Shown piece after piece: positions 1-64,000 of a DNA stretch of 64,000 nt. The stretch spans positions 49,648 to 113,647 of the forward strand of contig JACQCF010000014.1 of the NCBI GenBank assembly GCA_016201795.1, written 5' to 3'. The notes beneath the pieces were generated by a model that was not told the origin of the DNA, ran no database searches, and was given only the letters and a program-made list of their open reading frames with translations. A program made the translations under genes and the position numbers. Positions within the stretch are counted from its first letter, which is position 1; every line of letters starts with the position of its first letter. Source of the stretch: Candidatus Omnitrophota bacterium (GTDB lineage: Bacteria; Omnitrophota; Gorgyraeia; Zapsychrales; Fredricksoniimonadaceae).

Positions 1-8634: not shown

Positions 8635-9051
8635 ATGATTAATCAAAACAAAACTCGGTGGTTCATGCTGGCGCTGGTAGCGGCAGGGGTGACCATGTTT
8701 TTTTTGAGTTTGAAACAAAATAATCAGCCCTCCAATAAAGTGGCCCTGCAGGAGGTCGTTCAAGACCCTGTGCCTTCACCGGCGATTGTCACCAGCCCCG
8801 AAGGCGGCCAGGAGACTGGTTTTGCCGTGCAGGTCTATTCATTTGGGGATAAGAACAGGGCACAGGCAGCTTTAACCAATCTTAAAAACAATGGTTACAA
8901 GGCTTATTTGGTCATCAGCGATTTGGGACCCAAAGGGATATGGTATCGGGTGCGCATCGGTGGTTTGCAAAATGAACTCCAGGCCAGGGCCATGCTCAAT
9001 GAGGTGCGTAAAATTTATCATAGCGGCTTTATCGTCAAACCTAAAAAGTAA
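8635..9051 (+). CDS. SPOR-domain (septal peptidoglycan-binding) protein
   Basis: TM anchor followed by a C-terminal SPOR-like domain (FAVQVYSFGDKNRAQAALTNLKNNGYKAYLV...WYRVRIGGLQNELQARAML). Confidence 0.7.
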   Translation: MINQNKTRWFMLALVAAGVTMFFLSLKQNNQPSNKVALQEVVQDPVPSPAIVTSPEGGQETGFAVQVYSFGDKNRAQAALTNLKNNGYKAYLVISDLGPKGIWYRVRIGGLQNELQARAMLNEVRKIYHSGFIVKPKK

Positions 9052-9136
9052 TACTTCACAGTCGACGACAATGGTAAGGCCAAGTCCTATAAAAACAAGT
9101 TGCTAGCCTTTGTCGATTCAGATAGAATAGCGCGTT

Positions 9137-9514
9137 ATGAAAATTCTTGTAGTCGATGACTCTGCTCTCGATCGCAAACTTTTAGTCCGCACTTTGATGA
9201 AAGCGGAAGTTAAGCAAGAAATTCTTGAGGCCGAAGACGGCGACCAGGCGCTGCAGGTCATGGCTAATAGCTATCAAGATATCAGTGTTGTGCTTCTGGA
9301 CTGGCAGATGCCTAAGATGTCCGGTCTTCAGCTGATGGCCGGAATGATTAAAATTCCGGTTTTGTCGTCGATTCCTATTATTATGGTGACGGCCTCGGGT
9401 TCAGAGGATAATAAAAAAATGGCCAGAGAAGTCAATCCCCATCTGGCGGGTTATATTGTTAAGCCTTATAAACCGCAGGAACTTTTGGAAGCCATGAGGC
9501 CCTATTTAAAATAA
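9137..9514 (+). CDS. Single-domain response regulator (CheY-like receiver)
   Basis: MKILVVDDS...VLLDWQMPKMSG...IIMVTASG...KP. All receiver active-site positions are present. Confidence 0.85.
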   Translation: MKILVVDDSALDRKLLVRTLMKAEVKQEILEAEDGDQALQVMANSYQDISVVLLDWQMPKMSGLQLMAGMIKIPVLSSIPIIMVTASGSEDNKKMAREVNPHLAGYIVKPYKPQELLEAMRPYLK

Positions 9515-9522
9515 TCTAAAAC

Positions 9523-10113
9523 ATGGCCGACGCTAAATCTAACGCAGAACTTTTGACCATGGCGCGGGCTTTATCCATGGCGGTGAAAAAAGTGTTCTTT
9601 GAGAAATCCGAAACCAGGTTTTCCGGTGAGCCGATCATTGAAGAGAAGAGGATTACCCAGTTTGTCAACCGCATGCGTGTGGATGCCATGGAAAAGTTCA
9701 ATGTCACGACTTTTTTGTCAGCGGTCCACTATTATAAGGATACCGCGGCTCTGGAGAAAAACGATCCGGTGGGTTTGATCGTGGTCTATATCGAGCGTAC
9801 CTTTGTTCCCGAGATGCTGCGGCTTTTAAGATATCCTTACATCGATTATGATCATGACGATGAGGTCTTGGATGGCGCAGGAGCGATCGCCAATTTGATT
9901 GCCGGATATTTCAAGAAAGAGTTAAGTCGTCTGGGGTATATCGATCTGGAAATGTCGCATTTTAAAAGCGCCATCAACAGTGTTTTAGACGGCATTGAGT
10001 ATTGTAAAGGTCAGACGCACAAATATGAACTCAGCTTTAGCATCGAGGATCAAAAGAGATTAGCGGTGGAAATGGTCATGGGCCCTTTGCCTAAAATGAG
10101 CGGGGATGAGTAG
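9523..10113 (+). CDS. CheX/CheC-like putative CheY-P phosphatase-domain protein
   Basis: The segment DGAGAIANLIAGYFKKEL fits the E-x2-N-containing helix motif of the CheC/CheX/FliY phosphatase family. It lies between two receiver genes. Confidence 0.5.
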   Translation: MADAKSNAELLTMARALSMAVKKVFFEKSETRFSGEPIIEEKRITQFVNRMRVDAMEKFNVTTFLSAVHYYKDTAALEKNDPVGLIVVYIERTFVPEMLRLLRYPYIDYDHDDEVLDGAGAIANLIAGYFKKELSRLGYIDLEMSHFKSAINSVLDGIEYCKGQTHKYELSFSIEDQKRLAVEMVMGPLPKMSGDE

Positions 10114-10150
10114 TATTTAAGCCTGCCTGCCGGCAGGCAGAAAGAACAAT

Positions 10151-10516
10151 ATGTCTAAAAGAATTTTGGTGGTCGATGATGATCCTACTTTAATTAAAGT
10201 GATTCAGCCGTTTTTGGAATCCCACGGTTTTGCAGTGACCGTGGCCTGTGACGGTGATCAGGGCATTGAAGAGGTGAAAAAGAATCAGCCGGATTTGATT
10301 GTTTTAGACGTGCGGATGCCCAAAATGAACGGCTACATTTTTATTTTAGAATTAAAAAAAATCGTTAACATCAAAGCCATTCCCATTATTGTTCTCACCG
10401 CCAAAGAAGGGATGGCGGAGATTTTTAAAGTGGAAGGTGTTAAAGAATATGTCACCAAACCGTTTAAACCGGAAGCGCTTTTGACCGCCATTGAAAAATA
10501 TATTGCACCTGTCTAA
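10151..10516 (+). CDS. Single-domain response regulator (CheY-like receiver)
   Basis: MSKRILVVDDDP...LIVLDVRMPKMNG...IIVLTAKE...KPFKP. Confidence 0.85.
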   Translation: MSKRILVVDDDPTLIKVIQPFLESHGFAVTVACDGDQGIEEVKKNQPDLIVLDVRMPKMNGYIFILELKKIVNIKAIPIIVLTAKEGMAEIFKVEGVKEYVTKPFKPEALLTAIEKYIAPV

Positions 10517-10561
10517 AGTCTGCCGTTCGTGTCCCCATAGAAAGGTTAAAGGTTAATTCTA

Positions 10562-12202
10562 ATGAATAGTTTTGATTTAAAATTTTTAGGGATTGAAAGT
10601 AAAGAACTGTATTATAACCTGTCTTTCGACGAGCTTTTTCGTCATGAGACCTCTATCGGCCTAGAGGGCTATGAACGGGCCGTGGTGACCACCCTGGGGG
10701 CCGTGTCGGTGGATACCGGCAAATTCACCGGCCGTTCTCCCAAAGATAAATACATTGTCATGGATGACCAAACCAAAGAGACCCTCTGGTGGGCCAATGG
10801 CCTGCCCAGCGGTTCGGATAATAAACCTATTTCTAAGGAAGCGTGGGCGCATCTCAAGGACCTTTCGGTAAAACAATTAAATGGTCAAAAGCTTTATGTC
10901 ATGGACGGTTTCTGTGGGGCCAACAAAGACACCCGTCTTTGTGTGCGCTTGGTCACGGAAGTTGCCTGGATGGCGCATTTTTTTAAGAATATGTTCATCC
11001 GTCCGACGCAGGAAGAGTTGAAAACGTTTAAACCTGATTGGACGATTCTCAACGCCTGCAAAACCACCTGTCAGGATTATCAACAATGGGGTTTGCGTTC
11101 GGAAGTCTTTGTGGCCTTTAATATCAGCGAGCGTATGACGGTCATCGGTGGTACCTGGTACGGCGGAGAAATCAAGAAGGGTATTTTTTCGATTATGAAT
11201 TATTTTTTACCGCTTAAAGGCATCGGTGCCTTTCACTGCTCGGCCAATCAGGGTCGCAAGGGCGATGCCGCCCTGTTTTTCGGTTTATCCGGCACCGGCA
11301 AAACCACTTTATCCACGGATCCCAAGCGCGCCCTTATCGGCGACGATGAGCATGGCTGGGACAAGGAGGGCATTTTTAATTTTGAAGGTGGCTGTTACGC
11401 CAAATGCATCGGTCTGACCCCCGAGCGTGAACCTGAGATTTTTCGTGCTATCCGCCGTGATGCCTTGTTGGAAAATTGTGAGGTGGACGCTAAGGGCCGT
11501 ATTGATTTTGCTTCCAAGAAAAAGACTGAGAATACCCGAGTGTCTTATCCCATAAACTTTATTGAAAATATCGTCAAACCTGTTTCCAAGGGCGCACACC
11601 CCTCGACGATCATCTTTTTAGCTTGCGATGCCTATGGCGTTTTGCCGCCGGTGGCCAAGCTGACCAAGGAGCAGGCGATGTACCATTATTTAAGTGGTTA
11701 TACCGCGAAAGTCGCCGGCACGGAGCTTGGGGTTAAAGAGCCGACGGCGACCTTCTCGGCGTGTTTTGGCAAAGCCTTTTTGATGGTGCATCCGACCAAA
11801 TATGCCGAAATCCTGGCGAAAAAAATGCAAGAGCACAAATCTTCGGTATATCTGATCAATACCGGTTGGATTGCCGGGCCGTATGGGGTGGGTTATCGCA
11901 TGCCTCTCAAAGATAATCGCCTTAGCATCGATGCGATTTTAGACGGCAGTTTAGACAACAGCGAGTTTGAAACCCTGGCTGTTTTTAATTTGCAAATTCC
12001 TAAAGCGGTCAAGGGTGTGGATCCGAAAATTTTCAATCCTCGTAATTTATGGGCGGATAAAAACGCTTACGATCAAGCAGCCCGCAAATTGGCCGGGATG
12101 TTTATTGAGAATTTCAAACTCTTTACCGACACGCCGCAGGGGAAAGCTTTGGTGGCGGCTGGTCCGCAAATAGAAGCCTTGCAAATAAGAGAGGCCTTAT
12201 GA
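10562..12202 (+). CDS. pckA: Phosphoenolpyruvate carboxykinase (ATP)
   Basis: Translation matches ATP-dependent PEPCK along its full length, including the kinase-1a motif [13 protein letters not shown] and [10 protein letters not shown]. Confidence 0.95.
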
Positions 12203-13050
12203 ACCACGCTATTTTATTGATTTCCTGTCCTGACAGCAAAGGCATCACCGCGGCCGTCACCGGGTTTATCGCCACCAACAGCGGGAATATTATCCACGCG
12301 GATCAGCATATTGACGAACAAAGCAATACATTTTTTATGCGCATTGAGTGGTCGCTTAAGGGTTTTCATATCAAGCGTGAGAACATCGTGGAAGTATTCG
12401 GGCCGATTGCTCAAAAATTTCATATGATCTGGCAGTTACATTTTACGGATCAAAAGATGCGTACGGCGATTTTTGTCAGCAAACACTTGCATTGTCTTTA
12501 TGATTTGCTTTATCGCTACAGAGCCGGCCAATTGGCCTGTGAAATGGTGGTGATTATCAGTAATCACCCCGATGCTCAAAACCTCGCGAAAGATTTTAAA
12601 ATCAAGTTCCATGAATTTGCGGTTCTTAAGGAGAACAAGTCTGAACAAGAGAAAAAACAGATGGAAATTCTAAAGCAGGAGAACATCGATGTGGTTGTTT
12701 TAGCCCGTTATCATCAAATCCTCACACCGGCTTTTGTCAACGCGTATAAAAATCGGATTATCAACATTCATCATTCGTTCCTGCCGGCTTTTGCCGGTCA
12801 AAATCCTTATCTGCAAGCTTACCAGAGGGGTGTGAAGCTTATCGGGGCCACCAGCCATTATGTGACCCAAGCCCTGGACGAGGGGCCGATTATCGAACAG
12901 GATACCGTGCGTATCAGCCACCGGGATGCGCTGGAAGACTTGGTACGCAAAGGTGAAGACCTCGAGAAGGTCGTCTTGAGTCGTGCCGTGCGCTGGCATT
13001 TAGAAAAGAAAATTTTGTGTTACGCCAACAAGACGGTGGTGTTTGATTAA
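12199..13050 (+). CDS. purU: Formyltetrahydrofolate deformylase
   Basis: N-terminal ACT domain followed by a formyltransferase core ([21 protein letters not shown]). The start overlaps the pckA stop. Confidence 0.9.
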
Positions 13051-13060
13051 GCAAGCTGAT

Positions 13061-13088
13061 TTGACAAAGATTAAAAATATGTTATAGT
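13061..13088 (+). promoter_or_regulatory. Sigma70-like promoter (TTGACA, 16-nt spacer, TATAGT) upstream of the 13099 ORF
   Basis: ttgaca at 13061-13066 and tatagt at 13083-13088. Confidence 0.4.
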
Positions 13089-13098
13089 TGATACAGTT

Positions 13099-13473
13099 AT
13101 GCGTAAAACAGTCAAAATCATCGCAGCAGTTTTTGTCGGTTTGATTTTCCTAGCCAGTGTGGCGTTATGCTCCTGTGCGGTTAAATCAGCGCATGTCTTT
13201 GGGAAAAAGATCTCCTGCTCTGATTGCGCTTCCAAAGCCCAGCCAACACCCCTCAGTCATGAATGTTGTTTGACCAAAACCATTCCTATGGATGCGGCTA
13301 AAAACTTAGTTGTGTCCATGCCTTTGTTTTCGTGGTGGCCAGTGGTGATGGCCAGCCTTCTCTATATTGTACCCCGTCCACATATTGCTTTTAGAACCGC
13401 CTATCTCAACGGCCCGCCAGGACTGGTTTCTCTAGTTCCTCTGTATATCCAATCCCGCAGTCTGCGCATTTAA
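13099..13473 (+). CDS. Small Cys-rich membrane-anchored hypothetical protein
   Basis: N-terminal TM followed by a CSC...CSDC...HECC cysteine cluster. It lies immediately upstream of the metal-efflux operon. Confidence 0.4.
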   Translation: MRKTVKIIAAVFVGLIFLASVALCSCAVKSAHVFGKKISCSDCASKAQPTPLSHECCLTKTIPMDAAKNLVVSMPLFSWWPVVMASLLYIVPRPHIAFRTAYLNGPPGLVSLVPLYIQSRSLRI

Positions 13474-13487
13474 CGCTTCCCAATAAT

Positions 13488-13579
13488 GCCATTGCGAGTC
13501 CCGACGATTGTATCGGGGCGAAGCAATCTTTTAATTTAGAAAGATTGCTTCAGTCGCTACGCTCCTTCGCAATGACACC
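13488..13579. repeat. REP/MITE-like imperfect palindrome built on a roughly 40-nt unit (copy 1)
   Basis: The right arm aaagattgcttcagtcgctacgctccttcgcaatgacacc is nearly identical to the reverse complement of the left arm of the 42101-42189 copy. The left arm here is a degenerate inverted copy. Confidence 0.55.
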
Positions 13580-13610
13580 AGTGAAACTTTAATAAGTTAA
13601 TGGAGGCGCT

Positions 13611-14699
13611 ATGAAAAGAATCATTCTTATATTAACCTTAGTTTTATGTTCAACAATCAATGGGTGGGCTAAAGATATTTACTATTGTCCCATGCATCCG
13701 TTTTATACCAGTGATAAGCCAGGCACTTGTCCCATCTGCTACATGAATTTGGTTAAAAAAAGAGGAGACCCCCGTGCGGAAGCTGCATTGATGGCACGTG
13801 AGGCCGCTGCTCACAGAAATGATGTGGCCGGTTACACACCGGTTCGCATTGATAACAGGCAAATGCAGTTGATGGGAGTCAGGACAACAGTGGTGCGCAA
13901 GCAAGTTTTGGTCAAGACCGTTAGGACTTTCGGCTATATTTCCACCCATCACCAGTTGTATGAACTGCAGGATGAATATATCCGGGCTTATTTGGATTTT
14001 ACGCTGGCCTTTCGTGATTACCGTCGAGCCGAACATATACGCCGCAGTTGGGAAACCCACCGCGAATTACAACTTAAACTGCACGAGGCTGAAGATAAAC
14101 TGCTGCGTTTAGGCTTTGGCCCTTATCAAATTGAGGAGCTGCAAAAGATTTCATGGAAAACCCCCTGGGTTCAGCCGCCATTACTGTTTTTTAAAGAAGG
14201 TAATGTGGTCAGTTATTGGGTGGTGGCGCAGATTTTTGAACAGGACATGGGGTTTGTGGAAGCCGGTCAAAAGGTACAAATAGAGATCCCTGCTTATGGA
14301 GAAAAGACCAAGGGTATTATCCGTTCGGTGGGGGGCATCTTGGATCAGCAGACCAGAACAGTTAATGCGCTCATTGAGTTGGATGGTTACAAAGGAGAAT
14401 TAGCTGGAAATATGTTGGTGAACGTCAGCATTGCCATTGAGCTGAATGAAGACCTTATTGTCCCGCAAGAGGCGGTGATGGATACGGGATTAAGGAAAAT
14501 TGTGTTTGTACAGACCCGGCCGGGTGTTTTTGAGCCGAGAGAAATTCAGGTGCTGGCTTTAGGCGATAACGGCTGGGCCGTTAAATCCGGATTAAAAGAA
14601 GGCCAGAAGGTCGTGGTCGATGGCAATTTCCTCATGGACTCCGAAAGCCGTTTGCAAGCAACCTTGGAAAACCAGTCGGGGGGTGATGACCATGATTGA
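13611..14699 (+). CDS. cusB: Efflux RND periplasmic adaptor (CusB-like) with N-terminal YxCPMHP...CPxC metal-binding motif
   Basis: Signal peptide. DIYYCPMHPF...CPICYM motif. The rest has the membrane-fusion-protein architecture. Confidence 0.8.
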   Translation: MKRIILILTLVLCSTINGWAKDIYYCPMHPFYTSDKPGTCPICYMNLVKKRGDPRAEAALMAREAAAHRNDVAGYTPVRIDNRQMQLMGVRTTVVRKQVLVKTVRTFGYISTHHQLYELQDEYIRAYLDFTLAFRDYRRAEHIRRSWETHRELQLKLHEAEDKLLRLGFGPYQIEELQKISWKTPWVQPPLLFFKEGNVVSYWVVAQIFEQDMGFVEAGQKVQIEIPAYGEKTKGIIRSVGGILDQQTRTVNALIELDGYKGELAGNMLVNVSIAIELNEDLIVPQEAVMDTGLRKIVFVQTRPGVFEPREIQVLALGDNGWAVKSGLKEGQKVVVDGNFLMDSESRLQATLENQSGGDDHD

Positions 14700-17600
14700 C
14701 AAGCTCATTGAGTTTTCCGCGCGCAATAAATATCTGGTTATTCTGGTGGTCATGGTCTCTCTGGCAGCGGCTATTTGGTCGATGAGAAATATTCCCCTCG
14801 ATGCCATCCCTGACCTTTCCGATACGCAGGTCATTATTTATTCCCGCTGGGACCGCAGCCCCGATATTATCGAGGACCAGGTGACCTATCCGATTGTCTC
14901 AACCCTTTTAGGCGTACCTGGTGTTAAAGCCGTACGCGGTTTTTCCGATTTCGGTTTTTCCTACGTCTATGTTATTTTTAAAGACGGCACGGATATTTAT
15001 TGGGCCAGAAGCCGCGTGCTGGAATATTTAAGCAAAATTATTCCGCGCTTGCCCGAGGGGGTGAGAAGCGAATTAGGGCCGGATGCCACCGGCGTGGGCT
15101 GGGTCTTTCAATACGCGCTCGTCGATAAAGGCGGCAAACATAATTTACAGGAGCTGCGCAGTTTTCAGGATTGGTATTTGCGTTATTATCTGCAAAGCGT
15201 GCCCGGGGTGGCGGAGGTGGCCCCTATCGGCGGTTTTGTCAAACAATATCAAATCACCGTTGATCCCAATAAACTTTTAGCCTATAACCTGCCTATCACC
15301 AAAGTGGTCGAATCCGTACGCCACGGCAATGAGGAGTCCGGGGGAAGATTGCTGGAATTTTCCGGTGCCGAATACATGGTGCGCGGCCACGGGTTGGTTA
15401 AATCAGTGAAAGATTTAGAAAATATCGTGGTAGCGGCAGATGTGAATGGCACACCCATTTTGCTTAAAAACGTCGCGCATGTGGCTATTGGCCCGGACAT
15501 CCGTCGTGGCCTGGCAGATTTAGATGGCCAGGGCGATGCCGTGGGCGGTACCATCGTCATGCGCTTCGGCGAAAACGCGCTCAATGTTATCCAGGCGGTT
15601 AAAGCCAAATTAAAAGAAATCGAGCCGTCTTTGCCCGAGGGCGTTAAGGTGGAGGTTACCTATGACCGCTCCGAACTCATTTTACGGGCGATTGATCATT
15701 TGAAGCATCAGCTCATCGAAGAAATGATTGTGGTTAGTTTGGTGATTTTGCTTTTCTTGTGGCATTTTCCTTCGGCATTTATCCCTATTATTACTATTCC
15801 CATTGCGGTGCTGCTGTCATTTATTCCGCTGCTGGGACTCAAAGTAACCTCCAACATCATGTCGCTGTCGGGCATTGCTATCTCCATTGGTGTTCTGGTT
15901 GATGGAGCTATTGTCCAGATGGAGAACGTCTATAAGCATTTGGAGTACTGGCACAAGGGACAGCGCCAGGAACATTACAGGGACGTGGTATTAAGGGCGC
16001 TCAAAGAGGTTGGCCCGTCGGTATTCTTCTCCTTGCTGGTGATTGCGGTTTCATTTTTGCCGATTTTTACGCTGGTTGATCAGGAGGGCCGTTTATTTAA
16101 ACCCTTGGCCTTCTCCAAAACTTTTGTCATGGCCATTGCCGCGGTTTTGGTGGTGACATTTAATCCGGCCATACGCATGCTGTTTTTACGCGTTCATCCT
16201 TTTAAATCCAAAATTGCTAATATGTTTCTGGTGGGCAAATATTATCCCGAAGAACAGCATCCGGTCAGCCGCGTACTGTTTCGCTGGTATGAACCGGTGT
16301 GTCGCTGGGTACTCAAGCACCCTAAACAAGTCTTACTGGGGGCTCTGATTGCGATGTTCACGACGGTTCCTGCCTATTTAAAACTTGGCTCTGAGTTTAT
16401 GCCTCCCTTGTGGGAAGGGGATATTCTTTATATGCCCATCACCATGCCGGGGATTTCCATCACGCAGGCCCAAAAACTTTTGCAGACGCAGGATCGCATT
16501 TTGAAAAGTTTTCCTCAGGTGGAAAGGGTTTGGGGCAAAGCCGGGCGCATGGAGAGCTCAACGGACCCGGCGCCTTTGTCCATGATGGAGACCACGGTGC
16601 TTTTAAAGCCGCCGTCTAAGTGGCCTAAGGCCATTTCCCACGAAGAGCTGATTAACCAGATGGATGCGGCGCTGAAAATTCCAGGGACCACCAATGCCTG
16701 GACCATGCCTATCAAAAACCGCATTGATATGCTCTCGACGGGGATCAGAACTCCTATTGGTATCAAAGTACTTGGTGCCGACCTTAATCAGATTGAACAT
16801 GTTGGAATTCAGTTGGAATCCATTTTAAAAGATGTGCGCGGTACGCGCAGTGTTTATGCCGAGCGTGTTTCCGGCGGGTATTTTTTGGATTTTGACCTCA
16901 AGCGCGAAGCCCTGGCCCGTTATGGCTTATCCATCGATGATGCCCAGATGACGATTGCCTCGGCCATCGGAGGTGAAAATATCACCACCACCATCGAAGG
17001 ACGCGAGCGTTATGGGGTCAATGTTCGTTATCCTAGGGAACTCAGGGACAATGTGGAAAAATTAAACAGGGTTTTTGTGGCTACGCCGTCGGGTATGCAA
17101 GTTCCTTTAGGTCAAATCGCGGATATTGTAATGCGCACCGGCCCCTCCATGATCCGTGATGAAAATGGTTTGATGTCCGGTTATGTGTATGTGGATGTAG
17201 CCGGGCGGGATATAGGTACTTATGTCGAGGAAGCCAGGGCGAAAGTGGCTTCCCAGCTCAAATTACCGCAAGGCTATAATTTGATCTGGAGCGGCCAGTA
17301 TGAAAATATGCTGCGTGTCAGGGAGAGATTAAAAGTGGTTATACCGTTGACGGTTTTTATTATCGCTTTGCTTTTGTATATGAACACTAAGTCCGTCGTG
17401 CCAACAGCTATTGTGCTGTTGTCCGTGCCGTTTTCTCTTATCGGGGCGGTGTGGCTGTTGTGGATTTTAGGTTATAACATCTCGATTGCCGTCTGGGTGG
17501 GGATGATCGCGCTCATGGGTCTGGATGCGGAAACCGGTGTTTTGCTGCTTTTGTTTATGGAATTAGCTTATAAGGATATGTTGCAGCGAGGGCAAATGAA

Positions 17601-17877
17601 AACGCGGGAGGATTTAAAGGCGGCCATCATTCAAGGGTCGGTGCGCCGTCTGCGGCCTAAGCTCATGACAGTGATGGCCGCATTCATAGGGCTTTTGCCG
17701 ATTATGTTCTCGGCTGGCACGGGGGCGGATGTGATGAAACGCATCGCGGCCCCCATGGTCGGCGGGCTGATTAGCTCATTTATCATAGGGCTTCTGGTTT
17801 ACCCGGCGATTTATTATTTGTGGAAAGTCAAAGGACTTTTAAAGAATAAACATGTCACAGAAAGGGGAAGTGTATGA
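14692..17877 (+). CDS. cusA: Heavy-metal efflux RND permease (CusA/CzcA family)
   Basis: About 1060 aa with 12-TM RND architecture. It has the HME-family N-terminus (MIDKLIEFSARNKYLV) and methionine-rich segments. Confidence 0.9.
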   Translation: MIDKLIEFSARNKYLVILVVMVSLAAAIWSMRNIPLDAIPDLSDTQVIIYSRWDRSPDIIEDQVTYPIVSTLLGVPGVKAVRGFSDFGFSYVYVIFKDGTDIYWARSRVLEYLSKIIPRLPEGVRSELGPDATGVGWVFQYALVDKGGKHNLQELRSFQDWYLRYYLQSVPGVAEVAPIGGFVKQYQITVDPNKLLAYNLPITKVVESVRHGNEESGGRLLEFSGAEYMVRGHGLVKSVKDLENIVVAADVNGTPILLKNVAHVAIGPDIRRGLADLDGQGDAVGGTIVMRFGENALNVIQAVKAKLKEIEPSLPEGVKVEVTYDRSELILRAIDHLKHQLIEEMIVVSLVILLFLWHFPSAFIPIITIPIAVLLSFIPLLGLKVTSNIMSLSGIAISIGVLVDGAIVQMENVYKHLEYWHKGQRQEHYRDVVLRALKEVGPSVFFSLLVIAVSFLPIFTLVDQEGRLFKPLAFSKTFVMAIAAVLVVTFNPAIRMLFLRVHPFKSKIANMFLVGKYYPEEQHPVSRVLFRWYEPVCRWVLKHPKQVLLGALIAMFTTVPAYLKLGSEFMPPLWEGDILYMPITMPGISITQAQKLLQTQDRILKSFPQVERVWGKAGRMESSTDPAPLSMMETTVLLKPPSKWPKAISHEELINQMDAALKIPGTTNAWTMPIKNRIDMLSTGIRTPIGIKVLGADLNQIEHVGIQLESILKDVRGTRSVYAERVSGGYFLDFDLKREALARYGLSIDDAQMTIASAIGGENITTTIEGRERYGVNVRYPRELRDNVEKLNRVFVATPSGMQVPLGQIADIVMRTGPSMIRDENGLMSGYVYVDVAGRDIGTYVEEARAKVASQLKLPQGYNLIWSGQYENMLRVRERLKVVIPLTVFIIALLLYMNTKSVVPTAIVLLSVPFSLIGAVWLLWILGYNISIAVWVGMIALMGLDAETGVLLLLFMELAYKDMLQRGQMKTREDLKAAIIQGSVRRLRPKLMTVMAAFIGLLPIMFSAGTGADVMKRIAAPMVGGLISSFIIGLLVYPAIYYLWKVKGLLKNKHVTERGSV

Positions 17878-18218
17878 AAACTAACATTATCATCATTGCA
17901 GCTCTTATTGGCCTTTTGTTGGGGTTTGTTTTGGTTTCTGGAGGACGGTATTGTTGCAGACTCAATCAGAACAGGCCAGCCCAGGCTTATATCCCGGTCG
18001 CCCAGGCAGATGCTCAAGCGAGCCAATCGGTGGAAGTGGGTAATACCATTTGTCCGATCAGCGGCAATTCGATTTATGCCATGGGAGGTCCTCTTAAGTA
18101 CGAGTATAAGGGGAAGATTTACAATTTATGCTGCGGGGGCTGCATCAGGCGTTTTGAAAGCGACCCTGAAAGATACAGCAAGATTGCCGAGGATGAAGCG
18201 AAAGGGCAAGCCCAATAA
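17874..18218 (+). CDS. YHS/TRASH-domain copper-binding protein
   Basis: CPISGNSI...YEYKGKIYNLCCGGCIRRFESDPERY matches the YHS domain. It has an N-terminal TM or signal segment. Confidence 0.7.
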   Translation: MKTNIIIIAALIGLLLGFVLVSGGRYCCRLNQNRPAQAYIPVAQADAQASQSVEVGNTICPISGNSIYAMGGPLKYEYKGKIYNLCCGGCIRRFESDPERYSKIAEDEAKGQAQ

Positions 18219-18243
18219 AATTACTCAAACAGGGAGGTATGAA

Positions 18244-18462
18244 ATGAAAAATCAAGCATGGATGATGGCCGTTTGCATGAGCACTTGCTGTCTGCTGCCG
18301 GTATTATTGGTTTCTGTGGCGCCCGCCGTGGGATTAAATAAACAGAGCATGTTTTTTATTTTTATAGTGGTTATGTTTTTGTGTTGCTTTATGATGATAC
18401 GTAGAGGGGACAGTTGCTGTGATCAACATAAAGATGAGGATCAAAAAAACAAACCGAACTAA
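18244..18462 (+). CDS. Small Cys-rich membrane protein (72 aa)
   Basis: GGGAGG ribosome-binding site 6 nt upstream of the ATG. Sequence MKNQAWMMAVCMSTCCLLP...CCFMMIRRGDSCCDQHKDED. It sits between the YHS and TolC-like genes. Confidence 0.4.
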   Translation: MKNQAWMMAVCMSTCCLLPVLLVSVAPAVGLNKQSMFFIFIVVMFLCCFMMIRRGDSCCDQHKDEDQKNKPN

Positions 18463-18483
18463 AACTTCAAGGGAAACCTGTTG

Positions 18484-19821
18484 ATGAAGAAGCACCGAGT
18501 TGTCTTAATACTATTTGTATTTGGATTAGTTATTTTTTTTCCCTTAAGAAGCCAAACAACGATGGCGGAAGAAACGGCTCCAGTACAGTCTACCTTGACC
18601 GAAGAGGAGGCTGTCAGGAATGCGATACGAAATAATTATGACTTACGGCTGGCAAAAGTAAGCGTTGAGTTGGCGAAAGCTCAACTCGTACAAGCAGGCT
18701 TATGGCCTAACCCGGAGGGTGAATTCTCTATCCGTAGTGATAAATATTACGCGAATGAAGGCGAGGGTGGTTATGAATATGGCCTCAATCAACCTATTCC
18801 GATAAGCGGCAGGTTATTCTCTCAAAAGAGGGTTGCCGAATTTGGCATTAAACGCGCCGAATGGCAATTGAACGACGTGAAAAGACAGGTTGTTGCAGAG
18901 GTAAAAAAAATATTCTATCAGGTCACCACACTTCAGGAAAAAGAAAAAATTTTAAGCTTTTTAGTTAAAACAAATCAGGATCTCCTTGAATCGGTGAAGG
19001 CAAGATTAAGTCAGGCCGAGGTTTCCAATGTTGACATCAGTTTAGCTCGTGGCGAACTTTTAATGGTGAGCCAGGAGCTTGCAGAAGTAAAAGCGCGTCT
19101 TTATGAATCGCGGGTCAATCTTAACAGGCTTATGGGACAGGGCTTAAACTATTCCTTCGCCACAGTATCTGAACCGTTAGCATTTCCATCCATTGATTTA
19201 GAAACAGCTACTCAAAATTCTTTAGAAAATCGCCCTGACCTGAAAGCAAAGGAATTGGAAGAGAAAATGGGCAGCGCTGCTCTAACCCTGGCCAAGGCCA
19301 TGCAGATACCTGACATTACGATAGGTGTTTTTTATCAAAGTGACAGGAATCGATTCGATGTGAACGATCAATTGATAAGCGATAACAGTCGTTTCATCGG
19401 GGCCAAAGTGTCAATACCCCTGCCGCTTTTTAACCGGAACCAAGGTGAGATCGCTAAGACCGCAGCCGAGAAAAAAGGTGCGGGTATTCAATATGAAGCC
19501 CTCAAGACACAGGTTGCTAAAGAAGTAGCGCAAGCGTATATCCGGTTAGCGGCGTCCAAAGAAATCATTGATTCCTATAGTAACGGAGTCAAGGAAGATG
19601 TGGAGAAATCAGTCAAATTAATGCAAAACGCTTATCTTCAAGGACAGGTGAGTGTATTTGATGTGGTTCAAACTCAGAGTAAATTTAACAGTATCGAAAA
19701 AGCTTATTTGGATGCCAGTCAAAACGCTAGAGAAGCGATCATCAACCTTGAGTCTGCGATTGGAGCGAGTTTAAAGAATGAAAAAATGGAGGAAGGAGCC
19801 CCGAAAGGAAAGAATCCATGA
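18484..19821 (+). CDS. TolC-family outer-membrane efflux protein (CusC/CzcC-like)
   Basis: Signal peptide followed by two outer-membrane-efflux-protein repeats (NNYDLRLAKVSVELAKAQL..., QNAREAIINLESAIG). Confidence 0.8.
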   Translation: MKKHRVVLILFVFGLVIFFPLRSQTTMAEETAPVQSTLTEEEAVRNAIRNNYDLRLAKVSVELAKAQLVQAGLWPNPEGEFSIRSDKYYANEGEGGYEYGLNQPIPISGRLFSQKRVAEFGIKRAEWQLNDVKRQVVAEVKKIFYQVTTLQEKEKILSFLVKTNQDLLESVKARLSQAEVSNVDISLARGELLMVSQELAEVKARLYESRVNLNRLMGQGLNYSFATVSEPLAFPSIDLETATQNSLENRPDLKAKELEEKMGSAALTLAKAMQIPDITIGVFYQSDRNRFDVNDQLISDNSRFIGAKVSIPLPLFNRNQGEIAKTAAEKKGAGIQYEALKTQVAKEVAQAYIRLAASKEIIDSYSNGVKEDVEKSVKLMQNAYLQGQVSVFDVVQTQSKFNSIEKAYLDASQNAREAIINLESAIGASLKNEKMEEGAPKGKNP

Positions 19822-20780
19822 AAATTCGAACAACAATTTTTACTTGTTTGGCAGCGATCGCCACAGTGATGTTATGTTTAGCCATACCGCAGCGATTATT
19901 TGCCCACGGCGCGGCCATCGAGACGGGCGGCGGGGGCGGTGGTGGGCCTGTAAAACTGACCAAGGAACAGCAAGCCGCCATCGGCTTGAAGACCGCGAAG
20001 GCCGAACTGGGTACTATTGATTCCGTCTTGGTGCTTAACGGCAAGGTGAAACTCGATCCAAATCTCCACATGCACGTCAGCACGCGTATTGAAGGCCGAG
20101 TTGAGAAACTTTACGCCAAGGTGGGTGATAGGGTAGAAAAAGGGCAGAAGCTCGTGGAAATCCAGTCACGCCAGATTGGTGACCCACCTCCTGTAGTCAC
20201 CATCGAGGCGATGGTCAATGGTATCATTAATGAACGCAGTATCACCCTCGGAGAAGCGGTTGAGCCTAACAAAGAGTTGTTTCATATCATTGATTTGTCT
20301 GAGGTCATCGTTGAAGCCGAGGTGTATGAAGAAGACATCGGCAAGGTGAAACTCGACCAATCCGTACGCATTCACGTCCCGGGATACCCCGCTGATGCCT
20401 TCGAGGGAAAAATCACGTTTGTCGGCTTGGAACTCGATCCTGAGAAACGTACGTTGCCCATCTGGATTTCAGTCAAGAATCCCGATTGGAAACTCCGGCC
20501 TGACATGTTTGCCAAAACCGCTGTTGTCCTCACTCACAACGAAGGTATTCTTTCCGTGCCGAAGGACGCGCTCATGGAGGAGGGCGGTGAGAAATTTGTG
20601 TTCGTACAGGTAGGCGACACGTTTAATCGCGTGGACGTGCAGGCGGGTGTTGAAGACGACCGCTTCGTTGAGATCAAAGATGGCCTCGTGCCCGACGATG
20701 TGGTCGTCACCGATGGCAAACGCGAGGTGTACACCAGTTGGTTGATGGGTGGAAAAAAGCCCGCTACCGACAAGGACTAG
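19818..20780 (+). CDS. Efflux RND periplasmic adaptor (second module) with a Gly7 linker
   Basis: Membrane-fusion-protein architecture (lipoyl/beta-barrel segments VLNGKVKLDPNLHMHVSTRIEGRV...). The start overlaps the TolC stop. Confidence 0.85.
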   Translation: MKIRTTIFTCLAAIATVMLCLAIPQRLFAHGAAIETGGGGGGGPVKLTKEQQAAIGLKTAKAELGTIDSVLVLNGKVKLDPNLHMHVSTRIEGRVEKLYAKVGDRVEKGQKLVEIQSRQIGDPPPVVTIEAMVNGIINERSITLGEAVEPNKELFHIIDLSEVIVEAEVYEEDIGKVKLDQSVRIHVPGYPADAFEGKITFVGLELDPEKRTLPIWISVKNPDWKLRPDMFAKTAVVLTHNEGILSVPKDALMEEGGEKFVFVQVGDTFNRVDVQAGVEDDRFVEIKDGLVPDDVVVTDGKREVYTSWLMGGKKPATDKD

Positions 20781-20804
20781 CCATCGAGAGCTGAAAGGAA
20801 GGTT

Positions 20805-23800
20805 ATGTTTGACAAACTGATCCTTTGGTCATTGAAGAACCGCCTGCTCGTTGTTGTTGGGCTGGTCGTGTTCCTGGTTATATCTACATTCACGACGATG
20901 CACATGCCCGTGGACGTGTTTCCCGAGTTTGCACCGCCACAGGTCGTCGTGCAAACCGAGTCGCCGGGACTTGCGCCCGAAGACGTTGAGTCGTTAATTA
21001 CATTTCCTGTCGAGAGCGCCGTCAACGGCACACCCGGCGTGGACAAAGTGCGTTCGCAATCCTCAGTCGGACTTTCAACCGTCATCATCGTGTTTGGCTG
21101 GGGAACAGACGTGTATGTGGCCAGACAGTTAGTCAACGAACGTATCCAGTCGGTGCGCGACCGTTTCCCCGCCGGTACGCAAGCACCCGTAATGTTGCCG
21201 ATCACATCGGCGGTTGGTTGGATGATCAAATACAGTCTTGAAAGCGACACACGCTCGCTGATGGACTTGCGCACAATTTCCGACTGGCAAATCCGACCGC
21301 GTATTCTAGCACTTGGCGGCGTTGCCTCAGTCGTGAGCATCGGTGGCGAAGTGAAGCAGTATCAGGTTCTTCTCGATCCTGACCGTATGAGCGCCTATCA
21401 CGTTAGTGTTGCCGAAGTGCAGGAGGCGCTGGCTAAAGCCAACGTAAATGTCCCCGGTGCGTTTCTGCAATCGCCAGGACAGGAATACATCGTCACCGGT
21501 ACGGCACGCATTCAATCGCTTGATGACTTACGGGACACAATTATTAAATATGAGAAAGGTACACCGATTTTTGTCCGCAACGTCGCCGAAGTAAAATTTG
21601 GCCCGCAGCTTAAGCGCGGCGACGGTGCCCTCAACCTTAAGAACGCCGTCATCGGTACGATCTCGAAAGCCTATGGCGCAGATACACTCGCCACGACTTA
21701 CAAAGCCGAGGCGGCATTGCGCGATATTCAAAAGCAGTTACCGCCGGACGTGAAACTGAATATGCAGGTCTTCCGCCAGGCGGACTTCATTGAAGGTTCA
21801 ATCCGTAATCTCAACCGAGCGCTCCTTGAAGGCGGCATCATCGTGACGCTCATCCTGTTCATCTTCCTGATGAACATCCGCGCGTCGTTCATCAGTTTTA
21901 TTTCGATGCCCGCGTCTTTGTTGGCTGGCGTGATGGTGCTGAAATGGTTTGGCGTGAGTCTCAACTCGATGACCATCGGCGGCTTGGCCATCGCTATCGG
22001 TGAGGTTGTGGACAACGCCATCATCGGCGTGGAAAATTGTTTTCGCCGACTCCGCTTGAACCGCGAGTCGTCCGCGCCGCGTCCGTCATTCGACATTGTG
22101 TTCGAGGCGACGAGCGAAATTATGAACTCGGTCGTCTATGCCACTTGTATCGTGGCGATTGTATTTCTACCTATCTTTTTTCTTCCCGGTTTGGAAGGAC
22201 GTATTTTTGCTCCGTTGGGAATTACCTATCTCGGCGCGTTGATTTGTTCGCTGGTGGTGGCGGTGACCGTCACACCTGCGCTTTGCTACCTGCTTATCGG
22301 CAACACGAAGAAGGAACTGCGCGAAAGTTTCGTTGCGCATTGGCTGAAGAAATACTATGAGCGATTACTGCATTTCACGCTGCGCCACGTGTGGCCCATC
22401 GTCATTACGGCGTTGGTTCTCGTCGGCGTGGTCATGGCGTTGATTCCGTTCCTCGGGCGTTCGTTCATGCCTGAGTTTCACGAGGGGAATTTCATCGTTG
22501 TACAAAGCACGTTGCCAGGCACATCGCTCGATGAATCCATGCGGCTTGGGCTTCTCGTGCGTCAGAAGCTTCTCAAATATCCGCAGGTCGTCTTGATTTC
22601 ACAGCGCGCGGGCCGCAGTGAACTCGATGAGGACGCTCAGCCGCCGAATTTCAGCGAGTTCGACGTAAAACTCGATTACGACCGTGACAGGAATATGCCA
22701 CCCGAAGAGTTGTTACGCCGCATTCGGGCTGACCTTTCGAAAATTCCCGGTGCGGTTTACAACATTGGCCAGTTTATCTCGCACCGATTCGACGAAGTAC
22801 TCTCAGGTGTACGTGCGCAAGTTGCCATCAAGATTTATGGCGACGACCTAGCGAAGCTGCGGCAAATCGGCTGGCAGGTGCAACAAATTCTGCAAACCGT
22901 GAAGGGCGTTGAAGACCTCGCGTTGGAGCAGCAGATCAATGTACCGCAGCTTATCATCCGTGTAAATCGTGAAAAGGCCAGCCGCTATGGAATTAAAACG
23001 GGCGAGTTGGCCGAGACGGTTGAGACGTTGCTTAACGGTATTACCGTCTCACAAGTGCTAGAAGGACAGAAATCGTTTGATCTGTATTTGCGTTTGCAGG
23101 ATTCGGCGCGCAACGACGCGAATTCCATCCGTAACATCCTCGTGGACGCGCCCGCGCTCGCCAAGAGCGGCGACGTGAAAGTCCCGCTGCGACAAGTCGC
23201 GCGGGTTGAGTTTGAACAGAAACCCTACTTCATCAACCGCGAAGACGTGCAACGGCGCATTGTCGTCTCCTGCAATGTTGCGGGGCGCGACCTCAACAGC
23301 CTGATTGTTGAGGCGCAGAAGAAAATCAACGAGCAAGTCACGCCAAAACTGCCGGGTGGCTATTTCATCCAATACGGTGGCCAGTTCGAGAGCCAGCAGG
23401 AAGCGCAGCGGATTTTGATGCTCTTTGGTATCGGCGCGGTGGTTGGTATTTTCCTAATGCTGTACCAGGCATTCGGTACAACGCGCGAGGCGTTGCTGGT
23501 GATGCTAAATCTGCCACTGGCGCTCATCGGCGGCGTGATTGCCGTTTTCTTGGCGGGCCGCGACTTAAGCGTACCGGCGATGATCGGGTTTATCAGCTTG
23601 TTTGGGATTGCCTCGCGCAACGGCGTCATTTTGGTCAGCCACTACAACCAGCTTCGCAAGGAAGGAAAATCACTGCGCGAGACGGTCGTGGAAGGCTCGC
23701 TCGACCGACTAAACCCCGTGCTGATGACTGCCGCGACCGCCGCATTAGGCCTTGTGCCATTGCTGTGGGGCGATCCAACGGGCAAGGAATTAGAGCGCCC

Positions 23801-23939
23801 CTTGGCGCACGTAATTCTCGGCGGTCTGTTCACCTCGACGTTTCTCAACATGGTCGTGATCCCGACTTTGTACAACAAGATTGAAGAGATTCGTCAGAAG
23901 CGGACCCAAAACAAAACCAACCCTCCAAAGGAGAATTAG
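20805..23939 (+). CDS. Heavy-metal efflux RND permease (CzcA/CusA family), second copy
   Basis: 1044 aa, paralogous to the 14692 gene (MFDKLILWSLKNRLLV...). Its GC content is visibly higher than the first copy. Confidence 0.9.
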   Translation: MFDKLILWSLKNRLLVVVGLVVFLVISTFTTMHMPVDVFPEFAPPQVVVQTESPGLAPEDVESLITFPVESAVNGTPGVDKVRSQSSVGLSTVIIVFGWGTDVYVARQLVNERIQSVRDRFPAGTQAPVMLPITSAVGWMIKYSLESDTRSLMDLRTISDWQIRPRILALGGVASVVSIGGEVKQYQVLLDPDRMSAYHVSVAEVQEALAKANVNVPGAFLQSPGQEYIVTGTARIQSLDDLRDTIIKYEKGTPIFVRNVAEVKFGPQLKRGDGALNLKNAVIGTISKAYGADTLATTYKAEAALRDIQKQLPPDVKLNMQVFRQADFIEGSIRNLNRALLEGGIIVTLILFIFLMNIRASFISFISMPASLLAGVMVLKWFGVSLNSMTIGGLAIAIGEVVDNAIIGVENCFRRLRLNRESSAPRPSFDIVFEATSEIMNSVVYATCIVAIVFLPIFFLPGLEGRIFAPLGITYLGALICSLVVAVTVTPALCYLLIGNTKKELRESFVAHWLKKYYERLLHFTLRHVWPIVITALVLVGVVMALIPFLGRSFMPEFHEGNFIVVQSTLPGTSLDESMRLGLLVRQKLLKYPQVVLISQRAGRSELDEDAQPPNFSEFDVKLDYDRDRNMPPEELLRRIRADLSKIPGAVYNIGQFISHRFDEVLSGVRAQVAIKIYGDDLAKLRQIGWQVQQILQTVKGVEDLALEQQINVPQLIIRVNREKASRYGIKTGELAETVETLLNGITVSQVLEGQKSFDLYLRLQDSARNDANSIRNILVDAPALAKSGDVKVPLRQVARVEFEQKPYFINREDVQRRIVVSCNVAGRDLNSLIVEAQKKINEQVTPKLPGGYFIQYGGQFESQQEAQRILMLFGIGAVVGIFLMLYQAFGTTREALLVMLNLPLALIGGVIAVFLAGRDLSVPAMIGFISLFGIASRNGVILVSHYNQLRKEGKSLRETVVEGSLDRLNPVLMTAATAALGLVPLLWGDPTGKELERPLAHVILGGLFTSTFLNMVVIPTLYNKIEEIRQKRTQNKTNPPKEN

Positions 23940-23940
23940 T

Positions 23941-24405
23941 ATGAAAACAAAATGGGTCGTCATCGTATTATTAAGTGTGGTGTTTGGCGTTGTTCGGTTC
24001 GCGTCGGCAGCCGAAGAACATGAACATAAAGAAGGTGAAGCGAAAATCCCCGCCACCATTAGCGGTATCTGGGCCGAGGTGAAGGAACACGAAGAACAAC
24101 TCGGCAAAATCATCGCGGACAAAAAGCTCGACAAGGTGCATGAGGTTGCCTTCGAGATCCGCGATTTGGTCAACGCCCTGCCAGACAAATCCATGGATCT
24201 GCTCGATGACAAACTGGCCAAGGTCAAGTCCAACGTCAAGTATGTGGCGGATATCGCCAAGCGTCTTGACGAATCCGGCGACGCCGGCGATCAAGTCGTC
24301 ACGGAAGCTAATTTCAAGAAGTTGCAGGACTTCTTGAAGACCATTGAAGCTCAATACCTGCCCGAGAAACTCAAGTACGAAGAAAAGAACGAACACAAAG
24401 AATAG
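23941..24405 (+). CDS. Periplasmic helical protein with His/Glu-rich termini (putative metal-binding chaperone or sensor-like)
   Basis: AAGGAG ribosome-binding site. Signal peptide. EEHEHKEGE at the N-terminus and EEKNEHKE at the C-terminus. Confidence 0.45.
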
Positions 24406-24428
24406 CTGCAATAAAAAGGATAAAACCC

Positions 24429-26720
24429 ATGATATATAAAGATCCTGTCTGTGGCATGAATGTTGATTCAGCATCAGGTATTCATGCTCATGTGCATGGA
24501 CAGGATTTTTATTTTTGCTGCCAACATTGTAAAGAGAAATTTCTGCGACAAAACAAATCTTCTACGCCAATATCTGCTCAACATGCACCCGTGCTTAAGT
24601 TTCATGAAACTTACGGGTGCCCTATGCATCCGGAAATCCATCAGAACCATCCTGGTGATTGTCCCCAATGCGGGATGCCGCTGGAGTCTTTATCCATCAA
24701 TGGTGATGAGGATCATGAAAAGAAACTGCTAAAAATTTTGAGCAGGAAGTTTTGGCTGGGACTTGTTCTAACGTTGCCGGTTTTAGTATTGGCGATGACA
24801 GAATTGTTGCCTTGGATGCAACTGGCTCTGGCAACAGCCGTGGTTTTGTTCAGTGGAGGTTTTTTGTTCACAAAAGCCTGGCAGTCACTGGTAAATAAAT
24901 CTTTGAATATGTTCACGCTGATTGCCTTGGGGGTTGGCGTGGCGTATGTCGATAGCCTTATCGCTGTTATGTTCCCGGATATCTTTCCATCGTCGATGAA
25001 AGCCAGAGGACAAGTCAATTTGTATTTTGAGGCGGCTTGTGTGATTACGGTACTGGTGGTCTTAGGTCAGCTGCTGGAAGCCAAAGCCCGCAGCCGAACC
25101 GGTCAGGCCATCAAAGCTTTGTTAGGATTAGCCGCCAAGAACGCTCACCGCATGAAGGACAGTCTCGAAGAGGATGTGCCCATTGACCAAATCCAAAAGG
25201 GTGATTTATTGCGCGTGAAGCCCGGGGAAAAAATTCCCACCGATGGCGTGATCGTGGATGGCCGCAGCGCCGTGGATGAGTCCATGATTTCCGGCGAGCC
25301 GATGCCTGTGGCCAAAACCGTCGGGGATCAAGTGATTGGCGCCACCGTCAATCAAACCGGCTCCTTTGTGATGCAAGCACAGAGAGTAGGTCGTGAAACT
25401 TTGTTAGCTCAAATTGTCGAGATGGTCGCCCGGGCCCAGCGCAGCCGCGCGCCCATTCAAAAACTGGCGGATAAGGTCTCGGGTTATTTCGTGCCCGTCG
25501 TCATTGCCATTAGTATGATCACATTTTTTATGTGGATGCTTTTAGGGCCCCAACCTCATCTAGCCTATGCCATGGTCAATGCCATTGCCGTTTTGATTAT
25601 CGCTTGTCCTTGCGCTTTGGGGTTGGCGACACCGATGTCCGTTATGGTCGGGGTTGGCCGTGGCGCGCAAATGGGCGTGCTCATCAAAAACGCCGAAGCG
25701 ATAGAGAAAGCCCAGAACATCACTCATGTCTTGACGGATAAAACAGGCACTTTAACCACCGGTAAACCTACGGTCACTGCGCTTAAGTCCGTACAAAATT
25801 TTAGCGATGACCAGTTAATATCTATGGCAGCTTCTCTGGAAGCGCACAGCGAGCATCCTTTGGCTAAGGCCGTGGTGGATTATGCTCAATCAAAAGGGAT
25901 TACTGTCTCTTCCATTAACAATTTTGTTTCTGTAACGGGGGCCGGAATCCAAGCACAATGCAATGGCCAAGACGTGCTATTAGGCAAGGCGGATTTTTTC
26001 AAAGACAAAGGGATCATTCTTCCTGATGATCTTCAACAACAAGCAATCGAATGGCAAAATAAGGCACAGACCGTTGTGTGGGTGGGCCTGGATAAGAAAG
26101 CCGTCGGTATCATAGCCATGGCTGATCCCATTAAGCCGACGACACCGTCCGCCGTTAGGGATTTGCATCAGATGGGACTTAAAGTGGTGATGTTGACCGG
26201 CGATAACCAAACCACCGCTTCTGCCATTGCTAAAGAGCTTGGGTTAGACGAGGTCTATGCGCAATTAAAACCTCAGGATAAAATGGAAATCATTAAGAGA
26301 TATAAAACCCAGGGAGCAAAGGTGCTGATGGCCGGCGACGGGATTAACGACGCGCCGGCTTTGGCTGAGGCCCAAGTGGGGGTAGCTATGGGCACAGGGA
26401 CGGATGTGGCCATTGAAAGTGCGGGGATGACCCTGGTCAAAGGGGATATCAACGGTATTGTTAAGGCGTTATATTTAAGCAAGGCCGTGATGCGTAACAT
26501 CAAACAAAATTTGTTTTTTTCGTTTATTTATAATTTTCTTGGCGTACCGATTGCGGCGGGAGTGCTGTATCCTGTTTTTGGCATCTTATTAAGTCCCATG
26601 ATTGCCGGTGCAGCCATGAGTTTTAGTTCAGTTTCTGTCATAGGCAATGCTTTAAGGTTGAATCGGTGGAAATTAACGGCTGAAAATTTTTTGGAAGAAA
26701 GGCATAAAGGAGGTGATTAA
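24429..26720 (+). CDS. copA: Copper/heavy-metal translocating P1B-type ATPase
   Basis: CPC motif ([10 protein letters not shown]), DKTGTLT and GDGINDAP. The N-terminus carries a TRASH/YHS-like motif (CGMNV...[10 protein letters not shown]) and a CPMHP...CPQCGM motif. Confidence 0.9.
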
Positions 26721-27953
26721 CAGCAAGATGGTCAGAATAATCAAAATAATGGTGGTCGACCAGCCGACGATGTTTTGAAATTTAGTATTCACTTTATCGC
26801 CCATGATTTCCGTATTATTGACCATGCGCATCATGGAGATTAAGACGATGGGCAGAAGCATGGCATTAATGACCTGGGTCCATATGGTAATTTCTATTAA
26901 AGGGGCGTTGGGTATGAGAATAATAATGACCGCGATGGTAAGGATGGAGGCAAACAACGTATAAAATTGGGGTGCGTCCTCGACGCGTTTATCAATCCCT
27001 GCTTCAAAGCCGAAGGCCTCGCAGATATAAAATGATGTTGCCAGCGGCAGAATGGTAGCCGAAAACACGGAGGCCACAAACAGGCCAAAGGCAAACAACT
27101 CCGAGGCCAGTATGCCGGCGAAAGGTTTGAGTGCCAGTGCGGCATCTTTGGCTTCGTGGATGACAATACCGTTTTGATGCAGGGTCGCGGCGCAGGAGAT
27201 GATGATAAATAACGCCACCACGATGGTGGCCACGCAACCGACGATGACATCCCACCGCGCGAATTTGTAATCCTCATGGCTGATACCTTTTTCGATGACG
27301 GCCGACTGCATATAAAACTGCATCCAGGGGGCAATGGTGGTGCCGATGATCCCTAAAACCATGCTGATATAATTTTTGTTCCATTCGATTTCGGGTTTAA
27401 CGAAGGCGGTGGCGATTTGACCCCAGTCTGGTCTGGCCAGCAAAGCGGAGATAATGTACGACAGAAGGCAAACACTAAACAGCAGAAAAATGCGTTCCGC
27501 CATTTTATAGTTGCCTTTGGTCACCAACATCCATACGCCCAGTGCCGTCAAGGGCACGGAGATATATTTGCTGATGCCAAAAATCGACATGCTGCCGGCC
27601 ACTCCGGCAAATTCGGTGGCGGTGTTGCCCAAGTCCGCAAACAGAAGTCCCAGAAAAATCCAGAAGGTAAGCTTGACGCCGAAATTTTCACGGATCAGAT
27701 CCGCCAGGCCTTTGCCGGTGTAGACGCCCATGCGCAGATTCATTTCCTGCACCACCACCAGGGCGATGAAGGAGGGGATTAAAGTCCAAAGCAGGCCATA
27801 ACCGTAAATGGCTCCGGCGACGGAATAGGTGGTGATGCCGCCCGCATCATTGTCCACGCTGCCGGTGACAATACCGGGCCCGAGGATGGCTAAAAATAAA
27901 CCAAAGTTTTTTAATAAACGGTTTTCTCTAATTTTTTCTATGAAACGCATCAA
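26673..27953 (-). CDS. Nramp/SLC11-family metal-ion transporter with non-canonical metal-site motifs
   Basis: LGPG...DNDAGG aligns with the canonical LGPG...DPGN motif. The TM6 segment IAPWMQFY aligns with IMPHNLY. The overall Nramp fold signature is intact. Its 3' end overlaps the 3' end of copA (convergent). Confidence 0.75.
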
Positions 27954-28132
27954 TGTCCTTTATAAATTTCCGCCAAAGGCGGATCCGTGAAGTCTCATCA
28001 TATAATAAAAGAGGCGGTCGTTGCAAGAGAGGAAAAGTAATTTCGTGTTGTTGATTGAGTACGAATCGGTTAAAATAATCATCATTACTAAGGAGATGAA
28101 GCCGCCCAACAAAAAATGTAAAGGAAAATGCT

Positions 28133-28723
28133 ATGTCCAATGAAATCCTTCTAGCTTTTATTCCGATGTTTTTTGCCATGGACCCGCTGGGGATCTTGGC
28201 TATTTTTGCCGGTTTGACTCACGGATTTTCAGCAGCGCAGAAACGCAAGATCATTGTCCAGTCGCTGTTGACCGCCATTTTGGTCGCTATTGGTTTTATT
28301 TTTTTGGGCAGGGCCATTTTTCATTTTTTAGGCATCGGCATAGGTGACTTTATGATTGCCGGCGGGGTGATTCTTTTTTGCCTGTCCATGGTGGATATGC
28401 TCAGTCAAAGCCTGCCGACCAGAAGACTCAAATCCGCGGATTTGGGAGCGGTTCCCATTGGCACACCGCTCATTGTCGGGCCTGCGGTTTTGACCATGGC
28501 GCTAATGTTGATGAATCAATTTGGCCTGGTGGTGGCTTTGATGGCGGTCGTGGCCAATATTGCCATTGTGGCCGTGGTCTTTTCGTTTTCCGAGAAACTG
28601 ATTCACCTCTTGGGAGCCAGCGGCTCCAGGGCCCTATCTAAAGTGATGTCTCTTTTGCTTGCCGCCATTGGCGTGATGATGATCCGCCGGGGCATTATGG
28701 AAATCATTGCTTCTTTGAAGTAA
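28133..28723 (+). CDS. marC: MarC-family (UPF0056) membrane protein
   Basis: IPMFFAMDPLGILAIFAGLT is a typical MarC N-terminus. Six TM helices are predicted. Confidence 0.75.
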   Translation: MSNEILLAFIPMFFAMDPLGILAIFAGLTHGFSAAQKRKIIVQSLLTAILVAIGFIFLGRAIFHFLGIGIGDFMIAGGVILFCLSMVDMLSQSLPTRRLKSADLGAVPIGTPLIVGPAVLTMALMLMNQFGLVVALMAVVANIAIVAVVFSFSEKLIHLLGASGSRALSKVMSLLLAAIGVMMIRRGIMEIIASLK

Positions 28724-28729
28724 CCCGCC

Positions 28730-29911
28730 ATGAAAAGGAATTCCTTAAAACATCTTTTTTTATCTTTACTGGTTATTTTCTGCTGGGTGGCCATCCCTGT
28801 GTGTGTGGCGGCGTACACTTTTTTGACCACGACCTGGGGGGCTAAAACGGTTGTCACTCAGTTGATGAAATTTTATATGCCGCTGGCACAGGTTACCATC
28901 GGCAGTTATGAGGGAACGATTGAAAAAGGACTTTTGCTTAAAGAGGTGGCTATCCATCATATCCCCGCCATGGAGAAAGAGGATGCTCTTTATCTTCAAC
29001 AGCTTTATGTGCAGATTCCTTTGATTGATTGGCGTCAGGTATTTGTGAAAATCACCAACGGCCGTCTGGTGTTGGGTTCTTCGGACCCCATGGTGTTTAA
29101 TGGTTTGATGATCCGGGATCAAATTCAGGGTAATTGTTATGCGCGCAGTGTCGATGTGCGTCATCTGATCGCTGTGTTAGGATATCATGATTTGGCTAGA
29201 TTGTTATATGGTTTCATTAGCCACGTGGATTTGCGCGTGCAGGGAGCTGTTTTTTCCCCGTGGTTTATAGGGCATTTCTTGGTCGATCACATTACTTATA
29301 AAGGTACGCGGTTAAGCGATGGTTTTGGCCGTTTGGATTTAATGGTCAAGTCTCTGGGTCCTCATCCTTTGATGACGGGCTACGTGATCATGGATTCTGC
29401 TTTGGTGGAAACAGGACGGATCAACGTTGATTTGACCACCAGCAAAGCGGATTTTAAAGGGGATGCCTTAAACCCTCTTTTGGATATTCACGGCTCAAGC
29501 AAGGTGGAGGATATTAATATCGATATAGCCATCAAAGGTCCTTTGCAAAGGCCGCAGTTGATGTTTAATTCAGACCCGCCGTTGCCTGAAGATGAGATTA
29601 AGTTTGCTTTAGCCACTGGCAAAAGCTGGGCGGGCATCGATGATCAGTCCAGGGGGGTGGGTTTGCGTAAAAAATTAACTGACGAATTCAACGTGGGTAT
29701 GGAAGTTGAAGAGATCCCATTCCGGCCCGGACAGACACAAAATCCTGGTTATGCTAAAACTATTGAGGGGCAAATGCACGTGACCGATAAACTTTCCGTC
29801 AATATTGCCAAGAAGTTTCTTCCTGCCGACACAGCCACGACCTCAGGTACTTCCCAGCCAGAAAAAGACAACGAAGCCGAATTTTATCTTAAATATAAGC
29901 AGCGCTTTTAA
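28730..29911 (+). CDS. TamB/AsmA C-terminal (DUF490)-like membrane-anchored protein
   Basis: N-terminal TM anchor. The C-terminal beta-rich region (INIDIAIKGPLQRPQLMFNSDPPLPEDEIKFALATGKSW) resembles the TamB C-terminal domain. Confidence 0.4.
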   Translation: MKRNSLKHLFLSLLVIFCWVAIPVCVAAYTFLTTTWGAKTVVTQLMKFYMPLAQVTIGSYEGTIEKGLLLKEVAIHHIPAMEKEDALYLQQLYVQIPLIDWRQVFVKITNGRLVLGSSDPMVFNGLMIRDQIQGNCYARSVDVRHLIAVLGYHDLARLLYGFISHVDLRVQGAVFSPWFIGHFLVDHITYKGTRLSDGFGRLDLMVKSLGPHPLMTGYVIMDSALVETGRINVDLTTSKADFKGDALNPLLDIHGSSKVEDINIDIAIKGPLQRPQLMFNSDPPLPEDEIKFALATGKSWAGIDDQSRGVGLRKKLTDEFNVGMEVEEIPFRPGQTQNPGYAKTIEGQMHVTDKLSVNIAKKFLPADTATTSGTSQPEKDNEAEFYLKYKQRF

Positions 29912-29960
29912 CCGATTGATTAACTTTTTGACAACAAATGTTTAGATGTGTTTTGTCATT

Positions 29961-30063
29961 GGATTCCCTCCCCCTTTGTGGGGAGGGTAAGGGAGGGGGT
30001 ATAAAAACGATGATCTCCGTTGATCCCCCTCCCCTAGCCCCTCCCACCAGGGGATGGGAATCA
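29961..30063. repeat. Solo copy of the DUF559-associated palindromic element (no endonuclease ORF)
   Basis: ggattccctccccctttgtggggagggtaagggaggggg, a roughly 25-nt core, then tccccctcccctagcccctcccaccaggggatgggaatc. Both arms are related to the arms flanking the DUF559 gene at 1803-2205. Confidence 0.6.
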
Positions 30064-30071
30064 ACAATTGT

Positions 30072-30121
30072 TTGACAAAAATTAATTTTTTTGTATACTT
30101 AAGTATTACTTAGTAATACTT
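30072..30121 (+). promoter_or_regulatory. Sigma70-like promoter (TTGACA, 16-nt spacer, TATACT) overlapped by a 21-bp palindrome AAGTATTA-cttag-TAATACTT (candidate operator)
   Basis: ttgaca at 30072-30077, tatact at 30094-30099, and the palindrome at 30101-30121 directly before the ribosome-binding site of the RHH gene. Confidence 0.5.
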
Positions 30122-30134
30122 TCAAGGAGAAAAT

Positions 30135-30392
30135 ATGGCTAATACCAAAGACCTTGAGGTGATCACCTTTAAAGTGGATAAGGCGCTGGTGAAATTATTA
30201 AAAGGTATCCCCAACCGTTCGGAATTTATCCGGGTGGCCCTGCTGGAGGCTCTGGATAATTTGTGTCCCTTTTGCCGGGGAACCGGGGTACTTACCCCTC
30301 ATCGCAAAAAGCACTGGGATGAGTTGGCGAAACATCATGGTAAAAAAGAATGCAGACAATGTCATGAAGATGTTCTGGTGTGTTCTTCTTAG
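30135..30392 (+). CDS. Ribbon-helix-helix (CopG/NikR-type) DNA-binding protein with C-terminal Cys/His zinc-ribbon-like tail
   Basis: RHH signature (EVITFKVDKALVKLL...RSEFIRVALLEAL), then CPFCRGTG...H...H...CRQCHE. It lies first in the znuABC operon. Confidence 0.55.
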   Translation: MANTKDLEVITFKVDKALVKLLKGIPNRSEFIRVALLEALDNLCPFCRGTGVLTPHRKKHWDELAKHHGKKECRQCHEDVLVCSS

Positions 30393-31278
30393 TGGGGGGT
30401 TTTTCTTTAGTCCTGCGATTGGCTACAGCGAACCTTTAGTAAAATTAAAGGCGGTGGCCACCAACAGCATGGTGGCCAATTGGATTAAAAACATTGCCGG
30501 TGATCAGGTAGTTTTAACGACGCTGGTGGGAGCCAATGCGGATGTACATACCTTTGAACCGACGCCCTCAGACAATGTGGCTCTGGCCAAAGCGGACATC
30601 ATTTTTGAGATCGGCTTAGGGTTTGAGCATTGGATGAATCGGCTGTATGCCGCTTCAGCTTCGCGTGCCAAACGTATTGTCCTAACCGATCAAGTTGTCA
30701 GCCAGCCGCTGACTATTTTAAGATTAGGCCAAAAGCATGGTGAAGATGTAGACCCGCATGTGTGGCATAACGTACGTTATGTAATGGGTATGGTTAAACG
30801 TATGGGCAGCGCGCTGGCATCTGCTGATCCGGCCCACGCCGCTATTTATAAGGCCAATACCATATCCTATTTGAAACAGTTAGAAGCCTTAGAAGCCTGG
30901 GCCATCAGGAAAGTAGCTGAGGTTCCTCGAGAGCGGCGTAAATTGGTGACGAATCATGATAGCCTTGGTTATTTGTGCCAGCACTATGGATTTGATTTAA
31001 TCGGTGCGGCCTTTGAGTCAGCCACCACGGAGGCCGAGGACCCTTCTGCCAGAGACATCGCTCATTTGATTGATAAAATTAAAACTTCAGGAGTGCCTGT
31101 TGTTTTTGCTGAGAATATCCATAACTCTCAATTGTTAGCCTCGATAGCCCGGGAAGCGCATGTTCAATTAGCTCCGCCTTTATATACCGACGCCTTAGGA
31201 TCCCAGCCAAGCCAGGCGGATACGTATATTAAAATGATGCGTTATAACATCGAAACGATTGTCAGGATGCTTCAATGA
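30364..31278 (+). CDS. znuA: Metal (zinc/manganese) ABC transporter substrate-binding protein, TroA/ZnuA family
   Basis: Signal peptide. Cluster-9 substrate-binding-protein fold, with metal-coordinating His-containing segments DVHTFEP and DPHVWHN. Confidence 0.8.
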   Translation: MKMFWCVLLSGGFFFSPAIGYSEPLVKLKAVATNSMVANWIKNIAGDQVVLTTLVGANADVHTFEPTPSDNVALAKADIIFEIGLGFEHWMNRLYAASASRAKRIVLTDQVVSQPLTILRLGQKHGEDVDPHVWHNVRYVMGMVKRMGSALASADPAHAAIYKANTISYLKQLEALEAWAIRKVAEVPRERRKLVTNHDSLGYLCQHYGFDLIGAAFESATTEAEDPSARDIAHLIDKIKTSGVPVVFAENIHNSQLLASIAREAHVQLAPPLYTDALGSQPSQADTYIKMMRYNIETIVRMLQ

Positions 31279-31997
31279 ATTTTTTTATTTCTTATTGCCA
31301 GCACAGCCATCGTCATCCCAAAGCCGAAGCACCGGCTCTTCGGATGAAGGATGTTTGTGCTTCTTATGAAGGGGATGATAAGCTGGCTTTAAAAAATATT
31401 TCTTTTTCTGTACCTCGGGGTGTGTCGATGGCGCTGGTGGGGCCAAATGGCGCCGGCAAATCCACGTTGTTTAAAGTAGCCTCCAATTTGCTGAAAATGT
31501 CCTCGGGCAAGGTGGAAATTTTCGGCCAGCCTTTGGGCGCCTGCCATCAGCATGTGGTGTATTTGCCCCAGCGCAGCGACATTGACTGGCAATTTCCCAT
31601 GAGCGTTTTAGATTTAGTTTTAACCGGCCGTTATGTGTATTTGGGTTGGCTGCGTTCTTTGGGCCGTCAAGATTACCACAAGGCCTGGGAAGCTTTAGAA
31701 AATTTGAGCATCGAAGATTTGAGCCATCGGCAAATTGCCCAGCTTTCCGGAGGGCAGCAGCAAAGAGTTTTAATTGCCCGGGCCCTGGTGCAGGATGCAG
31801 ATTTGCTTTTATTGGACGAGCCGCTCAATGCCATCGACGCTCAAACCCGCGCTATTGTGCAAAAAGTTTTGAATCATCTAAAAGCCAAAGGTAAAACCAC
31901 TTTGATGGCCACGCATTATTTCAATCCGCAAGAAGGCCTTTATGACGTGGCTATTTACCTTAAAGACGGGGAAATGATTCGGGAGAAAGTAACATGA
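31275..31997 (+). CDS. znuC: Metal ABC transporter ATP-binding protein
   Basis: Walker A (GPNGAGKST), LSGGQQQRV and the Walker B motif DEP. Confidence 0.85.
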   Translation: MNFFISYCQHSHRHPKAEAPALRMKDVCASYEGDDKLALKNISFSVPRGVSMALVGPNGAGKSTLFKVASNLLKMSSGKVEIFGQPLGACHQHVVYLPQRSDIDWQFPMSVLDLVLTGRYVYLGWLRSLGRQDYHKAWEALENLSIEDLSHRQIAQLSGGQQQRVLIARALVQDADLLLLDEPLNAIDAQTRAIVQKVLNHLKAKGKTTLMATHYFNPQEGLYDVAIYLKDGEMIREKVT

Positions 31998-32842
31998 GTG
32001 AACCTTTTCAATATGTGTTTATGCAGCGTGCTTTGGTCGCAGCGGTGGTTGTCGGGGTGCTTTGCGCGTGTTTAGGGACGCTGGTGGTTTTGCGGCGCAT
32101 GTCTTTAGTTGGCCATGCGCTCACCCATAGCGCTTTGCCCGGGCTTGCGATTGCTTATGTTTTGGGGTTAAATATTTTTGGCGGGGCGGTGGTGGCCACG
32201 GTATTGACGGCACTGTTGATTGGGTGGTTGGCCAAAAATGAAGCGGTCTATGAGGACACCTCTGTCGGGATCATCCCGACGCTTATGTTTGCACTGGGGA
32301 TTTTGGTGATTAGTTCCACCAAATCTTACCGCGACATGTCGGCGATGCTTTTCGGTAATATCCTGGGAGTGACCCAAACGGATTTACGCTTAACCATAGC
32401 TATTGCCTTAGGAACGCTTTTGGTGTTGCTATTGTTTTATAAGGAGTGGAAACTGTTATGCGTTGATCCCAATTACGCTAAAACCATCGGGATTCCCTTA
32501 AATATTTTGCGCTATGGTTTGCTTTTATTGCTGGCCTTGACGGTGGTGGTCGGCATTCAGGCCGTGGGAACGATTTTAACCAATGCGCTCTTGGTGATTC
32601 CCGCGGCAGCCGCGAGACTTTTGACCAACCGTTTAGGCGTTATGATCGTATGGTCTTGTGTTTTTGCCGTGCTGTCGGCCTTAGCCGGTGTTTTTCTTTC
32701 GTATTATTTTGGTTTGTCTTCCGGGGCCAGTATTGTTTTATGCTGCGGCCTTTGTTTTATTATTTGTTGGTTGATTCGTCCTTCGATTTCACTCAGGACA
32801 AATCCTGAGCGTAAGTCGAAGGATTCGTGTTGTGTAAAATAA
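31994..32842 (+). CDS. znuB: Metal ABC transporter permease
   Basis: ABC-3 family permease with 8-9 TM segments. It is translationally coupled to znuC. Confidence 0.85.
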   Translation: MSEPFQYVFMQRALVAAVVVGVLCACLGTLVVLRRMSLVGHALTHSALPGLAIAYVLGLNIFGGAVVATVLTALLIGWLAKNEAVYEDTSVGIIPTLMFALGILVISSTKSYRDMSAMLFGNILGVTQTDLRLTIAIALGTLLVLLLFYKEWKLLCVDPNYAKTIGIPLNILRYGLLLLLALTVVVGIQAVGTILTNALLVIPAAAARLLTNRLGVMIVWSCVFAVLSALAGVFLSYYFGLSSGASIVLCCGLCFIICWLIRPSISLRTNPERKSKDSCCVK

Positions 32843-32897
32843 AAAAGTCATGTTATGATATCTGCAATTTTAACCCCATTCAACATAAGGAAAATGT

Positions 32898-33419
32898 ATG
32901 ACAACGATTAAAATCATTGTTTTAGCTATGGTGTTGGCCGGATGGATGTCGGTGAGTTTTGCTGAAGATGCACTGGTTGCGGCGGGCAAGAAAATCAAAA
33001 TGGATTATACCCTGACGGTTAATAATGAACAGGTGGAGACTTCCGTCGGCAAACAACCATTGGAATTTGTTGACGGTGATCATAGCATCATCCCCGGTTT
33101 GGAAAAAGGTATTGAAGGCATGCGGGTGGGAGAGGAAAAAACCATTACCGTGGAGCCCAAAGATGCCTACGGCGAAGCAGACCCCAAACTTTTTAAGGAG
33201 CTCCCTAAAATCAGCATGCCGGCCAATGCGCAGCCCAAAGTTGGTATGGTGTTGCAGGCGCAGGATCCTAACGGGGAAAGTTTTCCAGCGATCATTTCTG
33301 CCATCAAGGACGATAAAGTGCTCTTGGATTTCAACCATCCTTTAGCCGGTAAACAATTGACTTTTAAAATCAAGATTTTAGGTATCGAGAATGTTGTACC
33401 GGCAGCAGCTGCCAAGTAA
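32898..33419 (+). CDS. Periplasmic FKBP-type peptidyl-prolyl isomerase, SlyD-like with insert-in-flap domain
   Basis: Signal peptide. FKBP core (VDGDHSIIPGLEKGIEGMRVGEEKTI...) with an IF-domain insertion. It has no His-rich tail. Confidence 0.75.
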   Translation: MTTIKIIVLAMVLAGWMSVSFAEDALVAAGKKIKMDYTLTVNNEQVETSVGKQPLEFVDGDHSIIPGLEKGIEGMRVGEEKTITVEPKDAYGEADPKLFKELPKISMPANAQPKVGMVLQAQDPNGESFPAIISAIKDDKVLLDFNHPLAGKQLTFKIKILGIENVVPAAAAK

Positions 33420-33422
33420 AAA

Positions 33423-34208
33423 CTACGGTGGCGTCGGTAAGAGATTGATAAGAGTGGTAATCAGAAGCATGGTGACCAGGCCGATCATCATTCCCCAGGA
33501 GGTGAGGGTTTTACCGCCTTCTTCGATGGCCTCCGGCAAGAGTTCCGCAATGACTAAATAAATCATGGCACCTCCCGCAAATCCAAGACCGACAGGAAGA
33601 AGCGGCACAAACAGCCAGGCCAAAAGGGCGGCGGGTGCGGCTAAAATCGGCTGAGGCACGCTGGTTAAAATGGAAGCCCAGGCGCAGCGCAGGGTGGAAG
33701 CCCCGTCTTTTTTTAGCGGCAAAGACACGGCAATGCCTTCGGGGATATTGTGCACGCCGATGGCAATGGCCATAACCAAACCGAGATGAAAATTACCGGT
33801 GGCAAAACCAACCCCAATCGCAACACCCTCCGGGATCGAATGAACAAACATGGAAATAAAAATCAAAATGCCTTTTTTGGAAAAACCATGGGCCAGGTGG
33901 TGCTGTTCCAGATGATAATGATGCACGAATTTGTCCGTCCACCACAGGAATAAAGCACCCAGCAACAGACCGATCATGACTTCATAAGGGGCCAGGGGGA
34001 ATTTGCTTTTAAGGGCAATACCTTCCTGGGCCAGCGAGAAGATGGATGCGGAAATCATCATGCCCGAGGCAAAAGCGCCGGAAAAAGCCCTTAAGATGTT
34101 GGAGTTGTTTTTAACGAAATGAACGGGGATGGCGCCCAGACCCGTCGCCAAACAGCTAATGACGCCGGTTAACGTGGACCAGTAAATTAAATACATTTGT
34201 TCATTCAT
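33423..34208 (-). CDS. zupT: ZIP-family zinc transporter
   Basis: HHYHLEQHHLAH histidine-rich loop and HNIPEGIAV / HSIPEGVAIG ZIP signatures. Confidence 0.85.
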   Translation of the reverse strand: MNEQMYLIYWSTLTGVISCLATGLGAIPVHFVKNNSNILRAFSGAFASGMMISASIFSLAQEGIALKSKFPLAPYEVMIGLLLGALFLWWTDKFVHHYHLEQHHLAHGFSKKGILIFISMFVHSIPEGVAIGVGFATGNFHLGLVMAIAIGVHNIPEGIAVSLPLKKDGASTLRCAWASILTSVPQPILAAPAALLAWLFVPLLPVGLGFAGGAMIYLVIAELLPEAIEEGGKTLTSWGMMIGLVTMLLITTLINLLPTPP

Positions 34209-34400
34209 GGTTCGACGCGCTTCGCTTGCTCACCATTGATTTTTATGTGACGGCATAATTTACCATATTTTCAGATATCCTCAAGAGGTTTTCATCGAGA
34301 TTTCATATGTCCTTAATCTGATCTTAACAATAATGTTTTATATTCAAGCTGTCTTCAAATGCTTGATTGATGAAGAATTTTAGCCCGGAAGGAGAGCGAG

Positions 34401-35603
34401 ATGTTGTTTAAGAGGAAATGGAAGATTTTTTTAGTGTTGGGAATGGTGACAGGGGTAGCCGTTGCTGGCGCATTTGCTCAAACAGCTGATCACGTTTTAT
34501 CCAATGAAGAACTTTCCCAGCAAGTCCGTGAACTTCAAAAACAGTTGCGGAATATGCAACAGGTGATTCAGAAACAAAATGAGATTATTGAAAAATTAAG
34601 TCATCAGCCTGTGGAAGCCCAACCCTCGATACAACAGATAGCCGAGGTCAAGGAGCAGCTTAAACAGGAAATCAAAGCGGATATCAAAAAGGATGAACCG
34701 TCCTTTCTGCGGGTTGGTAAAGGGAATGTTGATTTAAGTTTGCTTGTTCAGGAATGGTATGTGGTTGACGATCATGCTCATGATAATTTCCGTCATCGTC
34801 GCTTGGAATTGGGAGTGGGGGGAAATCTTATTGATCATTTGAAATGGAAACTTGTGACTGATCCAAGTCTGGTTCAGGAAGATAACACCACCCGTAGTAT
34901 TTTAAAAGATGCTTACGTCGGTTACGATGGTATCCCACATCATACGATCCAAATGGGGCAGTATAAAATTCCGGTTACAGAAGAAGGGTTTCGTTCATCG
35001 GCCAAAATTGATACCGCGGAACGCTCTTTTATTGGACGGACTTATGGTGATAAACGTGATATTGGTGTCATGGCATCAGGCAATTGGAAATATGCCGATT
35101 ACCAGCTGGGAGTTTTTAACGGTGAAGGGCCCAATAAAAGCGATACCAATGACCACAAAGACATTGCGGGAAGGTTTGTTCTAAAACTTTTCCCGGATAA
35201 TAACTTCTGGAAAGGTTTACAAGTGGGCAGCTCTTTTTACGAACGGCCTTCACATGTAACTTCACCTGTTAAAAAGCGTATTGGGGCAGAGGCGAGATTT
35301 GAATATGACAAATTTTCACTCAAAAGTGAATTCATGAAAGCCCAAGATGGAGCCATACCATCGAATGGATGGTACACGCAGTTGGGGTATTTTATTGCCC
35401 CTAAATGGCAGCTGATTGCTAAGTATGAAGGATTTGACCCCAACGAACAGGCCTCAGGAGATCAAGAATTTGATACGACTATTGGTCTTAATTATTTCTT
35501 GATTAATCCAACGACTAAATTGCAACTTAATTATGTGCATAAAACAGTCCGTGGCGGTGCCGATGATAATCAGATTATTACTGCGGCGCAATATGCCTTT
35601 TAA
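34401..35603 (+). CDS. Phosphate-selective porin (OprO/OprP-like) outer-membrane protein
   Basis: Signal peptide. N-terminal coiled-coil. Beta-barrel with a C-terminal aromatic residue (AQYAF). It lies directly upstream of pstSCAB. Confidence 0.6.
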   Translation: MLFKRKWKIFLVLGMVTGVAVAGAFAQTADHVLSNEELSQQVRELQKQLRNMQQVIQKQNEIIEKLSHQPVEAQPSIQQIAEVKEQLKQEIKADIKKDEPSFLRVGKGNVDLSLLVQEWYVVDDHAHDNFRHRRLELGVGGNLIDHLKWKLVTDPSLVQEDNTTRSILKDAYVGYDGIPHHTIQMGQYKIPVTEEGFRSSAKIDTAERSFIGRTYGDKRDIGVMASGNWKYADYQLGVFNGEGPNKSDTNDHKDIAGRFVLKLFPDNNFWKGLQVGSSFYERPSHVTSPVKKRIGAEARFEYDKFSLKSEFMKAQDGAIPSNGWYTQLGYFIAPKWQLIAKYEGFDPNEQASGDQEFDTTIGLNYFLINPTTKLQLNYVHKTVRGGADDNQIITAAQYAF

Positions 35604-35643
35604 ATAAAAATTTTACTTTTTTAGAGAAAGGGCTGGGATTAAT

Positions 35644-36486
35644 ATGAAAAAATTTTTTATTTTTTTTGTAGTAACGGCCATAGCGACTTTGGTCTGGGCA
35701 GGCGGCAATTCCATCCAGATTAAGGGTTCAGATACCATGGTGAATTTAGGCCAGGCCTGGGCAGAAGCCTACATGGGCAAACATTCTGATGCATTGGTGG
35801 CAGTGACTGGCGGCGGGTCAGGCACCGGCATTGCCGCGCTTTTAAACGGAACGTGTGATATTACCGAGACATCCCGACAAATGGAGAAAGAGGAGATGGA
35901 ACAGGCTAAGACCCGCGGGATTCATCCGCAAGAGTTTATTGTGGCTTTAGATGGCTTGGCGGTTGCGGTGAATCCGGCTAATCCTATCAGTCATTTAACC
36001 ATACCCCAGATCGCAGATATTTTTACAGGCAAGATTAAAAACTGGAAAGAACTAGGGGGGAAGGATCGGCCGATCGTAGTTTTATCCCGGGAGGTCAACT
36101 CCGGCACCCATGTGTATTTCAAAGAGCATGTGCTGCACCATAATGACGCCGATAAGTCTGCGGAATTTTCTCCGGCGGCTCTTTTAATGCCCTCTTCTCA
36201 GGCGATTGCGGATGAAATCGCCCAAAATCCCAATGCCATTGGTTACTACGGGATGGGTTATGTGAGCAAAACTCAAAAGGCCATTGCCGTGGCCAAAGAT
36301 ACCGCTGGTCCCTATTACACCCCGACCATGGAAAATGTTGTTTCTAAACAGTATTACATTTCCCGCCCTTTAATATTCTATACTAACGGTGATCCTCGGG
36401 GCGTGGTGAAAGATTTTATTGATTTTGTTTTCAGCCCACAAGGCCAGGAAATTGTTAAAGACACTGATTTTGTACCGGTGAAATAA
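35644..36486 (+). CDS. pstS: Phosphate ABC transporter substrate-binding protein
   Basis: Signal peptide and the PBP fold (GSDTMVNLGQAWAEAY...TGGGSGTG). Confidence 0.85.
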   Translation: MKKFFIFFVVTAIATLVWAGGNSIQIKGSDTMVNLGQAWAEAYMGKHSDALVAVTGGGSGTGIAALLNGTCDITETSRQMEKEEMEQAKTRGIHPQEFIVALDGLAVAVNPANPISHLTIPQIADIFTGKIKNWKELGGKDRPIVVLSREVNSGTHVYFKEHVLHHNDADKSAEFSPAALLMPSSQAIADEIAQNPNAIGYYGMGYVSKTQKAIAVAKDTAGPYYTPTMENVVSKQYYISRPLIFYTNGDPRGVVKDFIDFVFSPQGQEIVKDTDFVPVK

Positions 36487-36488
36487 TT

Positions 36489-37376
36489 ATGCTTGAACGA
36501 CATTGGACATGGCACCGTGTTAAAGAATTCCTGATCGAAAAATGCATTTATTTAAGCGGTGTCACTTCGATTGTTATTGTCGCGCTCATCTTTATTTTTT
36601 TGGCCAAGGAAGGATTTGCGTTATTTAAGACGGTCGGGGTGGGAGAGTTTTTGTTAGGGATAAAATGGTATCCTATTTCCCATCCGGCCCAATTTGGAAT
36701 CCTTCCTTTAATTATCGGTTCATTGGTTGTCACTATTGGCGCGACCCTGATTGCGGTTCCCATCGGAGTTGCCAGCGCAGTTTATATTTCGGAGGTGGCT
36801 TCCGGAAAAATTAAAGAGGTTTTAAAATCAGGCATTGAAGTCTTGGCTGCAATCCCCAGCGTAGTATTGGGTTTTATCGGGATGATGACGCTAGTACCGT
36901 GGGTCAAGGCTGTTTTTAATCTACCAACGGGCTTAACGGCTTTTTCTGGGGCATTGATGTTAGGATTTATGGCTATGCCGACCATCGTCAGTATCGCCGA
37001 GGATGCGCTTAATGCTGTTCCTAAACGTTATAAAGAAGCGGCGCTGGCGTTGGGGGCCACCCGGTGGCAGGCCATCTGGCGGGTCGTTTTCCCCGCGGCA
37101 TCTTCCGGCATTGTGGCAGCGGTGATGCTTGGCATCGGCCGGGTGATTGGAGAAACCATGGCAGTGATGATGATTACCGGCAATGCCGCGCGTATCCCCA
37201 CCACTATTTTTGAGCCTGTTCGTACCTTGACCGCGACGATTGCGGCGGAGATGGGCGAAACTGTGCGCGGCAGCGACCATTATTCTGCGCTTTTTGCCAT
37301 TGGTATTGTACTTTTTATAATTACGTTTATGATCAATTTGATTGCAGATATAGCGGTTCATCATAAGGCCAAATGA
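36489..37376 (+). CDS. pstC: Phosphate ABC transporter permease
   Basis: 6-TM ABC permease with an EAA loop. It is coupled to pstS and pstA. Confidence 0.85.
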   Translation: MLERHWTWHRVKEFLIEKCIYLSGVTSIVIVALIFIFLAKEGFALFKTVGVGEFLLGIKWYPISHPAQFGILPLIIGSLVVTIGATLIAVPIGVASAVYISEVASGKIKEVLKSGIEVLAAIPSVVLGFIGMMTLVPWVKAVFNLPTGLTAFSGALMLGFMAMPTIVSIAEDALNAVPKRYKEAALALGATRWQAIWRVVFPAASSGIVAAVMLGIGRVIGETMAVMMITGNAARIPTTIFEPVRTLTATIAAEMGETVRGSDHYSALFAIGIVLFIITFMINLIADIAVHHKAK

Positions 37377-38224
37377 TTAAAAATCCTTATTTAAAAGAAA
37401 AGATTGCCTTTACCCTTTTATTCGGCGCCACGGTTCTGGTGGTGTTACCGGTTATTTTTGTTCTTTTCTATATCGTCAAACAAGGATGGCCAGCCATTAA
37501 CTGGGAATTTTTGACTCAGATGCCGCAAAAAGGCATGCGTGCCGGCGGCATTTTCCCGGCGATTATCGGGACTTTATATTTAGTTTTAGGAACGCTTTTG
37601 TTCGCCTTACCGCTGGGGGTGCTCTCAGGCGTTTATTTAACCGAATATGCCAGAGATAATGGACTCACACGGTTAGTGAAGCTGGCAATTATCAATTTGG
37701 CTGGCGTGCCGTCGGTGGTGTACGGGCTTTTCGGGTTGGGAATTTTTGTGGTTTTTCTTAAATTCGGGGCATCCATTCTTGCCGGGTCTCTCACCCTGGC
37801 GATTATGGTTTTGCCCATTATTATTACCACCACCCGCGAGGCTTTAGATAGCGTGCCGCAGTCCTTCCGTCAGGTCAGTTTGTCGTTGGGGGTTTCTAAA
37901 TGGCAGACGATTCGCCACGTGGTGTTGCCGCATGCGATGCCAGGGATTCTAACCGGTATGATTTTGGCAGTTTCGCGCGCGGCCGGAGAAACAGCGCCGA
38001 TCCTTTTTACTGTAGCCGCGTTTTATTTGCCCAGGCTGCCTAAGTCTGTTTTTGATCAGGTCATGGCATTGCCATATCATTTGTACGTGATTTCAACTCA
38101 GGTGCCCCATGTGAAATTGGAGATTCGTTATGGGACGGCGCTGGTATTGCTCATCATTGTTTTATCTTTGAATCTGGTGGCGATCATCGTGCGGGCCCAA
38201 TTCCGTAAGAAGAAAAAATGGTAG
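37373..38224 (+). CDS. pstA: Phosphate ABC transporter permease
   Basis: 6-TM ABC permease. Its stop and start overlap the neighbouring genes. Confidence 0.85.
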   Translation: MIKNPYLKEKIAFTLLFGATVLVVLPVIFVLFYIVKQGWPAINWEFLTQMPQKGMRAGGIFPAIIGTLYLVLGTLLFALPLGVLSGVYLTEYARDNGLTRLVKLAIINLAGVPSVVYGLFGLGIFVVFLKFGASILAGSLTLAIMVLPIIITTTREALDSVPQSFRQVSLSLGVSKWQTIRHVVLPHAMPGILTGMILAVSRAAGETAPILFTVAAFYLPRLPKSVFDQVMALPYHLYVISTQVPHVKLEIRYGTALVLLIIVLSLNLVAIIVRAQFRKKKKW

Positions 38225-38979
38225 ACTCTTGTATTAAAATTACCATCGTGGATTTAAGTGCGTCATACGGTGCCGTTTGCGCCCTCAAGTCTCTTTCTCT
38301 GGATGTGAGGGAGGGGGAAATTTTAAGTGTGATAGGTCCTTCCAACAGCGGTAAAACCACATTTTTGCGCTGCCTGAACCGTTTTAACGACACAAACCCG
38401 CATTTTTCCCATCGGGGAATGGTGACTATCAACGGTATTGATATTTATGGTAATATTGATGTCGAGATGTTGCGTAAAAAAGTAGGGATGGTTTTCGCGT
38501 TGCCTACGGTTTTACCGATGAGTGTTTGGGAGAATGCGGCCTATGGCCTGCGCCGCCATGGCATCAGGGATGAACGGATGATTGCTTTGAGCGTTGAGAA
38601 TTCTTTGAGAGCGGCTTATTTGTGGGATGAGGTCAAGGATCGTTTGGAGGCGGCGGCTTTGAATCTTTCCGGCGGGCAGCAGCAGCGCTTGTGTCTGGCC
38701 AGGACATTGGCGGTGGAACCGGATATTATTCTTTATGACGAGCCGTGTTCGGGGCTTGATCCTATTTCCACCGCTAAAATCGAGGAGGCCATGATTCATT
38801 TTAAGGACAAGTACACCCAGATTTTGGTTACCAACAATACCAAACAAGCGGCGCGGGTCGGAAATCGGACGGCGTTTTTTTTGATGGGCCAGATGGTTGA
38901 GCTTGACGCGACGAATAAAATTTTTACCTCTCCATCGGATCAACGGACGGAAGATTATATTTCCGGGAGATTCGGTTAA
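38218..38979 (+). CDS. pstB: Phosphate ABC transporter ATP-binding protein
   Basis: Walker A (GPSNSGKTT), LSGGQQQRLCLAR and DEP. Confidence 0.85.
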   Translation: MVDSCIKITIVDLSASYGAVCALKSLSLDVREGEILSVIGPSNSGKTTFLRCLNRFNDTNPHFSHRGMVTINGIDIYGNIDVEMLRKKVGMVFALPTVLPMSVWENAAYGLRRHGIRDERMIALSVENSLRAAYLWDEVKDRLEAAALNLSGGQQQRLCLARTLAVEPDIILYDEPCSGLDPISTAKIEEAMIHFKDKYTQILVTNNTKQAARVGNRTAFFLMGQMVELDATNKIFTSPSDQRTEDYISGRFG

Positions 38980-39734
38980 TGCATACGATGATCGAAACTC
39001 ATCAGTTAAATTTTTTTTACGGGTCGTTTCACGGATTGATTGATATTAACCTGGCGGTTGCCCAGTACCAGATCACAGCGTTGATTGGTCCTTCCGGATG
39101 CGGGAAATCCACGCTGTTGCGGACGTTTAACCGGATGAACGATTTAATCGAAAATGTACGGGTGACGGGAAGGGTGTTTATCGACGGGGTGGATATTTAC
39201 ACTCCACAAACGGATTTGGTGAATCTGCGTAAAAAAGTGGGTATGGTATTTCAGCGGCCTAATCCGTTTGCTCTTTCTGTAGCTGAAAATATTTTATTTA
39301 GTGTTAAAATTCATAAGACCGCTCCGGCATCGCAGTATGAAGCGATTTTGGAAGAATCATTGCGGGCGGTGGATTTGTGGGAGGCGCTCAAGGACAAGCT
39401 CCATAGGTCGGCGTTGCAACTTTCTCTGGAGCAGCAGCAAAGGTTGTGCATCGCGCGGCTGTTGCCGGTTAAGCCCGATATTCTGCTCATGGATGAGCCG
39501 TGTTCGGCCCTGGATCCGATGTCGACGGCCCACATCGAAGAATTGATGCGTATGCTTAAAGTCAATTACACCATTTTGATTGTGACCCATAATATGCAGC
39601 AGGCGGCGCGGGTATCGGATTTTGCGGCTTTTTTGTATCTGGGAGAACTTATTGAATTCGGCAGCACGGAGAAAATGTTCACCGTGCCTAAAGACCGTCG
39701 GACAGAAGAATATTTAACCGGGAAATTCGGTTAA
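38979..39734 (+). CDS. pstB: Phosphate ABC transporter ATP-binding protein, second paralogue
   Basis: Walker A (GPSGCGKST). It has a degenerate signature (LSLEQQQRLCIAR) in place of LSGGQ. Confidence 0.8.
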   Translation: MHTMIETHQLNFFYGSFHGLIDINLAVAQYQITALIGPSGCGKSTLLRTFNRMNDLIENVRVTGRVFIDGVDIYTPQTDLVNLRKKVGMVFQRPNPFALSVAENILFSVKIHKTAPASQYEAILEESLRAVDLWEALKDKLHRSALQLSLEQQQRLCIARLLPVKPDILLMDEPCSALDPMSTAHIEELMRMLKVNYTILIVTHNMQQAARVSDFAAFLYLGELIEFGSTEKMFTVPKDRRTEEYLTGKFG

Positions 39735-39750
39735 TACCAAAGGACACCCT

Positions 39751-40416
39751 ATGCTCACAGAAAAAATGGTTGAACTCAAACACCGTCTTTTAGAAGACGC
39801 TGCTCTGGTGGAAGACATGATCGCCAAAAGCACCAAAGGCCTTCTGGAGAAAAATGTTGCTTTATTGCAGGAAGTGATTAATACCGAGGAGCCCAAGGTC
39901 AACGATTATGACCGCGCCATTGAAAAGATGTGTGTGGAGTTGATTGCCCAATTTGAGCCGGTGGCCCGCGATCTGCGCCTGGTCGTTATGATTATCAAGA
40001 TGAACAAAGATCTTGAGCGCATGGCGGATCACGCAGTCAATATTTGCGAAAGCGGAGTGTTTTTGCTCAGTAACCCTATTCTGGGATCTTATGATGATCT
40101 GCGTTTGATGGGTGAGAATGCCGTTAAAATGCTTAAGGATAGCATCAACGCCTTTGTCAATGAAGATGTTCATTTGGCCCAGTTGGTTTGCAACCGTGAT
40201 AATATCGTGGATAATACTGGCGATAAAATCCTCAAAGACCTCATCGAGGTGATGCGCGGCAAAAAAGACGCCATTCCCCGCAGCCTGCAATTGATGCGCA
40301 TTGCCCATAACTTTGAGCGCATCGCGGACTTGTCCACCAATATCGCGGAAGAAGTTATTTACATTGTCGAAGGCCGCGACATCAAACACCATCAGGCGGA
40401 TAATCCTTTAAGGTAA
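39751..40416 (+). CDS. phoU: Phosphate-signalling regulator PhoU
   Basis: Two PhoU repeats with E/DxxxD motifs (ERMADHAVNI, ERIADLSTNI). Confidence 0.85.
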   Translation: MLTEKMVELKHRLLEDAALVEDMIAKSTKGLLEKNVALLQEVINTEEPKVNDYDRAIEKMCVELIAQFEPVARDLRLVVMIIKMNKDLERMADHAVNICESGVFLLSNPILGSYDDLRLMGENAVKMLKDSINAFVNEDVHLAQLVCNRDNIVDNTGDKILKDLIEVMRGKKDAIPRSLQLMRIAHNFERIADLSTNIAEEVIYIVEGRDIKHHQADNPLR

Positions 40417-40422
40417 GTCTCC

Positions 40423-41760
40423 ATGCATCCTTTAGAATGCCGTCGGTTATTGCCATTGGATTTAAAATCTCTTAATAGTCTTAGTGACTACATTTCTCAG
40501 GGCGGCGGTCAAGCTATCAAAAAAGCTTTGTCCATGGCCCCGGCGGATATTATTGCCCAGATTAAAAAAGCCAATCTGCGCGGTCGCGGGGGAGCGGGGT
40601 TTCCCACGGCTATTAAATGGGGCGGAGTACACAATGAACCCTGTGCCACCAAATATGTGGTCTGCAATTTTTCCGAAGGCGAACCCGGCACCTACAAAGA
40701 CCGCTATAATATCCTCAAAAATCCTTATCATCTTTTCGAAGGCATGGCCATTGCCCTGCACGCCATTGGCGCCAAAGAGGCCTATATCGGCATTAAAGCC
40801 AAGTATAAACCCCAGATTCATCGGCTATTTGAAGCCCGCAAGGAAATGGAGGAAGCCGGACTCATTCCGGCTGGCCTTATTAAGATCCATTTAGGTCCGG
40901 ATGAATACCTGTATGGGGAAGAAAAGGGGCTTCTGGAGTCCATTGACGGCGGTTATCCCATGCCTCGTAATATCCCTCCCTATATTCAAGGAGTTAATTT
41001 TACCCCTGATTCCCCTAATCCTACCTGTGTCAATAATGTTGAAAGCTTCTGCCAGGCGGTCTATATAATAAAGAATGGAGCGGATTGGTTTAAATCCGTG
41101 GGTTCCCAGGATACTCCGGGAACTGTTATGTGTACGGTCTGTGGGGATGTGCAAAAGCCTGGAATATATGAGGTTGCGGCAGGAGCCGTGACTTTAAAAC
41201 AGCTTCTTTATGATATTGCTGGCGGTCCGGTAGGCCAATTTCCCTTAAAAGCCGCCTTTTCGGGGGTGGCTAGCGGAGTAGTGACTGCTGAAGGCTTTGA
41301 TACGCCTCTGGATTTTGGGTCTTTAAAGAAGATAGGCGGCGGTTTGGGCTCAGCCGGCTTTATTGTGTATGACCAAAGCGCCTGCATGGTGCAGGCAGCC
41401 CTTAAATTTTCCAATTTCCTGGCCAAAAGCTCCTGCGGCCAGTGCGTGCCATGTAACAGCGGCACAGCCCAAATTACCGATCATTTGAAGAAAATTGAGT
41501 TTGGCGAGGGTAGTCAGGATGATTTAGAGGCCATTTTGGAGATCTGCGGCCGCTGTACCAATCAAACCCGCTGTTTTCTGCCCACCCAGGAGTCCTTGCT
41601 TATCCCCAGCATTCTCAAAGCGTTTCCTGCTGAATTTAAAAGACATATGAGCGGCCAAAGAGACCCCCAGGAGCGCGATTTGATCCTGCCCAAGATTCAT
41701 GATTATAACGAGGCAACTTGTACCTTTACTTACGACGATCCAGTTAAATTTCCGATTTAA
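40423..41760 (+). CDS. NuoF-like NADH-binding flavoprotein (complex I 51-kDa subunit family), stand-alone
   Basis: FMN/NADH motif GRGGAGFPT, a soluble-ligand-binding domain and a 4Fe-4S motif (SCGQCVPC). Confidence 0.75.
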   Translation: MHPLECRRLLPLDLKSLNSLSDYISQGGGQAIKKALSMAPADIIAQIKKANLRGRGGAGFPTAIKWGGVHNEPCATKYVVCNFSEGEPGTYKDRYNILKNPYHLFEGMAIALHAIGAKEAYIGIKAKYKPQIHRLFEARKEMEEAGLIPAGLIKIHLGPDEYLYGEEKGLLESIDGGYPMPRNIPPYIQGVNFTPDSPNPTCVNNVESFCQAVYIIKNGADWFKSVGSQDTPGTVMCTVCGDVQKPGIYEVAAGAVTLKQLLYDIAGGPVGQFPLKAAFSGVASGVVTAEGFDTPLDFGSLKKIGGGLGSAGFIVYDQSACMVQAALKFSNFLAKSSCGQCVPCNSGTAQITDHLKKIEFGEGSQDDLEAILEICGRCTNQTRCFLPTQESLLIPSILKAFPAEFKRHMSGQRDPQERDLILPKIHDYNEATCTFTYDDPVKFPI

Positions 41761-41766
41761 AAACGT

Positions 41767-41870
41767 ATTCCCTCCCCCTTGTGGGGAGGGTTAGGGTGGG
41801 GGGGAAAAAAAGAAGCGATGATTCCTTTTAATCCCCCTCCCCTTACCCCCTCCCACCAAGGGAGGGGAAC
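41767..41870. repeat. Solo copy of the DUF559-associated palindromic element (no endonuclease ORF)
   Basis: attccctcccccttgtggggagggttagggtggggggg, a core, then atccccctccccttaccccctcccaccaagggaggggaac. It has the same architecture as 29961-30063. Confidence 0.6.
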
Positions 41871-42100
41871 CACAGTAAAAATTTTTCTAAAAACTCTTGA
41901 CATCACCTTTAACCGATGGCAGAATACATTTACTTTGACGAGGGCTAAATGTCCGAGTCGGATTTTTTCACCCTGGTGATTTGAATTTTGACTGAGAAAG
42001 GAGGGATGAGATAGAAACGGTCACAAATCATCAATATGGGGTCTATGATTGATTATTCCTAGGCTAATAGACACCTAGATATATATAGAATTCAATCCTT

Positions 42101-42189
42101 GTGTCATTGCGAAGGAGCGAAGCGACTGAAGCAATCTTTTAAAAGGATTGCTTCGCTAAAAGCAAAAAGCGACGCTCGCAATGACACAC
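42101..42189. repeat. REP/MITE-like imperfect palindrome built on a roughly 40-nt unit (copy 2)
   Basis: gtgtcattgcgaaggagcgaagcgactgaagcaatctttt plus a degenerate inverted arm. The unit has 1 mismatch against the arm at 13539-13579. Confidence 0.55.
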
Positions 42190-42205
42190 ACAGGGAGGAA
42201 ACAAA

Positions 42206-43638
42206 TGAGAAATAAACTAGTTTTAGCTTTAGCCGCAGCTGTCCTTATGGCTGTTCCGGCTTATGCTGCCGTTCAGAACGTGAAGGTCTCTGGCGACATT
42301 GACTCCACGTATTTGAACCGTCAGCATTTTAACCTTGGAATAAGAAGTGGTACATCACCGGAAGGTGAAAAAGGTTTGAAGAATCAAAGCGTGTTCCTGA
42401 CTCAAGCCCGTCTTCGCGTGGATGCGGATTTAAGCGATAATGTGTCCACCACCGTGGGTTTGATTAATGAACGTGCTTGGACTTCTGAAACCGCTGCTGG
42501 TATTGCAGCCCAAAATACCGACGTGCAGCTTTATCTGGCTTATGCCACGTTCCGTGAGTTGTTATATTCTCCGCTCACCGTGACGATTGGTCGTCAGATA
42601 TTCAACTACGGTAACGGGTTAATCATTGGCGATGGTGGTCCAAACAATCTGGCTACGGGTAATTTGGGTATCGTAGCTGCGGATCTTACCAAAAGAACCA
42701 GTTACGATGGTATCAAAGCCGTCTTAGATTACAAACCGTTGACCATAGACTTGTTTTACTTCAAAAATCAACAGGATAACGTGACTGGTAGCTTGGATGC
42801 TATTAAAACCAATTCCGATGTTTATGGGGCCAATGCCAATTATCAATTGGGTGATGCCTATAACACGGTGGTGGAGGCTTATATCTTCGCCAGACTCAAT
42901 GGTAAAAATAGTTGTATTAACACTGATAGTGAGTTTTGTGAAAGTGAGACAGAGCCAGAAGATAAGAGTGAACAATTGTATGTCCCTGGTTTGCGTGTCA
43001 GCACCAATCCTATTAAAGGGTTGAATACGCAAGTGGAACTGGCCTGGCAAGGCGGCCGTAGAGGTAGAGACGATAATGAGATCTCTGTCCGCCGTCAAGC
43101 CATGGCTGCGCAATTTATGGCCAGCTATGCTTTACCGATAGCTGAATTACAGAAGTATAAACCAGTCGCTTCTGCATCTTTCACCCATGTTTCTGGCGAT
43201 AAGGATAACACCTCTATCTCCAAAAAAGCCTATACTGGCTGGGATCCCTTCAATGAAGCCCAGGGCAGCGGTACTATTTATAATAGTATCTTTGACTTGA
43301 CCAATATGAATATCGCCTCTGTTGGTCTTCAAGCCACTCCTATGCAGGATGTGACTGCCCAGTTTACCTGGAGCGGTTTGTGGGCCGACAAAAAGCTTAC
43401 TCCTGCAAATGCGTTGACCTTCCGTCAACCGGATAGGACGAGTACTGCTCTTGCTCCAGCTGTTAATAGTAGCCATAAGTTCATGGGCAGTGAGTATGAC
43501 CTAGGCGTCAACTATGCCTATACCGAAGATGTGAGTTTCGGTTTGTCTTTAGGCTGGTTTGTTCCTGGCAGCTTGTTCACCAATGCTAATGACAGCACGG
43601 CAAGCCAGGCTATTGCTCACGTATTAGTTAATTTCTAA
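42206..43638 (+). CDS. Outer-membrane beta-barrel protein (porin-like)
   Basis: Signal peptide (LALAAAVLMAVPAYA). Alternating beta-strand pattern. C-terminal aromatic residue (LVNF). Confidence 0.55.
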
Positions 43639-43664
43639 TCAAGTTAACTTAATATTGTGTTTAC

Positions 43665-43713
43665 AAAATCCCGCCCCGTCCCGCATTTGCGGGACGGGGC
43701 GGGATTTTTGTTT
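43665..43713 (+). terminator. Rho-independent terminator
   Basis: Perfect 16-bp G/C-rich stem (aaaatcccgccccgtcccgc attt gcgggacggggcgggatttt) followed by a T-run. Confidence 0.85.
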
Positions 43714-43839
43714 ATAGACCTCATTTAAGATTTTTCACTTTCTATTTTGTATTTCATTTTTCTTTGTTAATATAAATACGCTATTCCTTAATAGATTGCG
43801 TTATTTATTTTGATAGAAAGTGTTAGGTTAAGAGCAGTT

Positions 43840-44415
43840 ATGACCCGGGATGAAATATACGAGCACCTGGCCAAGGTTTACCTTGGCAAGCGTGAAAACG
43901 CCGCCCAACGAAAAAAGAAAAGAACCTTAAACCAGTCATGGCTGGTCATCAATATCGTGATTACAGCCGTGATTCTGATCTCGACGGTGTATGGGTTTAC
44001 GGCTTTTTTAACCCGCCGGGTAGTTTTGCAAAATCAGGTCTTCTATGCTTTAAATAATAATCCGATTCGTATCGCTTACGATCTCAATGATCCTTTTCCG
44101 TCGACCAAAACATTTTCGATTACCATCCCTCGCAAGGACGCATCCAAATACAGCCGTTTGAATTTGACCATTCGCGGCATGAACGCGGCTTATCCGGGGA
44201 TTGTGAAAATGATTGTCGGTAATCAACGCAATGAAAAGGCTACTTATTTTATTCAGAATGTGCAGAGCCATTGGCAAAAGGTCAGTGTTCCTCTGGAGAA
44301 ATTGAATTTGACGGACTGGACAACGGTGACTGATGTTTCTTTTATGCTGGAAGCCTGGAATGTGGATTTTAAAAAAGGTGCGGTGCTTATTGATGATATA
44401 TCGTTTTCAAATTAG
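43840..44415 (+). CDS. Membrane-anchored hypothetical protein with extracytoplasmic beta-sandwich (CBM/jelly-roll-like) domain
   Basis: Basic cytoplasmic N-terminus, a single TM, and a C-terminal region with the W/V/F pattern of a beta-sandwich (WQKVSVPL...VSFMLEAWNVDFKKGAVLIDDISF). Confidence 0.4.
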   Translation: MTRDEIYEHLAKVYLGKRENAAQRKKKRTLNQSWLVINIVITAVILISTVYGFTAFLTRRVVLQNQVFYALNNNPIRIAYDLNDPFPSTKTFSITIPRKDASKYSRLNLTIRGMNAAYPGIVKMIVGNQRNEKATYFIQNVQSHWQKVSVPLEKLNLTDWTTVTDVSFMLEAWNVDFKKGAVLIDDISFSN

Positions 44416-44457
44416 TAGGGGCGGGGTGACCCCGTCCCCTACAGCGCAAGGGGGTTT

Positions 44458-45591
44458 ATGAAAACTATTTCCATAGCCAATCAAAAAGGCGGGTGCGGCA
44501 AAACAACCACAGCCATTAACCTTGCTTCGAGTCTTGGCTTTATGGGCAAGAAAACCCTTTTGATTGATCTGGATCCTCAAGCCCATGCCACCCTCGGGCT
44601 TAATATCAACGACAGCTATAGCCTTTACAATGTCATTTCCAAATTAACCCCCCATAAATTAAAAATTAAGGAAATCATCAAGAGCGTGAGTAAGAATTTC
44701 GATATTGTACCCTCTAACGTTCTGTTGGGGACTTTGGAGCAGGAGTTGACGGATGAAATCGGCCGTGAATTGAAATTAGTTGAGATTTTAGTGGAGGTCA
44801 AAGGGGAGTACGATTATATTCTCATTGATTGCCCGCCGAGCCTCGGTTTTTTAACCGTTAATGCCCTGCGCGCCAGCGATCAGGTGATGATACCGGTGGA
44901 AACCAGCCGTTTTTCCATGCAGGGGGTGGATCATTTAACGGATATCATCAATCTTATCCGTGACCGTCTCAATCATCCGGTGCAGGAAAGAATTCTCATT
45001 ACCATGTTTGATTCCCGCCTGCGTCATTCTTTTGCCATGTTCTCCAAAATGAAAGAGAAGTTCGGCAAACTCCTCTATGATACGATCGTACATATTAATG
45101 TGAAACTTAAAGAATCAGCGGTGATGGGGGAGGCGGTTTTAAAATACGATAAATACTGCCGTGGCTCCAAGGATTATTTGAGTTTAGCCCGTGAGATTCT
45201 TTTGCTGGATCGGCTGCCTTCTTTGGGGGTGGTCTCTGAGACGACTCTAAAGACAGCTGAAGGAACCGATCAGACCTATAAGCCTTCCCAACGTATGCAG
45301 GATTTGGTTGTTAAAAAGACTTCGGAATTTGTGGGATCGGCCGCTTTTTCTTTGAAAGCGCCGCAAGCAGCCTTGGTGTATGTTACGGGATCTTTTAATG
45401 ACTGGTCTTTGGATGAAAAATGCCGCATGTCCAATAAGGACGGGCTCTGGACGCTTCGCCTGCCGCTGGCGGCTGGTGTTTACAAATATCAGTTTATCGT
45501 CGATGGTAAATGGCAGGAAGATCCCGAGAATAAAAATACCGAACGCAATTCTTTTGGAGATATCAATTCGCTTATCGAGGTCAAAGGCTGA
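44458..45591 (+). CDS. ParA/MinD-family ATPase fused to a C-terminal AMPK-beta-type glycogen-binding domain (CBM48)
   Basis: Deviant Walker A (NQKGGCGKTTTAINLA), Walker A' (LLIDLDPQ) and Walker B (DYILIDCPP). The C-terminal roughly 85 aa (ALVYVTGSFNDWS...GVYKYQFIVDGKWQEDPEN...NSFGDINSLIEV) fit the AMPK1_CBM/CBM48 consensus. Confidence 0.8.
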   Translation: MKTISIANQKGGCGKTTTAINLASSLGFMGKKTLLIDLDPQAHATLGLNINDSYSLYNVISKLTPHKLKIKEIIKSVSKNFDIVPSNVLLGTLEQELTDEIGRELKLVEILVEVKGEYDYILIDCPPSLGFLTVNALRASDQVMIPVETSRFSMQGVDHLTDIINLIRDRLNHPVQERILITMFDSRLRHSFAMFSKMKEKFGKLLYDTIVHINVKLKESAVMGEAVLKYDKYCRGSKDYLSLAREILLLDRLPSLGVVSETTLKTAEGTDQTYKPSQRMQDLVVKKTSEFVGSAAFSLKAPQAALVYVTGSFNDWSLDEKCRMSNKDGLWTLRLPLAAGVYKYQFIVDGKWQEDPENKNTERNSFGDINSLIEVKG

Positions 45592-45908
45592 TGCCGCAAG
45601 GTTTTTCCAAAAAGGATATTCTGGACGGAAAAATATATGCGCTTTTAGCCTACTTGTCCATCCTTTGTATCATTCCTCTGATTCTTAAAAAAGACAATCC
45701 TTTTGTGCTGGCCCATGGTAAACAGGGTTTGATTCTTTTCATTGTTGAGACGGCTGTCTGGATTTTAAGCATTGTCGTTCCACTCCTCTGGGCGCCTTTG
45801 ATGTTTATTCTGATGACCTTATCTTTTTGGGGATTGATGGCCGTGGTTAAAGGAGAGTTCACTCGTCTGCCGCTGGTGGCCGATTGGGCGGATAAAGTCT
45901 CTTTATGA
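45591..45908 (+). CDS. DUF4870-family small membrane protein
   Basis: YALLAYLSILCIIPLIL...NPFVLAHGKQGLILFI matches the DUF4870 pattern. Its start overlaps the ParA stop. Confidence 0.55.
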   Translation: MPQGFSKKDILDGKIYALLAYLSILCIIPLILKKDNPFVLAHGKQGLILFIVETAVWILSIVVPLLWAPLMFILMTLSFWGLMAVVKGEFTRLPLVADWADKVSL

Positions 45909-45927
45909 AATTTGAGGGTCTTTTGAT

Positions 45928-46383
45928 ATGTCCATCCTTAAGAAATTTTCAGATACCCTTAAAGAGGTTTTCTGGATAAAATCTTCTCGTCAGAAAAAGT
46001 CTTCCCGCCGTCGTAAAGTTTCCGTTAAGAAAACAGTTAAGAAAAATAAACCCACCAAGGTCAAAAAAAGACCTGCGGCCAAACCATTACGTCCAGTTAA
46101 AGCGCTGGCTAAAATAAAAACTGTTCCGTTAGATCCCCATTTAGTGAAGGCCGGTGAAATCACTCATTACTTTGACCGCATTAAGGTGGGGGTGGTCAAA
46201 ATTAGCCGGGGAACCATTTTGATTGGCGATCGATTAACCATCGTTGGTAAAAAGAGCAAATTTGTCCAGAAAGTCTGGTCTATGCAAATTGAAAGCCAGG
46301 ACGTCAAGGTAGCTAAAAAAGGCCAGCTCATCGGCCTTAAAGTGGATAAACCTGCGCAGGCGGGAGATGTTGTTTATAAATAG
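45928..46383 (+). CDS. Protein with highly basic N-terminal tail and C-terminal EF-Tu domain-2-like beta-barrel
   Basis: KKSSRRRKVSVKKTVKKNKPTKVKKRPAAKP tail. The C-terminal segment (KVGVVKISRGTILIGDRLTIVGKK...VKVAKKGQLIGLKV...AGDVV) follows the EF-Tu domain-2 pattern. Confidence 0.45.
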   Translation: MSILKKFSDTLKEVFWIKSSRQKKSSRRRKVSVKKTVKKNKPTKVKKRPAAKPLRPVKALAKIKTVPLDPHLVKAGEITHYFDRIKVGVVKISRGTILIGDRLTIVGKKSKFVQKVWSMQIESQDVKVAKKGQLIGLKVDKPAQAGDVVYK

Positions 46384-46406
46384 AATGTATGGTATATTTA
46401 ACTTAA

Positions 46407-46586
46407 ATGAAAAATAATAAAGGTCAAAATGTGGTGGAGTATATCTTGGTAGCGGTCGCTGTGGTGCTGGTGTGTTTGGTCCTTTTAAATCCGCAGTCAG
46501 GTCCTGTAAAGAAATCCGTAGAAACCACCCTTAACAGCACCGTGGATAGCATCAATAGCATCGCCAACACAATTCAGTTTCAATGA
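46407..46586 (+). CDS. Flp-type (type IVb) pilin-like small protein, 59 aa
   Basis: MKNNKG^QNVVEYILVAVAVVLVCLV fits a G-x4-EY prepilin motif followed by a hydrophobic helix. It is not in the ORF track because it is under 60 aa. Confidence 0.35.
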   Translation: MKNNKGQNVVEYILVAVAVVLVCLVLLNPQSGPVKKSVETTLNSTVDSINSIANTIQFQ

Positions 46587-47005
46587 ACATGAGCGCCAAC
46601 CACAAGGATTTAATCCGCCGCTACTTGCTCTGGGCGTATCAAACCACCAAAGAATCTTTTGAGCGTATTGAGCGTAAAACCACCCAGTTGATGGTGGATG
46701 AATATCTGTTAAAAACTTTAAATCGGATGGCGAAGCCGCCCAAAAGTATTCAAAAGGATTATCAGAAACTCGTCGATGAGTTTAAGCAATATATAGTCAA
46801 CAAAAAACAGGACGAGCTCAAGCAGAAATTTACCGACGAGACAAGCAAGTCTTTTCACCCCCAGTATTTGTATTTAAGAAATCGTCTTGGGGCCATCGAA
46901 GAGGCTGTGAAATATTTTCTCGGTTCCCGCCAGCTTAAAGCGATGAAAGCGCTTTATGAAGAGGAATTCACCCGTCGTATTCTGCAAGCTAGAGAGCATT
47001 CATAA
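46583..47005 (+). CDS. Hypothetical helical protein
   Basis: 140-aa ORF coupled to the flanking genes by overlapping stop and start codons. No recognisable domain. Confidence 0.4.
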   Translation: MNMSANHKDLIRRYLLWAYQTTKESFERIERKTTQLMVDEYLLKTLNRMAKPPKSIQKDYQKLVDEFKQYIVNKKQDELKQKFTDETSKSFHPQYLYLRNRLGAIEEAVKYFLGSRQLKAMKALYEEEFTRRILQAREHS

Positions 47006-47436
47006 TGATGCGTATAGTATTATTTATTATATTATGTTTAGGTTTTGGGGTGCGCGTATCGGATGCCGCCATTGAAATTTATGCGGCCGGTCAGCATTTT
47101 GATTCTTTCGAAGATTATCAGAAAAGCCGACAGAACAATTTAGAGCCCCTCCATGCGCCTTTGATTCCTGGGCAGGTTCGCCAAAAACTGGAGAAGGTCA
47201 GCTATAATGACGGTATTGATCATGTGGTGGTAGATTTTCAGCAAGATTGGCAGAACCCTAAACCCCGATTTATTCTGGATGCGGATGAGCTTGAGCAGGC
47301 CATTCGCGAGACTATGGGCGACCAACAGCAGCCTATGCTTTTAATTTCCGATCCTCAAAAGATGCGTATGATGTCTTATTCCCCCCAAGACAAGTTACCC
47401 TCAGATCAAAATACACAGGATGGACAAAAGCCGTAA
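47005..47436 (+). CDS. Hypothetical secreted protein
   Basis: Signal peptide (IVLFIILCLGFGVRVSDA). It overlaps the stop of the upstream gene. Confidence 0.4.
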   Translation: MMRIVLFIILCLGFGVRVSDAAIEIYAAGQHFDSFEDYQKSRQNNLEPLHAPLIPGQVRQKLEKVSYNDGIDHVVVDFQQDWQNPKPRFILDADELEQAIRETMGDQQQPMLLISDPQKMRMMSYSPQDKLPSDQNTQDGQKP

Positions 47437-47471
47437 AGAATGTAATAATAAAAGCAAAACAGGGAGGATCT

Positions 47472-47645
47472 GTGGCTGAACAGAAGAAAGATGAAAACTG
47501 TTGCAATGGCTGTGCGGGAGTCAAAAAGCTTATCGTGGGGCTCATTTTAGGGGTTTTAATCTTTGTGGCTGGCTACTATTTTGCCAAGGGTCAATGCCCT
47601 TTTAGCCAGAGGGCTATCTGCCCACTCTATCACGCCAATCCTTGA
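47472..47645 (+). CDS. Small Cys-rich membrane protein (about 57 aa, GTG start)
   Basis: GGGAGG ribosome-binding site at 47461-47466. Sequence CCNGCAG...hydrophobic helix...GQCPFSQRAICP. Confidence 0.3.
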   Translation: MAEQKKDENCCNGCAGVKKLIVGLILGVLIFVAGYYFAKGQCPFSQRAICPLYHANP

Positions 47646-47763
47646 AAATGTCCTGTTGATTGAGCGTACAGGACAGTTCTGATAAGAAAATTCCAGAAGG
47701 GGTAAAAATTATTTTTCCCGTCGAAGATGTGTTATACTTTTTTGAAATATTGAAAGGGTTTTG

Positions 47764-49299
47764 ATGCGTGCCGGAGTTATTGATATAGGATCATCTTCGA
47801 CCAAACTGCTCATCGGGGAACGCCATGGCGAAGACATCAAAATCATTGAGTCTCTTAAGAACGCCATTCCACTGGGCCGTCATGCCTTTTTAAAAAGCCG
47901 TATTCCGCAGACCATTATCAACCAAACCGCCTCTGTCTTACAAAAATACAAAGAGACCTTCAAAGAATATGACGTGGCGGATGTCATGGTCATTGCCACC
48001 ACCGCCGTGCGTGAGGCGCGCAACCAGGATATTTTCCTGGATACAGTTTTGCGTAAGACCGGTTTTAAGATTGATGTGCTCAACGCCGGGGATGTGGTTT
48101 ATTACATTGATTATTTTCTTTCTCATAAGCTCAAGAAAACTTATCCGGTGGCGGAAAAGAATCTGTTGATCGCGGAATTGGGAGCGGGAAGCCTGGATAT
48201 GTCCGTGGTGGAAAAAGGTTTAACGCTTATGAATATCGGCTTTCCCATCGGGACCTTACGCCTGTCTCAGTTTATGGAAAATTTAGACGGCTCCATGCAG
48301 GAGGTGCATGAGGCCACCGAAGAATACATTGAGAACGAAATTTTGTTTTTAAAAAAGAACAATCCCGGGCTTGTCATTGACGATATTATTCTCATCGATG
48401 AAAATTATTCGGTATTCATTCAAAACATTCTGCCCAACAAACGCCGTGATTCGGACTTTTTTAAATTCAAAGCCTCCGAGGCACAGGAGTTCTTATCCCG
48501 CCTGCGGCAGATGAACGCCCAGGAAATTGAGCGAACCTACGGGGTCCCTTCCGATATTGCGGCCACCATCGTCGGTTTTGCGATTATTCTTAACACGCTT
48601 TTTAAGCTTAACAAAAACGAGCATGTGTATATTCTGGAGGCTTCTTTGTCGGAGGCGATTTTAGCCAATCAGCTGTTTCGTCTGGAGGCCTCTGAAAAAA
48701 CGGATAAATTAAGCCAGTTGGTTTCCGTGGCGCATTTTCTCTGCCGTAGATACGGCATGGATTTAGATCACCTCAAGCACGTGGCCTTTTTTACCGAGCA
48801 GTTGTTCGAGGCTTTTAAGGACATTTTAGGTTTGAGTTCGCAGGACCGTCTGTATTTGATTTTAGCGGCCTATTTGCATGATCTGGGAATGTTTATCAAT
48901 AACCGTTCGCATCATAAACACAGTGAATATATTATTAGCTCCTCGAATTTGTTCCGTTTAACCGAGGATGAAATTGATATCATTGCCTGTATTGCCCGTT
49001 ATCATCGTCGTTCGGCACCGCTCAAAACCCATCTGGTGTATAATTCGCTTTCTTCGAATCAGCAGATTCTGGTACAAAAATTAAGCGCCCTGCTTCGCAT
49101 TGCCAATGCGCTGGACCGTTCGCATAAACAAAAGGCCAAACGCATTGCGGTCAAATTCAATGAAAGCGGCGATGCGACCATTGTGGTTTTTACGCACGAG
49201 AACTTTTTGCTGGAGAAAGAGAATTTCTTGGAGAAAAAAGAATTGCTTGAGGAGATTACCGGTAATAAATTGACCTTGACGGTCAAGAGTCAGGACTGA
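47764..49299 (+). CDS. ppx: Exopolyphosphatase / guanosine pentaphosphate phosphohydrolase (Ppx/GppA) with C-terminal HD domain
   Basis: AGVIDIGSSSTKLLIGE is a typical Ppx/GppA N-terminus (ASKHA fold). An HD-like region (YLHDLGMFIN...HHKHS) lies near the C-terminus. Confidence 0.85.
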   Translation: MRAGVIDIGSSSTKLLIGERHGEDIKIIESLKNAIPLGRHAFLKSRIPQTIINQTASVLQKYKETFKEYDVADVMVIATTAVREARNQDIFLDTVLRKTGFKIDVLNAGDVVYYIDYFLSHKLKKTYPVAEKNLLIAELGAGSLDMSVVEKGLTLMNIGFPIGTLRLSQFMENLDGSMQEVHEATEEYIENEILFLKKNNPGLVIDDIILIDENYSVFIQNILPNKRRDSDFFKFKASEAQEFLSRLRQMNAQEIERTYGVPSDIAATIVGFAIILNTLFKLNKNEHVYILEASLSEAILANQLFRLEASEKTDKLSQLVSVAHFLCRRYGMDLDHLKHVAFFTEQLFEAFKDILGLSSQDRLYLILAAYLHDLGMFINNRSHHKHSEYIISSSNLFRLTEDEIDIIACIARYHRRSAPLKTHLVYNSLSSNQQILVQKLSALLRIANALDRSHKQKAKRIAVKFNESGDATIVVFTHENFLLEKENFLEKKELLEEITGNKLTLTVKSQD

Positions 49300-49300
49300 C

Positions 49301-51319
49301 ATGGATTTGAAAGATAAATATATTCATCGTGATTTAAGCTGGCTGGGATTCAACCGTCGGGTGTTGGAAGAGGCGGGGGATGGGCATAATCCTTTGCTGG
49401 AGCGGCTGAAATTCTTAAGTATTTTTAGCAGCAATTTGGATGAGTTTTACATGGTGCGCGTGGCCGGGCTTAAAAAGCTTTTGGATTCTGGCTATAATCG
49501 CAAAGATCAATTCGGTTTTTATCCCCAGGATCTCTTTAGCGAGATTAAATTAACAGCGGACAGTTTAGTCAAAGACCTTTACGATATTTATGCCGGCTCC
49601 ATCAAGACGACGCTGGAGGCCAATAAGATTTATTTAAAAACTCTCGAGGATTTAAACGAAGCTCAGAAAAAATTCGTTAAACGTTTTTTTGACACGACGC
49701 TGTATCCGATTATCACGCCCATGGCCGTGGACCAGGGGCATCCTTTTCCTGACCTTCCCTCCAAAACTATTGCGCTGGCGGTCTCGATCATTCGTTCGGA
49801 GAAAAATCACCTGGCGATTCTTCCTGTACCTAAATCCGTGCCTCGCCTGTTGAAACTTCCCTCGGAAGGGGAGGAGTTTCATTTCATCCTTATTGACCAT
49901 TTGATTAAGGAAAATCTCAAAGAGTTCTTTAAAGGCTATAAAATTCAGGCCGCTTCGGCCTTTCGTCTGTTGCGCGACAGCGAGATCGCCTTTGATGAGG
50001 AATTTGCCCCCAATTTGCTCAAAGCCATGGAAAAAGAATTACAAAAGCGCACCAGCGCCAGGACGGTGTATGTGCAGATGGAGCAGGGAGCAAACGTAGA
50101 ACTGGTTGATATTTTATGCACCGGTCTTAGTTTTGCTAAAGAAGAAGCGGTCTTTGTCCCTTCGGATTTGGATTTGACTTTTTTTTCTGAAATGGCCAAC
50201 AGCATTGACCGGCCGGGCGTTCGTTTTGGCAGTTTTGTGCCGGCCAAGATTTCTTATGAAAATATTTTTGATAAGATTAAAGAAGAAGACTTTATCGTTC
50301 ATCTGCCTTTTCAGTCATTTTTTCCGACGGAAGATTTGATTCAGACGGCGGCCAAGGATGCGGATGTGTTGGCCATTAAAATGACACTTTATCGTACCAA
50401 TGAAGATTCAAGTATCATTAAGGCACTGATGGAAGCGGCCAAGCGCCGCAAGCAGGTCACCGTGGTGGTTGAAATCAAAGCGCGGTTTGAAGAAGAAAAG
50501 AATATTCAATGGGCTAGGGATCTGGAACAGGCGGGCTGCCATGTCATTTATGGCATTGCGGGTCTGAAAATTCACTCGAAAATGACCTTGATTGTGCGTC
50601 GGGAAGAGGGGCGCATCCGCCGCTATGTGCATTTGTCCACCGGCAATTACAATGAAAAAACCGCGTGTCTTTATACGGACATCGGCTATTTTACGGCCAA
50701 CGATGATTTTGCCCGCGACATTGCCGACGTTTTTAACGTTGTCACGGGTTATTCCCAGCCCAGCCCTTGGAAGAGGGTTATTTCCTCGCCCCATGATTTG
50801 CGTAAGTATTTTTTTGATTTGATCGACCGCGAAATTGAACATCACGGGGCGCATAAGAATGGGCTCATCATCGCCAAGATGAATTCTTTAGAAGATGTGG
50901 CGATGATTGATAAGCTCTATGCCGCTTCCCAGGCGGGGGTTAAGATCAAACTCATTGTGCGTGGCATGTGCTGTTTGATTCCCGGCCTGGAGGGTTTAAG
51001 TGAAAATATCGAGGTCAGAAGCATCATAGGACAGTTTTTGGAGCATTCACGGATTTTTGTTTTTAACAATAATAGCTCCCCCAGAATTTTTCTATCCTCG
51101 GCAGACTGGATGACGCGGAATTTCGATCGACGGGTGGAATTGTTGTTTGAAATCACCAAGCCTGAGATTAAAACTCATTTGCAGTTTGTGATGGATAATT
51201 ATTTCAAAGACAGCCTCAAGGCGCGTGTGCTTCAAAAAGATAAGACCTATGTCCGTCTGGCCCGGGATGAAGTATCCTTCGGGGCGCAGGAGTATTTTAT
51301 CAACCATTATACGAGATAA
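49301..51319 (+). CDS. ppk: Polyphosphate kinase 1
   Basis: RDLSWLGFNRRVLEEA N-terminus, followed by PLD-like HKD modules (IHSKMTLIVR, HSRIFVF). Confidence 0.95.
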   Translation: MDLKDKYIHRDLSWLGFNRRVLEEAGDGHNPLLERLKFLSIFSSNLDEFYMVRVAGLKKLLDSGYNRKDQFGFYPQDLFSEIKLTADSLVKDLYDIYAGSIKTTLEANKIYLKTLEDLNEAQKKFVKRFFDTTLYPIITPMAVDQGHPFPDLPSKTIALAVSIIRSEKNHLAILPVPKSVPRLLKLPSEGEEFHFILIDHLIKENLKEFFKGYKIQAASAFRLLRDSEIAFDEEFAPNLLKAMEKELQKRTSARTVYVQMEQGANVELVDILCTGLSFAKEEAVFVPSDLDLTFFSEMANSIDRPGVRFGSFVPAKISYENIFDKIKEEDFIVHLPFQSFFPTEDLIQTAAKDADVLAIKMTLYRTNEDSSIIKALMEAAKRRKQVTVVVEIKARFEEEKNIQWARDLEQAGCHVIYGIAGLKIHSKMTLIVRREEGRIRRYVHLSTGNYNEKTACLYTDIGYFTANDDFARDIADVFNVVTGYSQPSPWKRVISSPHDLRKYFFDLIDREIEHHGAHKNGLIIAKMNSLEDVAMIDKLYAASQAGVKIKLIVRGMCCLIPGLEGLSENIEVRSIIGQFLEHSRIFVFNNNSSPRIFLSSADWMTRNFDRRVELLFEITKPEIKTHLQFVMDNYFKDSLKARVLQKDKTYVRLARDEVSFGAQEYFINHYTR

Positions 51320-51323
51320 ACGG

Positions 51324-52145
51324 ATGAGCTATTTTATTGGTATTGATATCGGTGGAACAAAAATGGCCGGGGCGGTGGTAACGTCTCAGGGACGCATTCT
51401 GCATCGCTCTAAAATTTCGACACCGACAAAGGGTAGCGCCAAGGGTATTTTTCTGTGTCTGGTTGATTTAATCGAGGAATTGAGATCCTCTTTGTCGTCC
51501 AAGTCTTCTAAGGTCAAAGGCATTGGTCCCGCCTGTGGCGGGATTGGTCTGGGTGTACCTGGTATTGTGGATACTCACAAAGAGGTGGGGATTTTCCCCG
51601 GTACAGGCGTCGGTGGGGCGGTACTCATCAATGGCCGTTTGCTTTTAGGAATTCAAGGGGCAGCGACGGAATTGGGGCATATGGTTATGCAAGTTGACGG
51701 CCCTTTATGCCATTGCGGCAATCGCGGCTGTCTGGAAGCATTGACCAGCCGCTGGGCTATGGAGAGGGATATTCGCTCTCTGATCAAAAGCGGACACAAA
51801 AGCATAGTCAAAGAACTCAATAACGGCAGCCTGGCGACGATCAAAAGCCGCGTACTTAAAGAAGCCTTGCAAAACAATGACCCGGTTGTCAAAAAAGTTT
51901 TTAAGCAGACCTCTTCGGTATTAGGCCAGGCTTGCGTTTGCATTAACCATATTTTTAACCCTCAAGCCATCGTCTTGGGCGGAGGAGTCATCAAAGCGTG
52001 CGGGTTTTTTATGTTGCCTATCATTGAAAAAAATTTCCAATCCGATCCTTTCTTCAAAAGTTTCAACCGATGCCGCATTCTCCAATCCAGCCTAGGCGAT
52101 GACGCCGTGGTCCTGGGCGCCGTACGATTGGTCAAGAGTCGCTAA
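51324..52145 (+). CDS. ROK-family sugar kinase (glucokinase; possibly polyphosphate-utilising)
   Basis: MSYFIGIDIGGTKMAGAVV N-terminus and the ROK zinc motif HCGNRGCLEA. Confidence 0.8.
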   Translation: MSYFIGIDIGGTKMAGAVVTSQGRILHRSKISTPTKGSAKGIFLCLVDLIEELRSSLSSKSSKVKGIGPACGGIGLGVPGIVDTHKEVGIFPGTGVGGAVLINGRLLLGIQGAATELGHMVMQVDGPLCHCGNRGCLEALTSRWAMERDIRSLIKSGHKSIVKELNNGSLATIKSRVLKEALQNNDPVVKKVFKQTSSVLGQACVCINHIFNPQAIVLGGGVIKACGFFMLPIIEKNFQSDPFFKSFNRCRILQSSLGDDAVVLGAVRLVKSR

Positions 52146-52270
52146 TTTCATTGAAGCCCTACAGGAAAAAATATATAATAATTTTTTATACCTCGTGTAA
52201 TAATTTTAAACTTACACCACTCGGTATTGTGCCGAGTGACTGGTGTAGAGAATTTCGGTAACGAGGCCCT

Positions 52271-54220
52271 ATGGCTCAAGCAGTTAAGCATTCCAACAAG
52301 GTCACTACCCATCCTTTGATTACCGACCACGACGTTTATCTTTTCAAGGAAGGCAATCATTTTAGGCTTTACGAAAAGTTAGGCGCGCATCCCATGGTGG
52401 TGGAGGGCAAGCCAGGCGTGTATTTTGCCGTCTGGGCACCCAATGCCAAAAAAGTTTCGGTCATTGGCAATTTCAACAGCTGGAACCGCGACGCGCACCC
52501 CTTAATCTGCCGCTGGGATTCTTCCGGTATTTGGGAAGGCTTTATTGATGGCATCGGCAAAGGCGAGCTGTATAAATTTTACATTGTCTCCACCCGCGAT
52601 TTTTATCAGGTCGAGAAGCAGGACCCTTTCGCGTTTTTTAATGAAGGCCCCCCGCGCACAGCCTCCATCGTCTGGGATCTGGATTATCGCTGGCAGGACG
52701 ATGAGTGGATGAAGCATCGCCATTCTAAGAACAGTTTAAACGCTCCTATTTCGATTTATGAGATGCATTTGGGTTCCTGGAAGAGGGTGGTGCAAGAGGG
52801 CAATCGTTCCTTCACGTACCGCGAGCTAGCCGAGCATTTGCCCAAATATTTAAAAGAAATGGGCTTTACCCACGTCGAGTTCTTGCCGGTGATGGAGCAT
52901 CCATTTTACGGCTCCTGGGGGTATCAGACTTTAGGATATTTCTCGACGACCAGTCGCTATGGCAGTCCGCAGGATTTCATGCATTTGGTCGATTGTCTGC
53001 ATCAAAACGGCATCGGGGTTATCCTCGACTGGGTGCCTTCGCATTTCCCCTGCGACGAGCACGGCTTGTCTTATTTTGACGGCACGCATCTGTTTGAACA
53101 CGCGGACCCCAAACGAGGCTATCACCCTGATTGGAACAGCTATATTTTCAATTACAGCCGCCATGAAGTGCGCGAGTTTTTAATTTCCTCTGCCATGTTC
53201 TGGATGGATAAATTTCATGTTGATGCCCTGCGGGTGGACGCGGTAGCCTCCATGCTGTATTTGGATTATTCCCGAAAACCTTTTGAATGGATTCCTAATC
53301 ATTACGGCGGAAGGGAGAATCTAGATGCCATTTATTTTTTGCGCCGGCTCAACGAAGTTATCTACGCGGATTTTCCCGACGTACAAATGATTGCCGAGGA
53401 ATCGACCGCCTGGGGCGGGGTATCGCGGCCGACGAATGTCGGCGGTCTTGGCTTTGGCCTGAAATGGAATATGGGCTGGATGCATGACACGCTAGCGTAC
53501 ATGGCCAAAGACCCCATTTACCGCAAATATCATCACAATGAGCTGACCTTTTCGTTTTATTATGCCTTTACCGAGAATTTTTTATTGTCGCTGTCGCATG
53601 ATGAAGTGGTGCACGGCAAAGGAGCCCTGGCCGCCAAAATGCCAGGCGATGACTGGCAGAAATTTGCCAATTTGCGTCTGCTGTTAGGGTACATGTTTGC
53701 GCATCCGGGCAAAAAACTTAATTTTATGGGTTCGGAATTTGCCCAATGGAGCGAGTGGAATCATGAAAACAGCCTGGACTGGCATCTGCTGGGGTTTGCG
53801 CCGCATCAAGGCATTCATCAATGGATGAAAGATCTCAATCGTCTCTACCGGTCTGAGCCGGCCCTTTATGAGCGGGATTTTACCCCGGATGGTTTTGAAT
53901 GGATTGATTTGAATGATTACAGCCAAGGCGTTGTCAGTTTTATCCGTAAATCCGCCCATCATCAAAGTCAAATTGTCGCGGTGTGTAATTTTACACCGAT
54001 GGTATGGAATGATTATTCCATCGGTGTGCCCCATAGCGGTTTTTGGAGGGAAATTTTAAACAGCGATGCCAAAATTTACGGCGGCAGCGGCCAGGGCAAT
54101 TTAGGGGGCAAAGAAACCTCCCGCCAATCCTTTCACGGCAGACCCTTCTCATTATCATTGACAATTCCTCCGTTGGGGATATTATTTTTAAAAAGGGATA
54201 AGGGTAAAAAGGAGAAATGA
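52271..54220 (+). CDS. glgB: 1,4-alpha-glucan branching enzyme (GH13)
   Basis: N-terminal CBM48 region followed by a GH13 catalytic core (GVILDWVPSHF, LRVDAVASMLYLDYSR, EESTAW). Confidence 0.9.
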   Translation: MAQAVKHSNKVTTHPLITDHDVYLFKEGNHFRLYEKLGAHPMVVEGKPGVYFAVWAPNAKKVSVIGNFNSWNRDAHPLICRWDSSGIWEGFIDGIGKGELYKFYIVSTRDFYQVEKQDPFAFFNEGPPRTASIVWDLDYRWQDDEWMKHRHSKNSLNAPISIYEMHLGSWKRVVQEGNRSFTYRELAEHLPKYLKEMGFTHVEFLPVMEHPFYGSWGYQTLGYFSTTSRYGSPQDFMHLVDCLHQNGIGVILDWVPSHFPCDEHGLSYFDGTHLFEHADPKRGYHPDWNSYIFNYSRHEVREFLISSAMFWMDKFHVDALRVDAVASMLYLDYSRKPFEWIPNHYGGRENLDAIYFLRRLNEVIYADFPDVQMIAEESTAWGGVSRPTNVGGLGFGLKWNMGWMHDTLAYMAKDPIYRKYHHNELTFSFYYAFTENFLLSLSHDEVVHGKGALAAKMPGDDWQKFANLRLLLGYMFAHPGKKLNFMGSEFAQWSEWNHENSLDWHLLGFAPHQGIHQWMKDLNRLYRSEPALYERDFTPDGFEWIDLNDYSQGVVSFIRKSAHHQSQIVAVCNFTPMVWNDYSIGVPHSGFWREILNSDAKIYGGSGQGNLGGKETSRQSFHGRPFSLSLTIPPLGILFLKRDKGKKEK

Positions 54221-54525
54221 TTATGAAAGACAAAGTCATTGAAACAGCAGGGAAAACATGGAGGTTTTTGGGTCAAAACGGCGAGACTAACGTCGCTTGG
54301 CTTCCCAAAATACTTAAAGAAAAAGAGCCGGTGGTGTTTCAAGCGTTAGGATGGCTGGCCCGCGAGGATAAGATCAATTACACGATCAAAAACCGCCGCA
54401 ACTTTGTGTCTTTGGTTGAAGCTGAACTGCAGGCTTTCAACAGCTATATGTATCACATGAATTCTCAAGTTCACAATAGTGCAGTGTCTTCTTCTACCAA
54501 CAGCCGCCACAGAGCTAAGAGATGA
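54217..54525 (+). CDS. Small hypothetical protein (possible winged-helix fold)
   Basis: 102-aa ORF coupled between glgB and the GH57 gene. No confident domain call. Confidence 0.35.
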   Translation: MIMKDKVIETAGKTWRFLGQNGETNVAWLPKILKEKEPVVFQALGWLAREDKINYTIKNRRNFVSLVEAELQAFNSYMYHMNSQVHNSAVSSSTNSRHRAKR

Positions 54526-56990
54526 ATCGTTTTGTCTGTATCCATGGCCATTTTTACCAACCGCCCAGAGAAAATCCCTGGCTGGATGAGGTGGAGCTGC
54601 AGGATCCTGCTTATCCTTATCACGATTGGAATGAACGCATTAGCGCGGAGTGTTACGCACGCAATGCTTCCTCGCGTATCCTCGATGGTAACCATAAGAT
54701 TGTTGATATCGTCAATAATTATTCCAGGATGAGTTTCAACTTCGGTCCGACCCTCTTATCCTGGCTGGAGCAAAAAGCACCGGACGTCTATGCGGCTATT
54801 CTGGAAGCCGACCATCTGAGCCAGAAGAATTTTAGCGGCCATGGCAGCGCTTTAGCTCAAGGTTACAATCATATCATTATGCCTCTGGCCAATACCCGCG
54901 ATAAACGAACCCAGATCCTTTGGGGTATTAAGGATTTTGAGTATCGTTTTAGACGCAAGCCCGAAGGTATGTGGCTGGCCGAGACCGCCGTGGATTTGGA
55001 AACGCTGGATATCATGGCCGAGTACGGCATTAAATTTACCATCTTAGCCCCGCATCAGGCCAAAGAAGTCAAACCGACCAATCAAGAGACGCTCTGGCGT
55101 GATGTGCAGGGCCAAAAGGTGGACCCGAGGGTAGCGTATGTGTGTTATTTGCCTTCGGGACGTAAAATGAATATCTTTTTCTACAACGGACCTGTGGCTC
55201 AGGGGGTGGCCTTTGAAGGCCTTTTGAATAACGGCGAATATTTTGCCAGACGCTTAAGCCGTGAATTTAATACCCACCACACGCAAGCACAGCTGGTGCA
55301 TATCGCCACCGATGGGGAAACTTACGGCCATCATCATAAATTCGGTGATATGGCCTTAGCCTACTGCCTGCATCACATCCAGACGCATCATCTGGCCCAA
55401 CTGACGGTCTACGGCGAGTTTTTAGAAAAATTCCCGCCGCAGGTTGAAGTCACAATCGTGGAAAATTCTTCGTGGAGCTGCGTGCACGGCGTGGAACGCT
55501 GGCGGTCCAATTGCGGCTGTTCGAGCGGAGGACACGCCGGATGGACGCAAGAATGGCGCGGCCCGCTTCGCCAGGCGTTGGACTGGCTGCGCGATGAACT
55601 TATTAAGGTTTATGAGCAACATATCGGTTCATTTAACACTGACGGGTGGGCTCTGCGCGATTGTTATATTGAATTGATTTTGGACCGCAGTCAAGAGAAC
55701 GTGGAGCAGTTTATTAAAAATTATATTTCTGGGCCGCTCAATGAAGAGAGCCGTATAAAACTGTTAAAACTTTTGGAAATGCAGCATAACGCGCTTTTGA
55801 TGTATACCTCCTGCGGTTGGTTTTTTAATGAGATCTCTGGTCTTGAAACCGTGCAGATTCTTAAATACGCTGCCCGCGCCATTCAGCTGGCCCGCGAAGC
55901 CGCCGGCCCCGCCGATGGCAAGGCAGGGGCGGATTTAGAAGGAGGGTTTGTCAAACTTCTGGAGCGGGCCGCCAGCAATGTGGCAGAGTTTAAAAACGGA
56001 GCCAACATTTATTTGAACGTCGTTAAACCTTTGGTGGTGGATCTTTTGCGCGTGGGGGCGCATTATGCGGTCAGCTCTTTATTTGAACAATATCCTTCCA
56101 AGGTGCAGATGTACTGTTATACGGTTCAAAGCGAACATTATGAACTCAAAGAGGCTGGTCGTTTGCGTTTGGCCGTGGGGTATGGATGGGTTCATTCCAA
56201 TATTACCGTCGAGAAAGCCCATATTCGTTTCGCGGTTTTGCATTTAGGGGACCATAATTTTATCGGCGGGGTGGATTATCTCAAAGGCGATGAGTTTGAT
56301 GAAATGTACCAACGGATCATGGCGGCTTTTTTGGAGAGCAATGTGCCCCAGGTGATCGGTTTAATCAATTTCTATTTTGGTTCACGCAATTATTCCCTGT
56401 GGGATTTGTTCAAGCGGGAACAGCAGGCCATCCTCAATCATGTTCTGCGTTCGACCATGCAGGATATAGAAACTTCGTTCCGTCAAATTTACGAGAATCA
56501 CTACCCTTTAATGCAGATCAAAAACGATATTCGTCTGCCCTTGCCGCGCATGCTCATGACGGTGGTGGAATTTATTGTCAATAGGGATTTGGTGGCCTTG
56601 ATCGAAGGGGATGATCTGGATATTGATCGGATGAAGGTGCTGGTGGAGGAGATGAAACGATGGGCGTTTAAGCGCGATCAGGCCAATTTTAGTTTTTTAG
56701 CCAGCGGGCATTTGAATCAGCTCATGCAGAAGCTGCAGGAGCGTCCGGATGATATTGTGCTCATGGAAAAGATCACCACCGCTTTTGAATTATTGGGCCA
56801 GTTGAATCTGGATTTGGATTTATGGAAAGCCCAGAATATTTATTTTGCCATGGCCCGCAGGATTTATCCGGATACCTTCAGTCAATCCAAACACGATGAC
56901 CTTGCCCGACGATGGGTGACGTTGTTTGAGCATTTGGGCGACATCCTTCAGGTGAATATCACGGCCCCTGCCTTGGCGGGGATTCAATAA
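54522..56990 (+). CDS. Glycoside hydrolase family 57 enzyme with DUF3536-like C-terminal region
   Basis: N-terminal GH57 signature (CIHGHFYQPPRENPW...NFGPTLLSWLE...ATDGETYGHH). Confidence 0.85.
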   Translation: MNRFVCIHGHFYQPPRENPWLDEVELQDPAYPYHDWNERISAECYARNASSRILDGNHKIVDIVNNYSRMSFNFGPTLLSWLEQKAPDVYAAILEADHLSQKNFSGHGSALAQGYNHIIMPLANTRDKRTQILWGIKDFEYRFRRKPEGMWLAETAVDLETLDIMAEYGIKFTILAPHQAKEVKPTNQETLWRDVQGQKVDPRVAYVCYLPSGRKMNIFFYNGPVAQGVAFEGLLNNGEYFARRLSREFNTHHTQAQLVHIATDGETYGHHHKFGDMALAYCLHHIQTHHLAQLTVYGEFLEKFPPQVEVTIVENSSWSCVHGVERWRSNCGCSSGGHAGWTQEWRGPLRQALDWLRDELIKVYEQHIGSFNTDGWALRDCYIELILDRSQENVEQFIKNYISGPLNEESRIKLLKLLEMQHNALLMYTSCGWFFNEISGLETVQILKYAARAIQLAREAAGPADGKAGADLEGGFVKLLERAASNVAEFKNGANIYLNVVKPLVVDLLRVGAHYAVSSLFEQYPSKVQMYCYTVQSEHYELKEAGRLRLAVGYGWVHSNITVEKAHIRFAVLHLGDHNFIGGVDYLKGDEFDEMYQRIMAAFLESNVPQVIGLINFYFGSRNYSLWDLFKREQQAILNHVLRSTMQDIETSFRQIYENHYPLMQIKNDIRLPLPRMLMTVVEFIVNRDLVALIEGDDLDIDRMKVLVEEMKRWAFKRDQANFSFLASGHLNQLMQKLQERPDDIVLMEKITTAFELLGQLNLDLDLWKAQNIYFAMARRIYPDTFSQSKHDDLARRWVTLFEHLGDILQVNITAPALAGIQ

Positions 56991-56991
56991 T

Positions 56992-64000: not shown

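Follow-up and report, generated by a model that had tools for sequence, protein, structure and literature searches.

A probable copper/silver detoxification operon of Candidatus Omnitrophica with two distinct RND modules and a candidate leader-peptide gene

Introduction

Among the small leaders of the CutF-like or DUF2946 type are CutF of R. capsulatus (cutFOG), CruR of B. pertussis and the CusD/SilD proteins encoded upstream of cus/sil RND operons, and in a survey of CutF-like genes the commonest neighbours were OEP, CusA and CusB (PMC9973294, PMC9426467, 10.1101/2025.02.05.636593). In both CutF and CruR 45 residues separate the Cu motif from the Pro motif (PMC9973294, PMC9426467). CutF-like proteins are small (<150 aa), with an N-terminal export signal, Cys metal motifs and a Pro-Pro motif that reads RAPP or PPP within the last few residues. 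Their genes are found on the same strand and immediately 5' of copper-homeostasis genes, and an intergenic stem masks the Shine-Dalgarno (SD) site of the next gene. Another exported leader, SecM, precedes secA and has conserved residues over ~18 C-terminal positions, followed by a helix that again masks the next SD. The arrest residues of SecM are F150, W155/I156 and R163, before P166.

The pumps that serve here as a reference belong to two classes. CusCFBA of E. coli is an HME4 Cu(I)/Ag(I) RND system and is accompanied by CusRS. HME5, a class originally established for the nickel pump NrsA (PMC7060636), includes CopA of Synechocystis sp. PCC 6803, part of CopBAC on pSYSX, which is a copper pump (PMC4335983, PMC7060636). 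Related clusters on Legionella copper plasmids have the order csoR-copA-tolC-adaptor-RND-hypothetical-multicopper oxidase.

Architecture of the locus

We have analyzed a window, i.e., a stretch of 64 kb of DNA, from a Candidatus Omnitrophica MAG (uncultured, groundwater), with domains assigned by Pfam and NCBIfam model searches. Ten ORFs, all on the + strand, were confirmed at the positions and in the order described in the earlier note. They probably form a single co-oriented operon of ~13.6 kb dedicated to Cu/Ag detoxification, and with similar, moderate confidence we divide it into module 1 (13099-18218), containing ORF124, a CusB-like adaptor, CusA and a YHS protein, and module 2 (18244-26720), containing ORF72, an outer-membrane factor (OMF), a second adaptor, the pump RND2, P154 and a CopA ATPase.

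The adaptor of module 1, MFP1 (13611-14699), matched the Pfam models HMBD and HlyD_D23, and its 92.9 bits against the CusB subfamily model fall under the cut-off of that model. Where E. coli CusB has its N-terminal methionines, MFP1 carries an HMBD with the motif CPMHP..CPIC. The overlapping gene codes for RND1 (14686-17877), a CusA-type (HME4) Cu(I)/Ag(I) pump of the CusA/CzcA family (TIGR00914, 1109 bits) that scored 1034 bits against the E. coli CusA structures at 45% identity. All three residues of the CusA Met triad (M573, M623 and M672) are kept, together with the key charged residues, TM4 being S-D-E. A membrane-anchored YHS-domain protein (17874-18218, Pfam YHS match) closes the module; many metagenome loci, and also the syntenic relatives, have the same order adaptor-CusA-YHS. 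In contrast to CusCFBA, the locus has neither CusF nor CusRS, module 1 has no OMF of its own, the YHS protein is located 3' of RND1 and a Cys-rich leader ORF 5' of the adaptor.

Module 2 starts with ORF72 (18244-18462, 72 aa), a small Cys-rich protein with two hydrophobic segments that is uncalled in public protein sets and has no Pfam match. It is preceded by a strong ribosome-binding site (GGGAGG, 6 nt 5' of the ATG), and its homologues in four other loci (L009, L025, L097 and L099), all near and upstream of CopA ATPases and in L009 directly adjacent, keep the motifs MKN..WMM..CC..P and GGGCC. The OMF (18481-19821; OEP/TolC family, Pfam OEP 163 bits) is 86% identical to its counterparts in L008/L093 and 30% to that of the Legionella cassette. 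It is followed by MFP2 (19818-20780), the adaptor of the second pump, which exceeded the cut-off of TIGR01730 and is 81% identical to the adaptor of L093 and 43% to that of Legionella. After RND2 (20805-23939) comes P154 (23941-24405), a periplasmic protein of 154 aa that has a signal peptide and is rich in His/Glu at its ends, predicted by AlphaFold2 to be a helical (four-helix) bundle (mean pLDDT 80.6), for which PDB structures gave no specific match. P154 has at least 168 homologous clusters, many among those listed being fused to an HMBD, and is 31% identical to the product of the gene after the Legionella RND. The last gene codes for a CopA-type P1B-1 Cu(I) ATPase (24429-26720; TIGR01511, 619 bits for a cut-off of 397) with N-terminal YHS and HMBD domains, the Cu-type motifs CPC, YN and MxxSS readable in its sequence, and 51% identity to the CopA of the Legionella cassette.

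Comparison with related genomes suggests how the two modules came together. Four of them (L088, L089/L090, L091 and L096) carry module 1 at the same site, in the order PckA-PurU-ORF124-adaptor-CusA and then YHS, with an Nramp gene between CusA and YHS in L088 and L096 and with MarC/TamB/ZnuA after YHS where the contig reaches so far; none carries module 2. A groundwater contig (L093/L094) does contain homologues of the OMF (86%), the ATPase, MFP2 (81%), RND2 (84%) and P154 (82%), standing behind another CusA-YHS-ORF124-like unit and with the ATPase placed differently. Most of module 2 is found in this contig and in the Legionella copper plasmids, in a different gene order. The GC3 of MFP2, RND2 and P154 is 0.60-0.66, versus 0.41-0.57 in most neighbours. 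Module 1 would then be the resident unit of the lineage and module 2 a further cassette that was added 3' of it on the same strand, although the change could have gone in either direction, i.e., gain here or loss in the relatives. The OMF does lie between the two adaptor-pump pairs, as had been remarked, but there it opens, as first structural gene, a second CBA-type OMF-adaptor-pump cassette. Because this cassette is lacking in the orthologous loci, and OMF-adaptor-pump-small-protein units are found in the Legionella plasmids and the groundwater contig, its mid-operon position is unremarkable.

No DNA-binding regulator and no histidine kinase appeared among the ~40 ORFs (a subset of the total) scanned across the 64-kb window, in agreement with the claim that the locus has no classical regulator. 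The only signalling genes, two receiver-only CheY-like proteins and a CheX-like gene (9137-10516), are in conserved housekeeping synteny. A trans-acting regulator could be encoded in the ~58 kb of the source contig beyond the window or in the rest of the genome.

A candidate leader peptide in front of the first pump

The first gene, ORF124 (13099-13473, 124 aa), codes for a putative exported Cys-rich leader protein of CutF-like architecture. It shares with the CutF-like group the small size, the export signal, the Cys motifs, the same-strand position immediately 5' of copper-homeostasis genes and the intergenic stem masking the next SD, and like them has a Pro-Pro motif ~45-49 residues past the Cys motif (46-49 from CC to PP in its own family). 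No Pfam or NCBIfam model matched ORF124, that of DUF2946 included. The family comprises ~20 cluster representatives with an N-terminal hydrophobic export signal and Cys motifs, and in 23 out of 23 aligned sequences the PP motif is located 17 residues from the C-terminus. It therefore lies outside the last 15 residues that are used to define CutF-like proteins, reads NGPPG and not RAPP, and leads into a tail with an invariant PLY...R-x pattern. Conservation in the family is highest over the C-terminal 24 residues, while the Cys region and the middle are poorly conserved. Counted from the last residue, the pattern is PP at -17/-18, PLY at -10 to -8 and R at -1, a spread that recalls SecM, with which ORF124 has no sequence similarity. 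The S-L-R codons of the tail often spell CUCCG and the Arg codon at -2 is CGN in all 11 loci with DNA, so that the conservation of the C-terminus may in part concern the RNA. Compared with its orthologue in L003, ORF124 has a dN/dS of 0.35 and one in-frame indel of 3 nt, with every Cys kept, and is under purifying selection.

Upstream, a sigma-70-type promoter (13061-13088, + strand; TTGACA, 16 nt, TG-extended TATAGT) matches 11 of the 12 consensus positions and was the top site of a 16-kb scan. Its hexamers are conserved in L003, L088, L089, L091 and L096, while the sequence of the -35/-10 spacer varies freely and contains no conserved operator. In six loci exactly 10 nt separate the end of the -10 hexamer from the ATG of ORF124, with no SD between, and for this reason we infer a leaderless or near-leaderless transcript, a type of start that sets ORF124 apart from the CutF-like systems, as does the host phylum, Omnitrophota.

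Directly 3' of the stop codon, an anti-SD strand (CGCUUCCCA, 13474-13482, + strand) pairs in the minimum-free-energy fold with the SD of the adaptor gene (GGAGGCG, 13602-13608, + strand), which would be sequestered in the resulting helix. This complementarity was found in 11 out of 11 loci of the ORF124 family, although their intergenic sequences are unalignable; 10 of them gave p<0.06, and the combined p of ~1e-10 is optimistic since the loci are phylogenetically related. The REP-like hairpin that had been located at the operon start is actually between genes 1 and 2 (13487-13577, fold z-score -5.0). It is one of two copies of a MITE/REP-like palindromic repeat of ~95 nt, the other (42103-42188) being in opposite orientation, 85% identical and with terminal inverted repeats, and it is absent from the orthologous intergenic regions. 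The hairpin is therefore a repeated mobile element inserted into the loop of the SD-sequestering helix, and it is the conserved helix that deserves attention.

Taken together, ORF124 may be a leader peptide that gates the translation of the genes of the first pump, possibly by copper sensing. The near-consensus promoter would give an almost leaderless message, ORF124 would be exported co-translationally by analogy with CutF and CruR, and a ribosome that completes the invariant C-terminal tail, or is arrested on it, would melt the helix and allow translation of cusBA. Copper bound to the Cys motifs would change the ribosome dwell at the end of the ORF and make translation copper-responsive. The leaderless start, the arrest and the sensing are the steps that we infer, the putative signal being metal and not, as for SecM, secretion status. 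A ribosome stalled at the PP could not reach the anti-SD strand, and hence the model needs the ribosome to be arrested, or to terminate slowly, at the stop codon itself. The helix by itself would amount to plain translational coupling without metal sensing.

The latter possibility is central to the strongest alternative, which we consider less probable, although a real contender: ORF124 would act as a mature accessory protein of an ordinary kind, such as a periplasmic Cu chaperone anchored in the membrane and replacing CusF, with constitutive coupling and the regulator elsewhere. The protein is indeed exported and Cys-rich, the Pfam search found no CusF, and masking of an SD until upstream translation frees it is widespread as a non-sensing device. 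The hydrophobic-x-hydrophobic C-terminus (LRI) could be a protease or PDZ recognition tag. Furthermore, the window covers half of the source contig and in one relative (L093) a two-component pair is located ~5 kb downstream of the locus. However, a mature chaperone fits poorly with a conservation that peaks in a tail predicted as coil, at a fixed distance from the stop codon, and leaves the Cys region and the middle variable. AlphaFold2 predicts no globular fold (pTM 0.30) and models with confidence only the N-terminal helix. The Cys-to-PP spacing fits CutF/CruR, and the promoter spacer, free to vary, argues against an operator for such a regulator.

Substrate of the second pump

RND2 is an HME5-like heavy-metal pump (TIGR00914, 897 bits). 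Since it is only 30% identical to RND1, and the two fall in different clades, the pumps are old paralogues and not a recent duplication; the compound efflux locus with two distinct RND modules proposed in the earlier note is in this way supported, and the narrow tandem duplication that would have spoken against it was not found. RND2 groups with Synechocystis CopA, its closest characterised relative (44-45% identity), and has 60% identity with the RND of the Legionella plasmids and 30% with CusA. With the Synechocystis and Legionella pumps it shares A-D-E in TM4, an HRxDE motif and, at the positions of the CusA Met triad, residues of the type A/V, V/F/L and E (V, F and E in RND2), so that there is no methionine triad. 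Adaptor, RND and a protein of ~150 aa come in the same order in the Synechocystis and Legionella clusters, the latter sharing also the OMF, adaptor, small protein and ATPase at the identities given above. In contrast, the Omnitrophica locus has no CopRS, CsoR or multicopper oxidase, its ATPase is located 3' and not 5' of the pump, and no similarity between P154 and Synechocystis CopC could be detected.

The CopA ATPase would move cytoplasmic Cu(I) into the periplasm, from where RND1 would export Cu(I)/Ag(I) via its methionine triad, RND2 and its periplasmic partner P154 acting as a second and mechanistically different exporter, most probably for copper too. Both pumps presumably use the single OMF. 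Most likely the whole locus serves copper/silver, not copper plus zinc, and the split between Cu/Ag and Zn/Co/Cd pumps implied by the earlier note disagrees with the residues.

A locus of dual specificity, in which module 1 handles Cu(I)/Ag(I) and RND2 with P154 a divalent cation (Ni, Co, Zn or Cu(II)), seems unlikely to us, even if several features point that way. In RND2, Glu takes the place of M672, and both HRxDE and the acidic stretch ELDEDA are present. P154 has a His/Glu-rich N-terminus, and its invariant positions are occupied by His, Asp and Glu, not by Met or Cys. ZneA scored similarly to CusA against RND2, slightly ahead (526 vs 507 bits), and the clade includes NrsA (PMC7060636). 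The top NCBIfam assignments of MFP2 and the OMF name the divalent exporter subunits IhpB and IhpA, although far under the cut-offs (124 bits for 450 and 65 bits for 650, respectively). Nevertheless, RND2 has no D-D-E: it reads AIG-x3-DNA-x3-VEN where the divalent-cation signature is DFG-x3-DGA-x3-VEN (PMC3637150), the first Asp being absent. Its closest characterised relative pumps copper, and its closest annotated homologues sit between csoR-copA and the multicopper oxidase. Many P154 homologues carry the HMBD that also heads the ATPase and the CusB-like adaptor, and a Cu-type ATPase closes the cassette.

The small accessory ORFs

The small ORFs described as inserted are present, but they are not oddities: YHS after CusA is common, and ORF124, ORF72 and P154 belong to recurrent families. 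That ORF124 and ORF72 are chance frames in two pump operons lying side by side is very improbable and effectively refuted by conservation, since against the missing Pfam/NCBIfam matches of both and the absence of ORF72 from public protein sets stand full-length ORF124 homologues with conserved motifs, the in-frame indel and the dN/dS already mentioned, and for ORF72 the ribosome-binding site and the motif-bearing homologues near CopA genes.

Concluding remarks

Overall, the locus is mostly ordinary, with a regulatory variant of moderate interest. The ORF124 family fits the copper-sensing leader-peptide principle of CutF and CruR, in a different sequence family.

Gene content and setting of the locus

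The locus is a copper/silver efflux operon of known parts and a new member of known pump families, and the joining of these parts also occurs in other loci. All the ORFs listed in the earlier note were found, on the + strand and with short or overlapping junctions, and the composition is assigned with high confidence. The first gene, ORF124 (13099-13473, 124 aa, Cys-rich), has no family match in Pfam or NCBIfam. It is followed by a periplasmic adaptor with an N-terminal HMBD (CPMHP...CPIC; 13611-14699), a CusA/CzcA-family RND pump, RND1 (14686-17877), and a membrane-anchored YHS protein (17874-18218), as assigned with Pfam and NCBIfam. Next come ORF72 (18244-18462), a Cys-rich product of 72 aa with two hydrophobic segments, an outer-membrane factor of the OEP/TolC type (OMF, 18481-19821), a second adaptor, MFP2 (19818-20780), a second CusA/CzcA-family pump, RND2 (20805-23939), an exported protein of 154 aa with His/Glu-rich ends, P154 (23941-24405), and a Cu-type P1B ATPase, CopA, with YHS and HMBD N-terminal domains (24429-26720). 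These assignments, too, are from Pfam and NCBIfam. The ATPase scores 619 bits against TIGR01511 (cut-off 397), and its translation contains CPC in TM4 (ACPCALG), YN in TM5 (FIYNFLG) and MxxSS in TM6 (AAMSFSS). The adaptor at 13611-14699 and the OMF pass the general adaptor and OEP family models only, and not those of the CusB/CusC type: the former reaches 92.9 bits with the CusB subfamily model (cut-off 390) and the latter 27.9 bits with the Cu/Ag OMF model (cut-off 598). Compared with the Cus system (CusCFBA and CusRS), both the CusF chaperone and an adjacent CusRS are missing from the locus; Pfam detected no CusF domain in any of the ten products. The pump genes themselves are standard, and tell only of a heavy investment in copper export by this Omnitrophota lineage.

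The earlier note had remarked on the lack of a classical regulator, and this holds: neither a DNA-binding regulator nor a histidine kinase was found among about 40 ORFs (part of all those present) scanned across the 64-kb window. On the 5' side of ORF124 are PckA and PurU and, further upstream (9137-10516), a CheX-like gene between two receiver-only CheY-like response regulators. This trio is syntenic in all the related genomes, whatever the content of their copper locus, and is therefore unlikely to regulate it. An internal promoter for the genes from ORF72 onwards has no support, the number of promoter-like sites being no higher than that in shuffled sequence (20 vs. 19.9). Searches of the whole window for Rfam families and for tRNAs returned nothing. 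On the 3' side there is a convergent Nramp gene, followed by MarC, a TamB-like gene, ZnuABC, an FKBP gene and a ZIP gene. Metal uptake genes (Nramp, ZnuABC, the FKBP/SlyD-like gene and the ZIP transporter, 26673-34208) thus adjoin the efflux operon, the Nramp gene on the - strand overlapping copA by 48 nt at its 3' end, and metal import and export genes form one cluster here.

Two pumps of different classes

RND1 and RND2 are only 30% identical and fall in different clades, which rules out a simple tandem duplication, the finding that the earlier note had named as fatal to its reading. RND1 scores 1109 bits against TIGR00914, the CusA/CzcA family model (cut-off 701), and CusA is its closest relative among solved structures, with 1034 bits to the structures of E. 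coli CusA against 506 bits to ZneA. The methionine triad of the periplasmic cleft (M573/M623/M672 in E. coli numbering) is intact in RND1 and in its orthologues in two related genomes (L089 and L091). RND2, on the other hand, is about equally similar to ZneA (526 bits) and CusA (507 bits), and its residues at the triad positions are Val, Phe and Glu. The TM4 signature of the HME1/HME2 divalent-cation pumps, DFG-x3-DGA-x3-VEN (D-D-E) (PMC3637150), which characterises CzcA, CnrA and NccA, is missing from both: RND1 has SIG-x3-DGA-x3-MEN and RND2 has AIG-x3-DNA-x3-VEN, the first Asp being absent in each case.

The annotated proteins most like RND2 are pumps encoded by Legionella plasmids (58–60% identity), followed by cyanobacterial plasmid pumps (ca. 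46%). To CopA-RND, the pump of the copBAC copper system in Synechocystis, it is 44–45% identical, vs. 30% to CusA. The literature assigns CopA-RND to class HME5, to which the nickel pump NrsA also belongs (PMC7060636, PMC4335983). In a comparison made with CopA-RND, CusA and ZneA, RND2 is nearer to the characterised HME5 member than to the HME4 or HME3a members. The division into a Cu/Ag and a Zn/Co/Cd clade that the earlier note had envisaged is thus replaced by a pair of HME4 and HME5-like pumps. The RND2 type works without the methionine triad of CusA, and its substrate may be copper, an assignment of lower confidence suggested by the Cu-type neighbours here and in Legionella.

A resident module and a second cassette

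Four related genomes (L088, L089/L090, L091 and L096) share the chromosomal neighbourhood of the locus. In all of them the order is PckA-PurU, an ORF124 homologue, adaptor, CusA and then YHS, with a Nramp gene between CusA and YHS in L088 and L096, and MarC, TamB and ZnuA coming after YHS where the contig reaches that far. None of the four contains ORF72, the OMF, the second adaptor, RND2, P154 or CopA. The CusA homologue of L088 (11822-15009) is divided between one ORF of 593 aa and another of 429 aa, and so is a pseudogene or else shows a frameshift of the assembly.

Most of the missing genes are found together elsewhere. Legionella plasmids carry the order csoR-copA-tolC-adaptor-RND-hypothetical (150 aa)-multicopper oxidase, with identities to the window genes of 30% for the OMF, 43% for the adaptor, 58–60% for the pump, 31% for the small protein and 51% for the ATPase; our literature search found no characterisation of this RND cluster. 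A groundwater contig (L093/L094) has CusA-YHS-ORF124-like gene, OMF, ATPase, adaptor, RND2 and a P154-HMBD fusion, and here the OMF is 86%, the adaptor 81%, RND2 84% and the HMBD-fused P154 82% identical to ours. Since the block is missing from the relatives and most of it is found elsewhere as a unit, the locus consists of a resident four-gene CusBA module (ORF124 to YHS) and a second cassette, a history that we assign with high confidence. GC3 is 0.60–0.66 in MFP2, RND2 and P154, and 0.41–0.57 in most of their neighbours. Gain of the cassette here, rather than its loss in the relatives, is the simpler reading. The OMF had seemed anomalous in lying between the two adaptor-pump pairs, but the cassette has the canonical OMF-adaptor-pump order and the OMF simply heads its transport genes.

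Accessory proteins

The adaptor-CusA-YHS order is common, being found in about a dozen unrelated metagenome loci. P154 has at least 168 homologous clusters, with up to 84% identity, in MAGs of Omnitrophota, Chlamydiae and Verrucomicrobia, and many of the homologues among the matches listed carry a fused HMBD. Most of its invariant residues are His, Asp, Arg and Gly. In the AlphaFold2 model (mean pLDDT 80.6) a four-helix bundle is predicted with confidence and the His/Glu-rich ends are disordered. A fold search gave no specific structural match and retrieved nothing but four-helix bundles of a generic kind, such as PsbQ, cytochrome c' and designed proteins, at E>0.1. Two candidate relationships were discarded, the Pfam match to DUF6746 being weak and under its cut-off, and comparison with Synechocystis CopC giving no similarity. 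The simplest reading is that P154 partners the RND2-type pump in the periplasm. The combination of an HME5-like pump and a conserved four-helix protein of the periplasm, which often carries a fused HMBD, represents a widespread, uncharacterised, copper-associated RND subtype.

ORF72 is preceded by a ribosome-binding site (GGGAGG, 6 nt 5' of the ATG), and is missing from public protein sets: a word-indexed protein search matched nothing, not even the ORF itself. A translated search of the fetched loci revealed homologues in four others, with the pattern MKN..WMM..CC..P...GGGCC..H, all of them close to a CopA ATPase and on its upstream side, and in one case (L009) directly adjacent to it. ORF72 is a small membrane protein associated with CopA. 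It had no match to any Pfam model even at E=5, and a supposed resemblance to DUF2933 was not upheld. As for MFP2, it shares with its Legionella homologue (L005, 8078-9001) an AHG close to where the predicted signal peptide ends and, after it, a Gly-rich linker (GGGGGGG in MFP2); cleavage at this putative site may leave an N-terminal His on the mature protein, which could bind metal.

The ORF124 family

ORF124 is a real gene. When compared with the orthologous contig L003 (88% DNA identity), dN/dS was 0.35, the sole indel was of 3 nt and all six Cys were kept. A full HMMER scan of 1.84 billion representatives retrieved about 20 full-length relatives of 118–128 aa, and further ones were found in the fetched loci; in a profile search of genome contigs, a first scan gave no match and a tighter alignment recovered five loci. 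No Pfam or NCBIfam model matches any member. DUF2946 (PF11162) was not detected in ORF124 (E<=0.01) or in any of the 23 family members (E<=1), and HYC_CC_PP of NCBIfam was approached by a single member, at a score too low to be significant (E=0.043, 14 bits vs. a cut-off of 28).

The family has an N-terminal hydrophobic signal that ends in CCC, recognised on hydropathy only (19-residue maximum of 1.9–2.9 in all members), then CxxC and CC motifs (C40-C43 and C56-C57 in ORF124) and a poorly conserved middle. The most conserved part is the tail, Y-x-N-G-P-P-G-x5-P-L-Y-I-Q-x-x-S-L-R-I, where the mean frequency of the commonest residue is 0.67, compared with 0.29–0.42 elsewhere. The PP motif is at -19/-18 from the end, with 17 residues after it, in all 23 sequences, and the distance from CC to PP is 46–49 residues in 22 of them. 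In the AlphaFold2 model the N-terminal helix alone is confident and the tail is coil. At the DNA level, the Arg two codons 5' of the stop is always CGN and never AGR (11 loci with DNA), and in several loci the S-L-R codons spell CUCCG (window 13459-13473; L003, L033, L034, L098 and L099 were compared), which would be a second strand resembling the complement of a Shine-Dalgarno (SD) sequence, inside the ORF and under the terminating ribosome. Some of the conservation at the C-terminus may therefore concern the RNA.

In the groundwater relative there is also a divergent ORF124-like gene of 138 aa (L093/L094, 1945-2361; L008, 17338-17754). It precedes the OMF of the RND2 cassette and not a CusB gene, with a spacer of 250–380 nt, which indicates that the leader family heads both pump types.

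Promoter, predicted masking of a ribosome-binding site, and palindromes

A TTGACA-16-TATAGT promoter (13061-13088 here) is conserved in six loci. In all six the -10 hexamer ends exactly 10 nt 5' of the ATG with no SD in between, pointing to a leaderless-type start, and the sequence of the promoter spacer is freely variable, which argues against a conserved operator. One of the other contigs compared (L034, 125-184) has a perfect palindrome, TATGGCATACC-N7-GGTATGCCATA, after a TTGACA box and before the ORF124-like gene; a repressor of that organism could use it as an operator, and nothing comparable was found in the Omnitrophota loci.

The nucleotides directly after the ORF124 stop and the next gene's SD region complement each other. 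In the minimum-free-energy fold of the window sequence CGCUUCC (13474-13480) pairs with GGAGGCG (13602-13608), and in six of the seven folds predicted the SD is paired with the first 1–8 nt after the stop. For the seven loci first examined, the frequencies of such a helix in shuffled sequence were 5–25% per locus. The complementarity is present in 11/11 loci, with p<0.06 in ten of them, and the combined p, against shuffles and against random 18-mers of the same loci, is ca. 1e-10, an optimistic value because the eleven loci are related. The intergenic sequences cannot be aligned between loci and the paired bases differ, the pairings being, by locus, CGCUUCC/GGAGGCG, GUCUCU/GGAGGC, UCCUUGG/CCAAGGA and UCCAA/UUGGA.

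The spacer between ORF124 and the adaptor gene is 137 nt here and 52–82 nt in the ten other loci analysed. It holds the REP-like hairpin that the earlier note had placed at the operon start, a palindromic element of ca. 95 nt (13487-13577) that is absent from the orthologous spacers. A second copy, 85% identical and in the opposite orientation, is found at 42103-42188. Both copies are intergenic, just 5' of a gene, and have terminal inverted repeats (GTGTCATTGCGA...TCGCAATGRCA). The element has no Rfam match and is not a known RNA family, and since no U-run follows the hairpin it is not a typical terminator. It has the look of an organism-specific repeat of the MITE/REP type. The predicted fold leaves the closing pairing with the SD intact around it; the element is a MITE/REP-like insertion in the loop of the regulatory helix. 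Other palindromes, G/C-rich (CCCTCCCCCTTGTGGGGAGGG... and CCCCTCCCCTTACCCCCTCCCACCAAGGGAGGGG), are located at 41765-41875, after the gene that ends at 41760; the 420-nt spacer around them is otherwise AT-rich.

A candidate leader peptide for copper

Small proteins heading copper operons have been described before, i.e., CutF of Rhodobacter capsulatus and CruR of Bordetella pertussis, of the DUF2946 family. Most members of this family are exported, CutF included, CutF and CruR carry a Cys motif some 45 residues ahead of their C-terminal Pro motif, and the ribosome stalls on the nascent chain in a copper-dependent manner; with CutF, the ribosome so stalled opens a stem-loop in which the SD of the next gene is hidden (PMC9973294, PMC9426467, 10.1101/2025.02.05.636593). 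A published survey of 5,334 CutF-like proteins, which takes in CusD and SilD of Cupriavidus, has OEP, CusA and CusB among the commonest downstream neighbours. ORF124 resembles them in architecture and in Cys-Pro spacing, and has a predicted masked SD. Under the published rules for CutF-like proteins (PMC9973294) its size of 124 aa, its N-terminal hydropathy, its intergenic spacer and the predicted stem-loop over the downstream SD all fit. However, its PP is not in the last 15 residues, it has no DUF2946 match, and its Pro motif is NGPPG, in a tail unrelated to RAPP.

The position of the PP bears on where a ribosome might stop. A stall at the PP codons themselves was rejected: they are 51 nt 5' of the stop, too far for a ribosome held there to melt the strand that pairs with the SD and open the helix. 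The constant distance from PP to stop would fit an arrest, or slow termination, at the stop codon. ORF124 would then be read from a leaderless mRNA, and its product would be threaded into the Sec translocon; periplasmic copper binding to its Cys motifs would cause arrest at its own stop codon by means of the NGPPG-x5-PLY-x6-R-x tail, whose distance to the stop is invariant and whose GPPG, PLY and Arg would line the exit tunnel at that moment, and the arrest would unmask the CusBA pump's ribosome-binding site. With moderate confidence, and on comparative sequence grounds, the absence of a regulator from the window is best explained by a divergent CutF-like leader ORF together with the conserved SD-masking helix, which would be a new form of the recently described mechanism. 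That the ORF124 family consists of previously unrecognised metal-sensing ribosome-arrest leader peptides, arresting at their own stop and unmasking the CusBA ribosome-binding site, is a tentative proposal that we consider possible but rather doubtful.

If true, it would be a case of regulator-free, purely translational copper control of RND efflux outside the Proteobacteria, with a tail unrelated to RAPP. The principle of CutF and CruR, a nascent exported peptide that reports metal to its own ribosome, would be at work here in a family missed by domain models and by the published filters. Its confirmation would widen the range of the mechanism in phylum, motif and target (the CusBA pump), and would make the promoter, the 124-codon ORF, the helix and a reporter a compact testable cassette.

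Follow-up and report, generated by a model that had tools for sequence, protein, structure and literature searches.

Several described systems resemble the element analyzed here. Correia elements and Nezha are bacterial MITEs that are ~100–150 nt long, non-coding, and ended by terminal inverted repeats. REP/REPIN doublets and RAYT genes form a second system, reportedly treated by Nunvar in 2010 and by Bertels and Rainey in 2011. A third set of repeats, BoxC/PIT/TM_ECO, was described in E. coli and other bacteria (Bachellier 1990s; Hoyne and Maher 2000, 2002; PMC4666352). Holder et al. 2015 found that inverted pairs of these repeats are composed of two subtypes (type A and type B), saw no mobility-type genes near them, and reported triplex formation by the E. 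coli motif in vitro; the triplex was undetected in double-stranded DNA and by in vivo DMS footprinting (PMC4666352). As cited in that paper, E. coli PIT motifs had neither terminator nor promoter activity (Hoyne and Maher 2002). DUF559 has been listed with the Vsr-family (EDxHD) homing endonuclease I-Bth0305I (PMC3424549).

The window, meaning the whole 64-kb stretch of DNA that was analyzed, holds one pair of G/C-rich arms that brackets a DUF559 gene (the cassette) and two gene-less pairs (the solos, at 29962 and 41766). Like BoxC/PIT/TM_ECO, the arms run from a C-rich stem through a 3–6-nt loop to a G-rich stem, followed by a 3-nt second loop (often TTA) and a mirroring G-rich block. The multi-copy intergenic state, the inverted two-subtype pairs, and the presence or absence among close relatives are also alike. 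The differences lie in the host, which here is an Omnitrophota MAG, in the sequence variant (C4TC4 / G3AG4 / G4AG4, not CCCTCNCCC / GGGNGAGGG), and in a pair that is tied to a DUF559 nuclease gene, a link unmentioned in the 2015 paper (PMC4666352). As in REPIN/RAYT systems, the short structured repeats are scattered as inverted doublets, inversely oriented copies of them stand on both sides of a small gene, and the repeats of a genome agree with those around its gene. The doublet and the flanked gene are both present, but the gene encodes a Vsr-like PD-(D/E)XK-type nuclease and not the IS200/IS605-like Y1 HUH transposase of a RAYT. The arms also lack a GTAG-type REP consensus and have a third, mirror-repeat block. 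The locus is like that of I-Bth0305I in its nuclease superfamily group and in having the gene inside sequence that also occurs without one; the intron or intein context is not shared.

A solo arm pair between a TamB-like gene and the znu operon

The solo at 29962–30062 is a 101-nt non-coding element with no ORF of its own. Read directly from the sequence, it consists of two ~38-nt G/C-rich terminal arms in inverted orientation with a 25-nt spacer between them (Table 1). Pfam confirmed the identities of the TamB-like ORF (28730–29911) and of the RHH-znuA-znuC-znuB genes (from 30135) on its two sides. A near-consensus znu promoter follows 9 nt past the solo (TTGACA 30072–30077, a 16-nt gap, and TATACT 30094–30099). 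An earlier, sequence-only reading had placed both arms of a DUF559-associated element here, ~25 nt apart and directly upstream of the znu promoter, and was correct on both points. The DNA hairpin of arm 1 has a folding energy of −9 kcal/mol, and arm 2 has a single A.G mismatch within its stem. The spacer is similar to that of the second solo (ATCATCG core in both) and aligns weakly with the inner ends of the DUF559 cassette. Neither the window nor any of eight related loci has an Rfam match above the gathering threshold of its family; the sub-threshold matches on the solo were generic miRNA-precursor hairpins (16–32 bits against thresholds of 39–100) and were rejected. An exact-protein look-up of the window ZnuA and of P0001, an NCBI model 99% identical to the DUF559 ORF, returned no record.

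Table 1. Coordinates of the arm pairs and associated features in the window
Feature	Position	Strand	Description
Cassette-carrying unit, 529 nt	1744..2272	+	~56-nt leader, arms and ORF, ~67-nt trailer
Cassette left-type arm	1800..1839	+	CCCCTCCCC / TTGT / GGGAGGGG / TTA / GGGGAGGGG
DUF559 ORF (Vsr-like nuclease family)	1840..2250 (alternative start 1813)	+	Pfam PF04480, E 2e-36
Cassette right-type arm	2167..2205	-	Triplex-type motif on - strand
8-bp direct repeat, left copy	29927..29934	+	TTTGACAA; possible target duplication
Outer flank of solo arm 1	29944..29961	.	AGATGTGTTTTGTCATTG vs reverse complement of CATGTTACCAAAACTCTCT
Solo arm 1	29962..29999	+	GATTCCCTCCCCCTTTGTGGGGAGGGTAAGGGAGGGGG; reverse complement of cassette right-type arm
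Solo arm 1, Y-stem	29966..29974	+	CCCTCCCCC
Solo arm 1, loop	29975..29979	+	TTTGT
Solo arm 1, R-stem	29980..29987	+	GGGGAGGG
Solo arm 1, linker	29988..29990	+	TAA
Solo arm 1, mirror tail	29991..29999	+	GGGAGGGGG
Solo spacer	30000..30024	.	tataaaaacgatgatctccgttgat, 25 nt, A/T-rich
Solo arm 2	30025..30062	-	Reverse complement of cassette left-type arm
Solo arm 2, blocks		-	Y-stem CCCATCCCC; loop TGGT; R-stem GGGAGGGG; linker CTA; mirror tail GGGGAGGGGG
8-bp direct repeat, right copy	30071..30078	+	TTTGACAA; includes znu promoter -35 hexamer
Second gene-less arm pair (second solo)	41766..41872	-	Arms 41766-41810 and 41834-41872; orientation and arm types as in solo at 29962

Two relatives have no solo between the corresponding genes. 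The junction reads TAA-aatag-TTTGACA...TATACT in L096 (TamB-like protein 81% identical) and TAA-TTGACA...TATACT in L097 (63% identical, with the gene order of the window, ATPase-YHS-MarC-TamB-RHH-znuACB), and the window has ~155 extra nt at this site. Because these relatives, with the same gene order, run from the TamB-like stop codon straight to the znu −35 box, the solo at 29962 is most simply interpreted from the alignments as an insertion relative to two syntenic relatives. Two precise deletions are an alternative for its absence, and motifs of this kind are reported to be deletion-prone. The second solo is missing from two relatives (L100 and L102), which have a different double hairpin at its site, with a hairpin and then AAAATTTTT.

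Homology of the solo arms to the cassette arms

A repeat search grouped the solo arms with segments 1800–1844, 2167–2205, 41766–41810, and 41834–41872. The pattern GGGAGGGKNNAGGGNNGGGG with ≤2 mismatches identified only six arms in the 64 kb (0.06 expected from shuffles), and each of the three pairs has one left-type and one right-type arm. The left arm of the solo (+) is identical to the reverse complement of the cassette right arm (2167–2205) at 35/40 positions, and its right arm to the reverse complement of the cassette left arm (1800–1839) at 32/40, while comparisons across types yield 28–31/40. Arm-to-arm identity is 82%–89% with flanks included. On one side, similarity extends ~12–18 nt past the arm, where the flank at 29944–29961 still resembles the sequence just past the cassette right arm, and BLAST aligns 29950–30002 with positions 8379–8326 of locus L081 (89% over 55 nt, E 8e-12). 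Based on this type-specific identity, the shared sequence outside the arm, and the same three-block architecture, each solo arm is homologous to its counterpart beside the DUF559 gene, beyond the likeness of a generic G/C hairpin. The sequence-only reading had called the solo a copy of the DUF559-associated arms and had named this alignment as the check; the homology stands, and the orientation is amended, as both solos are inverted relative to the cassette with the left/right distinction kept. Arm similarity within one genome is expected of any repeat family and alone is no proof of coupling to a gene.

G/C-rich hairpins that arose independently by chance would be compatible with the folding of a single arm, which is no better than that of composition-matched shuffles. 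This origin has a negligible probability and is refuted by the motif count, by the identity of the arms with their flanks, and by a survey in which the same architecture was found at 71/93 independent loci.

Arm architecture and the predicted intrastrand triplex

In each arm, a pyrimidine stem is followed by a loop, a purine stem, a 3-nt linker, and a block that mirrors the purine stem. An 8–9-nt pyrimidine-rich stem, a 3–6-nt loop, and a complementary purine stem are found in the four solo and two cassette arms, and the mirror block (G.GC and A/T.AT triplets) is perfect in all window arms. The published TM_ECO pattern (CCCTCNCCC N3-6 GGGNGAGGG N3 GGGNGAGGG) was not matched by the window arms, which read CCCCTCCCC TTGT GGGAGGGG TTA GGGGAGGGG and thus have the TM_ECO design in another sequence variant. 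Triplex, hairpin, and G-quadruplex are candidate folds for the arm sequence CCCCTCCCCTTGTGGGAGGGGTTAGGGGAGGGG.

The mirror relation was scored automatically on 142 arms defined solely by left/right inverted-repeat alignment, 80 of which were informative; a mirror counted as perfect if, within 8 nt, G stood over G and either A or T stood over A. By this measure, the tail mirrors the purine stem perfectly in 53/80 informative arms. Mirror exceeds direct repeat in 53 arms and falls below it in 6 (sign test, 2e-10; swap control, 14.5%), with 30 distinct stem cores represented, and stem and mirror tail covary between lineages. The rule was also tested on a hand-picked subset of arms. A tail that could take the place of the purine stem in Watson-Crick pairing with the pyrimidine stem, and is therefore a direct repeat, fits only 8/80 arms and was rejected. 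Nearest-neighbor folds of single arms are no better than those of shuffles (z −0.5 to −1.5), so the structural argument is carried by covariation alone. Window arms contain four G-tracts. A G-quadruplex was rejected as the explanation because arms from low-GC lineages (such as L009, GGGAGAG..GGTGAGGG, and L019, GGGGAAAGG..GGATAGGGGG) lack four G3 tracts and still keep the mirror relation; the covariation is therefore explained by the mirror/triplex rule and not by G4. By design, the arms belong to the predicted class II purine intrastrand triplex motif class, that of BoxC/PIT/TM_ECO.

The DUF559 cassette and its 529-nt unit

Pfam identified only DUF559 and MTES_1575 on the cassette ORF, and the closest PDB match is 3HRL, the endonuclease-like protein NGO0050 of N. 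gonorrhoeae (E 6e-21). Across 23 sequences, residues E59, D61, H65, and D71 do not vary. The tail of the left-type arm provides GGAGG 5 nt ahead of the TTG start at 1840. The ORF fills the inter-arm space, with its start 3 nt past the left arm and the end of the conserved domain (near 2163) 3 nt short of the right arm, through which the frame continues.

The cassette is carried in a unit with imperfect terminal inverted repeats of ~20 nt (1744–1763 / 2253–2272) and a 9-bp direct repeat, CAAGAATAA, at 1735–1743 and 2273–2281. The gene-bearing form has the pattern of a mobile element: the unit recurs at L081 7902–8422 with 85% identity over 520 nt, amid different neighbors and with its own 9–10-bp direct repeat, ACTAACTAA(A). 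Locus L087 has the unit with a 65-nt internal deletion. More distant cassettes have only the arm-to-arm segment 1797–2203 in common, which indicates that the terminal-repeat shell is lineage-specific.

The sequence-only reading had proposed that the solo is a MITE. It would then be an internally deleted derivative of the 529-nt unit, with its terminal repeats and target duplication, moved by a transposase encoded elsewhere. The recurrence of the unit with its own duplication, the internally deleted copy in L087, and the 12–18 nt of the unit's trailer retained by the solo agree with this proposal, and the 8-bp TTTGACAA brackets the inserted segment and is present once at the empty site in L096. 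However, the two copies of TTTGACAA are 27 nt and 8 nt away from the arms (shuffle p ~0.07), no duplication recurs consistently at solos in eight other loci, and the solo at 41766 stands in place of a different hairpin element, unlike a clean insertion. The lineage-specific shell is also evidence against such a derivation, and the unit's terminal repeats are not in the solos (pattern matches at 1745 and 2271 only). No transposase with matching ends was seen, and the sole gene-bearing relative codes for the DUF559 nuclease and is not a transposase-encoding autonomous parent with the solo's ends. In the terms used for Correia elements and Nezha, the size, the non-coding state, the terminal inverted repeats, the promoter-adjacent insertion, and the polymorphism between relatives are alike; a clear target duplication beside the repeats and a transposase-encoding parent of the same ends are not. 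A classical MITE is considered unlikely.

Arms and DUF559 genes across lineages

Flanking inverted repeats scoring at least 30 occur at 71/93 DUF559 loci from many phyla, compared to 3/263 displaced controls (~1%), in a ranking whose query included the arm-encoded tail and may enrich for right arms. About one quarter of DUF559 loci are without arms. Further DUF559 loci on viral contigs have arms at 8/13, and a metagenome scan with a single protein yielded 13 loci only. Homologs are rare both on plasmids (45/72,556, mostly non-mobilizable megaplasmids) and in phages (18 viral contigs). Different homologs read through the right arm in different frames, all three being represented, so that the conservation lies in the DNA and not in the protein. 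For arms >160 nt from the gene, the best match is to the gene-flanking arms of the same locus in 61/177 cases (chance, 1 in 85). Gene-less pairs are found in nine other loci, L062 holds eight copies, and arms occur in tandem arrays at L062, L001, and L021. No full-length copy of the solo subfamily was found in those of the other loci that were compared. E. coli ycjD, which encodes a DUF559 protein, has a degenerate arm at its end and a canonical TM_ECO ~170 nt downstream. In a spread sample of 60 E. coli genomes, the median number of matching places is 4 in those with ycjD (its locus and ~3 TM copies) and 1 in those without, a difference that fits a link, is confounded by phylogroup, and carries little weight.

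The open-access literature, intrastrand-triplex work after 2015 included, yielded no paper that ties DUF559/PF04480, Vsr-like proteins, or ycjD to these repeats, and no useful match to the bare sequence GGGAGAGGG. No enzymology of any DUF559 protein was found in the literature. DUF559 is a nuclease fold for which we know of no strand-transfer activity. What appears to be new from these sequence comparisons is that BoxC/triplex-class arms accompany DUF559 genes across many phyla; the repeat class itself is already known.

The arm pair could instead be primary, with a free-standing homing-type DUF559 endonuclease gene having entered one spacer and the solo being an unoccupied site. The exact fit of the ORF between the arms, the presence of both arm types in the solos in the same relative order, and the invariant E, D, H, and D residues are as expected of this history; conserved acidic and histidine residues place the protein in the Vsr/DUF559 group, as for a homing endonuclease. 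A superfamily table groups DUF559 with Vsr and with the homing endonuclease of a group I intron (PMC3424549), and E. coli ycjD occupies the place held by the eefRABCD operon in other phylogroups (PMC12817139); phylogroups A, B1, and C are ycjD-positive, and B2 and others have the operon. On the other hand, no intron or intein features were seen at the DUF559 locus, the homology arms are just ~40 nt, and the tandem arm arrays are left unexplained. Efficient homing would convert solos of the same genome, yet the 64-kb window retains two of them along with its one gene copy. The spacer has weak similarity to the inner ends of the gene, too weak to serve as a guide between deletion and gene insertion, and this use of spacer homology was rejected. 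Overall, a history of homing into the spacer seems improbable.

Position at the znu promoter

The sequence-only reading had suggested that the solo acts as a terminator or insulator for the TamB-like gene, and its retention as such, or as an RNA-stabilizing hairpin, between this gene and the znu operon was considered. RNA folding, which that reading had named as a check, gave −63 kcal/mol for the whole element (z −4.5; DNA z −4.4), a strong fold that is in favor of such a role. The position between stop codon and promoter is also in favor, as is the second solo, which stands where relatives have a hairpin. No terminator-like site and no T-tract were found in 29700–30400, however, and L096 and L097 do without the solo. 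The two arm hairpins are self-complementary singly and lie one register apart (C3TC5 vs C4TC4), which argues for selection on local three-block arms and not on one long hairpin. The related E. coli PIT elements are also cited as inactive as promoter or terminator (PMC4666352). The suggested role is therefore unsupported, and retention for regulation is very unlikely. Most likely, the solo at znu is a passenger, neutral or mildly disruptive, and not a dedicated znu regulator.

Proposed origin and significance

The reading that we favor, and regard as reasonably probable, is that the solo is a gene-less arm pair, homologous in opposite orientation to the DUF559 pair at 1800–2205, that was inserted before znu, with a spread linked to DUF559. 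In this lineage, it would have entered a gap of 0–6 nt between the TamB-like stop codon and the znu −35 box and left the promoter intact. The arms would act as DNA rather than RNA. An arm that becomes single-stranded, for example during replication or repair, may form an intrastrand hairpin to which a purine block adds as the third strand. Such arms might then be recognized, or cut at, by the DUF559 nuclease whose gene lies between a pair of them, and break repair, copying, or template switching could spread or remove arm pairs. By analogy with REPIN doublets and RAYT genes, or with unoccupied homing endonuclease sites, solos would be non-autonomous partners of the nuclease gene. We infer DUF559-dependent spread of the arms from the sequence comparisons above.

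At the znu locus, this would mean that a recent insertion abutted or duplicated the −35 box and did not destroy the promoter. The first descriptions of BoxC/PIT/TM repeats in E. coli date from the 1990s, and the repeats have been counted by the thousands in >260 genomes, with no known function, origin, or mobilizing activity. Tentatively, and as a possibility to which we give less than even weight, DUF559 nucleases may be, across bacteria, the missing partner proteins of the triplex-forming repeats of BoxC/TM type. Nuclease gene and repeats would form a selfish or domesticated system like that of REPINs and RAYTs, acting via the folding of single-stranded DNA, and this would account for the spread of the repeats as well as for the genomic instability reported around them. 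If the bracketing reflects a functional pair, the large DUF559 nuclease family, including E. coli YcjD and 3HRL, would gain a candidate substrate, and BoxC/PIT/TM repeats would gain a candidate enzyme.

Gene-less arm pairs in the window

Protein hits assign the window to a Candidatus Omnitrophica MAG. A repeat search of the window grouped the arms of the gene-less inverted pair at 29962-30062 (the solo) with 1800-1844 and 2167-2205, which bracket a DUF559 gene (the cassette), and with 41766-41810 and 41834-41872, which form a second solo. A degenerate arm pattern with at most two mismatches matched exactly six times in the 64 kb, always at these arms (0.06 expected from shuffles). The two cassette arms differ. 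The left type reads C4TC4 / G3AG4 / G4AG4 and the right type, reverse-complemented, C3TC5 / G4AG3 / G3(A/T)G5; the same asymmetry occurs in cassettes of other Omnitrophota and one Chlamydiae MAG. Each solo has one arm of either type, ordered relative to each other as in the cassette, and both solos are inverted relative to it. Arm identity between solo and cassette is 32–35 of 40 positions within a type and 28–31 of 40 across types. Outside the arm, the 29962 solo matches sequence beyond the cassette right arm over about 12–18 nt (E 8e-12). The type-matched identity and the shared sequence outside the arm argue against a likeness due only to generic G/C-rich hairpins. The sequence-only reading, a solo copy of the DUF559-associated element with arms about 25 nt apart, is confirmed as an observation and correct in substance. 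The solo spacers share the core ATCATCG, and they resemble the inner ends of the DUF559 gene too weakly for interpretation.

Features of the solo, its neighborhood, and comparison loci
Feature	Position	Description
Solo left arm	29962-29999	GATTCCCTCCCCCTTTGTGGGGAGGGTAAGGGAGGGGG
Solo spacer	30000-30024	25 nt, A/T-rich
Solo right arm	30025-30062	CCCCCTCCCCTAGCCCCTCCCACCAGGGGATGGGAATC
DUF559 ORF	between first arm pair	PF04480, E 2e-36
TamB-domain ORF	28730-29911	upstream of solo
Ribbon-helix-helix (RHH) ORF	30135-30392	downstream of solo
znuA, znuC, znuB		downstream of solo, beyond RHH ORF
Alternative double hairpin	L100 2177-2215; L102 2866-2900	versus window 41761-41885; ATCAGCC(AAA/GGA)GGCTGATCCGCCTTTGGCGGAAAATTTT
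Hairpin-module arrays	L001 9740-10630; L004 4025-4630; L021 9750-11895	

The solo was also said to lie directly ahead of the znu promoter, and a near-consensus promoter, TTGACA(30072)-16-TATACT(30099), begins 9 nt past it. A search around the solo and this promoter found no intrinsic-terminator pattern and no T-tract. Relatives lack the element, and the two hairpins of an arm pair are offset by one register; the suggested terminator or insulator role is thus unsupported. The offset suggests that selection acts on each arm by itself rather than on a single long hairpin. Between the -10 box and the RHH gene (which overlaps znuA) is a perfect 10+1+10 palindrome, AAGTATTACT-T-AGTAATACTT (30101-30121). 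The palindrome is mostly kept in the relatives L096 and L097; it is a probable operator for the znu promoter, to which the RHH protein, with its Cys-rich tail, may bind.

Probable insertion of the solo and relocation of the gene-bearing unit

In the closest available relative, L096 (sample ERZ27253378; TamB-like protein 81% identical), the empty site reads ...TTTTTAA-aatag-TTTGACAgaataagatttttttgTATACTtgagtattactc. The more distant L097 (GCA_021783915.1; 63% identical) has the gene order of the window, ATPase-YHS-MarC-TamB-RHH-znuACB, and the empty site TAA-TTGACA...TATACT. From stop codon to -35 box, the window is longer than both by about 155 nt. Judged from these sequences, a single insertion of the solo is the more parsimonious explanation, the alternative being two precise deletions. 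The solo may instead have been lost from both relatives, as motifs of this class are reported to be deletion-prone. The second solo (41766-41872), after a nuoF-like gene, is missing from the relatives L100 and L102. Both carry a different double hairpin in its place (ATCAGCCAAAGGCTGATCCGCCTTTGGCGGAAAATTTT), and one structured element has thus taken the place of another. The presence/absence difference is established at both solo sites.

The cassette is carried in a 529-nt unit (1744-2272) with imperfect terminal inverted repeats of ~20 nt (GGTAGTATCAAAATTTTTA / reverse complement GTATTGTCAAAAATTTTTA); this terminal pattern has two matches in the window, both at the unit's own ends. Window positions 1742-2261 match contig L081 at 85% identity across 520 nt, and the neighbors there are entirely different. 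The unit is flanked by a 9-bp direct repeat, CAAGAATAA (1735-1743 and 2273-2281; shuffle P value 0.023), and the L081 copy by its own, ACTAACTAA(A) (shuffle P value 0.007). Independent relocation of the gene-bearing unit is established. In L087, the unit is shortened by a 65-nt deletion within the DUF559 gene. More distant cassettes are alike solely over the arm-to-arm segment 1797-2203, indicating that the shell of terminal repeats and duplication is a lineage-specific vehicle and arm-gene-arm the conserved core.

A pattern search of the window found the shell termini at neither solo. The direct repeat TTTGACAA (29927-29934 and 30071-30078) flanks the inserted segment and is single at the empty site; it does not abut the arms and has a shuffle P value of about 0.07. 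On these grounds the proposed label of MITE is not established. The solos may be deletion derivatives or unoccupied targets, and the data are compatible with either.

Arm architecture across loci

The sole basis for defining arms was alignment of the two flanks of the DUF559 gene, left against reverse-complemented right. The 93 loci came from Omnitrophota, Patescibacteria, Chlamydiae, Elusimicrobiota, Alpha-, Beta-, Gamma-, and Deltaproteobacteria, Binatia, Deinococcus, Legionella, and others. Flanking inverted repeats scoring at least 30 occur at 71 of them versus 3 of 263 controls, which were positions shifted by 3–5 kb, and an association between DUF559 genes and arm pairs is established. 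Perfect internal hairpins of 6 bp or more are present in 126 of 142 arms. Stems vary by lineage (CCCTCCCC/GGGGAGGG, CCCTCTCCC/GGGAGAGGG, CCTTCCCCC/GGGGGAAGG, and CCTTTCCCC/GGGGAAAGG, among others), and the purine stem is followed by a 2–3-nt linker and then by its mirror image, with A retained or replaced by T (GGGGGAAGG to GGGATGGGGG, GGGGAAAGG to GGATAGGGGG, GGGAGAG to GGTGAGGG). In an automated test of the 80 informative arms, whose stems are not mirror-symmetric, a perfect mirror block lay within 8 nt in 53, and a perfect direct repeat was present in eight. The mirror was the better match in 53 and the worse in six (sign test 2e-10). Stems paired with tails of other lineages gave 14.5%, and the rule held in 47 of 55 hand-picked arms. 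This architecture and its covariation between lineages are established. Class II purine-motif triplexes join a third, antiparallel strand to a pyrimidine and a purine strand through G.GC and A/T.AT triplets; read from sequence, the arm geometry is that of such an intrastrand triplex.

Other repeat arrangements were seen. In Legionella anisa (L026 9846-10508), the DUF559 gene is enclosed by an inverted repeat of 147 nt per side, a much larger arm variant with triplex-type blocks separated by about 45 nt of extra sequence. Tandem hairpin-module arrays (period about 39–70 nt) lie beside cassettes in other Omnitrophota MAGs; many modules have no mirror tail, and the arrangement resembles BIME-like clusters. 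An unrelated palindromic family has two gene-less copies in the window (13487-13583 and 42098-42185), laid out as ..CATTGCGA..GAAGCAATC - loop - GATTGCTTC..TCGCAATGACAC with arms 91% complementary. In other uncultured phyla, repeats of a similar kind presumably sit beside genes for small GIY-YIG nucleases.

Relation to a known motif class

The motif class is already described; the new parts are the clean empty-site comparison in Omnitrophota and, it appears, the coupling to DUF559 genes taken up below. The E. coli BoxC/PIT/TM_ECO motif, CCCTCNCCC-N3-6-GGGNGAGGG-N3-GGGNGAGGG, has 3610 copies in 262 proteobacterial genomes, and related G/C-rich motifs are reported from cyanobacteria (Holder et al. 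2015, PMC4666352). The window arms share this design as a sequence variant and do not match the TM_ECO consensus itself. The TM_ECO triplex forms in vitro as single-stranded DNA, with no signal in duplex DNA or in vivo DMS footprinting, and promoter and terminator activity is absent according to that paper's citation of Hoyne and Maher 2002. Purine-motif triplexes do not form in RNA (PMC4666352), which indicates a DNA-level role. The same study found inverted pairs always to combine two subtypes, raised local variability between E. coli strains at the motifs, and no mobility-type genes near them; its text mentions neither "endonuclease" nor "ycjD".

Coupling to DUF559 genes

We found no report of a DUF559-repeat connection in the open-access literature, and the coupling of this motif class to DUF559 genes across phyla appears to be new. 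Among homologues the right arm is translated in all three frames (..LPTRGRE, ..PPHKGEG, ..SPQGGGN), indicating conservation at the DNA level. At 1828-1842, the left arm's G-rich mirror tail puts GGAGG 5 nt ahead of the TTG start in the NCBI gene model, where it would double as the Shine-Dalgarno sequence, so arm folding could gate nuclease translation. Gene-distant arms best match the gene-flanking arms of their own locus in 61 of 177 cases (chance, 1 in 85). Nine further loci also contain gene-less pairs, with eight near-identical copies in L062 (some in tandem at a 138-nt period). Of 13 DUF559 loci on viral contigs that could be tested, eight have arms. One gene-less pair (L020 8791-8918) lies within an apparent linker of a 2-oxoacid dehydrogenase E2 subunit, with the sequence right after it translating to KDRVIASPLAKRIAAEKGI; such repeats may thus sit in frame within coding regions.

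In E. coli K-12 (NC_000913.3 1351030-1351850), the DUF559 gene ycjD terminates in a degenerate arm, CCCTCTCCCtgaaagagcGAGGGGG, followed by a duplicated fragment of the ycjD 3' end and then, about 170 nt downstream, a canonical BoxC/TM_ECO. An independent study places ycjD in the sapF-fabI interval of precisely those E. coli lineages without the eefRABCD operon (PMC12817139). Across 60 spread E. coli genomes, near-identical TM copies occur at a median of four places with ycjD (locus included) versus one without, a comparison confounded by phylogroup.

The prediction that the DUF559 ORF encodes a nuclease rests on Pfam, invariant E/D/H/D residues, resemblance to the uncharacterised "endonuclease-like protein" of PDB 3HRL, and a published classification that puts DUF559 together with Vsr and a homing endonuclease (PMC3424549). 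We propose that the arms act as folded single-stranded DNA, that the nuclease would target them, and that repair or copying would then spread or delete arm pairs. The DUF559-repeat coupling offers a testable hypothesis that unites a long-known orphan repeat family with a large DUF family.

Follow-up and report, generated by a model that had tools for sequence, protein, structure and literature searches.

A ParA ATPase with a predicted glycogen-binding module and its conserved neighbours in Omnitrophota suggest a new kind of cargo-positioning system

The gene for a ParA-type ATPase fused to a CBM48 module (ParA-CBM48, protein B) belongs to a module that is conserved in Omnitrophota and whose core consists of four genes, A, B, C and D, in fixed order. 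We analyzed it in a 64,000-nucleotide stretch of contig JACQCF010000014.1 from Candidatus Omnitrophota bacterium (hereafter the window), where it forms part of a cluster of eight open reading frames, A to H (Table 1). Judging from the predicted proteins, the module suggests a cargo-positioning system of a new kind, a variant of the ParA/MinD type.

Table 1. Features of the ParA-CBM48 cluster in the window
Feature	Position	Strand	Basis or remark
Intrinsic terminator	43665-43708	+	20-bp stem, 14 G-C pairs, 4-nt loop, T run
A (191 aa), membrane protein with CBM-like jelly roll	43840-44415	+	ORF map
A-B intergenic hairpin	44415-44442	+	12 bp, G+C-rich, without T run
B (ParA-CBM48)	44458-45591	+	ORF map
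B, ATPase domain, aa 1-250, Soj-type deviant Walker A	44458-45207	+	AAA_31 2.4e-56
B, low-complexity linker, aa ~251-295	45208-45342	+	variable between orthologues
B, C-terminal CBM48/AMPK-beta-type glycogen-binding module (predicted), aa 296-377, and stop codon	45343-45591	+	AMPK1_CBM
C (105 aa), small polytopic membrane protein	45591-45908	+	ORF map
D	45928-46383	+	ORF map
D, N-terminal amphipathic helix, aa 1-18, MSILKKFSDTLKEVFWIK	45928-45981	+	AF2 helix aa 3-14
D, polybasic disordered tail, aa 19-73	45982-46146	+	21 K+R, 1 D+E; pLDDT <50
D, C-terminal beta-barrel, aa 74-151, EF-Tu domain 2/U32-peptidase C-terminal type, and stop codon	46147-46383	+	pLDDT ~90
E (59 aa), Flp-type prepilin-like	46407-46586	+	ORF map; prepilin motif
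F (140 aa), cytoplasmic	46583-47005	+	ORF map
G (143 aa), signal/anchor segment, exported	47005-47436	+	ORF map; hydrophobic segment
H (57 aa), Cys-rich mini-protein, single TM	47472-47645	+	ORF map
ppx	47761-49299	+	ORF map; 3' of cluster

The ORF map bore out the sequence-only reading of this locus as a tightly packed or overlapping run of eight ORFs between a strong terminator and ppx. The overlaps ranged from 1 to 4 nt: the stop codon of B and the start codon of C share TGATG (1 nt), E and F overlap by 4 nt, and F and G overlap by 1 nt. The terminator closes the gene of an Alginate_exp porin located 5' of A and represents the upstream boundary of the cluster. As in its orthologues, A starts at the ATG at 43840, the TTG at 43810 being an extension of the ORF. 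The hairpin between A and B (folding -25 kcal/mol, z -3.3) has the 9-mer GGGACGGGG in common with the upstream terminator; it cannot be conserved in the close relative L001, because the A-B gap there is only 20 nt long. We searched the cluster for defence-system, phage and Rfam families and found none that would account for it.

A, C and D were kept with ParA-CBM48 across Omnitrophota down to approximately 47% ParA identity, and they remained adjacent while every surrounding gene changed across the loci compared. A is the most deeply conserved neighbour, being located directly 5' of ParA-CBM48 in all 19 Omnitrophota loci and in 4 distant loci (23 loci by HMM). C was found 3' of ParA-CBM48 in 14 of the 19 genome loci as well as in most metagenome loci, and 15 complete copies of D were recovered among the 19 Omnitrophota loci. 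D is missing from L007 and from the distant ParA-CBM48 clades (L020-L031), where an A-type protein persists. E and F were kept only where ParA is at least ~54% identical to that of the window, E following D in 18 metagenome loci and F following E in 5 genome and 13 metagenome loci. G was confined to closer relatives (3 genome loci with 73-78% identical ParA, and 7 metagenome loci), and both the homologues of H and the adjacency of ppx/ppk to L001 and L002, the closest relatives. For H, as for ppx and ppk, the association is one of local synteny. Because A, C and D are broadly kept and the other genes are restricted, we define a four-gene core with a lineage-specific periphery rather than one eight-gene unit. 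Put to the refutation tests proposed with it, the earlier idea of candidate partner genes around ParA-CBM48 held up in its core, and the interpretation of the cluster as a set of ParA-CBM48 partners is partly supported.

The ATPase domain of B matched AAA_31 above the Pfam cut-off, and its best PDB match was the chromosomal ParA of Myxococcus xanthus (8RAY, 1e-51), followed by Soj. The signature lysine, the Walker A and B residues, the catalytic aspartates and R187 (K10, K15, D37, D39, D124, R187) were invariant in 34 ParA-CBM48 loci, R187 corresponding to the DNA-contact arginine of Soj. The linker differs among orthologues in length and sequence, and the domains flanking it are ~75-80% identical. 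The C-terminal module matched the Pfam family AMPK1_CBM (1.5e-15; 57.6 bits against a cut-off of 26.8) and also CBM_48 above its cut-off. As in the CBM48 modules of the AMPK beta subunit, SEX4 and GlgB, the tryptophan pair of the platform (W316 and W352) is retained, being invariant in 34/34 loci across phyla, and so are the Lys and Asn contacts, the alignment with the AMPK beta CBM preserving the sugar-contact positions W/K/W/N. Unlike in these proteins, the module, whose ligand binding is predicted only, is carried by a P-loop positioning ATPase and not by a kinase scaffold, a phosphatase or a glycoside hydrolase. Furthermore, parB adjoins none of the 34 ParA-CBM48 loci, whereas it adjoins 40 of 46 plain ParA loci. 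By sequence, B is an orphan Soj-type ParA ATPase with a flexible linker and a predicted CBM48 glycogen-binding module.

The N-terminal helix of D has a hydrophobic moment of 0.67. The helix and the K/R tail were conserved in 135 of 148 clusters of the D family, and the consensus M-[SAP]-[ILF]-[LFI]-[KD]-[KR]-[LIF]-[LIF]-x-[SA]-[LFI]-[KR]-[KR]-[ILF]-[FL] holds for the N terminus of these 135 tail-bearing clusters; in the Omnitrophota subclade L010-L017, D lacks the amphipathic helix. Tail length varies from about 50 to 217 residues in relatives, with K+R always at 30-50%. With Foldseek, the barrel was closest to the C-terminal domain of a U32 peptidase (4he5, TMt 0.84), then to IF2 and EF-Tu domain 2, and its GTP_EFTU_D2 match was below the Pfam cut-off. 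The barrel itself is widespread (1629 representative clusters at E<=1e-3). In a reverse test, K/R-tailed D adjoined ParA-CBM48 in 14/14 testable metagenome loci, as opposed to 0/34 for its tail-less barrel relatives; among 10 tailed members looked up, 3 had an organism name, and all 3 were Omnitrophota. D is therefore a dedicated component and not a ubiquitous ribosomal or nucleoid protein. The results do not go on to support the earlier proposal that D stimulates the ATPase through its basic tail, although from its sequence such a role is plausible. Known activating peptides are much shorter and less highly charged, and by analogy the tail resembles the histone-H1-like tethers AlgP, PhaF and PhaM more closely than it does a short peptide of the ParB or MinE type.

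A is an inner-membrane protein of type II. From its N terminus it comprises a cytoplasmic helix (aa 3-16, motif EIYxHLAxxYL), a K/R patch, a single TM helix (~aa 30-64) and, outside the cytoplasm, a CBM-like beta-jelly-roll (aa 76-190), which therefore has no access to cytoplasmic glycogen. Apart from residues of the sandwich, only L10 and A11 are invariant; both are located in the cytoplasmic helix, in which Y14 is present in at least 90% of the sequences. This conserved motif had not been considered in the sequence-only reading. C has at least two hydrophobic segments and, by sequence, is a DUF4870/MamF-MmsF-like small membrane protein. The Pfam match to DUF4870 was weak for the window copy (E 0.054), 7 of 17 orthologues matched at E<=0.01, and a precomputed PF09685 match exists.

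E has a class III signal peptide (MKNNKG|QNVVEY) with the prepilin motif G-Q-x3-E-Y. In its orthologues, Q7 and E11 were invariant, Y12 was conserved in at least 90%, and G6 was nearly invariant (A in 2/17); Class_IIIsignal was matched by 13 and Flp_Fap by 5 of the 17. Searches of Pfam and NCBIfam gave nothing above cut-off for F and no family for G, whose hydrophobic segment spans aa 4-22. H has five cysteines and one TM segment. Overall, the domains assigned earlier to A, B, C, D and E were recovered, with C weak as noted, and the Cys-rich mini-protein corresponds to H.

The cluster is located between pstSCAB-phoU and ppx-ppk1, and pst-phoU likewise lies upstream in L001-L003 and L083. Genes for GlgB, GH57, GH77 and a ROK kinase were found 4-11 kb downstream in the window, and in the distant locus L031 GH77 and GH57 homologues abut ParA-CBM48. 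This glycogen-gene neighbourhood was seen only in the window and L031; in close relatives, the flank examined extends as far as the ROK gene.

We tentatively infer that ParA-CBM48 holds glycogen, with D as its partner and A and C as a membrane tie, and that the storage polysaccharide is thereby positioned. ATP-bound ParA-CBM48 dimers would bind a surface, most likely the nucleoid, since the position of Soj's DNA-contact arginine is invariant. The two CBM48 modules of each dimer would hold alpha-glucan (glycogen) particles directly, and the cargo adaptor would therefore be built into the ATPase. D would be the dedicated cytoplasmic partner, touching the ATPase and/or the polyanionic surface with its N-terminal helix and its basic tail, and this contact would set ATP turnover and release, as McdB, ParB and MinE do for their ATPases. 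A, via its conserved cytoplasmic helix, and C would tie the system to the inner membrane. As a result, storage polysaccharide would be spaced or partitioned in an ATP-dependent manner in very small cells. Against this model, two membrane proteins are more than glycogen positioning requires, yet no partner is conserved as deeply as A. The outward-facing jelly roll of A, the lack of D in L007 and the distant clades, the length and charge of the D tail, the subclade without the amphipathic helix and the restriction of the glycogen-gene neighbourhood to the window and L031 also speak against it.

The depth at which A is conserved would fit a different arrangement, in our view rather unlikely, in which the ATPase is contacted primarily by A rather than by D. 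The cytoplasmic helix of A would recruit ParA-CBM48 to the inner membrane, and the module would organize an envelope structure or a periplasmic glycan-related complex including A's CBM-like domain, the Alginate_exp porin, the Flp-like E and the exported G and H, with CBM48 as a sensor or anchor. This would resemble BcsQ, TadZ/CpaE, FlhG and ParC, which place envelope machines. In agreement with this, the invariant residues of A outside the sandwich are all in its cytoplasmic helix, five of the eight cluster proteins were predicted to be membrane bound or exported, and the ATPase gene lies beside that of a Flp-type prepilin, with a polysaccharide-export-type porin nearby (Alginate_exp upstream in 12/19 loci). 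Similarly, ParA-CBM48 of the most distant clade (L053, L057) has a divergently encoded neighbour, a TM-anchored protein that carries a galactose-binding-like CBM and matches Mann_GBD_bact and CBM27 above both cut-offs. However, homology to A is not clear for the A-like proteins of L053 and L034, the helix of A is not amphipathic (moment 0.20), and its position matching the key R/K of ParB is variable. A strong terminator separates the porin gene from A, and genes for a synthase, a secretin, a Tad ATPase or a platform protein are absent from the cluster, as is other tad or bcs machinery. Furthermore, the ATPase is far closer to DNA-binding Soj than to BcsQ, TadZ or MinD, and lacks both a membrane-targeting helix and the receiver-like N-domain of TadZ.

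D might instead be a polyanion tether and not an activator of the ATPase, which we consider unlikely: its histone-H1-like tail would bind nucleoid DNA or polyphosphate and its barrel either ParA-CBM48 or a granule protein, so that granules of glycogen and/or polyP would be connected to the nucleoid. The composition of the tail (30-50% K+R over 53-217 residues, net charge ~+0.32 per residue) and the pst-phoU and ppx-ppk1 genes around the cluster point in this direction, and K-rich histone-like tails are what the known tethers of PHB and polyP granules use (review PMC13052382). D shares with AlgP, PhaF and PhaM a long K-rich disordered tail and a genomic link to storage-polymer genes but, unlike in these proteins, the tail is N-terminal and follows a conserved amphipathic helix, an EF-Tu-D2-like barrel forms the globular part, and D is associated with an ATPase. 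Moreover, ppx/ppk are adjacent in the closest relatives only, and the two roles of D are not mutually exclusive. Still less probable, indeed very unlikely, is that ParA-CBM48 is the chromosome-partition ParA of Omnitrophota with an accessory domain, next to unrelated neighbours held by lineage synteny. Its ATPase domain is ~45% identical to chromosomal ParA over the aligned length and closest in sequence to ParABS ATPases (8RAY, 6IUB, 1WCV), with every catalytic motif and the R187 position conserved; its extreme conservation within the clade (75-80%) is what one would expect of a housekeeping gene, and E to H, ppx and ppk behave as lineage-restricted synteny. Unlike ParABS, it has no adjacent parB, carries an extra linker and CBM48, and has A, C and D as partners, which stay adjacent despite the change of all surrounding genes; tailed D occurs only beside ParA-CBM48, and the stop codon of ParA shares a nucleotide with the start codon of C. 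Only in a different clade (L026, L030) is the ATPase gene followed by that of a protein whose N terminus, LGRGL, is ParB-like.

The glycogen-positioning model has a counterpart in McdA/McdB, the ParA/MinD-family system for carboxysome positioning. Both have an orphan ParA-type ATPase without ParB pairing and, downstream, the gene of a small partner whose N-terminal region is basic and disordered; in each case a cytoplasmic inclusion is presumed to be the cargo, with the nucleoid as the presumed matrix. Here, however, the cargo-binding module is fused to the ATPase, which keeps the deviant Walker A signature lysine; D has a beta-barrel and not the coiled-coil/condensate architecture of McdB, the core includes two membrane proteins, and there are no carboxysome genes. 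The N terminus of D (for example MPLLDYLFKTLKKLF in relatives) resembles the amphipathic membrane-targeting helix at the N terminus of MinE, with basic residues next, but D lacks the MinE fold, and ParA-CBM48 is unlike MinD in sequence and lacks a membrane-targeting helix at its C terminus. Overall, the neighbours A, C and D that travel with ParA-CBM48 suggest, with a mechanism that is predicted only, a new kind of cargo-positioning system in an uncultured Omnitrophota bacterium.

All eight ORFs that the sequence-only reading had listed around the ParA-CBM48 gene (B) were found on the forward strand, together with the two boundaries it had given the cluster: on the 5' side a terminator with a 20-bp stem, which closes the gene of an Alginate_exp porin, and on the 3' side ppx followed by ppk1. 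Intergenic gaps in the cluster do not exceed 42 nt, and three gene pairs overlap, B/C as TGATG, E/F by 4 nt and F/G by 1 nt. An Rfam search returned no RNA family within 43.8-47.7 kb. A defence-system or phage origin of the cluster was considered and rejected, since PADLOC gave only sub-threshold noise and the surrounding genes are housekeeping genes. A hairpin with the sequence GGGGCGGGGTGACCCCGTCCCC lies between A and B (44415-44442) and has the 9-mer GGGACGGGG in common with the upstream terminator (43665-43708); 3 copies of this 9-mer occur in the 64 kb, compared to 0.45 expected. It could represent a small palindromic element that is repeated, or else a hairpin for processing or stability within the operon. 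In L001, a locus of a related genome, the hairpin is impossible because the gap between A and B is only 20 nt.

Coordinates of the eight ORFs of the ParA-CBM48 cluster in the window
ORF	Position	Strand	Basis
A	43840-44415	+	ORF call
B (ParA-CBM48)	44458-45591	+	ORF call
C	45591-45908	+	ORF call
D	45928-46383	+	ORF call
E	46407-46586	+	ORF call
F	46583-47005	+	ORF call
G	47005-47436	+	ORF call
H	47472-47645	+	ORF call

Conservation of the neighbours was scored by tblastn and iterated HMMs, at one genome per species, in 34 loci harboring a full-length ParA-CBM48 and in 46 control loci harboring a plain ParA/Soj. A was located immediately upstream of B in 19/19 Omnitrophota loci (ParA identity 47-78%) as well as in four distant loci (L022, L023, L025 and L027; about 41% identity). 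C followed B in 14 of the 19 Omnitrophota loci and a complete D in 15; the other four comprise one with a partial D at the contig end (L004), two that end before the position of D (L016 and L019) and one devoid of D (L007). Neither A nor C nor D was found at any of the 46 control loci. E and F were each present in five genome loci, G in three and H in two, and ppx and ppk only in L001 and L002. In the reverse test, the barrel profile of D led to 80 metagenome loci, in which tail-bearing D proteins were counted if at least 1.6 kb of upstream sequence was available. All 14 testable ones were encoded directly downstream of ParA-CBM48, compared to 0 of 34 barrel-only proteins. In the metagenome loci, E was found after D in 18 cases, F in 13 and G in 7.

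Taken together, the forward and reverse tests assign A, B, C and D to the core of the module and E and F to a periphery, which G joins in closer relatives; H, ppx and ppk are local neighbours. The earlier proposal that the neighbours are partner components of the ATPase is thus borne out by co-conservation for A, C and D and partly for E and F, whereas G and H remain unsupported. D, the candidate singled out there, is indeed conserved with ParA-CBM48, and the distribution of its tailed form argues against a ubiquitous ribosomal or nucleoid protein. In one Omnitrophota subclade, an extra gene of about 165 aa sits between ParA-CBM48 (or C) and D (L010:3654-4154, L014:3776-4270, L015:11111-11605 and L018 at about 3360-3870); by eye, its product looks nitroreductase-like (RRSIR...PTARNIQPW).

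B shows 100% identity to a MAG protein from Candidatus Omnitrophota in NCBI. It carries a deviant Walker A motif (KGGCGKTT, aa 10-17; pattern KGGxxGK[ST]) that includes the signature lysine, and it matches the Pfam families AAA_31 (190.9 bits, cut-off 27, 2.4e-56) and CbiA (57.1 bits). Across the 34 full-length homologues, which come from several phyla, K10, K15 and the Walker B/catalytic aspartates D37, D39 and D124 are invariant, as is R187 at the position of Soj R189. With regard to non-specific DNA binding by the ATP dimer, as in ParABS, B shows this conserved R187 and the basic positions K216/K218. Motif and profile thus both place B in the ParA/MinD superfamily of deviant Walker A ATPases. 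The structures nearest to its ATPase domain are the chromosomal ParA of M. xanthus (PDB 8RAY, 1e-51; PMC12462528) and Soj proteins. A parB gene, recognized by a GERRxRA box and an LGRGL N terminus, adjoined ParA-CBM48 in 0 of 34 loci, compared to 40 of the 46 plain ParA control loci; the ParA-CBM48 loci therefore lack the neighbouring parB by which a chromosomal ParABS system is recognized. B also differs from the MinD-type ATPase of MinD/MinE, which has a C-terminal amphipathic membrane-targeting helix where B ends in the CBM48 domain, and from TadZ/CpaE, in which a receiver-like domain precedes the ATPase domain, whereas B has no such domain and its Walker A motif starts at residue 10.

A variable linker connects the ATPase domain to the C-terminal domain, which matches AMPK1_CBM (57.6 bits, cut-off 26.8, 1.5e-15) and CBM_48 (23.8 bits, cut-off 22.4) in Pfam. 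In an alignment to the AMPK beta module, W316, K343, W352 and N370 fall on the W/K/W/N contact positions, the sugar-platform residues W100, K126, W133 and N150 of AMPK beta1. Neither tryptophan varies among the 34 homologues; the K343 position can instead hold R, Q, E, H or Y, and the N370 position D. Judged by profile and platform residues, the C terminus of B is a CBM48/AMPK-beta-type module, predicted to bind glycogen.

A is a type II membrane protein, modeled by AF2 with a helix at the N terminus, then a disordered basic patch, a single TM helix and a sandwich of 8 strands. Its charge distribution predicts an N terminus inside and a sandwich outside the cell, and the sandwich matches the fold of carbohydrate-binding modules (CBM-like galactose-binding jelly roll). 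C is a small polytopic membrane protein with a weak but recurrent similarity to DUF4870/MamF-MmsF: the window copy reaches 13.9 bits against a DUF4870 cut-off of 25, 7 of 17 orthologues match at E<=0.01 (best 8.8e-5), and precomputed PF09685 matches exist. E shows the class III signal peptide, the G/xxxxEY processing motif and the hydrophobic helix of a Flp/Tad prepilin. Class_IIIsignal matched 13 of its 17 orthologues and the TM segment covers aa 9-27; in the motif G-Q-x3-E-Y, Q7 and E11 never vary, Y12 shows a conservation of at least 90%, and G6 gives way to A in just 2/17. Against Flp_Fap, E scores 15.2 bits, below the cut-off of 32.2, and no tad genes were found within about 10 kb on either side of the cluster. 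F is predicted to be cytoplasmic and belongs to no known family. G carries a signal/anchor segment, and H combines five cysteines with a single TM segment.

According to its AF2 model, D starts with an amphipathic helix (aa 3-14), followed by a disordered tail (pLDDT <50) with 21 K+R in 55 residues (aa 19-73) and a C-terminal barrel (pLDDT about 90). The best Foldseek match of the barrel was the C-terminal domain of a U32 peptidase (4he5; E 1e-4, TMt 0.84), then IF2 and EF-Tu domain 2; against GTP_EFTU_D2 it scored 21.7 bits, under the cut-off of 30.3, so that the likeness holds for the fold but not for the sequence profile. A word-indexed homologue search returned close relatives only, and the wider family was obtained by an exhaustive search of representatives, in which 1629 representative clusters matched the barrel at E<=1e-3. 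In 135 of the best 148 of these clusters, a helix is followed by a K/R tail (53-217 aa, 30-50% K+R) and a barrel at the C terminus. Three of ten tail-bearing members that were looked up had an organism name, in all cases Omnitrophota. Barrel-only relatives (metagenome loci L101 and L105-L163) are stand-alone proteins of 83-98 aa, common outside the module, where they are found among unrelated housekeeping genes (aconitase-like, SDR, methylmalonyl-CoA mutase, fmt). Deducing the function of the barrel from these neighbours was given up, as they are lineage-specific and have no common theme.

In the most distant ParA-CBM48 clade (L053 and L057, 32% identity), a TM-anchored protein with a Mann_GBD_bact/CBM27 domain (Pfam) is encoded divergently from ParA-CBM48 (L053:2313-3188 and L057:8772-9614, both on the minus strand). 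The A-like proteins of L034 and L053 are counted as architectural analogues of A only, since hhalign gave no match for L034 and a weak one for L053 (43% probability). In a non-Omnitrophota clade (L026:3339-4277 and L030:11089-11949), the downstream gene encodes a second ParA/CbiA-like P-loop protein with a ParB-like LGRGL motif at its N terminus (RKLGRGLSDVSHIFLSG), a candidate for another type of ATPase partner. Its counterpart in L024 (L024:3018-4451) had no Pfam match, and no LGRGL in the part read.

The module is preceded, in this order, by a phosphate porin gene, pstS-C-A-B-B, phoU, a Nuo51-like gene and the Alginate_exp porin gene, and followed by ppx, ppk1, a ROK kinase gene, glgB, GH57+DUF3536 and GH77. 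The region 34401-58488 is a storage-polymer neighbourhood, with genes for phosphate uptake, polyphosphate and glycogen on the flanks of the module. Independent support for the glycogen link comes from L031:2978-6966 (minus strand), where a distant ParA-CBM48 (37% identity) abuts, in convergent orientation, GH77 4-alpha-glucanotransferase and GH57 genes that are 48-49% identical to the window copies at 54522-58488. The phosphate link is limited to close relatives, pst-phoU being found only in L001-L003 and L083; given this and the equally narrow occurrence of ppx and ppk, membership in a polyphosphate operon was rejected and stays a minor rival. Two tandem pstB-like ABC ATPase genes (38218-38979 and 38979-39734) follow pstC and pstA, where a single pstB is usual. 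Between the Nuo51-like and porin genes lies a G/C-rich imperfect hairpin of about 100 nt (41768-41870; MFE -59.9 kcal/mol, z -3.3), whose sub-threshold matches to miRNA-precursor models reflect nothing more than a long hairpin. With the GTG start listed for it, the ROK kinase ORF shares 95 nt with the end of ppk1 (51225-51319); the true start is probably further downstream.

Overall, the data reveal a dedicated module, inherited vertically, that is centred on an orphan Soj-type ATPase with its own predicted glycogen-binding domain. We tentatively propose, as the leading one of several possible models, that ParA-CBM48·ATP dimers would be located on the nucleoid, with glycogen bound by their CBM48 domains, that D would regulate or tether these dimers and that A and C would provide the membrane connection of the system. 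The tail of D is a plausible candidate for an ATPase-stimulating element. Its gene lies downstream of the ATPase gene (after C) and its basic region is N-terminal, as in McdB-like partners, which are encoded by a small downstream gene and have a basic disordered N-terminal region. Furthermore, its conserved amphipathic helix is of the kind with which ParB binds ParA; the ParB motif is a short helix, hydrophobic on one face and with a single R/K at its centre (PMC12462528). However, D has a beta-barrel in place of the central coiled-coil/oligomerisation region of McdB, the helix is missing from one subclade, and D is absent from distant clades where an A-type protein persists.

Also against a stimulating role, the tail of D resembles the histone-H1-like tethers AlgP, PhaF and PhaM (PMC13052382). 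A role of D as a DNA or polyP tether seems unlikely to us. An envelope-organising role centred on A is somewhat less improbable: the only invariant residues of A outside the sandwich are confined to its cytoplasmic helix, which makes A a serious rival contact of the ATPase. Plain chromosome partition with incidental neighbours would suit the likeness to chromosomal ParA, but it is very unlikely considering the conserved core and the missing parB.

ParA/MinD ATPases position chromosomes, plasmids, carboxysomes, chemoreceptor arrays, flagella and division sites. The ATPase described here is orthodox; the novelty lies in the cargo module fused to it and in its set of partners, a variation on the ParA/MinD positioning theme and not a new category. 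We found no description of the protein or the module in the literature on ParA with CBM48 or glycogen and on Omnitrophota ParA, and a review from 2025 on how bacterial organelles are positioned names no system of the ParA type for PHB or polyphosphate granules and leaves glycogen unmentioned (PMC13052382). Recent work reports that in E. coli glycogen condensates displace the nucleoid and skew division (PMC12706056), which would provide a clear cellular rationale for a dedicated glycogen-handling ParA. ParA-CBM48 with A, C and D might even be the first ATP-driven system for both positioning and partitioning a storage polymer, a reading that we regard as rather doubtful when taken as a whole. 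A ParA with its own glycogen adaptor would then spread glycogen particles over the nucleoid of the ultra-small Omnitrophota cells, D would represent an ATPase partner of a new class, A would link the system with the envelope, and polyphosphate granules might be a second cargo through the polybasic tail of D.

The module is also of interest for its obligatory association with a membrane protein whose CBM fold faces outward. D stands for a new and very large family of putative partners, with hundreds of clusters combining helix, K/R tail and barrel. The parts of the module are small and soluble or single-pass, which makes in vitro testing easy, and the module would be a case in which nature itself has joined a cargo adaptor to the ATPase.

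Follow-up and report, generated by a model that had tools for sequence, protein, structure and literature searches.

PhaM and PhaF tether PHB granules to the nucleoid, and the plant PTST proteins, which consist of a coiled coil and a CBM48, target their partners to starch. We know of no means by which bacteria control the location of glycogen or its sharing at division, and no active positioning system has, to our knowledge, been described for any polysaccharide store. Glycogen that is left unmanaged in E. coli undergoes phase separation at the old pole, where it displaces the nucleoid, and division becomes asymmetric (PMC12706056). The known cargos of the ParA/MinD ATPases are DNA, protein organelles, chemoreceptor arrays, flagella, divisome regulators and secretion machines (PMC11407121).

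The 64,000-nucleotide stretch of DNA analysed here (hereafter the window), which comes from a Candidatus Omnitrophota bacterium, encodes a 377-aa protein composed of a complete Soj-like ParA ATPase, a disordered linker and a C-terminal AMPK-beta-type CBM48 (Table 1). Both domains had been assigned in the first-pass annotation of the window, which also stated that no characterised system of this kind was known; the assignment is correct, as Pfam recovers AAA_31 and AMPK1_CBM, and a literature search that paired ParA with glycogen, CBM48 or carbohydrate-binding modules brought up no description of such a system.

The closest described relatives of the ATPase are the chromosomal ParA/Soj proteins, namely Soj from T. 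thermophilus (1wcv), Soj from H. pylori (6iub) and ParA from M. xanthus (8ray), which are 38-47% identical to it and have the same ATPase fold, size and motifs, including the arginine known as Soj R189. Unlike them, the fusion has no adjacent parB, carries an added linker and a CBM48, and possesses a Cys in KGGCGKT and a His in DPQxH. The carboxysome-positioning system McdA/McdB and PpfA, ParC, PomZ, MipZ, FlhG and BcsQ likewise rely on orphan ParA-type ATPases for cargo other than DNA, as is presumed for the fusion; as in this group, the matrix used by the fusion is probably the nucleoid, and it plausibly has a partner that carries a short N-terminal peptide. In all of the systems described, however, an adaptor acting in trans both recognises the cargo and stimulates the ATPase, whereas the putative cargo module of the fusion is present in cis, and its presumed cargo, a polysaccharide granule, belongs to a class absent from the 2024 review of the family (PMC11407121).

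For residues 304-376, the best match in both Pfam and PDB is the CBM of AMPK/SNF1/SnRK1 beta subunits (CBM48, PF16561), with W100, W133, G147 and N150 kept, although the fusion differs from these subunits in being bacterial, in bearing the module on an ATPase rather than a kinase scaffold, in the lack of the beta-subunit C-terminal interaction domain and in the replacement of K126 with Q. As in MinD with its membrane-targeting sequence, a weak surface binder is located at the C-terminus and its valency would be doubled by ATP-driven dimerisation, turning surface binding on, but it is a folded, putatively glucan-recognising CBM rather than a lipid-recognising amphipathic helix, and the DNA-binding residues are kept too. 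Like PhaM/PhaF and PTST (the latter also via CBM48), the fusion would be a bifunctional protein linking a storage granule to another structure; those proteins are passive adaptors without NTPase, whereas the fusion would act as an ATP-switchable ParA tether.

Table 1 Features of the ParA-CBM48 locus and its surroundings (window coordinates)
Feature	Position	Strand	Description
Terminator-like hairpin	43665..43708	+	20-bp stem, 14 G-C pairs; 3' of the upstream porin gene; 5' operon boundary
unk201	43840..44415	+	Conserved partner gene, bitopic membrane protein; probable start ATG 43840, 191 aa
unk201 N-terminal peptide	43840-43896	+	MTRDEIY(D/E)HLAKVYLGKRE, nearly invariant; probably cytoplasmic
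unk201 TM helix	about 43939-44010	+	
unk201 beta jelly-roll	about 44041-44409	+	CBM11/CIA30-like, predicted periplasmic
ParA-CBM48 fusion	44458..45591	+	377 aa, ATG start (ORF list)
ParA/Soj-type ATPase domain	44458..45213	+	Residues 1-252; Pfam, PDB search, Foldseek, alignment
Deviant Walker A	44479-44508	+	NQKGGCGKTT, residues 8-17; signature Lys K10
Linker and helix before CBM	45214..45330	+	Flexible linker (residues 253-277), conserved helix (278-290); AlphaFold2, family comparison
AMPK-beta-type CBM48	45331..45591	+	Residues 292-377 and stop codon; Pfam, PDB search, AlphaFold2, alignment
Small polytopic membrane protein	45591..45908	+	105 aa; start codon overlaps ParA stop codon
151-aa protein	45928..46383	+	Lys/Arg-rich disordered N-terminus, EF-Tu-domain-2-like beta-barrel
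ppx	47761-49299	+	Lineage-specific context
ppk1	49301-51319	+	Lineage-specific context
ROK kinase	51225-52145	+	Lineage-specific context
glgB	52271-54220	+	GH13 with its own CBM48; lineage-specific context
GH57+DUF3536	54522-56990	+	Lineage-specific context
malQ	56992-58488	+	GH77; lineage-specific context
Whole lineage-specific block	47761..58488	+	Includes a DUF2582 wHTH protein; outside the conserved system

Domain architecture of the fusion protein

The peptides on which the earlier assignment was based (KGGCGKTT, VYVTGSFNDW, YKYQFIVDGKW and DPEN) are all present in the ORF, and the N-terminus does carry the ParA/MinD hallmarks ascribed to it, namely the deviant Walker A motif with the signature lysine, the A' motif D37-x-D39-P-Q (D37-L-D39-P-Q in the window protein) and Walker B (D124). 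The Pfam profile AAA_31 matches residues 1-174 with an E-value of 2.4e-56, and CbiA matches with an E-value of 2.2e-15. The best match in the PDB sequence search is M. xanthus ParA 8ray (E 3e-51), followed by Soj of H. pylori and T. thermophilus, and the top Foldseek matches (8ray, 1wcv and 6iub, E 1e-14 to 1e-17) point to the Soj/MinD fold. By its Walker A, A' and Walker B motifs and its predicted fold, the ATPase is assigned to the ParA/MinD deviant-Walker-A class.

Residue conservation was counted in 76 family members, in all of which K10, G11-G14, K15, T16 and D124 are invariant, with D37 and D39 conserved in at least 90% of 144 aligned cluster representatives. R187, corresponding to R189 of B. 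subtilis Soj and R195 of C. crescentus ParA (CcParA), is also invariant (76/76), and K216, equivalent to CcParA R224, is K or R in 63 of the 76 members (K59/R4). Soj R189/CcParA R195 and CcParA R224 are conserved DNA-binding determinants of ParA-like ATPases (PMC7229837), and the window protein keeps the basic residues for non-specific DNA binding typical of the nucleoid-binding ParA subgroup. The signature KGGCGKT plus DPQxH was found in 105 of 129 two-domain representatives.

The full-length AlphaFold2 model, which is only moderate (pTM 0.56), consists of the ParA fold, a disordered linker with pLDDT below 50 at residues 254-273, a helix (278-290) and an all-beta C-terminal domain (292-375, pLDDT 78-91), in agreement with the domain assignment and with the beta-sandwich expected of a CBM48. 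The linker varies from 6 to 359 aa across the family according to our own HMM domain mapping; despite that, the CBM is located at the C-terminal end in 122 of the 129 two-domain representatives, as mapped with our own ParA and CBM HMMs. The disorder and variable length of the linker together with the C-terminal position of the CBM suggest a tether architecture.

The last 85 or so residues had been proposed to be a CBM48 of the AMPK1_CBM type, and they score above the curated cut-offs of both profiles: AMPK1_CBM (PF16561) matches residues 304-376 with an E-value of 1.5e-15 and 57.6 bits (cut-off 26.8) and CBM_48 (PF02922) with 23.8 bits (cut-off 22.4). In the PDB sequence search, the C-terminus matches AMPK beta1 and beta2 CBM chains with E-values from 4e-8 to 1e-6, and the residues equivalent to those of beta1 are W316 (W100), W352 (W133), G367 (G147), N370 (N150) and F366 (L146). 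All 76 members, over the range of 34-100% identity, have W316, W352 and G367, and position 370 is N or D across the family. At the position of AMPK K126, the window protein and its close relatives have Q345; in the window protein, K343 lies two residues away on the same strand. Among the 76 members this position is represented by R46/K18/Q12, i.e. by R or K in 64, and at least one basic residue is found at 343/345 in 74. In AMPK beta1, the substitutions W100G and K126Q abolish glycogen binding and W133L and G147R weaken it (PMC6274970).

The CBM and the ATPase of the window protein are 40% and 42% identical, respectively, to those of distant relatives; the CBM is under strong selection and its conservation equals that of the ATPase. 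Outside the ParA family, the CBM domain has its closest relatives in multi-CBM48 proteins, which have matches to GlgB_N and pullulanase X25 as well. The same C-terminal region also matches the T9SS plug protein, a non-glycogen E-set domain, in NCBIfam (E 3.9e-7). Judging from the sequence, the C-terminal CBM48 keeps the glycan-stacking platform and is a predicted glucan binder.

Distribution of the fusion

Among the best 150 representatives of 50%-identity clusters, which come from Omnitrophota, Phycisphaerae and a few other lineages, both domains are present in at least 129; 144 aligned representatives were surveyed with our own ParA and CBM HMMs, and the two-domain architecture occurs far beyond chance. 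The full-length fusion recurs in all of the 80 best GTDB loci, and in each of two clades identity is 68-88% over more than 120 clusters. The ParA-CBM48 fusion is old, and in both Omnitrophota and Phycisphaerae it is widespread and strongly conserved. Its strong conservation and its abundance in Omnitrophota and in Phycisphaerae from soil and sediment suggest that it is likely to be part of the core cell biology of these mostly uncultured groups.

Gene neighbourhood

The genes that the first-pass annotation named near the fusion (glgB, a GH57 gene, malQ, a ROK kinase gene, ppk and ppx) are all present, downstream and on the same strand. When 20 window proteins were compared with the 80 loci by tblastn, however, this glycogen/polyP neighbourhood turned out not to be a trait of the family: glgB and malQ were near the fusion in 0 of the 80 loci, and ppx, ppk and ROK in two, which are those of the closest relatives (L001 and L002). 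The block from ppx to malQ is absent beside homologues of 74-77% identity located on contigs of 0.68 and 1.29 Mb. The linkage to glgB, malQ, ppk and ppx was accordingly rejected as family-level evidence, being lineage-specific. At distant loci, a Pfam scan of the 122 genes that lie no more than two genes from the fusion gave housekeeping families only, with no glucan, ParB or secretion genes among them.

Linkage to a glucan gene does recur in another form, since a 520-aa GH57 gene (Pfam E 7.8e-63) adjoins the operon, between it and the porin gene, in 27 of the 42 loci from Omnitrophota and at a single distant locus, L047. Against NCBIfam, its product gives only partial matches to branching enzymes of GH57, all weak and well short of the cut-offs. 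Glycogen synthesis is generally encoded by Omnitrophota MAGs (PMC8542988). The earlier proposal of a dedicated granule-positioning system is partly supported: the domain assignment and the selection on the CBM agree with it, and a GH57 gene adjoins the operon in many Omnitrophota loci, but the linkage to glgB, malQ, ppk and ppx does not extend beyond the lineage of the window.

The only neighbour gene conserved across phyla, overlooked in the earlier annotation, is unk201, which immediately precedes the fusion in all 42 Omnitrophota loci and in nine distant ones, although many distant fusions have no detectable unk201 homologue. Its homologues are 190-192 aa long and cover 95% of the longer ORF, so the start is probably the ATG given in Table 1. 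The N-terminal peptide is conserved, nearly without change, across 47 sequences. The AlphaFold2 model consists of helices 3-26 and 32-64 and a beta-sandwich 68-190, with pLDDT of about 90, and Foldseek matches it to CBM11 (6r3m, E 7e-8), followed by CBM8, CBM30, CBM4, CBM28 and CBM16; the Pfam match to CIA30 is weak (E 0.008). Lys and Arg residues number 5.7 on the N-terminal and 2.5 on the C-terminal side of the TM helix, with an excess on the N-terminal side in 45 of 51 sequences, which suggests that the N-terminus is probably inside the cytoplasm and the jelly-roll in the periplasm.

The presence of this conserved peptide in a gene directly upstream makes it doubtful that the ATPase, with its cargo module built in, can do without an adaptor. 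The peptide was also considered as an activator resembling LG(R/K)GL, the ParB-type activating motif (PMC12462528), but 'LGK' is confined to the subclade of the window, and the 'basic' position is occupied by D, E or N in distant homologues; the peptide is therefore not a motif of this type. The N-terminus of unk201 is instead treated as a conserved peptide and a candidate for interaction.

Within the operon the genes are tightly packed, with the terminator at its upstream bound and a stop/start overlap downstream. The 105-aa membrane protein, which weakly resembles DUF4870/MamF_MmsF (PF09685), is conserved downstream in 24 Omnitrophota loci. The 151-aa protein, found downstream in 33 loci, has an N-terminus of variable length and a conserved beta-barrel; it could act as a second partner or bind a polyanion (DNA/polyP). 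No significant Pfam or NCBIfam match was obtained for the 105-aa, 151-aa, 140-aa and 143-aa neighbours or for the downstream protein of Tepidisphaerales. A BcsQ-like exopolysaccharide role, considered in view of the AlgE-like porin upstream, was rejected: unlike BcsQ-type secretion operons, the conserved block contains no glycosyltransferase or synthase gene, the distance between the porin gene (upstream in 31 loci) and the operon varies, and a strong terminator lies between them. The overlap with the CBP_BcsQ profile is weak, as is typical of all ParA-like proteins.

Putative function

On the basis of its sequence, the fusion is best explained as an orphan Soj-like ParA with the cargo-recognition module built in. 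Beyond the presence of the domains, we infer every step of the following mechanism. ATP binding would produce the usual sandwich dimer, which would bind nucleoid DNA and simultaneously present two CBM48 arms; as two arms would be available only in the dimer, only the dimer would grip alpha-glucan (glycogen) particles with useful avidity. Glycogen would be tethered to the nucleoid and spread over it rather than coalescing into a single condensate at the pole, and would be shared between the daughter cells. ATP hydrolysis, probably triggered by a partner peptide, would free both DNA and glycogen. The best candidate for the trigger would be the conserved, putatively cytoplasmic N-terminus of unk201 and the second the Lys-rich 151-aa protein encoded downstream, and unk201 may further couple the granule and the ATPase cycle to the envelope. 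The reading we favour, in which the ATP dimer of an orphan ParA uses its two CBM48 arms to tie glycogen to the nucleoid, is tentative, a serious possibility rather than a probability. ParA-CBM48 may then be the first bacterial machinery by which glycogen stores are placed or partitioned. With the cargo binder fused to the ATPase, the separate ATPase/adaptor cycle of Brownian-ratchet positioning is lost, and the fusion may not be a positioning motor at all but a static tether.

Several observations speak against this nucleoid-glycogen model: Q345 equals K126Q, the inactivating substitution of AMPK beta1; distant members have no glucan genes nearby and linkage to glgB and malQ was seen in none of the 80 loci; and unk201, the most constant partner, has its sole folded domain predicted outside the cytoplasm, which a model of nucleoid and glycogen alone leaves unexplained.

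Glycogen might also serve as the matrix in place of the nucleoid or membrane, with the ATP-driven dimer, bivalent in its CBM48 as the MinD dimer is in its membrane helix, loading on glycogen and the unk201 peptide resetting the dimers at the inner membrane, which we consider distinctly improbable. If true, it would represent a third kind of ParA/MinD surface, and self-organising patterning between glycogen and membrane (and nucleoid) would set granule number, size, inheritance and envelope coupling.

Alternative explanations

parA and parB are almost always adjacent. Neither the window nor any of the 80 loci scanned contains the ParB box II motif GERRxRA, and a ParB family is absent among the Pfam-annotated neighbours, including those of loci L081-L083, which argues that the fusion is not part of a chromosomal ParABS system. 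It might still be the plain chromosome-partitioning ParA (Soj) of these phyla, with ParB encoded elsewhere and the CBM48 an accessory decoration: in structure as in sequence it is most similar to chromosomal ParAs, homologues are annotated as 'chromosome partitioning protein' in source databases, and a paralogue search revealed no second ParA or CBM in the contigs of the examined loci. The missing ParB motif and domain in more than 80 loci and a signature (KGGCGKT/DPQxH) that differs from that of Soj (KGGVGKT/DPQGN) make this very unlikely. A glycogen-sensing regulator, in which the CBM48 senses the store and glycogen binding sequesters ParA or switches it allosterically, with an output in the organisation of the chromosome, the control of replication or the choice of division site (compare Soj, MipZ and PomZ) and no movement of glycogen, is unlikely. 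In its favour, the CBMs of AMPK beta subunits sense glycogen in a regulatory role (PMC6274970), chromosomal ParA/Soj proteins are the nearest relatives of the ATPase, which keeps the DNA-binding Arg, the high identity within both clades suggests a core cell-cycle role, and one homologue is encoded a few genes away from ftsK. However, no division or replication gene is consistently adjacent, none of the operon's genes encodes a known target protein, and the long, variable, disordered linker suits a tether better than an allosteric domain.

Carbohydrate may also not be the cargo, the C-terminal domain being a CBM48-like E-set fold for protein contacts or self-association in an orphan ParA with protein cargo. 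The match to the T9SS plug protein, the Q in the window protein at the position where K126Q abolishes glycogen binding in AMPK beta1, and the absence of glucan gene linkage in most distant members are consistent with this; the invariance of both stacking Trp residues and of the G147 equivalent, the basic residue at 343 or 345, the multi-CBM48 proteins as closest non-ParA relatives and the adjacent GH57 gene in Omnitrophota argue against it and render it quite improbable. The remaining explanation takes ParA and unk201 as the unit of a membrane-centred system, in which the N-terminal peptide recruits or resets the ATPase at the inner membrane and either glycogen is anchored under the membrane or an envelope complex is positioned; the periplasmic CBM11-like domain would bind a wall or periplasmic glycan, and glycogen may replace the nucleoid as the binding surface. 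It is suggested by the position of unk201 as the sole cross-phylum neighbour, by the tight packing of the operon, by the invariant peptide with a predicted N-in topology and CBM-like ectodomain, and by the porin gene and the small membrane protein on the two sides. We nonetheless hold it to be improbable, as many distant fusions are without detectable unk201, the invariant R187 argues for retained DNA binding, and the porin synteny may be inherited gene order, the genes for sigma-70, APRT and PPDK being syntenic too.

If glycogen positioning by the nucleoid tether proves true, it would add a new cargo class to the ParA/MinD family and a natural case of cargo recognition in cis. The fusion offers a minimal handle, as it is one protein with two domains and clear point mutants (K15, D39, R187, W316 and W352).

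Domain composition and residue conservation

The gene described in the first-pass annotation as a ParA/MinD-type ATPase joined to an AMPK-beta-type glycogen-binding domain (CBM48) was confirmed as such by Pfam, a PDB sequence search, AlphaFold2 and Foldseek. In Pfam, AAA_31 covers residues 1-174 (E 2.4e-56), the ATPase region being also overlapped, as usual, by the ParA-like families CbiA, MipZ and BcsQ, and AMPK1_CBM (PF16561) covers residues 304-376 (E 1.5e-15, 57.6 bits with a cut-off of 26.8 bits), with CBM_48 scoring just over its own cut-off. The N-terminal 250 residues are nearest to chromosomal ParA/Soj proteins in the PDB, the top match being M. xanthus ParA (8ray, E 3e-51) followed by H. 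pylori and T. thermophilus Soj, and the C-terminal hits are the glycogen-binding modules of AMPK beta1 and beta2 (E 4e-8 to 1e-6). In the full-length AlphaFold2 model, produced with 62 homologues as input (mean pLDDT 72, pTM 0.56), the Soj-like domain is followed by a disordered segment at 254-273 and a short helix at 278-290, and residues 292-375 form an all-beta domain predicted with confidence (pLDDT 78-91). ParA/Soj structures rank first for it in Foldseek.

An alignment was made of 76 family members (34-100% identity), Soj of B. subtilis and the CBM of rat AMPK beta1. In it, the ATPase residues K10, G11, G12, C13, G14, K15, T16 and D124 are invariant, as is R187 (R189 in Soj, R195 in C. 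crescentus ParA), and K216, which corresponds to R224 of C. crescentus ParA, is replaced by nothing but Arg in the 63 of 76 members with a basic residue there. Of the DNA-binding residues, R195 and R224 are the two that ParA-like ATPases conserve (PMC7229837), and the fusion ATPase, judging from its sequence, probably binds DNA as well.

The CBM has invariant W316, W352 and G367 (W100, W133 and G147 in AMPK beta1), Phe or Tyr with rare exceptions only at F366 (L146), Asn or Asp at N370 (N150), and Arg or Lys at the position of K126 in 64/76 members. Glycogen binding by AMPK beta1 is abolished by W100G and K126Q and weakened by W133L and G147R (PMC6274970). The window protein and its close relatives possess Gln (Q345) at the K126 position, with K343 on the same strand two residues before it; position 343, position 345 or both are basic in 74 of the 76 members. 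This position apart, the window protein has all the sequence features of CBM48/AMPK1_CBM that were looked for, as well as all those of ParA/MinD. Compared with the distant clade, the window protein shows the same degree of conservation in the CBM (40% identity) as in the ATPase (42%). Taken together, the sequence and the models show a catalytically complete, Soj-like ParA carrying a flexibly tethered CBM48 with a conserved sugar-binding platform, which is likely to bind alpha-glucan.

Distribution of the fusion

An identical protein is deposited as "AAA family ATPase" from a Candidatus Omnitrophica MAG, and more than 120 further 90%-identity clusters, 68-88% identical to the window protein, have the same length and PF16561 in all cases; a Tepidisphaerales member used as a query gave more than 120 clusters (68-100% identity), again all with PF16561. 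In the best 80 loci, sampled with one genome per GTDB species, residues 1-375 are aligned throughout. About 42 of these loci belong to Omnitrophota (47-78% identity) and the remainder (34-43% identity) mostly to Phycisphaerae (Sedimentisphaerales, Tepidisphaerales), plus a small number of MAGs whose label is Eisenbacteria or "delta proteobacterium". The title "uncultured Planctomycetales bacterium" is carried by several TPA assemblies (L002, L011, L012, L017, L022, L024 and L033 in our numbering of the loci), but by the sequence of their proteins (48-78% identity to that of Omnitrophota) and by synteny they are clearly Omnitrophota, so these titles look unreliable and phylum counts based on titles need care.

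An exhaustive HMMER search covered 1.84 billion cluster representatives, and the domains of the best 150 hits were scored with ParA and CBM HMMs of our own. Both domains are present in 129 of the 150, with the CBM located C-terminally in 122 of them and a linker of 6-359 aa (median 51). The signature KGGCGKT plus DPQxH, with Cys in Walker A where Soj has Val, is shared by 105 of the 129, which speaks for a single old clade and against repeated accidental fusions. The fusion is of ancient origin, abundant and under strong constraint. Seven of the other hits carry CBM48 in multiple copies, up to 18 of them, and are also matched by the GlgB_N and pullulanase X25 profiles. Such proteins, including the giant P0242, P0275, P0296 and P0373 (1337-1812 aa, 7-18 tandem AMPK1_CBM/CBM48 repeats), are the nearest non-ParA relatives of the fusion CBM among the best 150 hits.

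Genomic context and the conserved operon

The neighbours on which the first-pass annotation had relied (glgB, a GH57 gene with DUF3536, malQ, ROK, ppx and ppk1) are all present in the window, downstream of the fusion and on the same strand. As a family trait this neighbourhood did not hold: when 20 window proteins were searched against the 80 loci, no locus had glgB or malQ close to the fusion, and only the two closest relatives had ppx, ppk and ROK there. On contigs of 0.68 and 1.29 Mb, where the homologues share 74-77% identity, the genes that come after the fusion are rpsO, pnp and ftsK. The "glycogen/polyP island" thus belongs to the window's lineage and not to the family as a whole.

The conserved unit is a compact four-gene operon starting past a strong terminator. 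An Alginate_exp-family porin gene lies upstream of it in 31 loci, and a 520-aa cytoplasmic GH57 protein (Pfam E 7.8e-63) is encoded between the porin and the operon in 27/42 Omnitrophota loci and one distant locus. A link to glucan genes thus persists, weaker than the window implied and through a different gene; in distant members the fusion is surrounded by housekeeping genes, with no glucan genes among its neighbours. No ParB motif or domain was detected in the window or the loci examined.

Features of the window

Feature	Positions	Strand	Remarks
Metal-efflux cluster	13611-26720		HlyD-like adaptor with heavy-metal-binding domain; outer membrane factor; two AcrB/CusA-type RND pumps (1085 and 1044 aa); P-type ATPase with YHS and HMBD domains
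Nramp transporter gene	26673-27953		strand opposite to metal-efflux cluster
Phosphate genes	34401-40416		Porin_O_P porin gene, pstSCAB-position ORFs, phoU
Terminator hairpin	43665-43708		unusually long and perfect: 20-bp stem, 14 G-C pairs, 4-nt loop; just 3' of the Alginate_exp-family porin gene
Membrane partner, 191 aa	43840-44415		directly upstream of the fusion in 42/42 Omnitrophota loci
ParA-CBM48 fusion gene	44458-45591	+	ATG start, 377 aa; all peptides quoted in the first-pass annotation present exactly
Small membrane protein, 105 aa	45591-45908		own start codon and ParA stop codon overlap (translational coupling); in 24 loci
151-aa protein	45928-46383		N-terminus disordered, rich in Lys/Arg and highly variable in length; conserved EF-Tu-domain-2-like beta-barrel; downstream in 33 Omnitrophota loci
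ppx-ppk1	47761-51319		ppk1 at 49301-51319
ROK ORF as listed	51225-52145		GTG start at 51225; overlaps the ppk1 end by 95 nt
glgB, DUF2582 winged-helix gene, GH57+DUF3536, malQ	52271-58488		4-nt overlaps 54217-54220 and 54522-54525; 1-nt gap 56990/56992

The 105-aa protein weakly resembles PF09685 (DUF4870, also known as MamF_MmsF), a family of magnetosome membrane proteins. Some Omnitrophota are magnetotactic, but the resemblance is weak and PF09685 is a broad family. Homologous genes occur in the further loci L081 (11158-11481) and L083 (11146-11466). The barrel of the 151-aa protein has the consensus G.ITHYFP.V.A.V.KL...GD...IKG. The protein as a whole is assigned to no family; it might be a binder of DNA or polyP, or else an activator of the ParA. 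Phosphate genes flank the operon on both sides, and the order pst-phoU-porin-partner-ParA is repeated in L081 and L083, synteny with which was used to assign the pstSCAB ORFs.

The upstream membrane partner

The partner begins with a nearly invariant peptide, MTRDEIY(D/E)HLAKVYLGKRE, after which come a variable, Lys-rich spacer, a single transmembrane helix and a beta-sandwich, which in Foldseek matches glycan-chain-binding jelly-roll CBMs (CBM11 with E 7e-8, then CBM8, CBM30, CBM4, CBM28 and CBM16). A homologue is named "CIA30 family" in one database source, and a longer form (240-300 aa) is present in nine distant loci (reciprocal HMM E 1e-5 to 1e-10). The N-terminus is cytoplasmic by the positive-inside rule in 45 of 51 homologues, and the conserved peptide, as the only predicted cytoplasmic part, is a natural candidate for contact with the ParA; that it activates the ParA is put forward purely as a hypothesis. 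The peptide was also considered as a ParB-type LG(R/K)GL motif, which was ruled out by the distant homologues reading Q(L/E)LA(D/E)(V/I)Y(F). In Tepidisphaerales and other Phycisphaerae, a gene for a 480-560-aa protein unrelated to the partner and with no Pfam hit lies directly 3' of the fusion (11405-12955 in L082; also in L051, L070, L072, L076 and L080); its short conserved N-terminal peptide, (L/I)S(E/D)ISHLFLS, suggests that it may be a clade-specific partner.

Comparison with known systems and possible function

The fusion would work most like the orphan cargo-positioning ParAs McdA, PpfA and PomZ, with the difference that it would recognise its cargo, presumably a polysaccharide, in cis; McdB-type adaptors act in trans, and of the proteins encoded with the fusion the membrane partner and the 151-aa protein could be activators. 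The claim that no system of this kind had been characterised was upheld, as a full-text literature search found no published description of a ParA-CBM48-type fusion, and the 2024 review of the ParA/MinD family mentions neither glycogen nor granules nor carbohydrate (PMC11407121). Omnitrophota generally encode glycogen synthesis (PMC8542988), and in E. coli glycogen undergoes pole-directed phase separation (PMC12706056).

Of the granule-positioning interpretation offered at first pass, the domain logic and the novelty stand, the neighbourhood argument is largely lineage-specific, and the conserved membrane partner has to be added. We tentatively favour an ATP-switched tether between nucleoid and glycogen, although we put it at somewhat short of an even chance. 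The ATP dimer would bind the nucleoid and offer two CBM48 arms, only the dimer holding glycogen avidly, and a partner peptide would trigger hydrolysis and release. Glycogen would thereby be kept spread over the nucleoid and divided between daughters, the tethering countering phase separation of the E. coli kind. A glycogen-sensing regulator of chromosome or division function seems unlikely, and equally so a system centred on the membrane, with the bitopic partner as its key component and glycogen perhaps even as the matrix of the ATPase.

It is rather improbable that the CBM48-like domain is a non-glycan E-set interaction domain, since a generic domain of that sort is not expected to retain exactly the sugar-stacking residues. 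An ordinary chromosomal ParA with its ParB encoded elsewhere in the genome we consider very improbable: a merely decorative CBM would not be expected to keep those residues either, and parB is almost always adjacent to parA in ParABS systems but was not detected next to the fusion in the loci examined. The fusion makes the question of how glycogen is placed and partitioned in bacteria directly testable, as a two-domain protein with obvious point mutants provides an experimental handle on it.

Other genes of the window

The near-contiguous coding regions from glgB to malQ point to a glucan operon with translational coupling, in which a small wHTH protein is embedded. The true start of the ROK gene is probably further downstream than the one listed.
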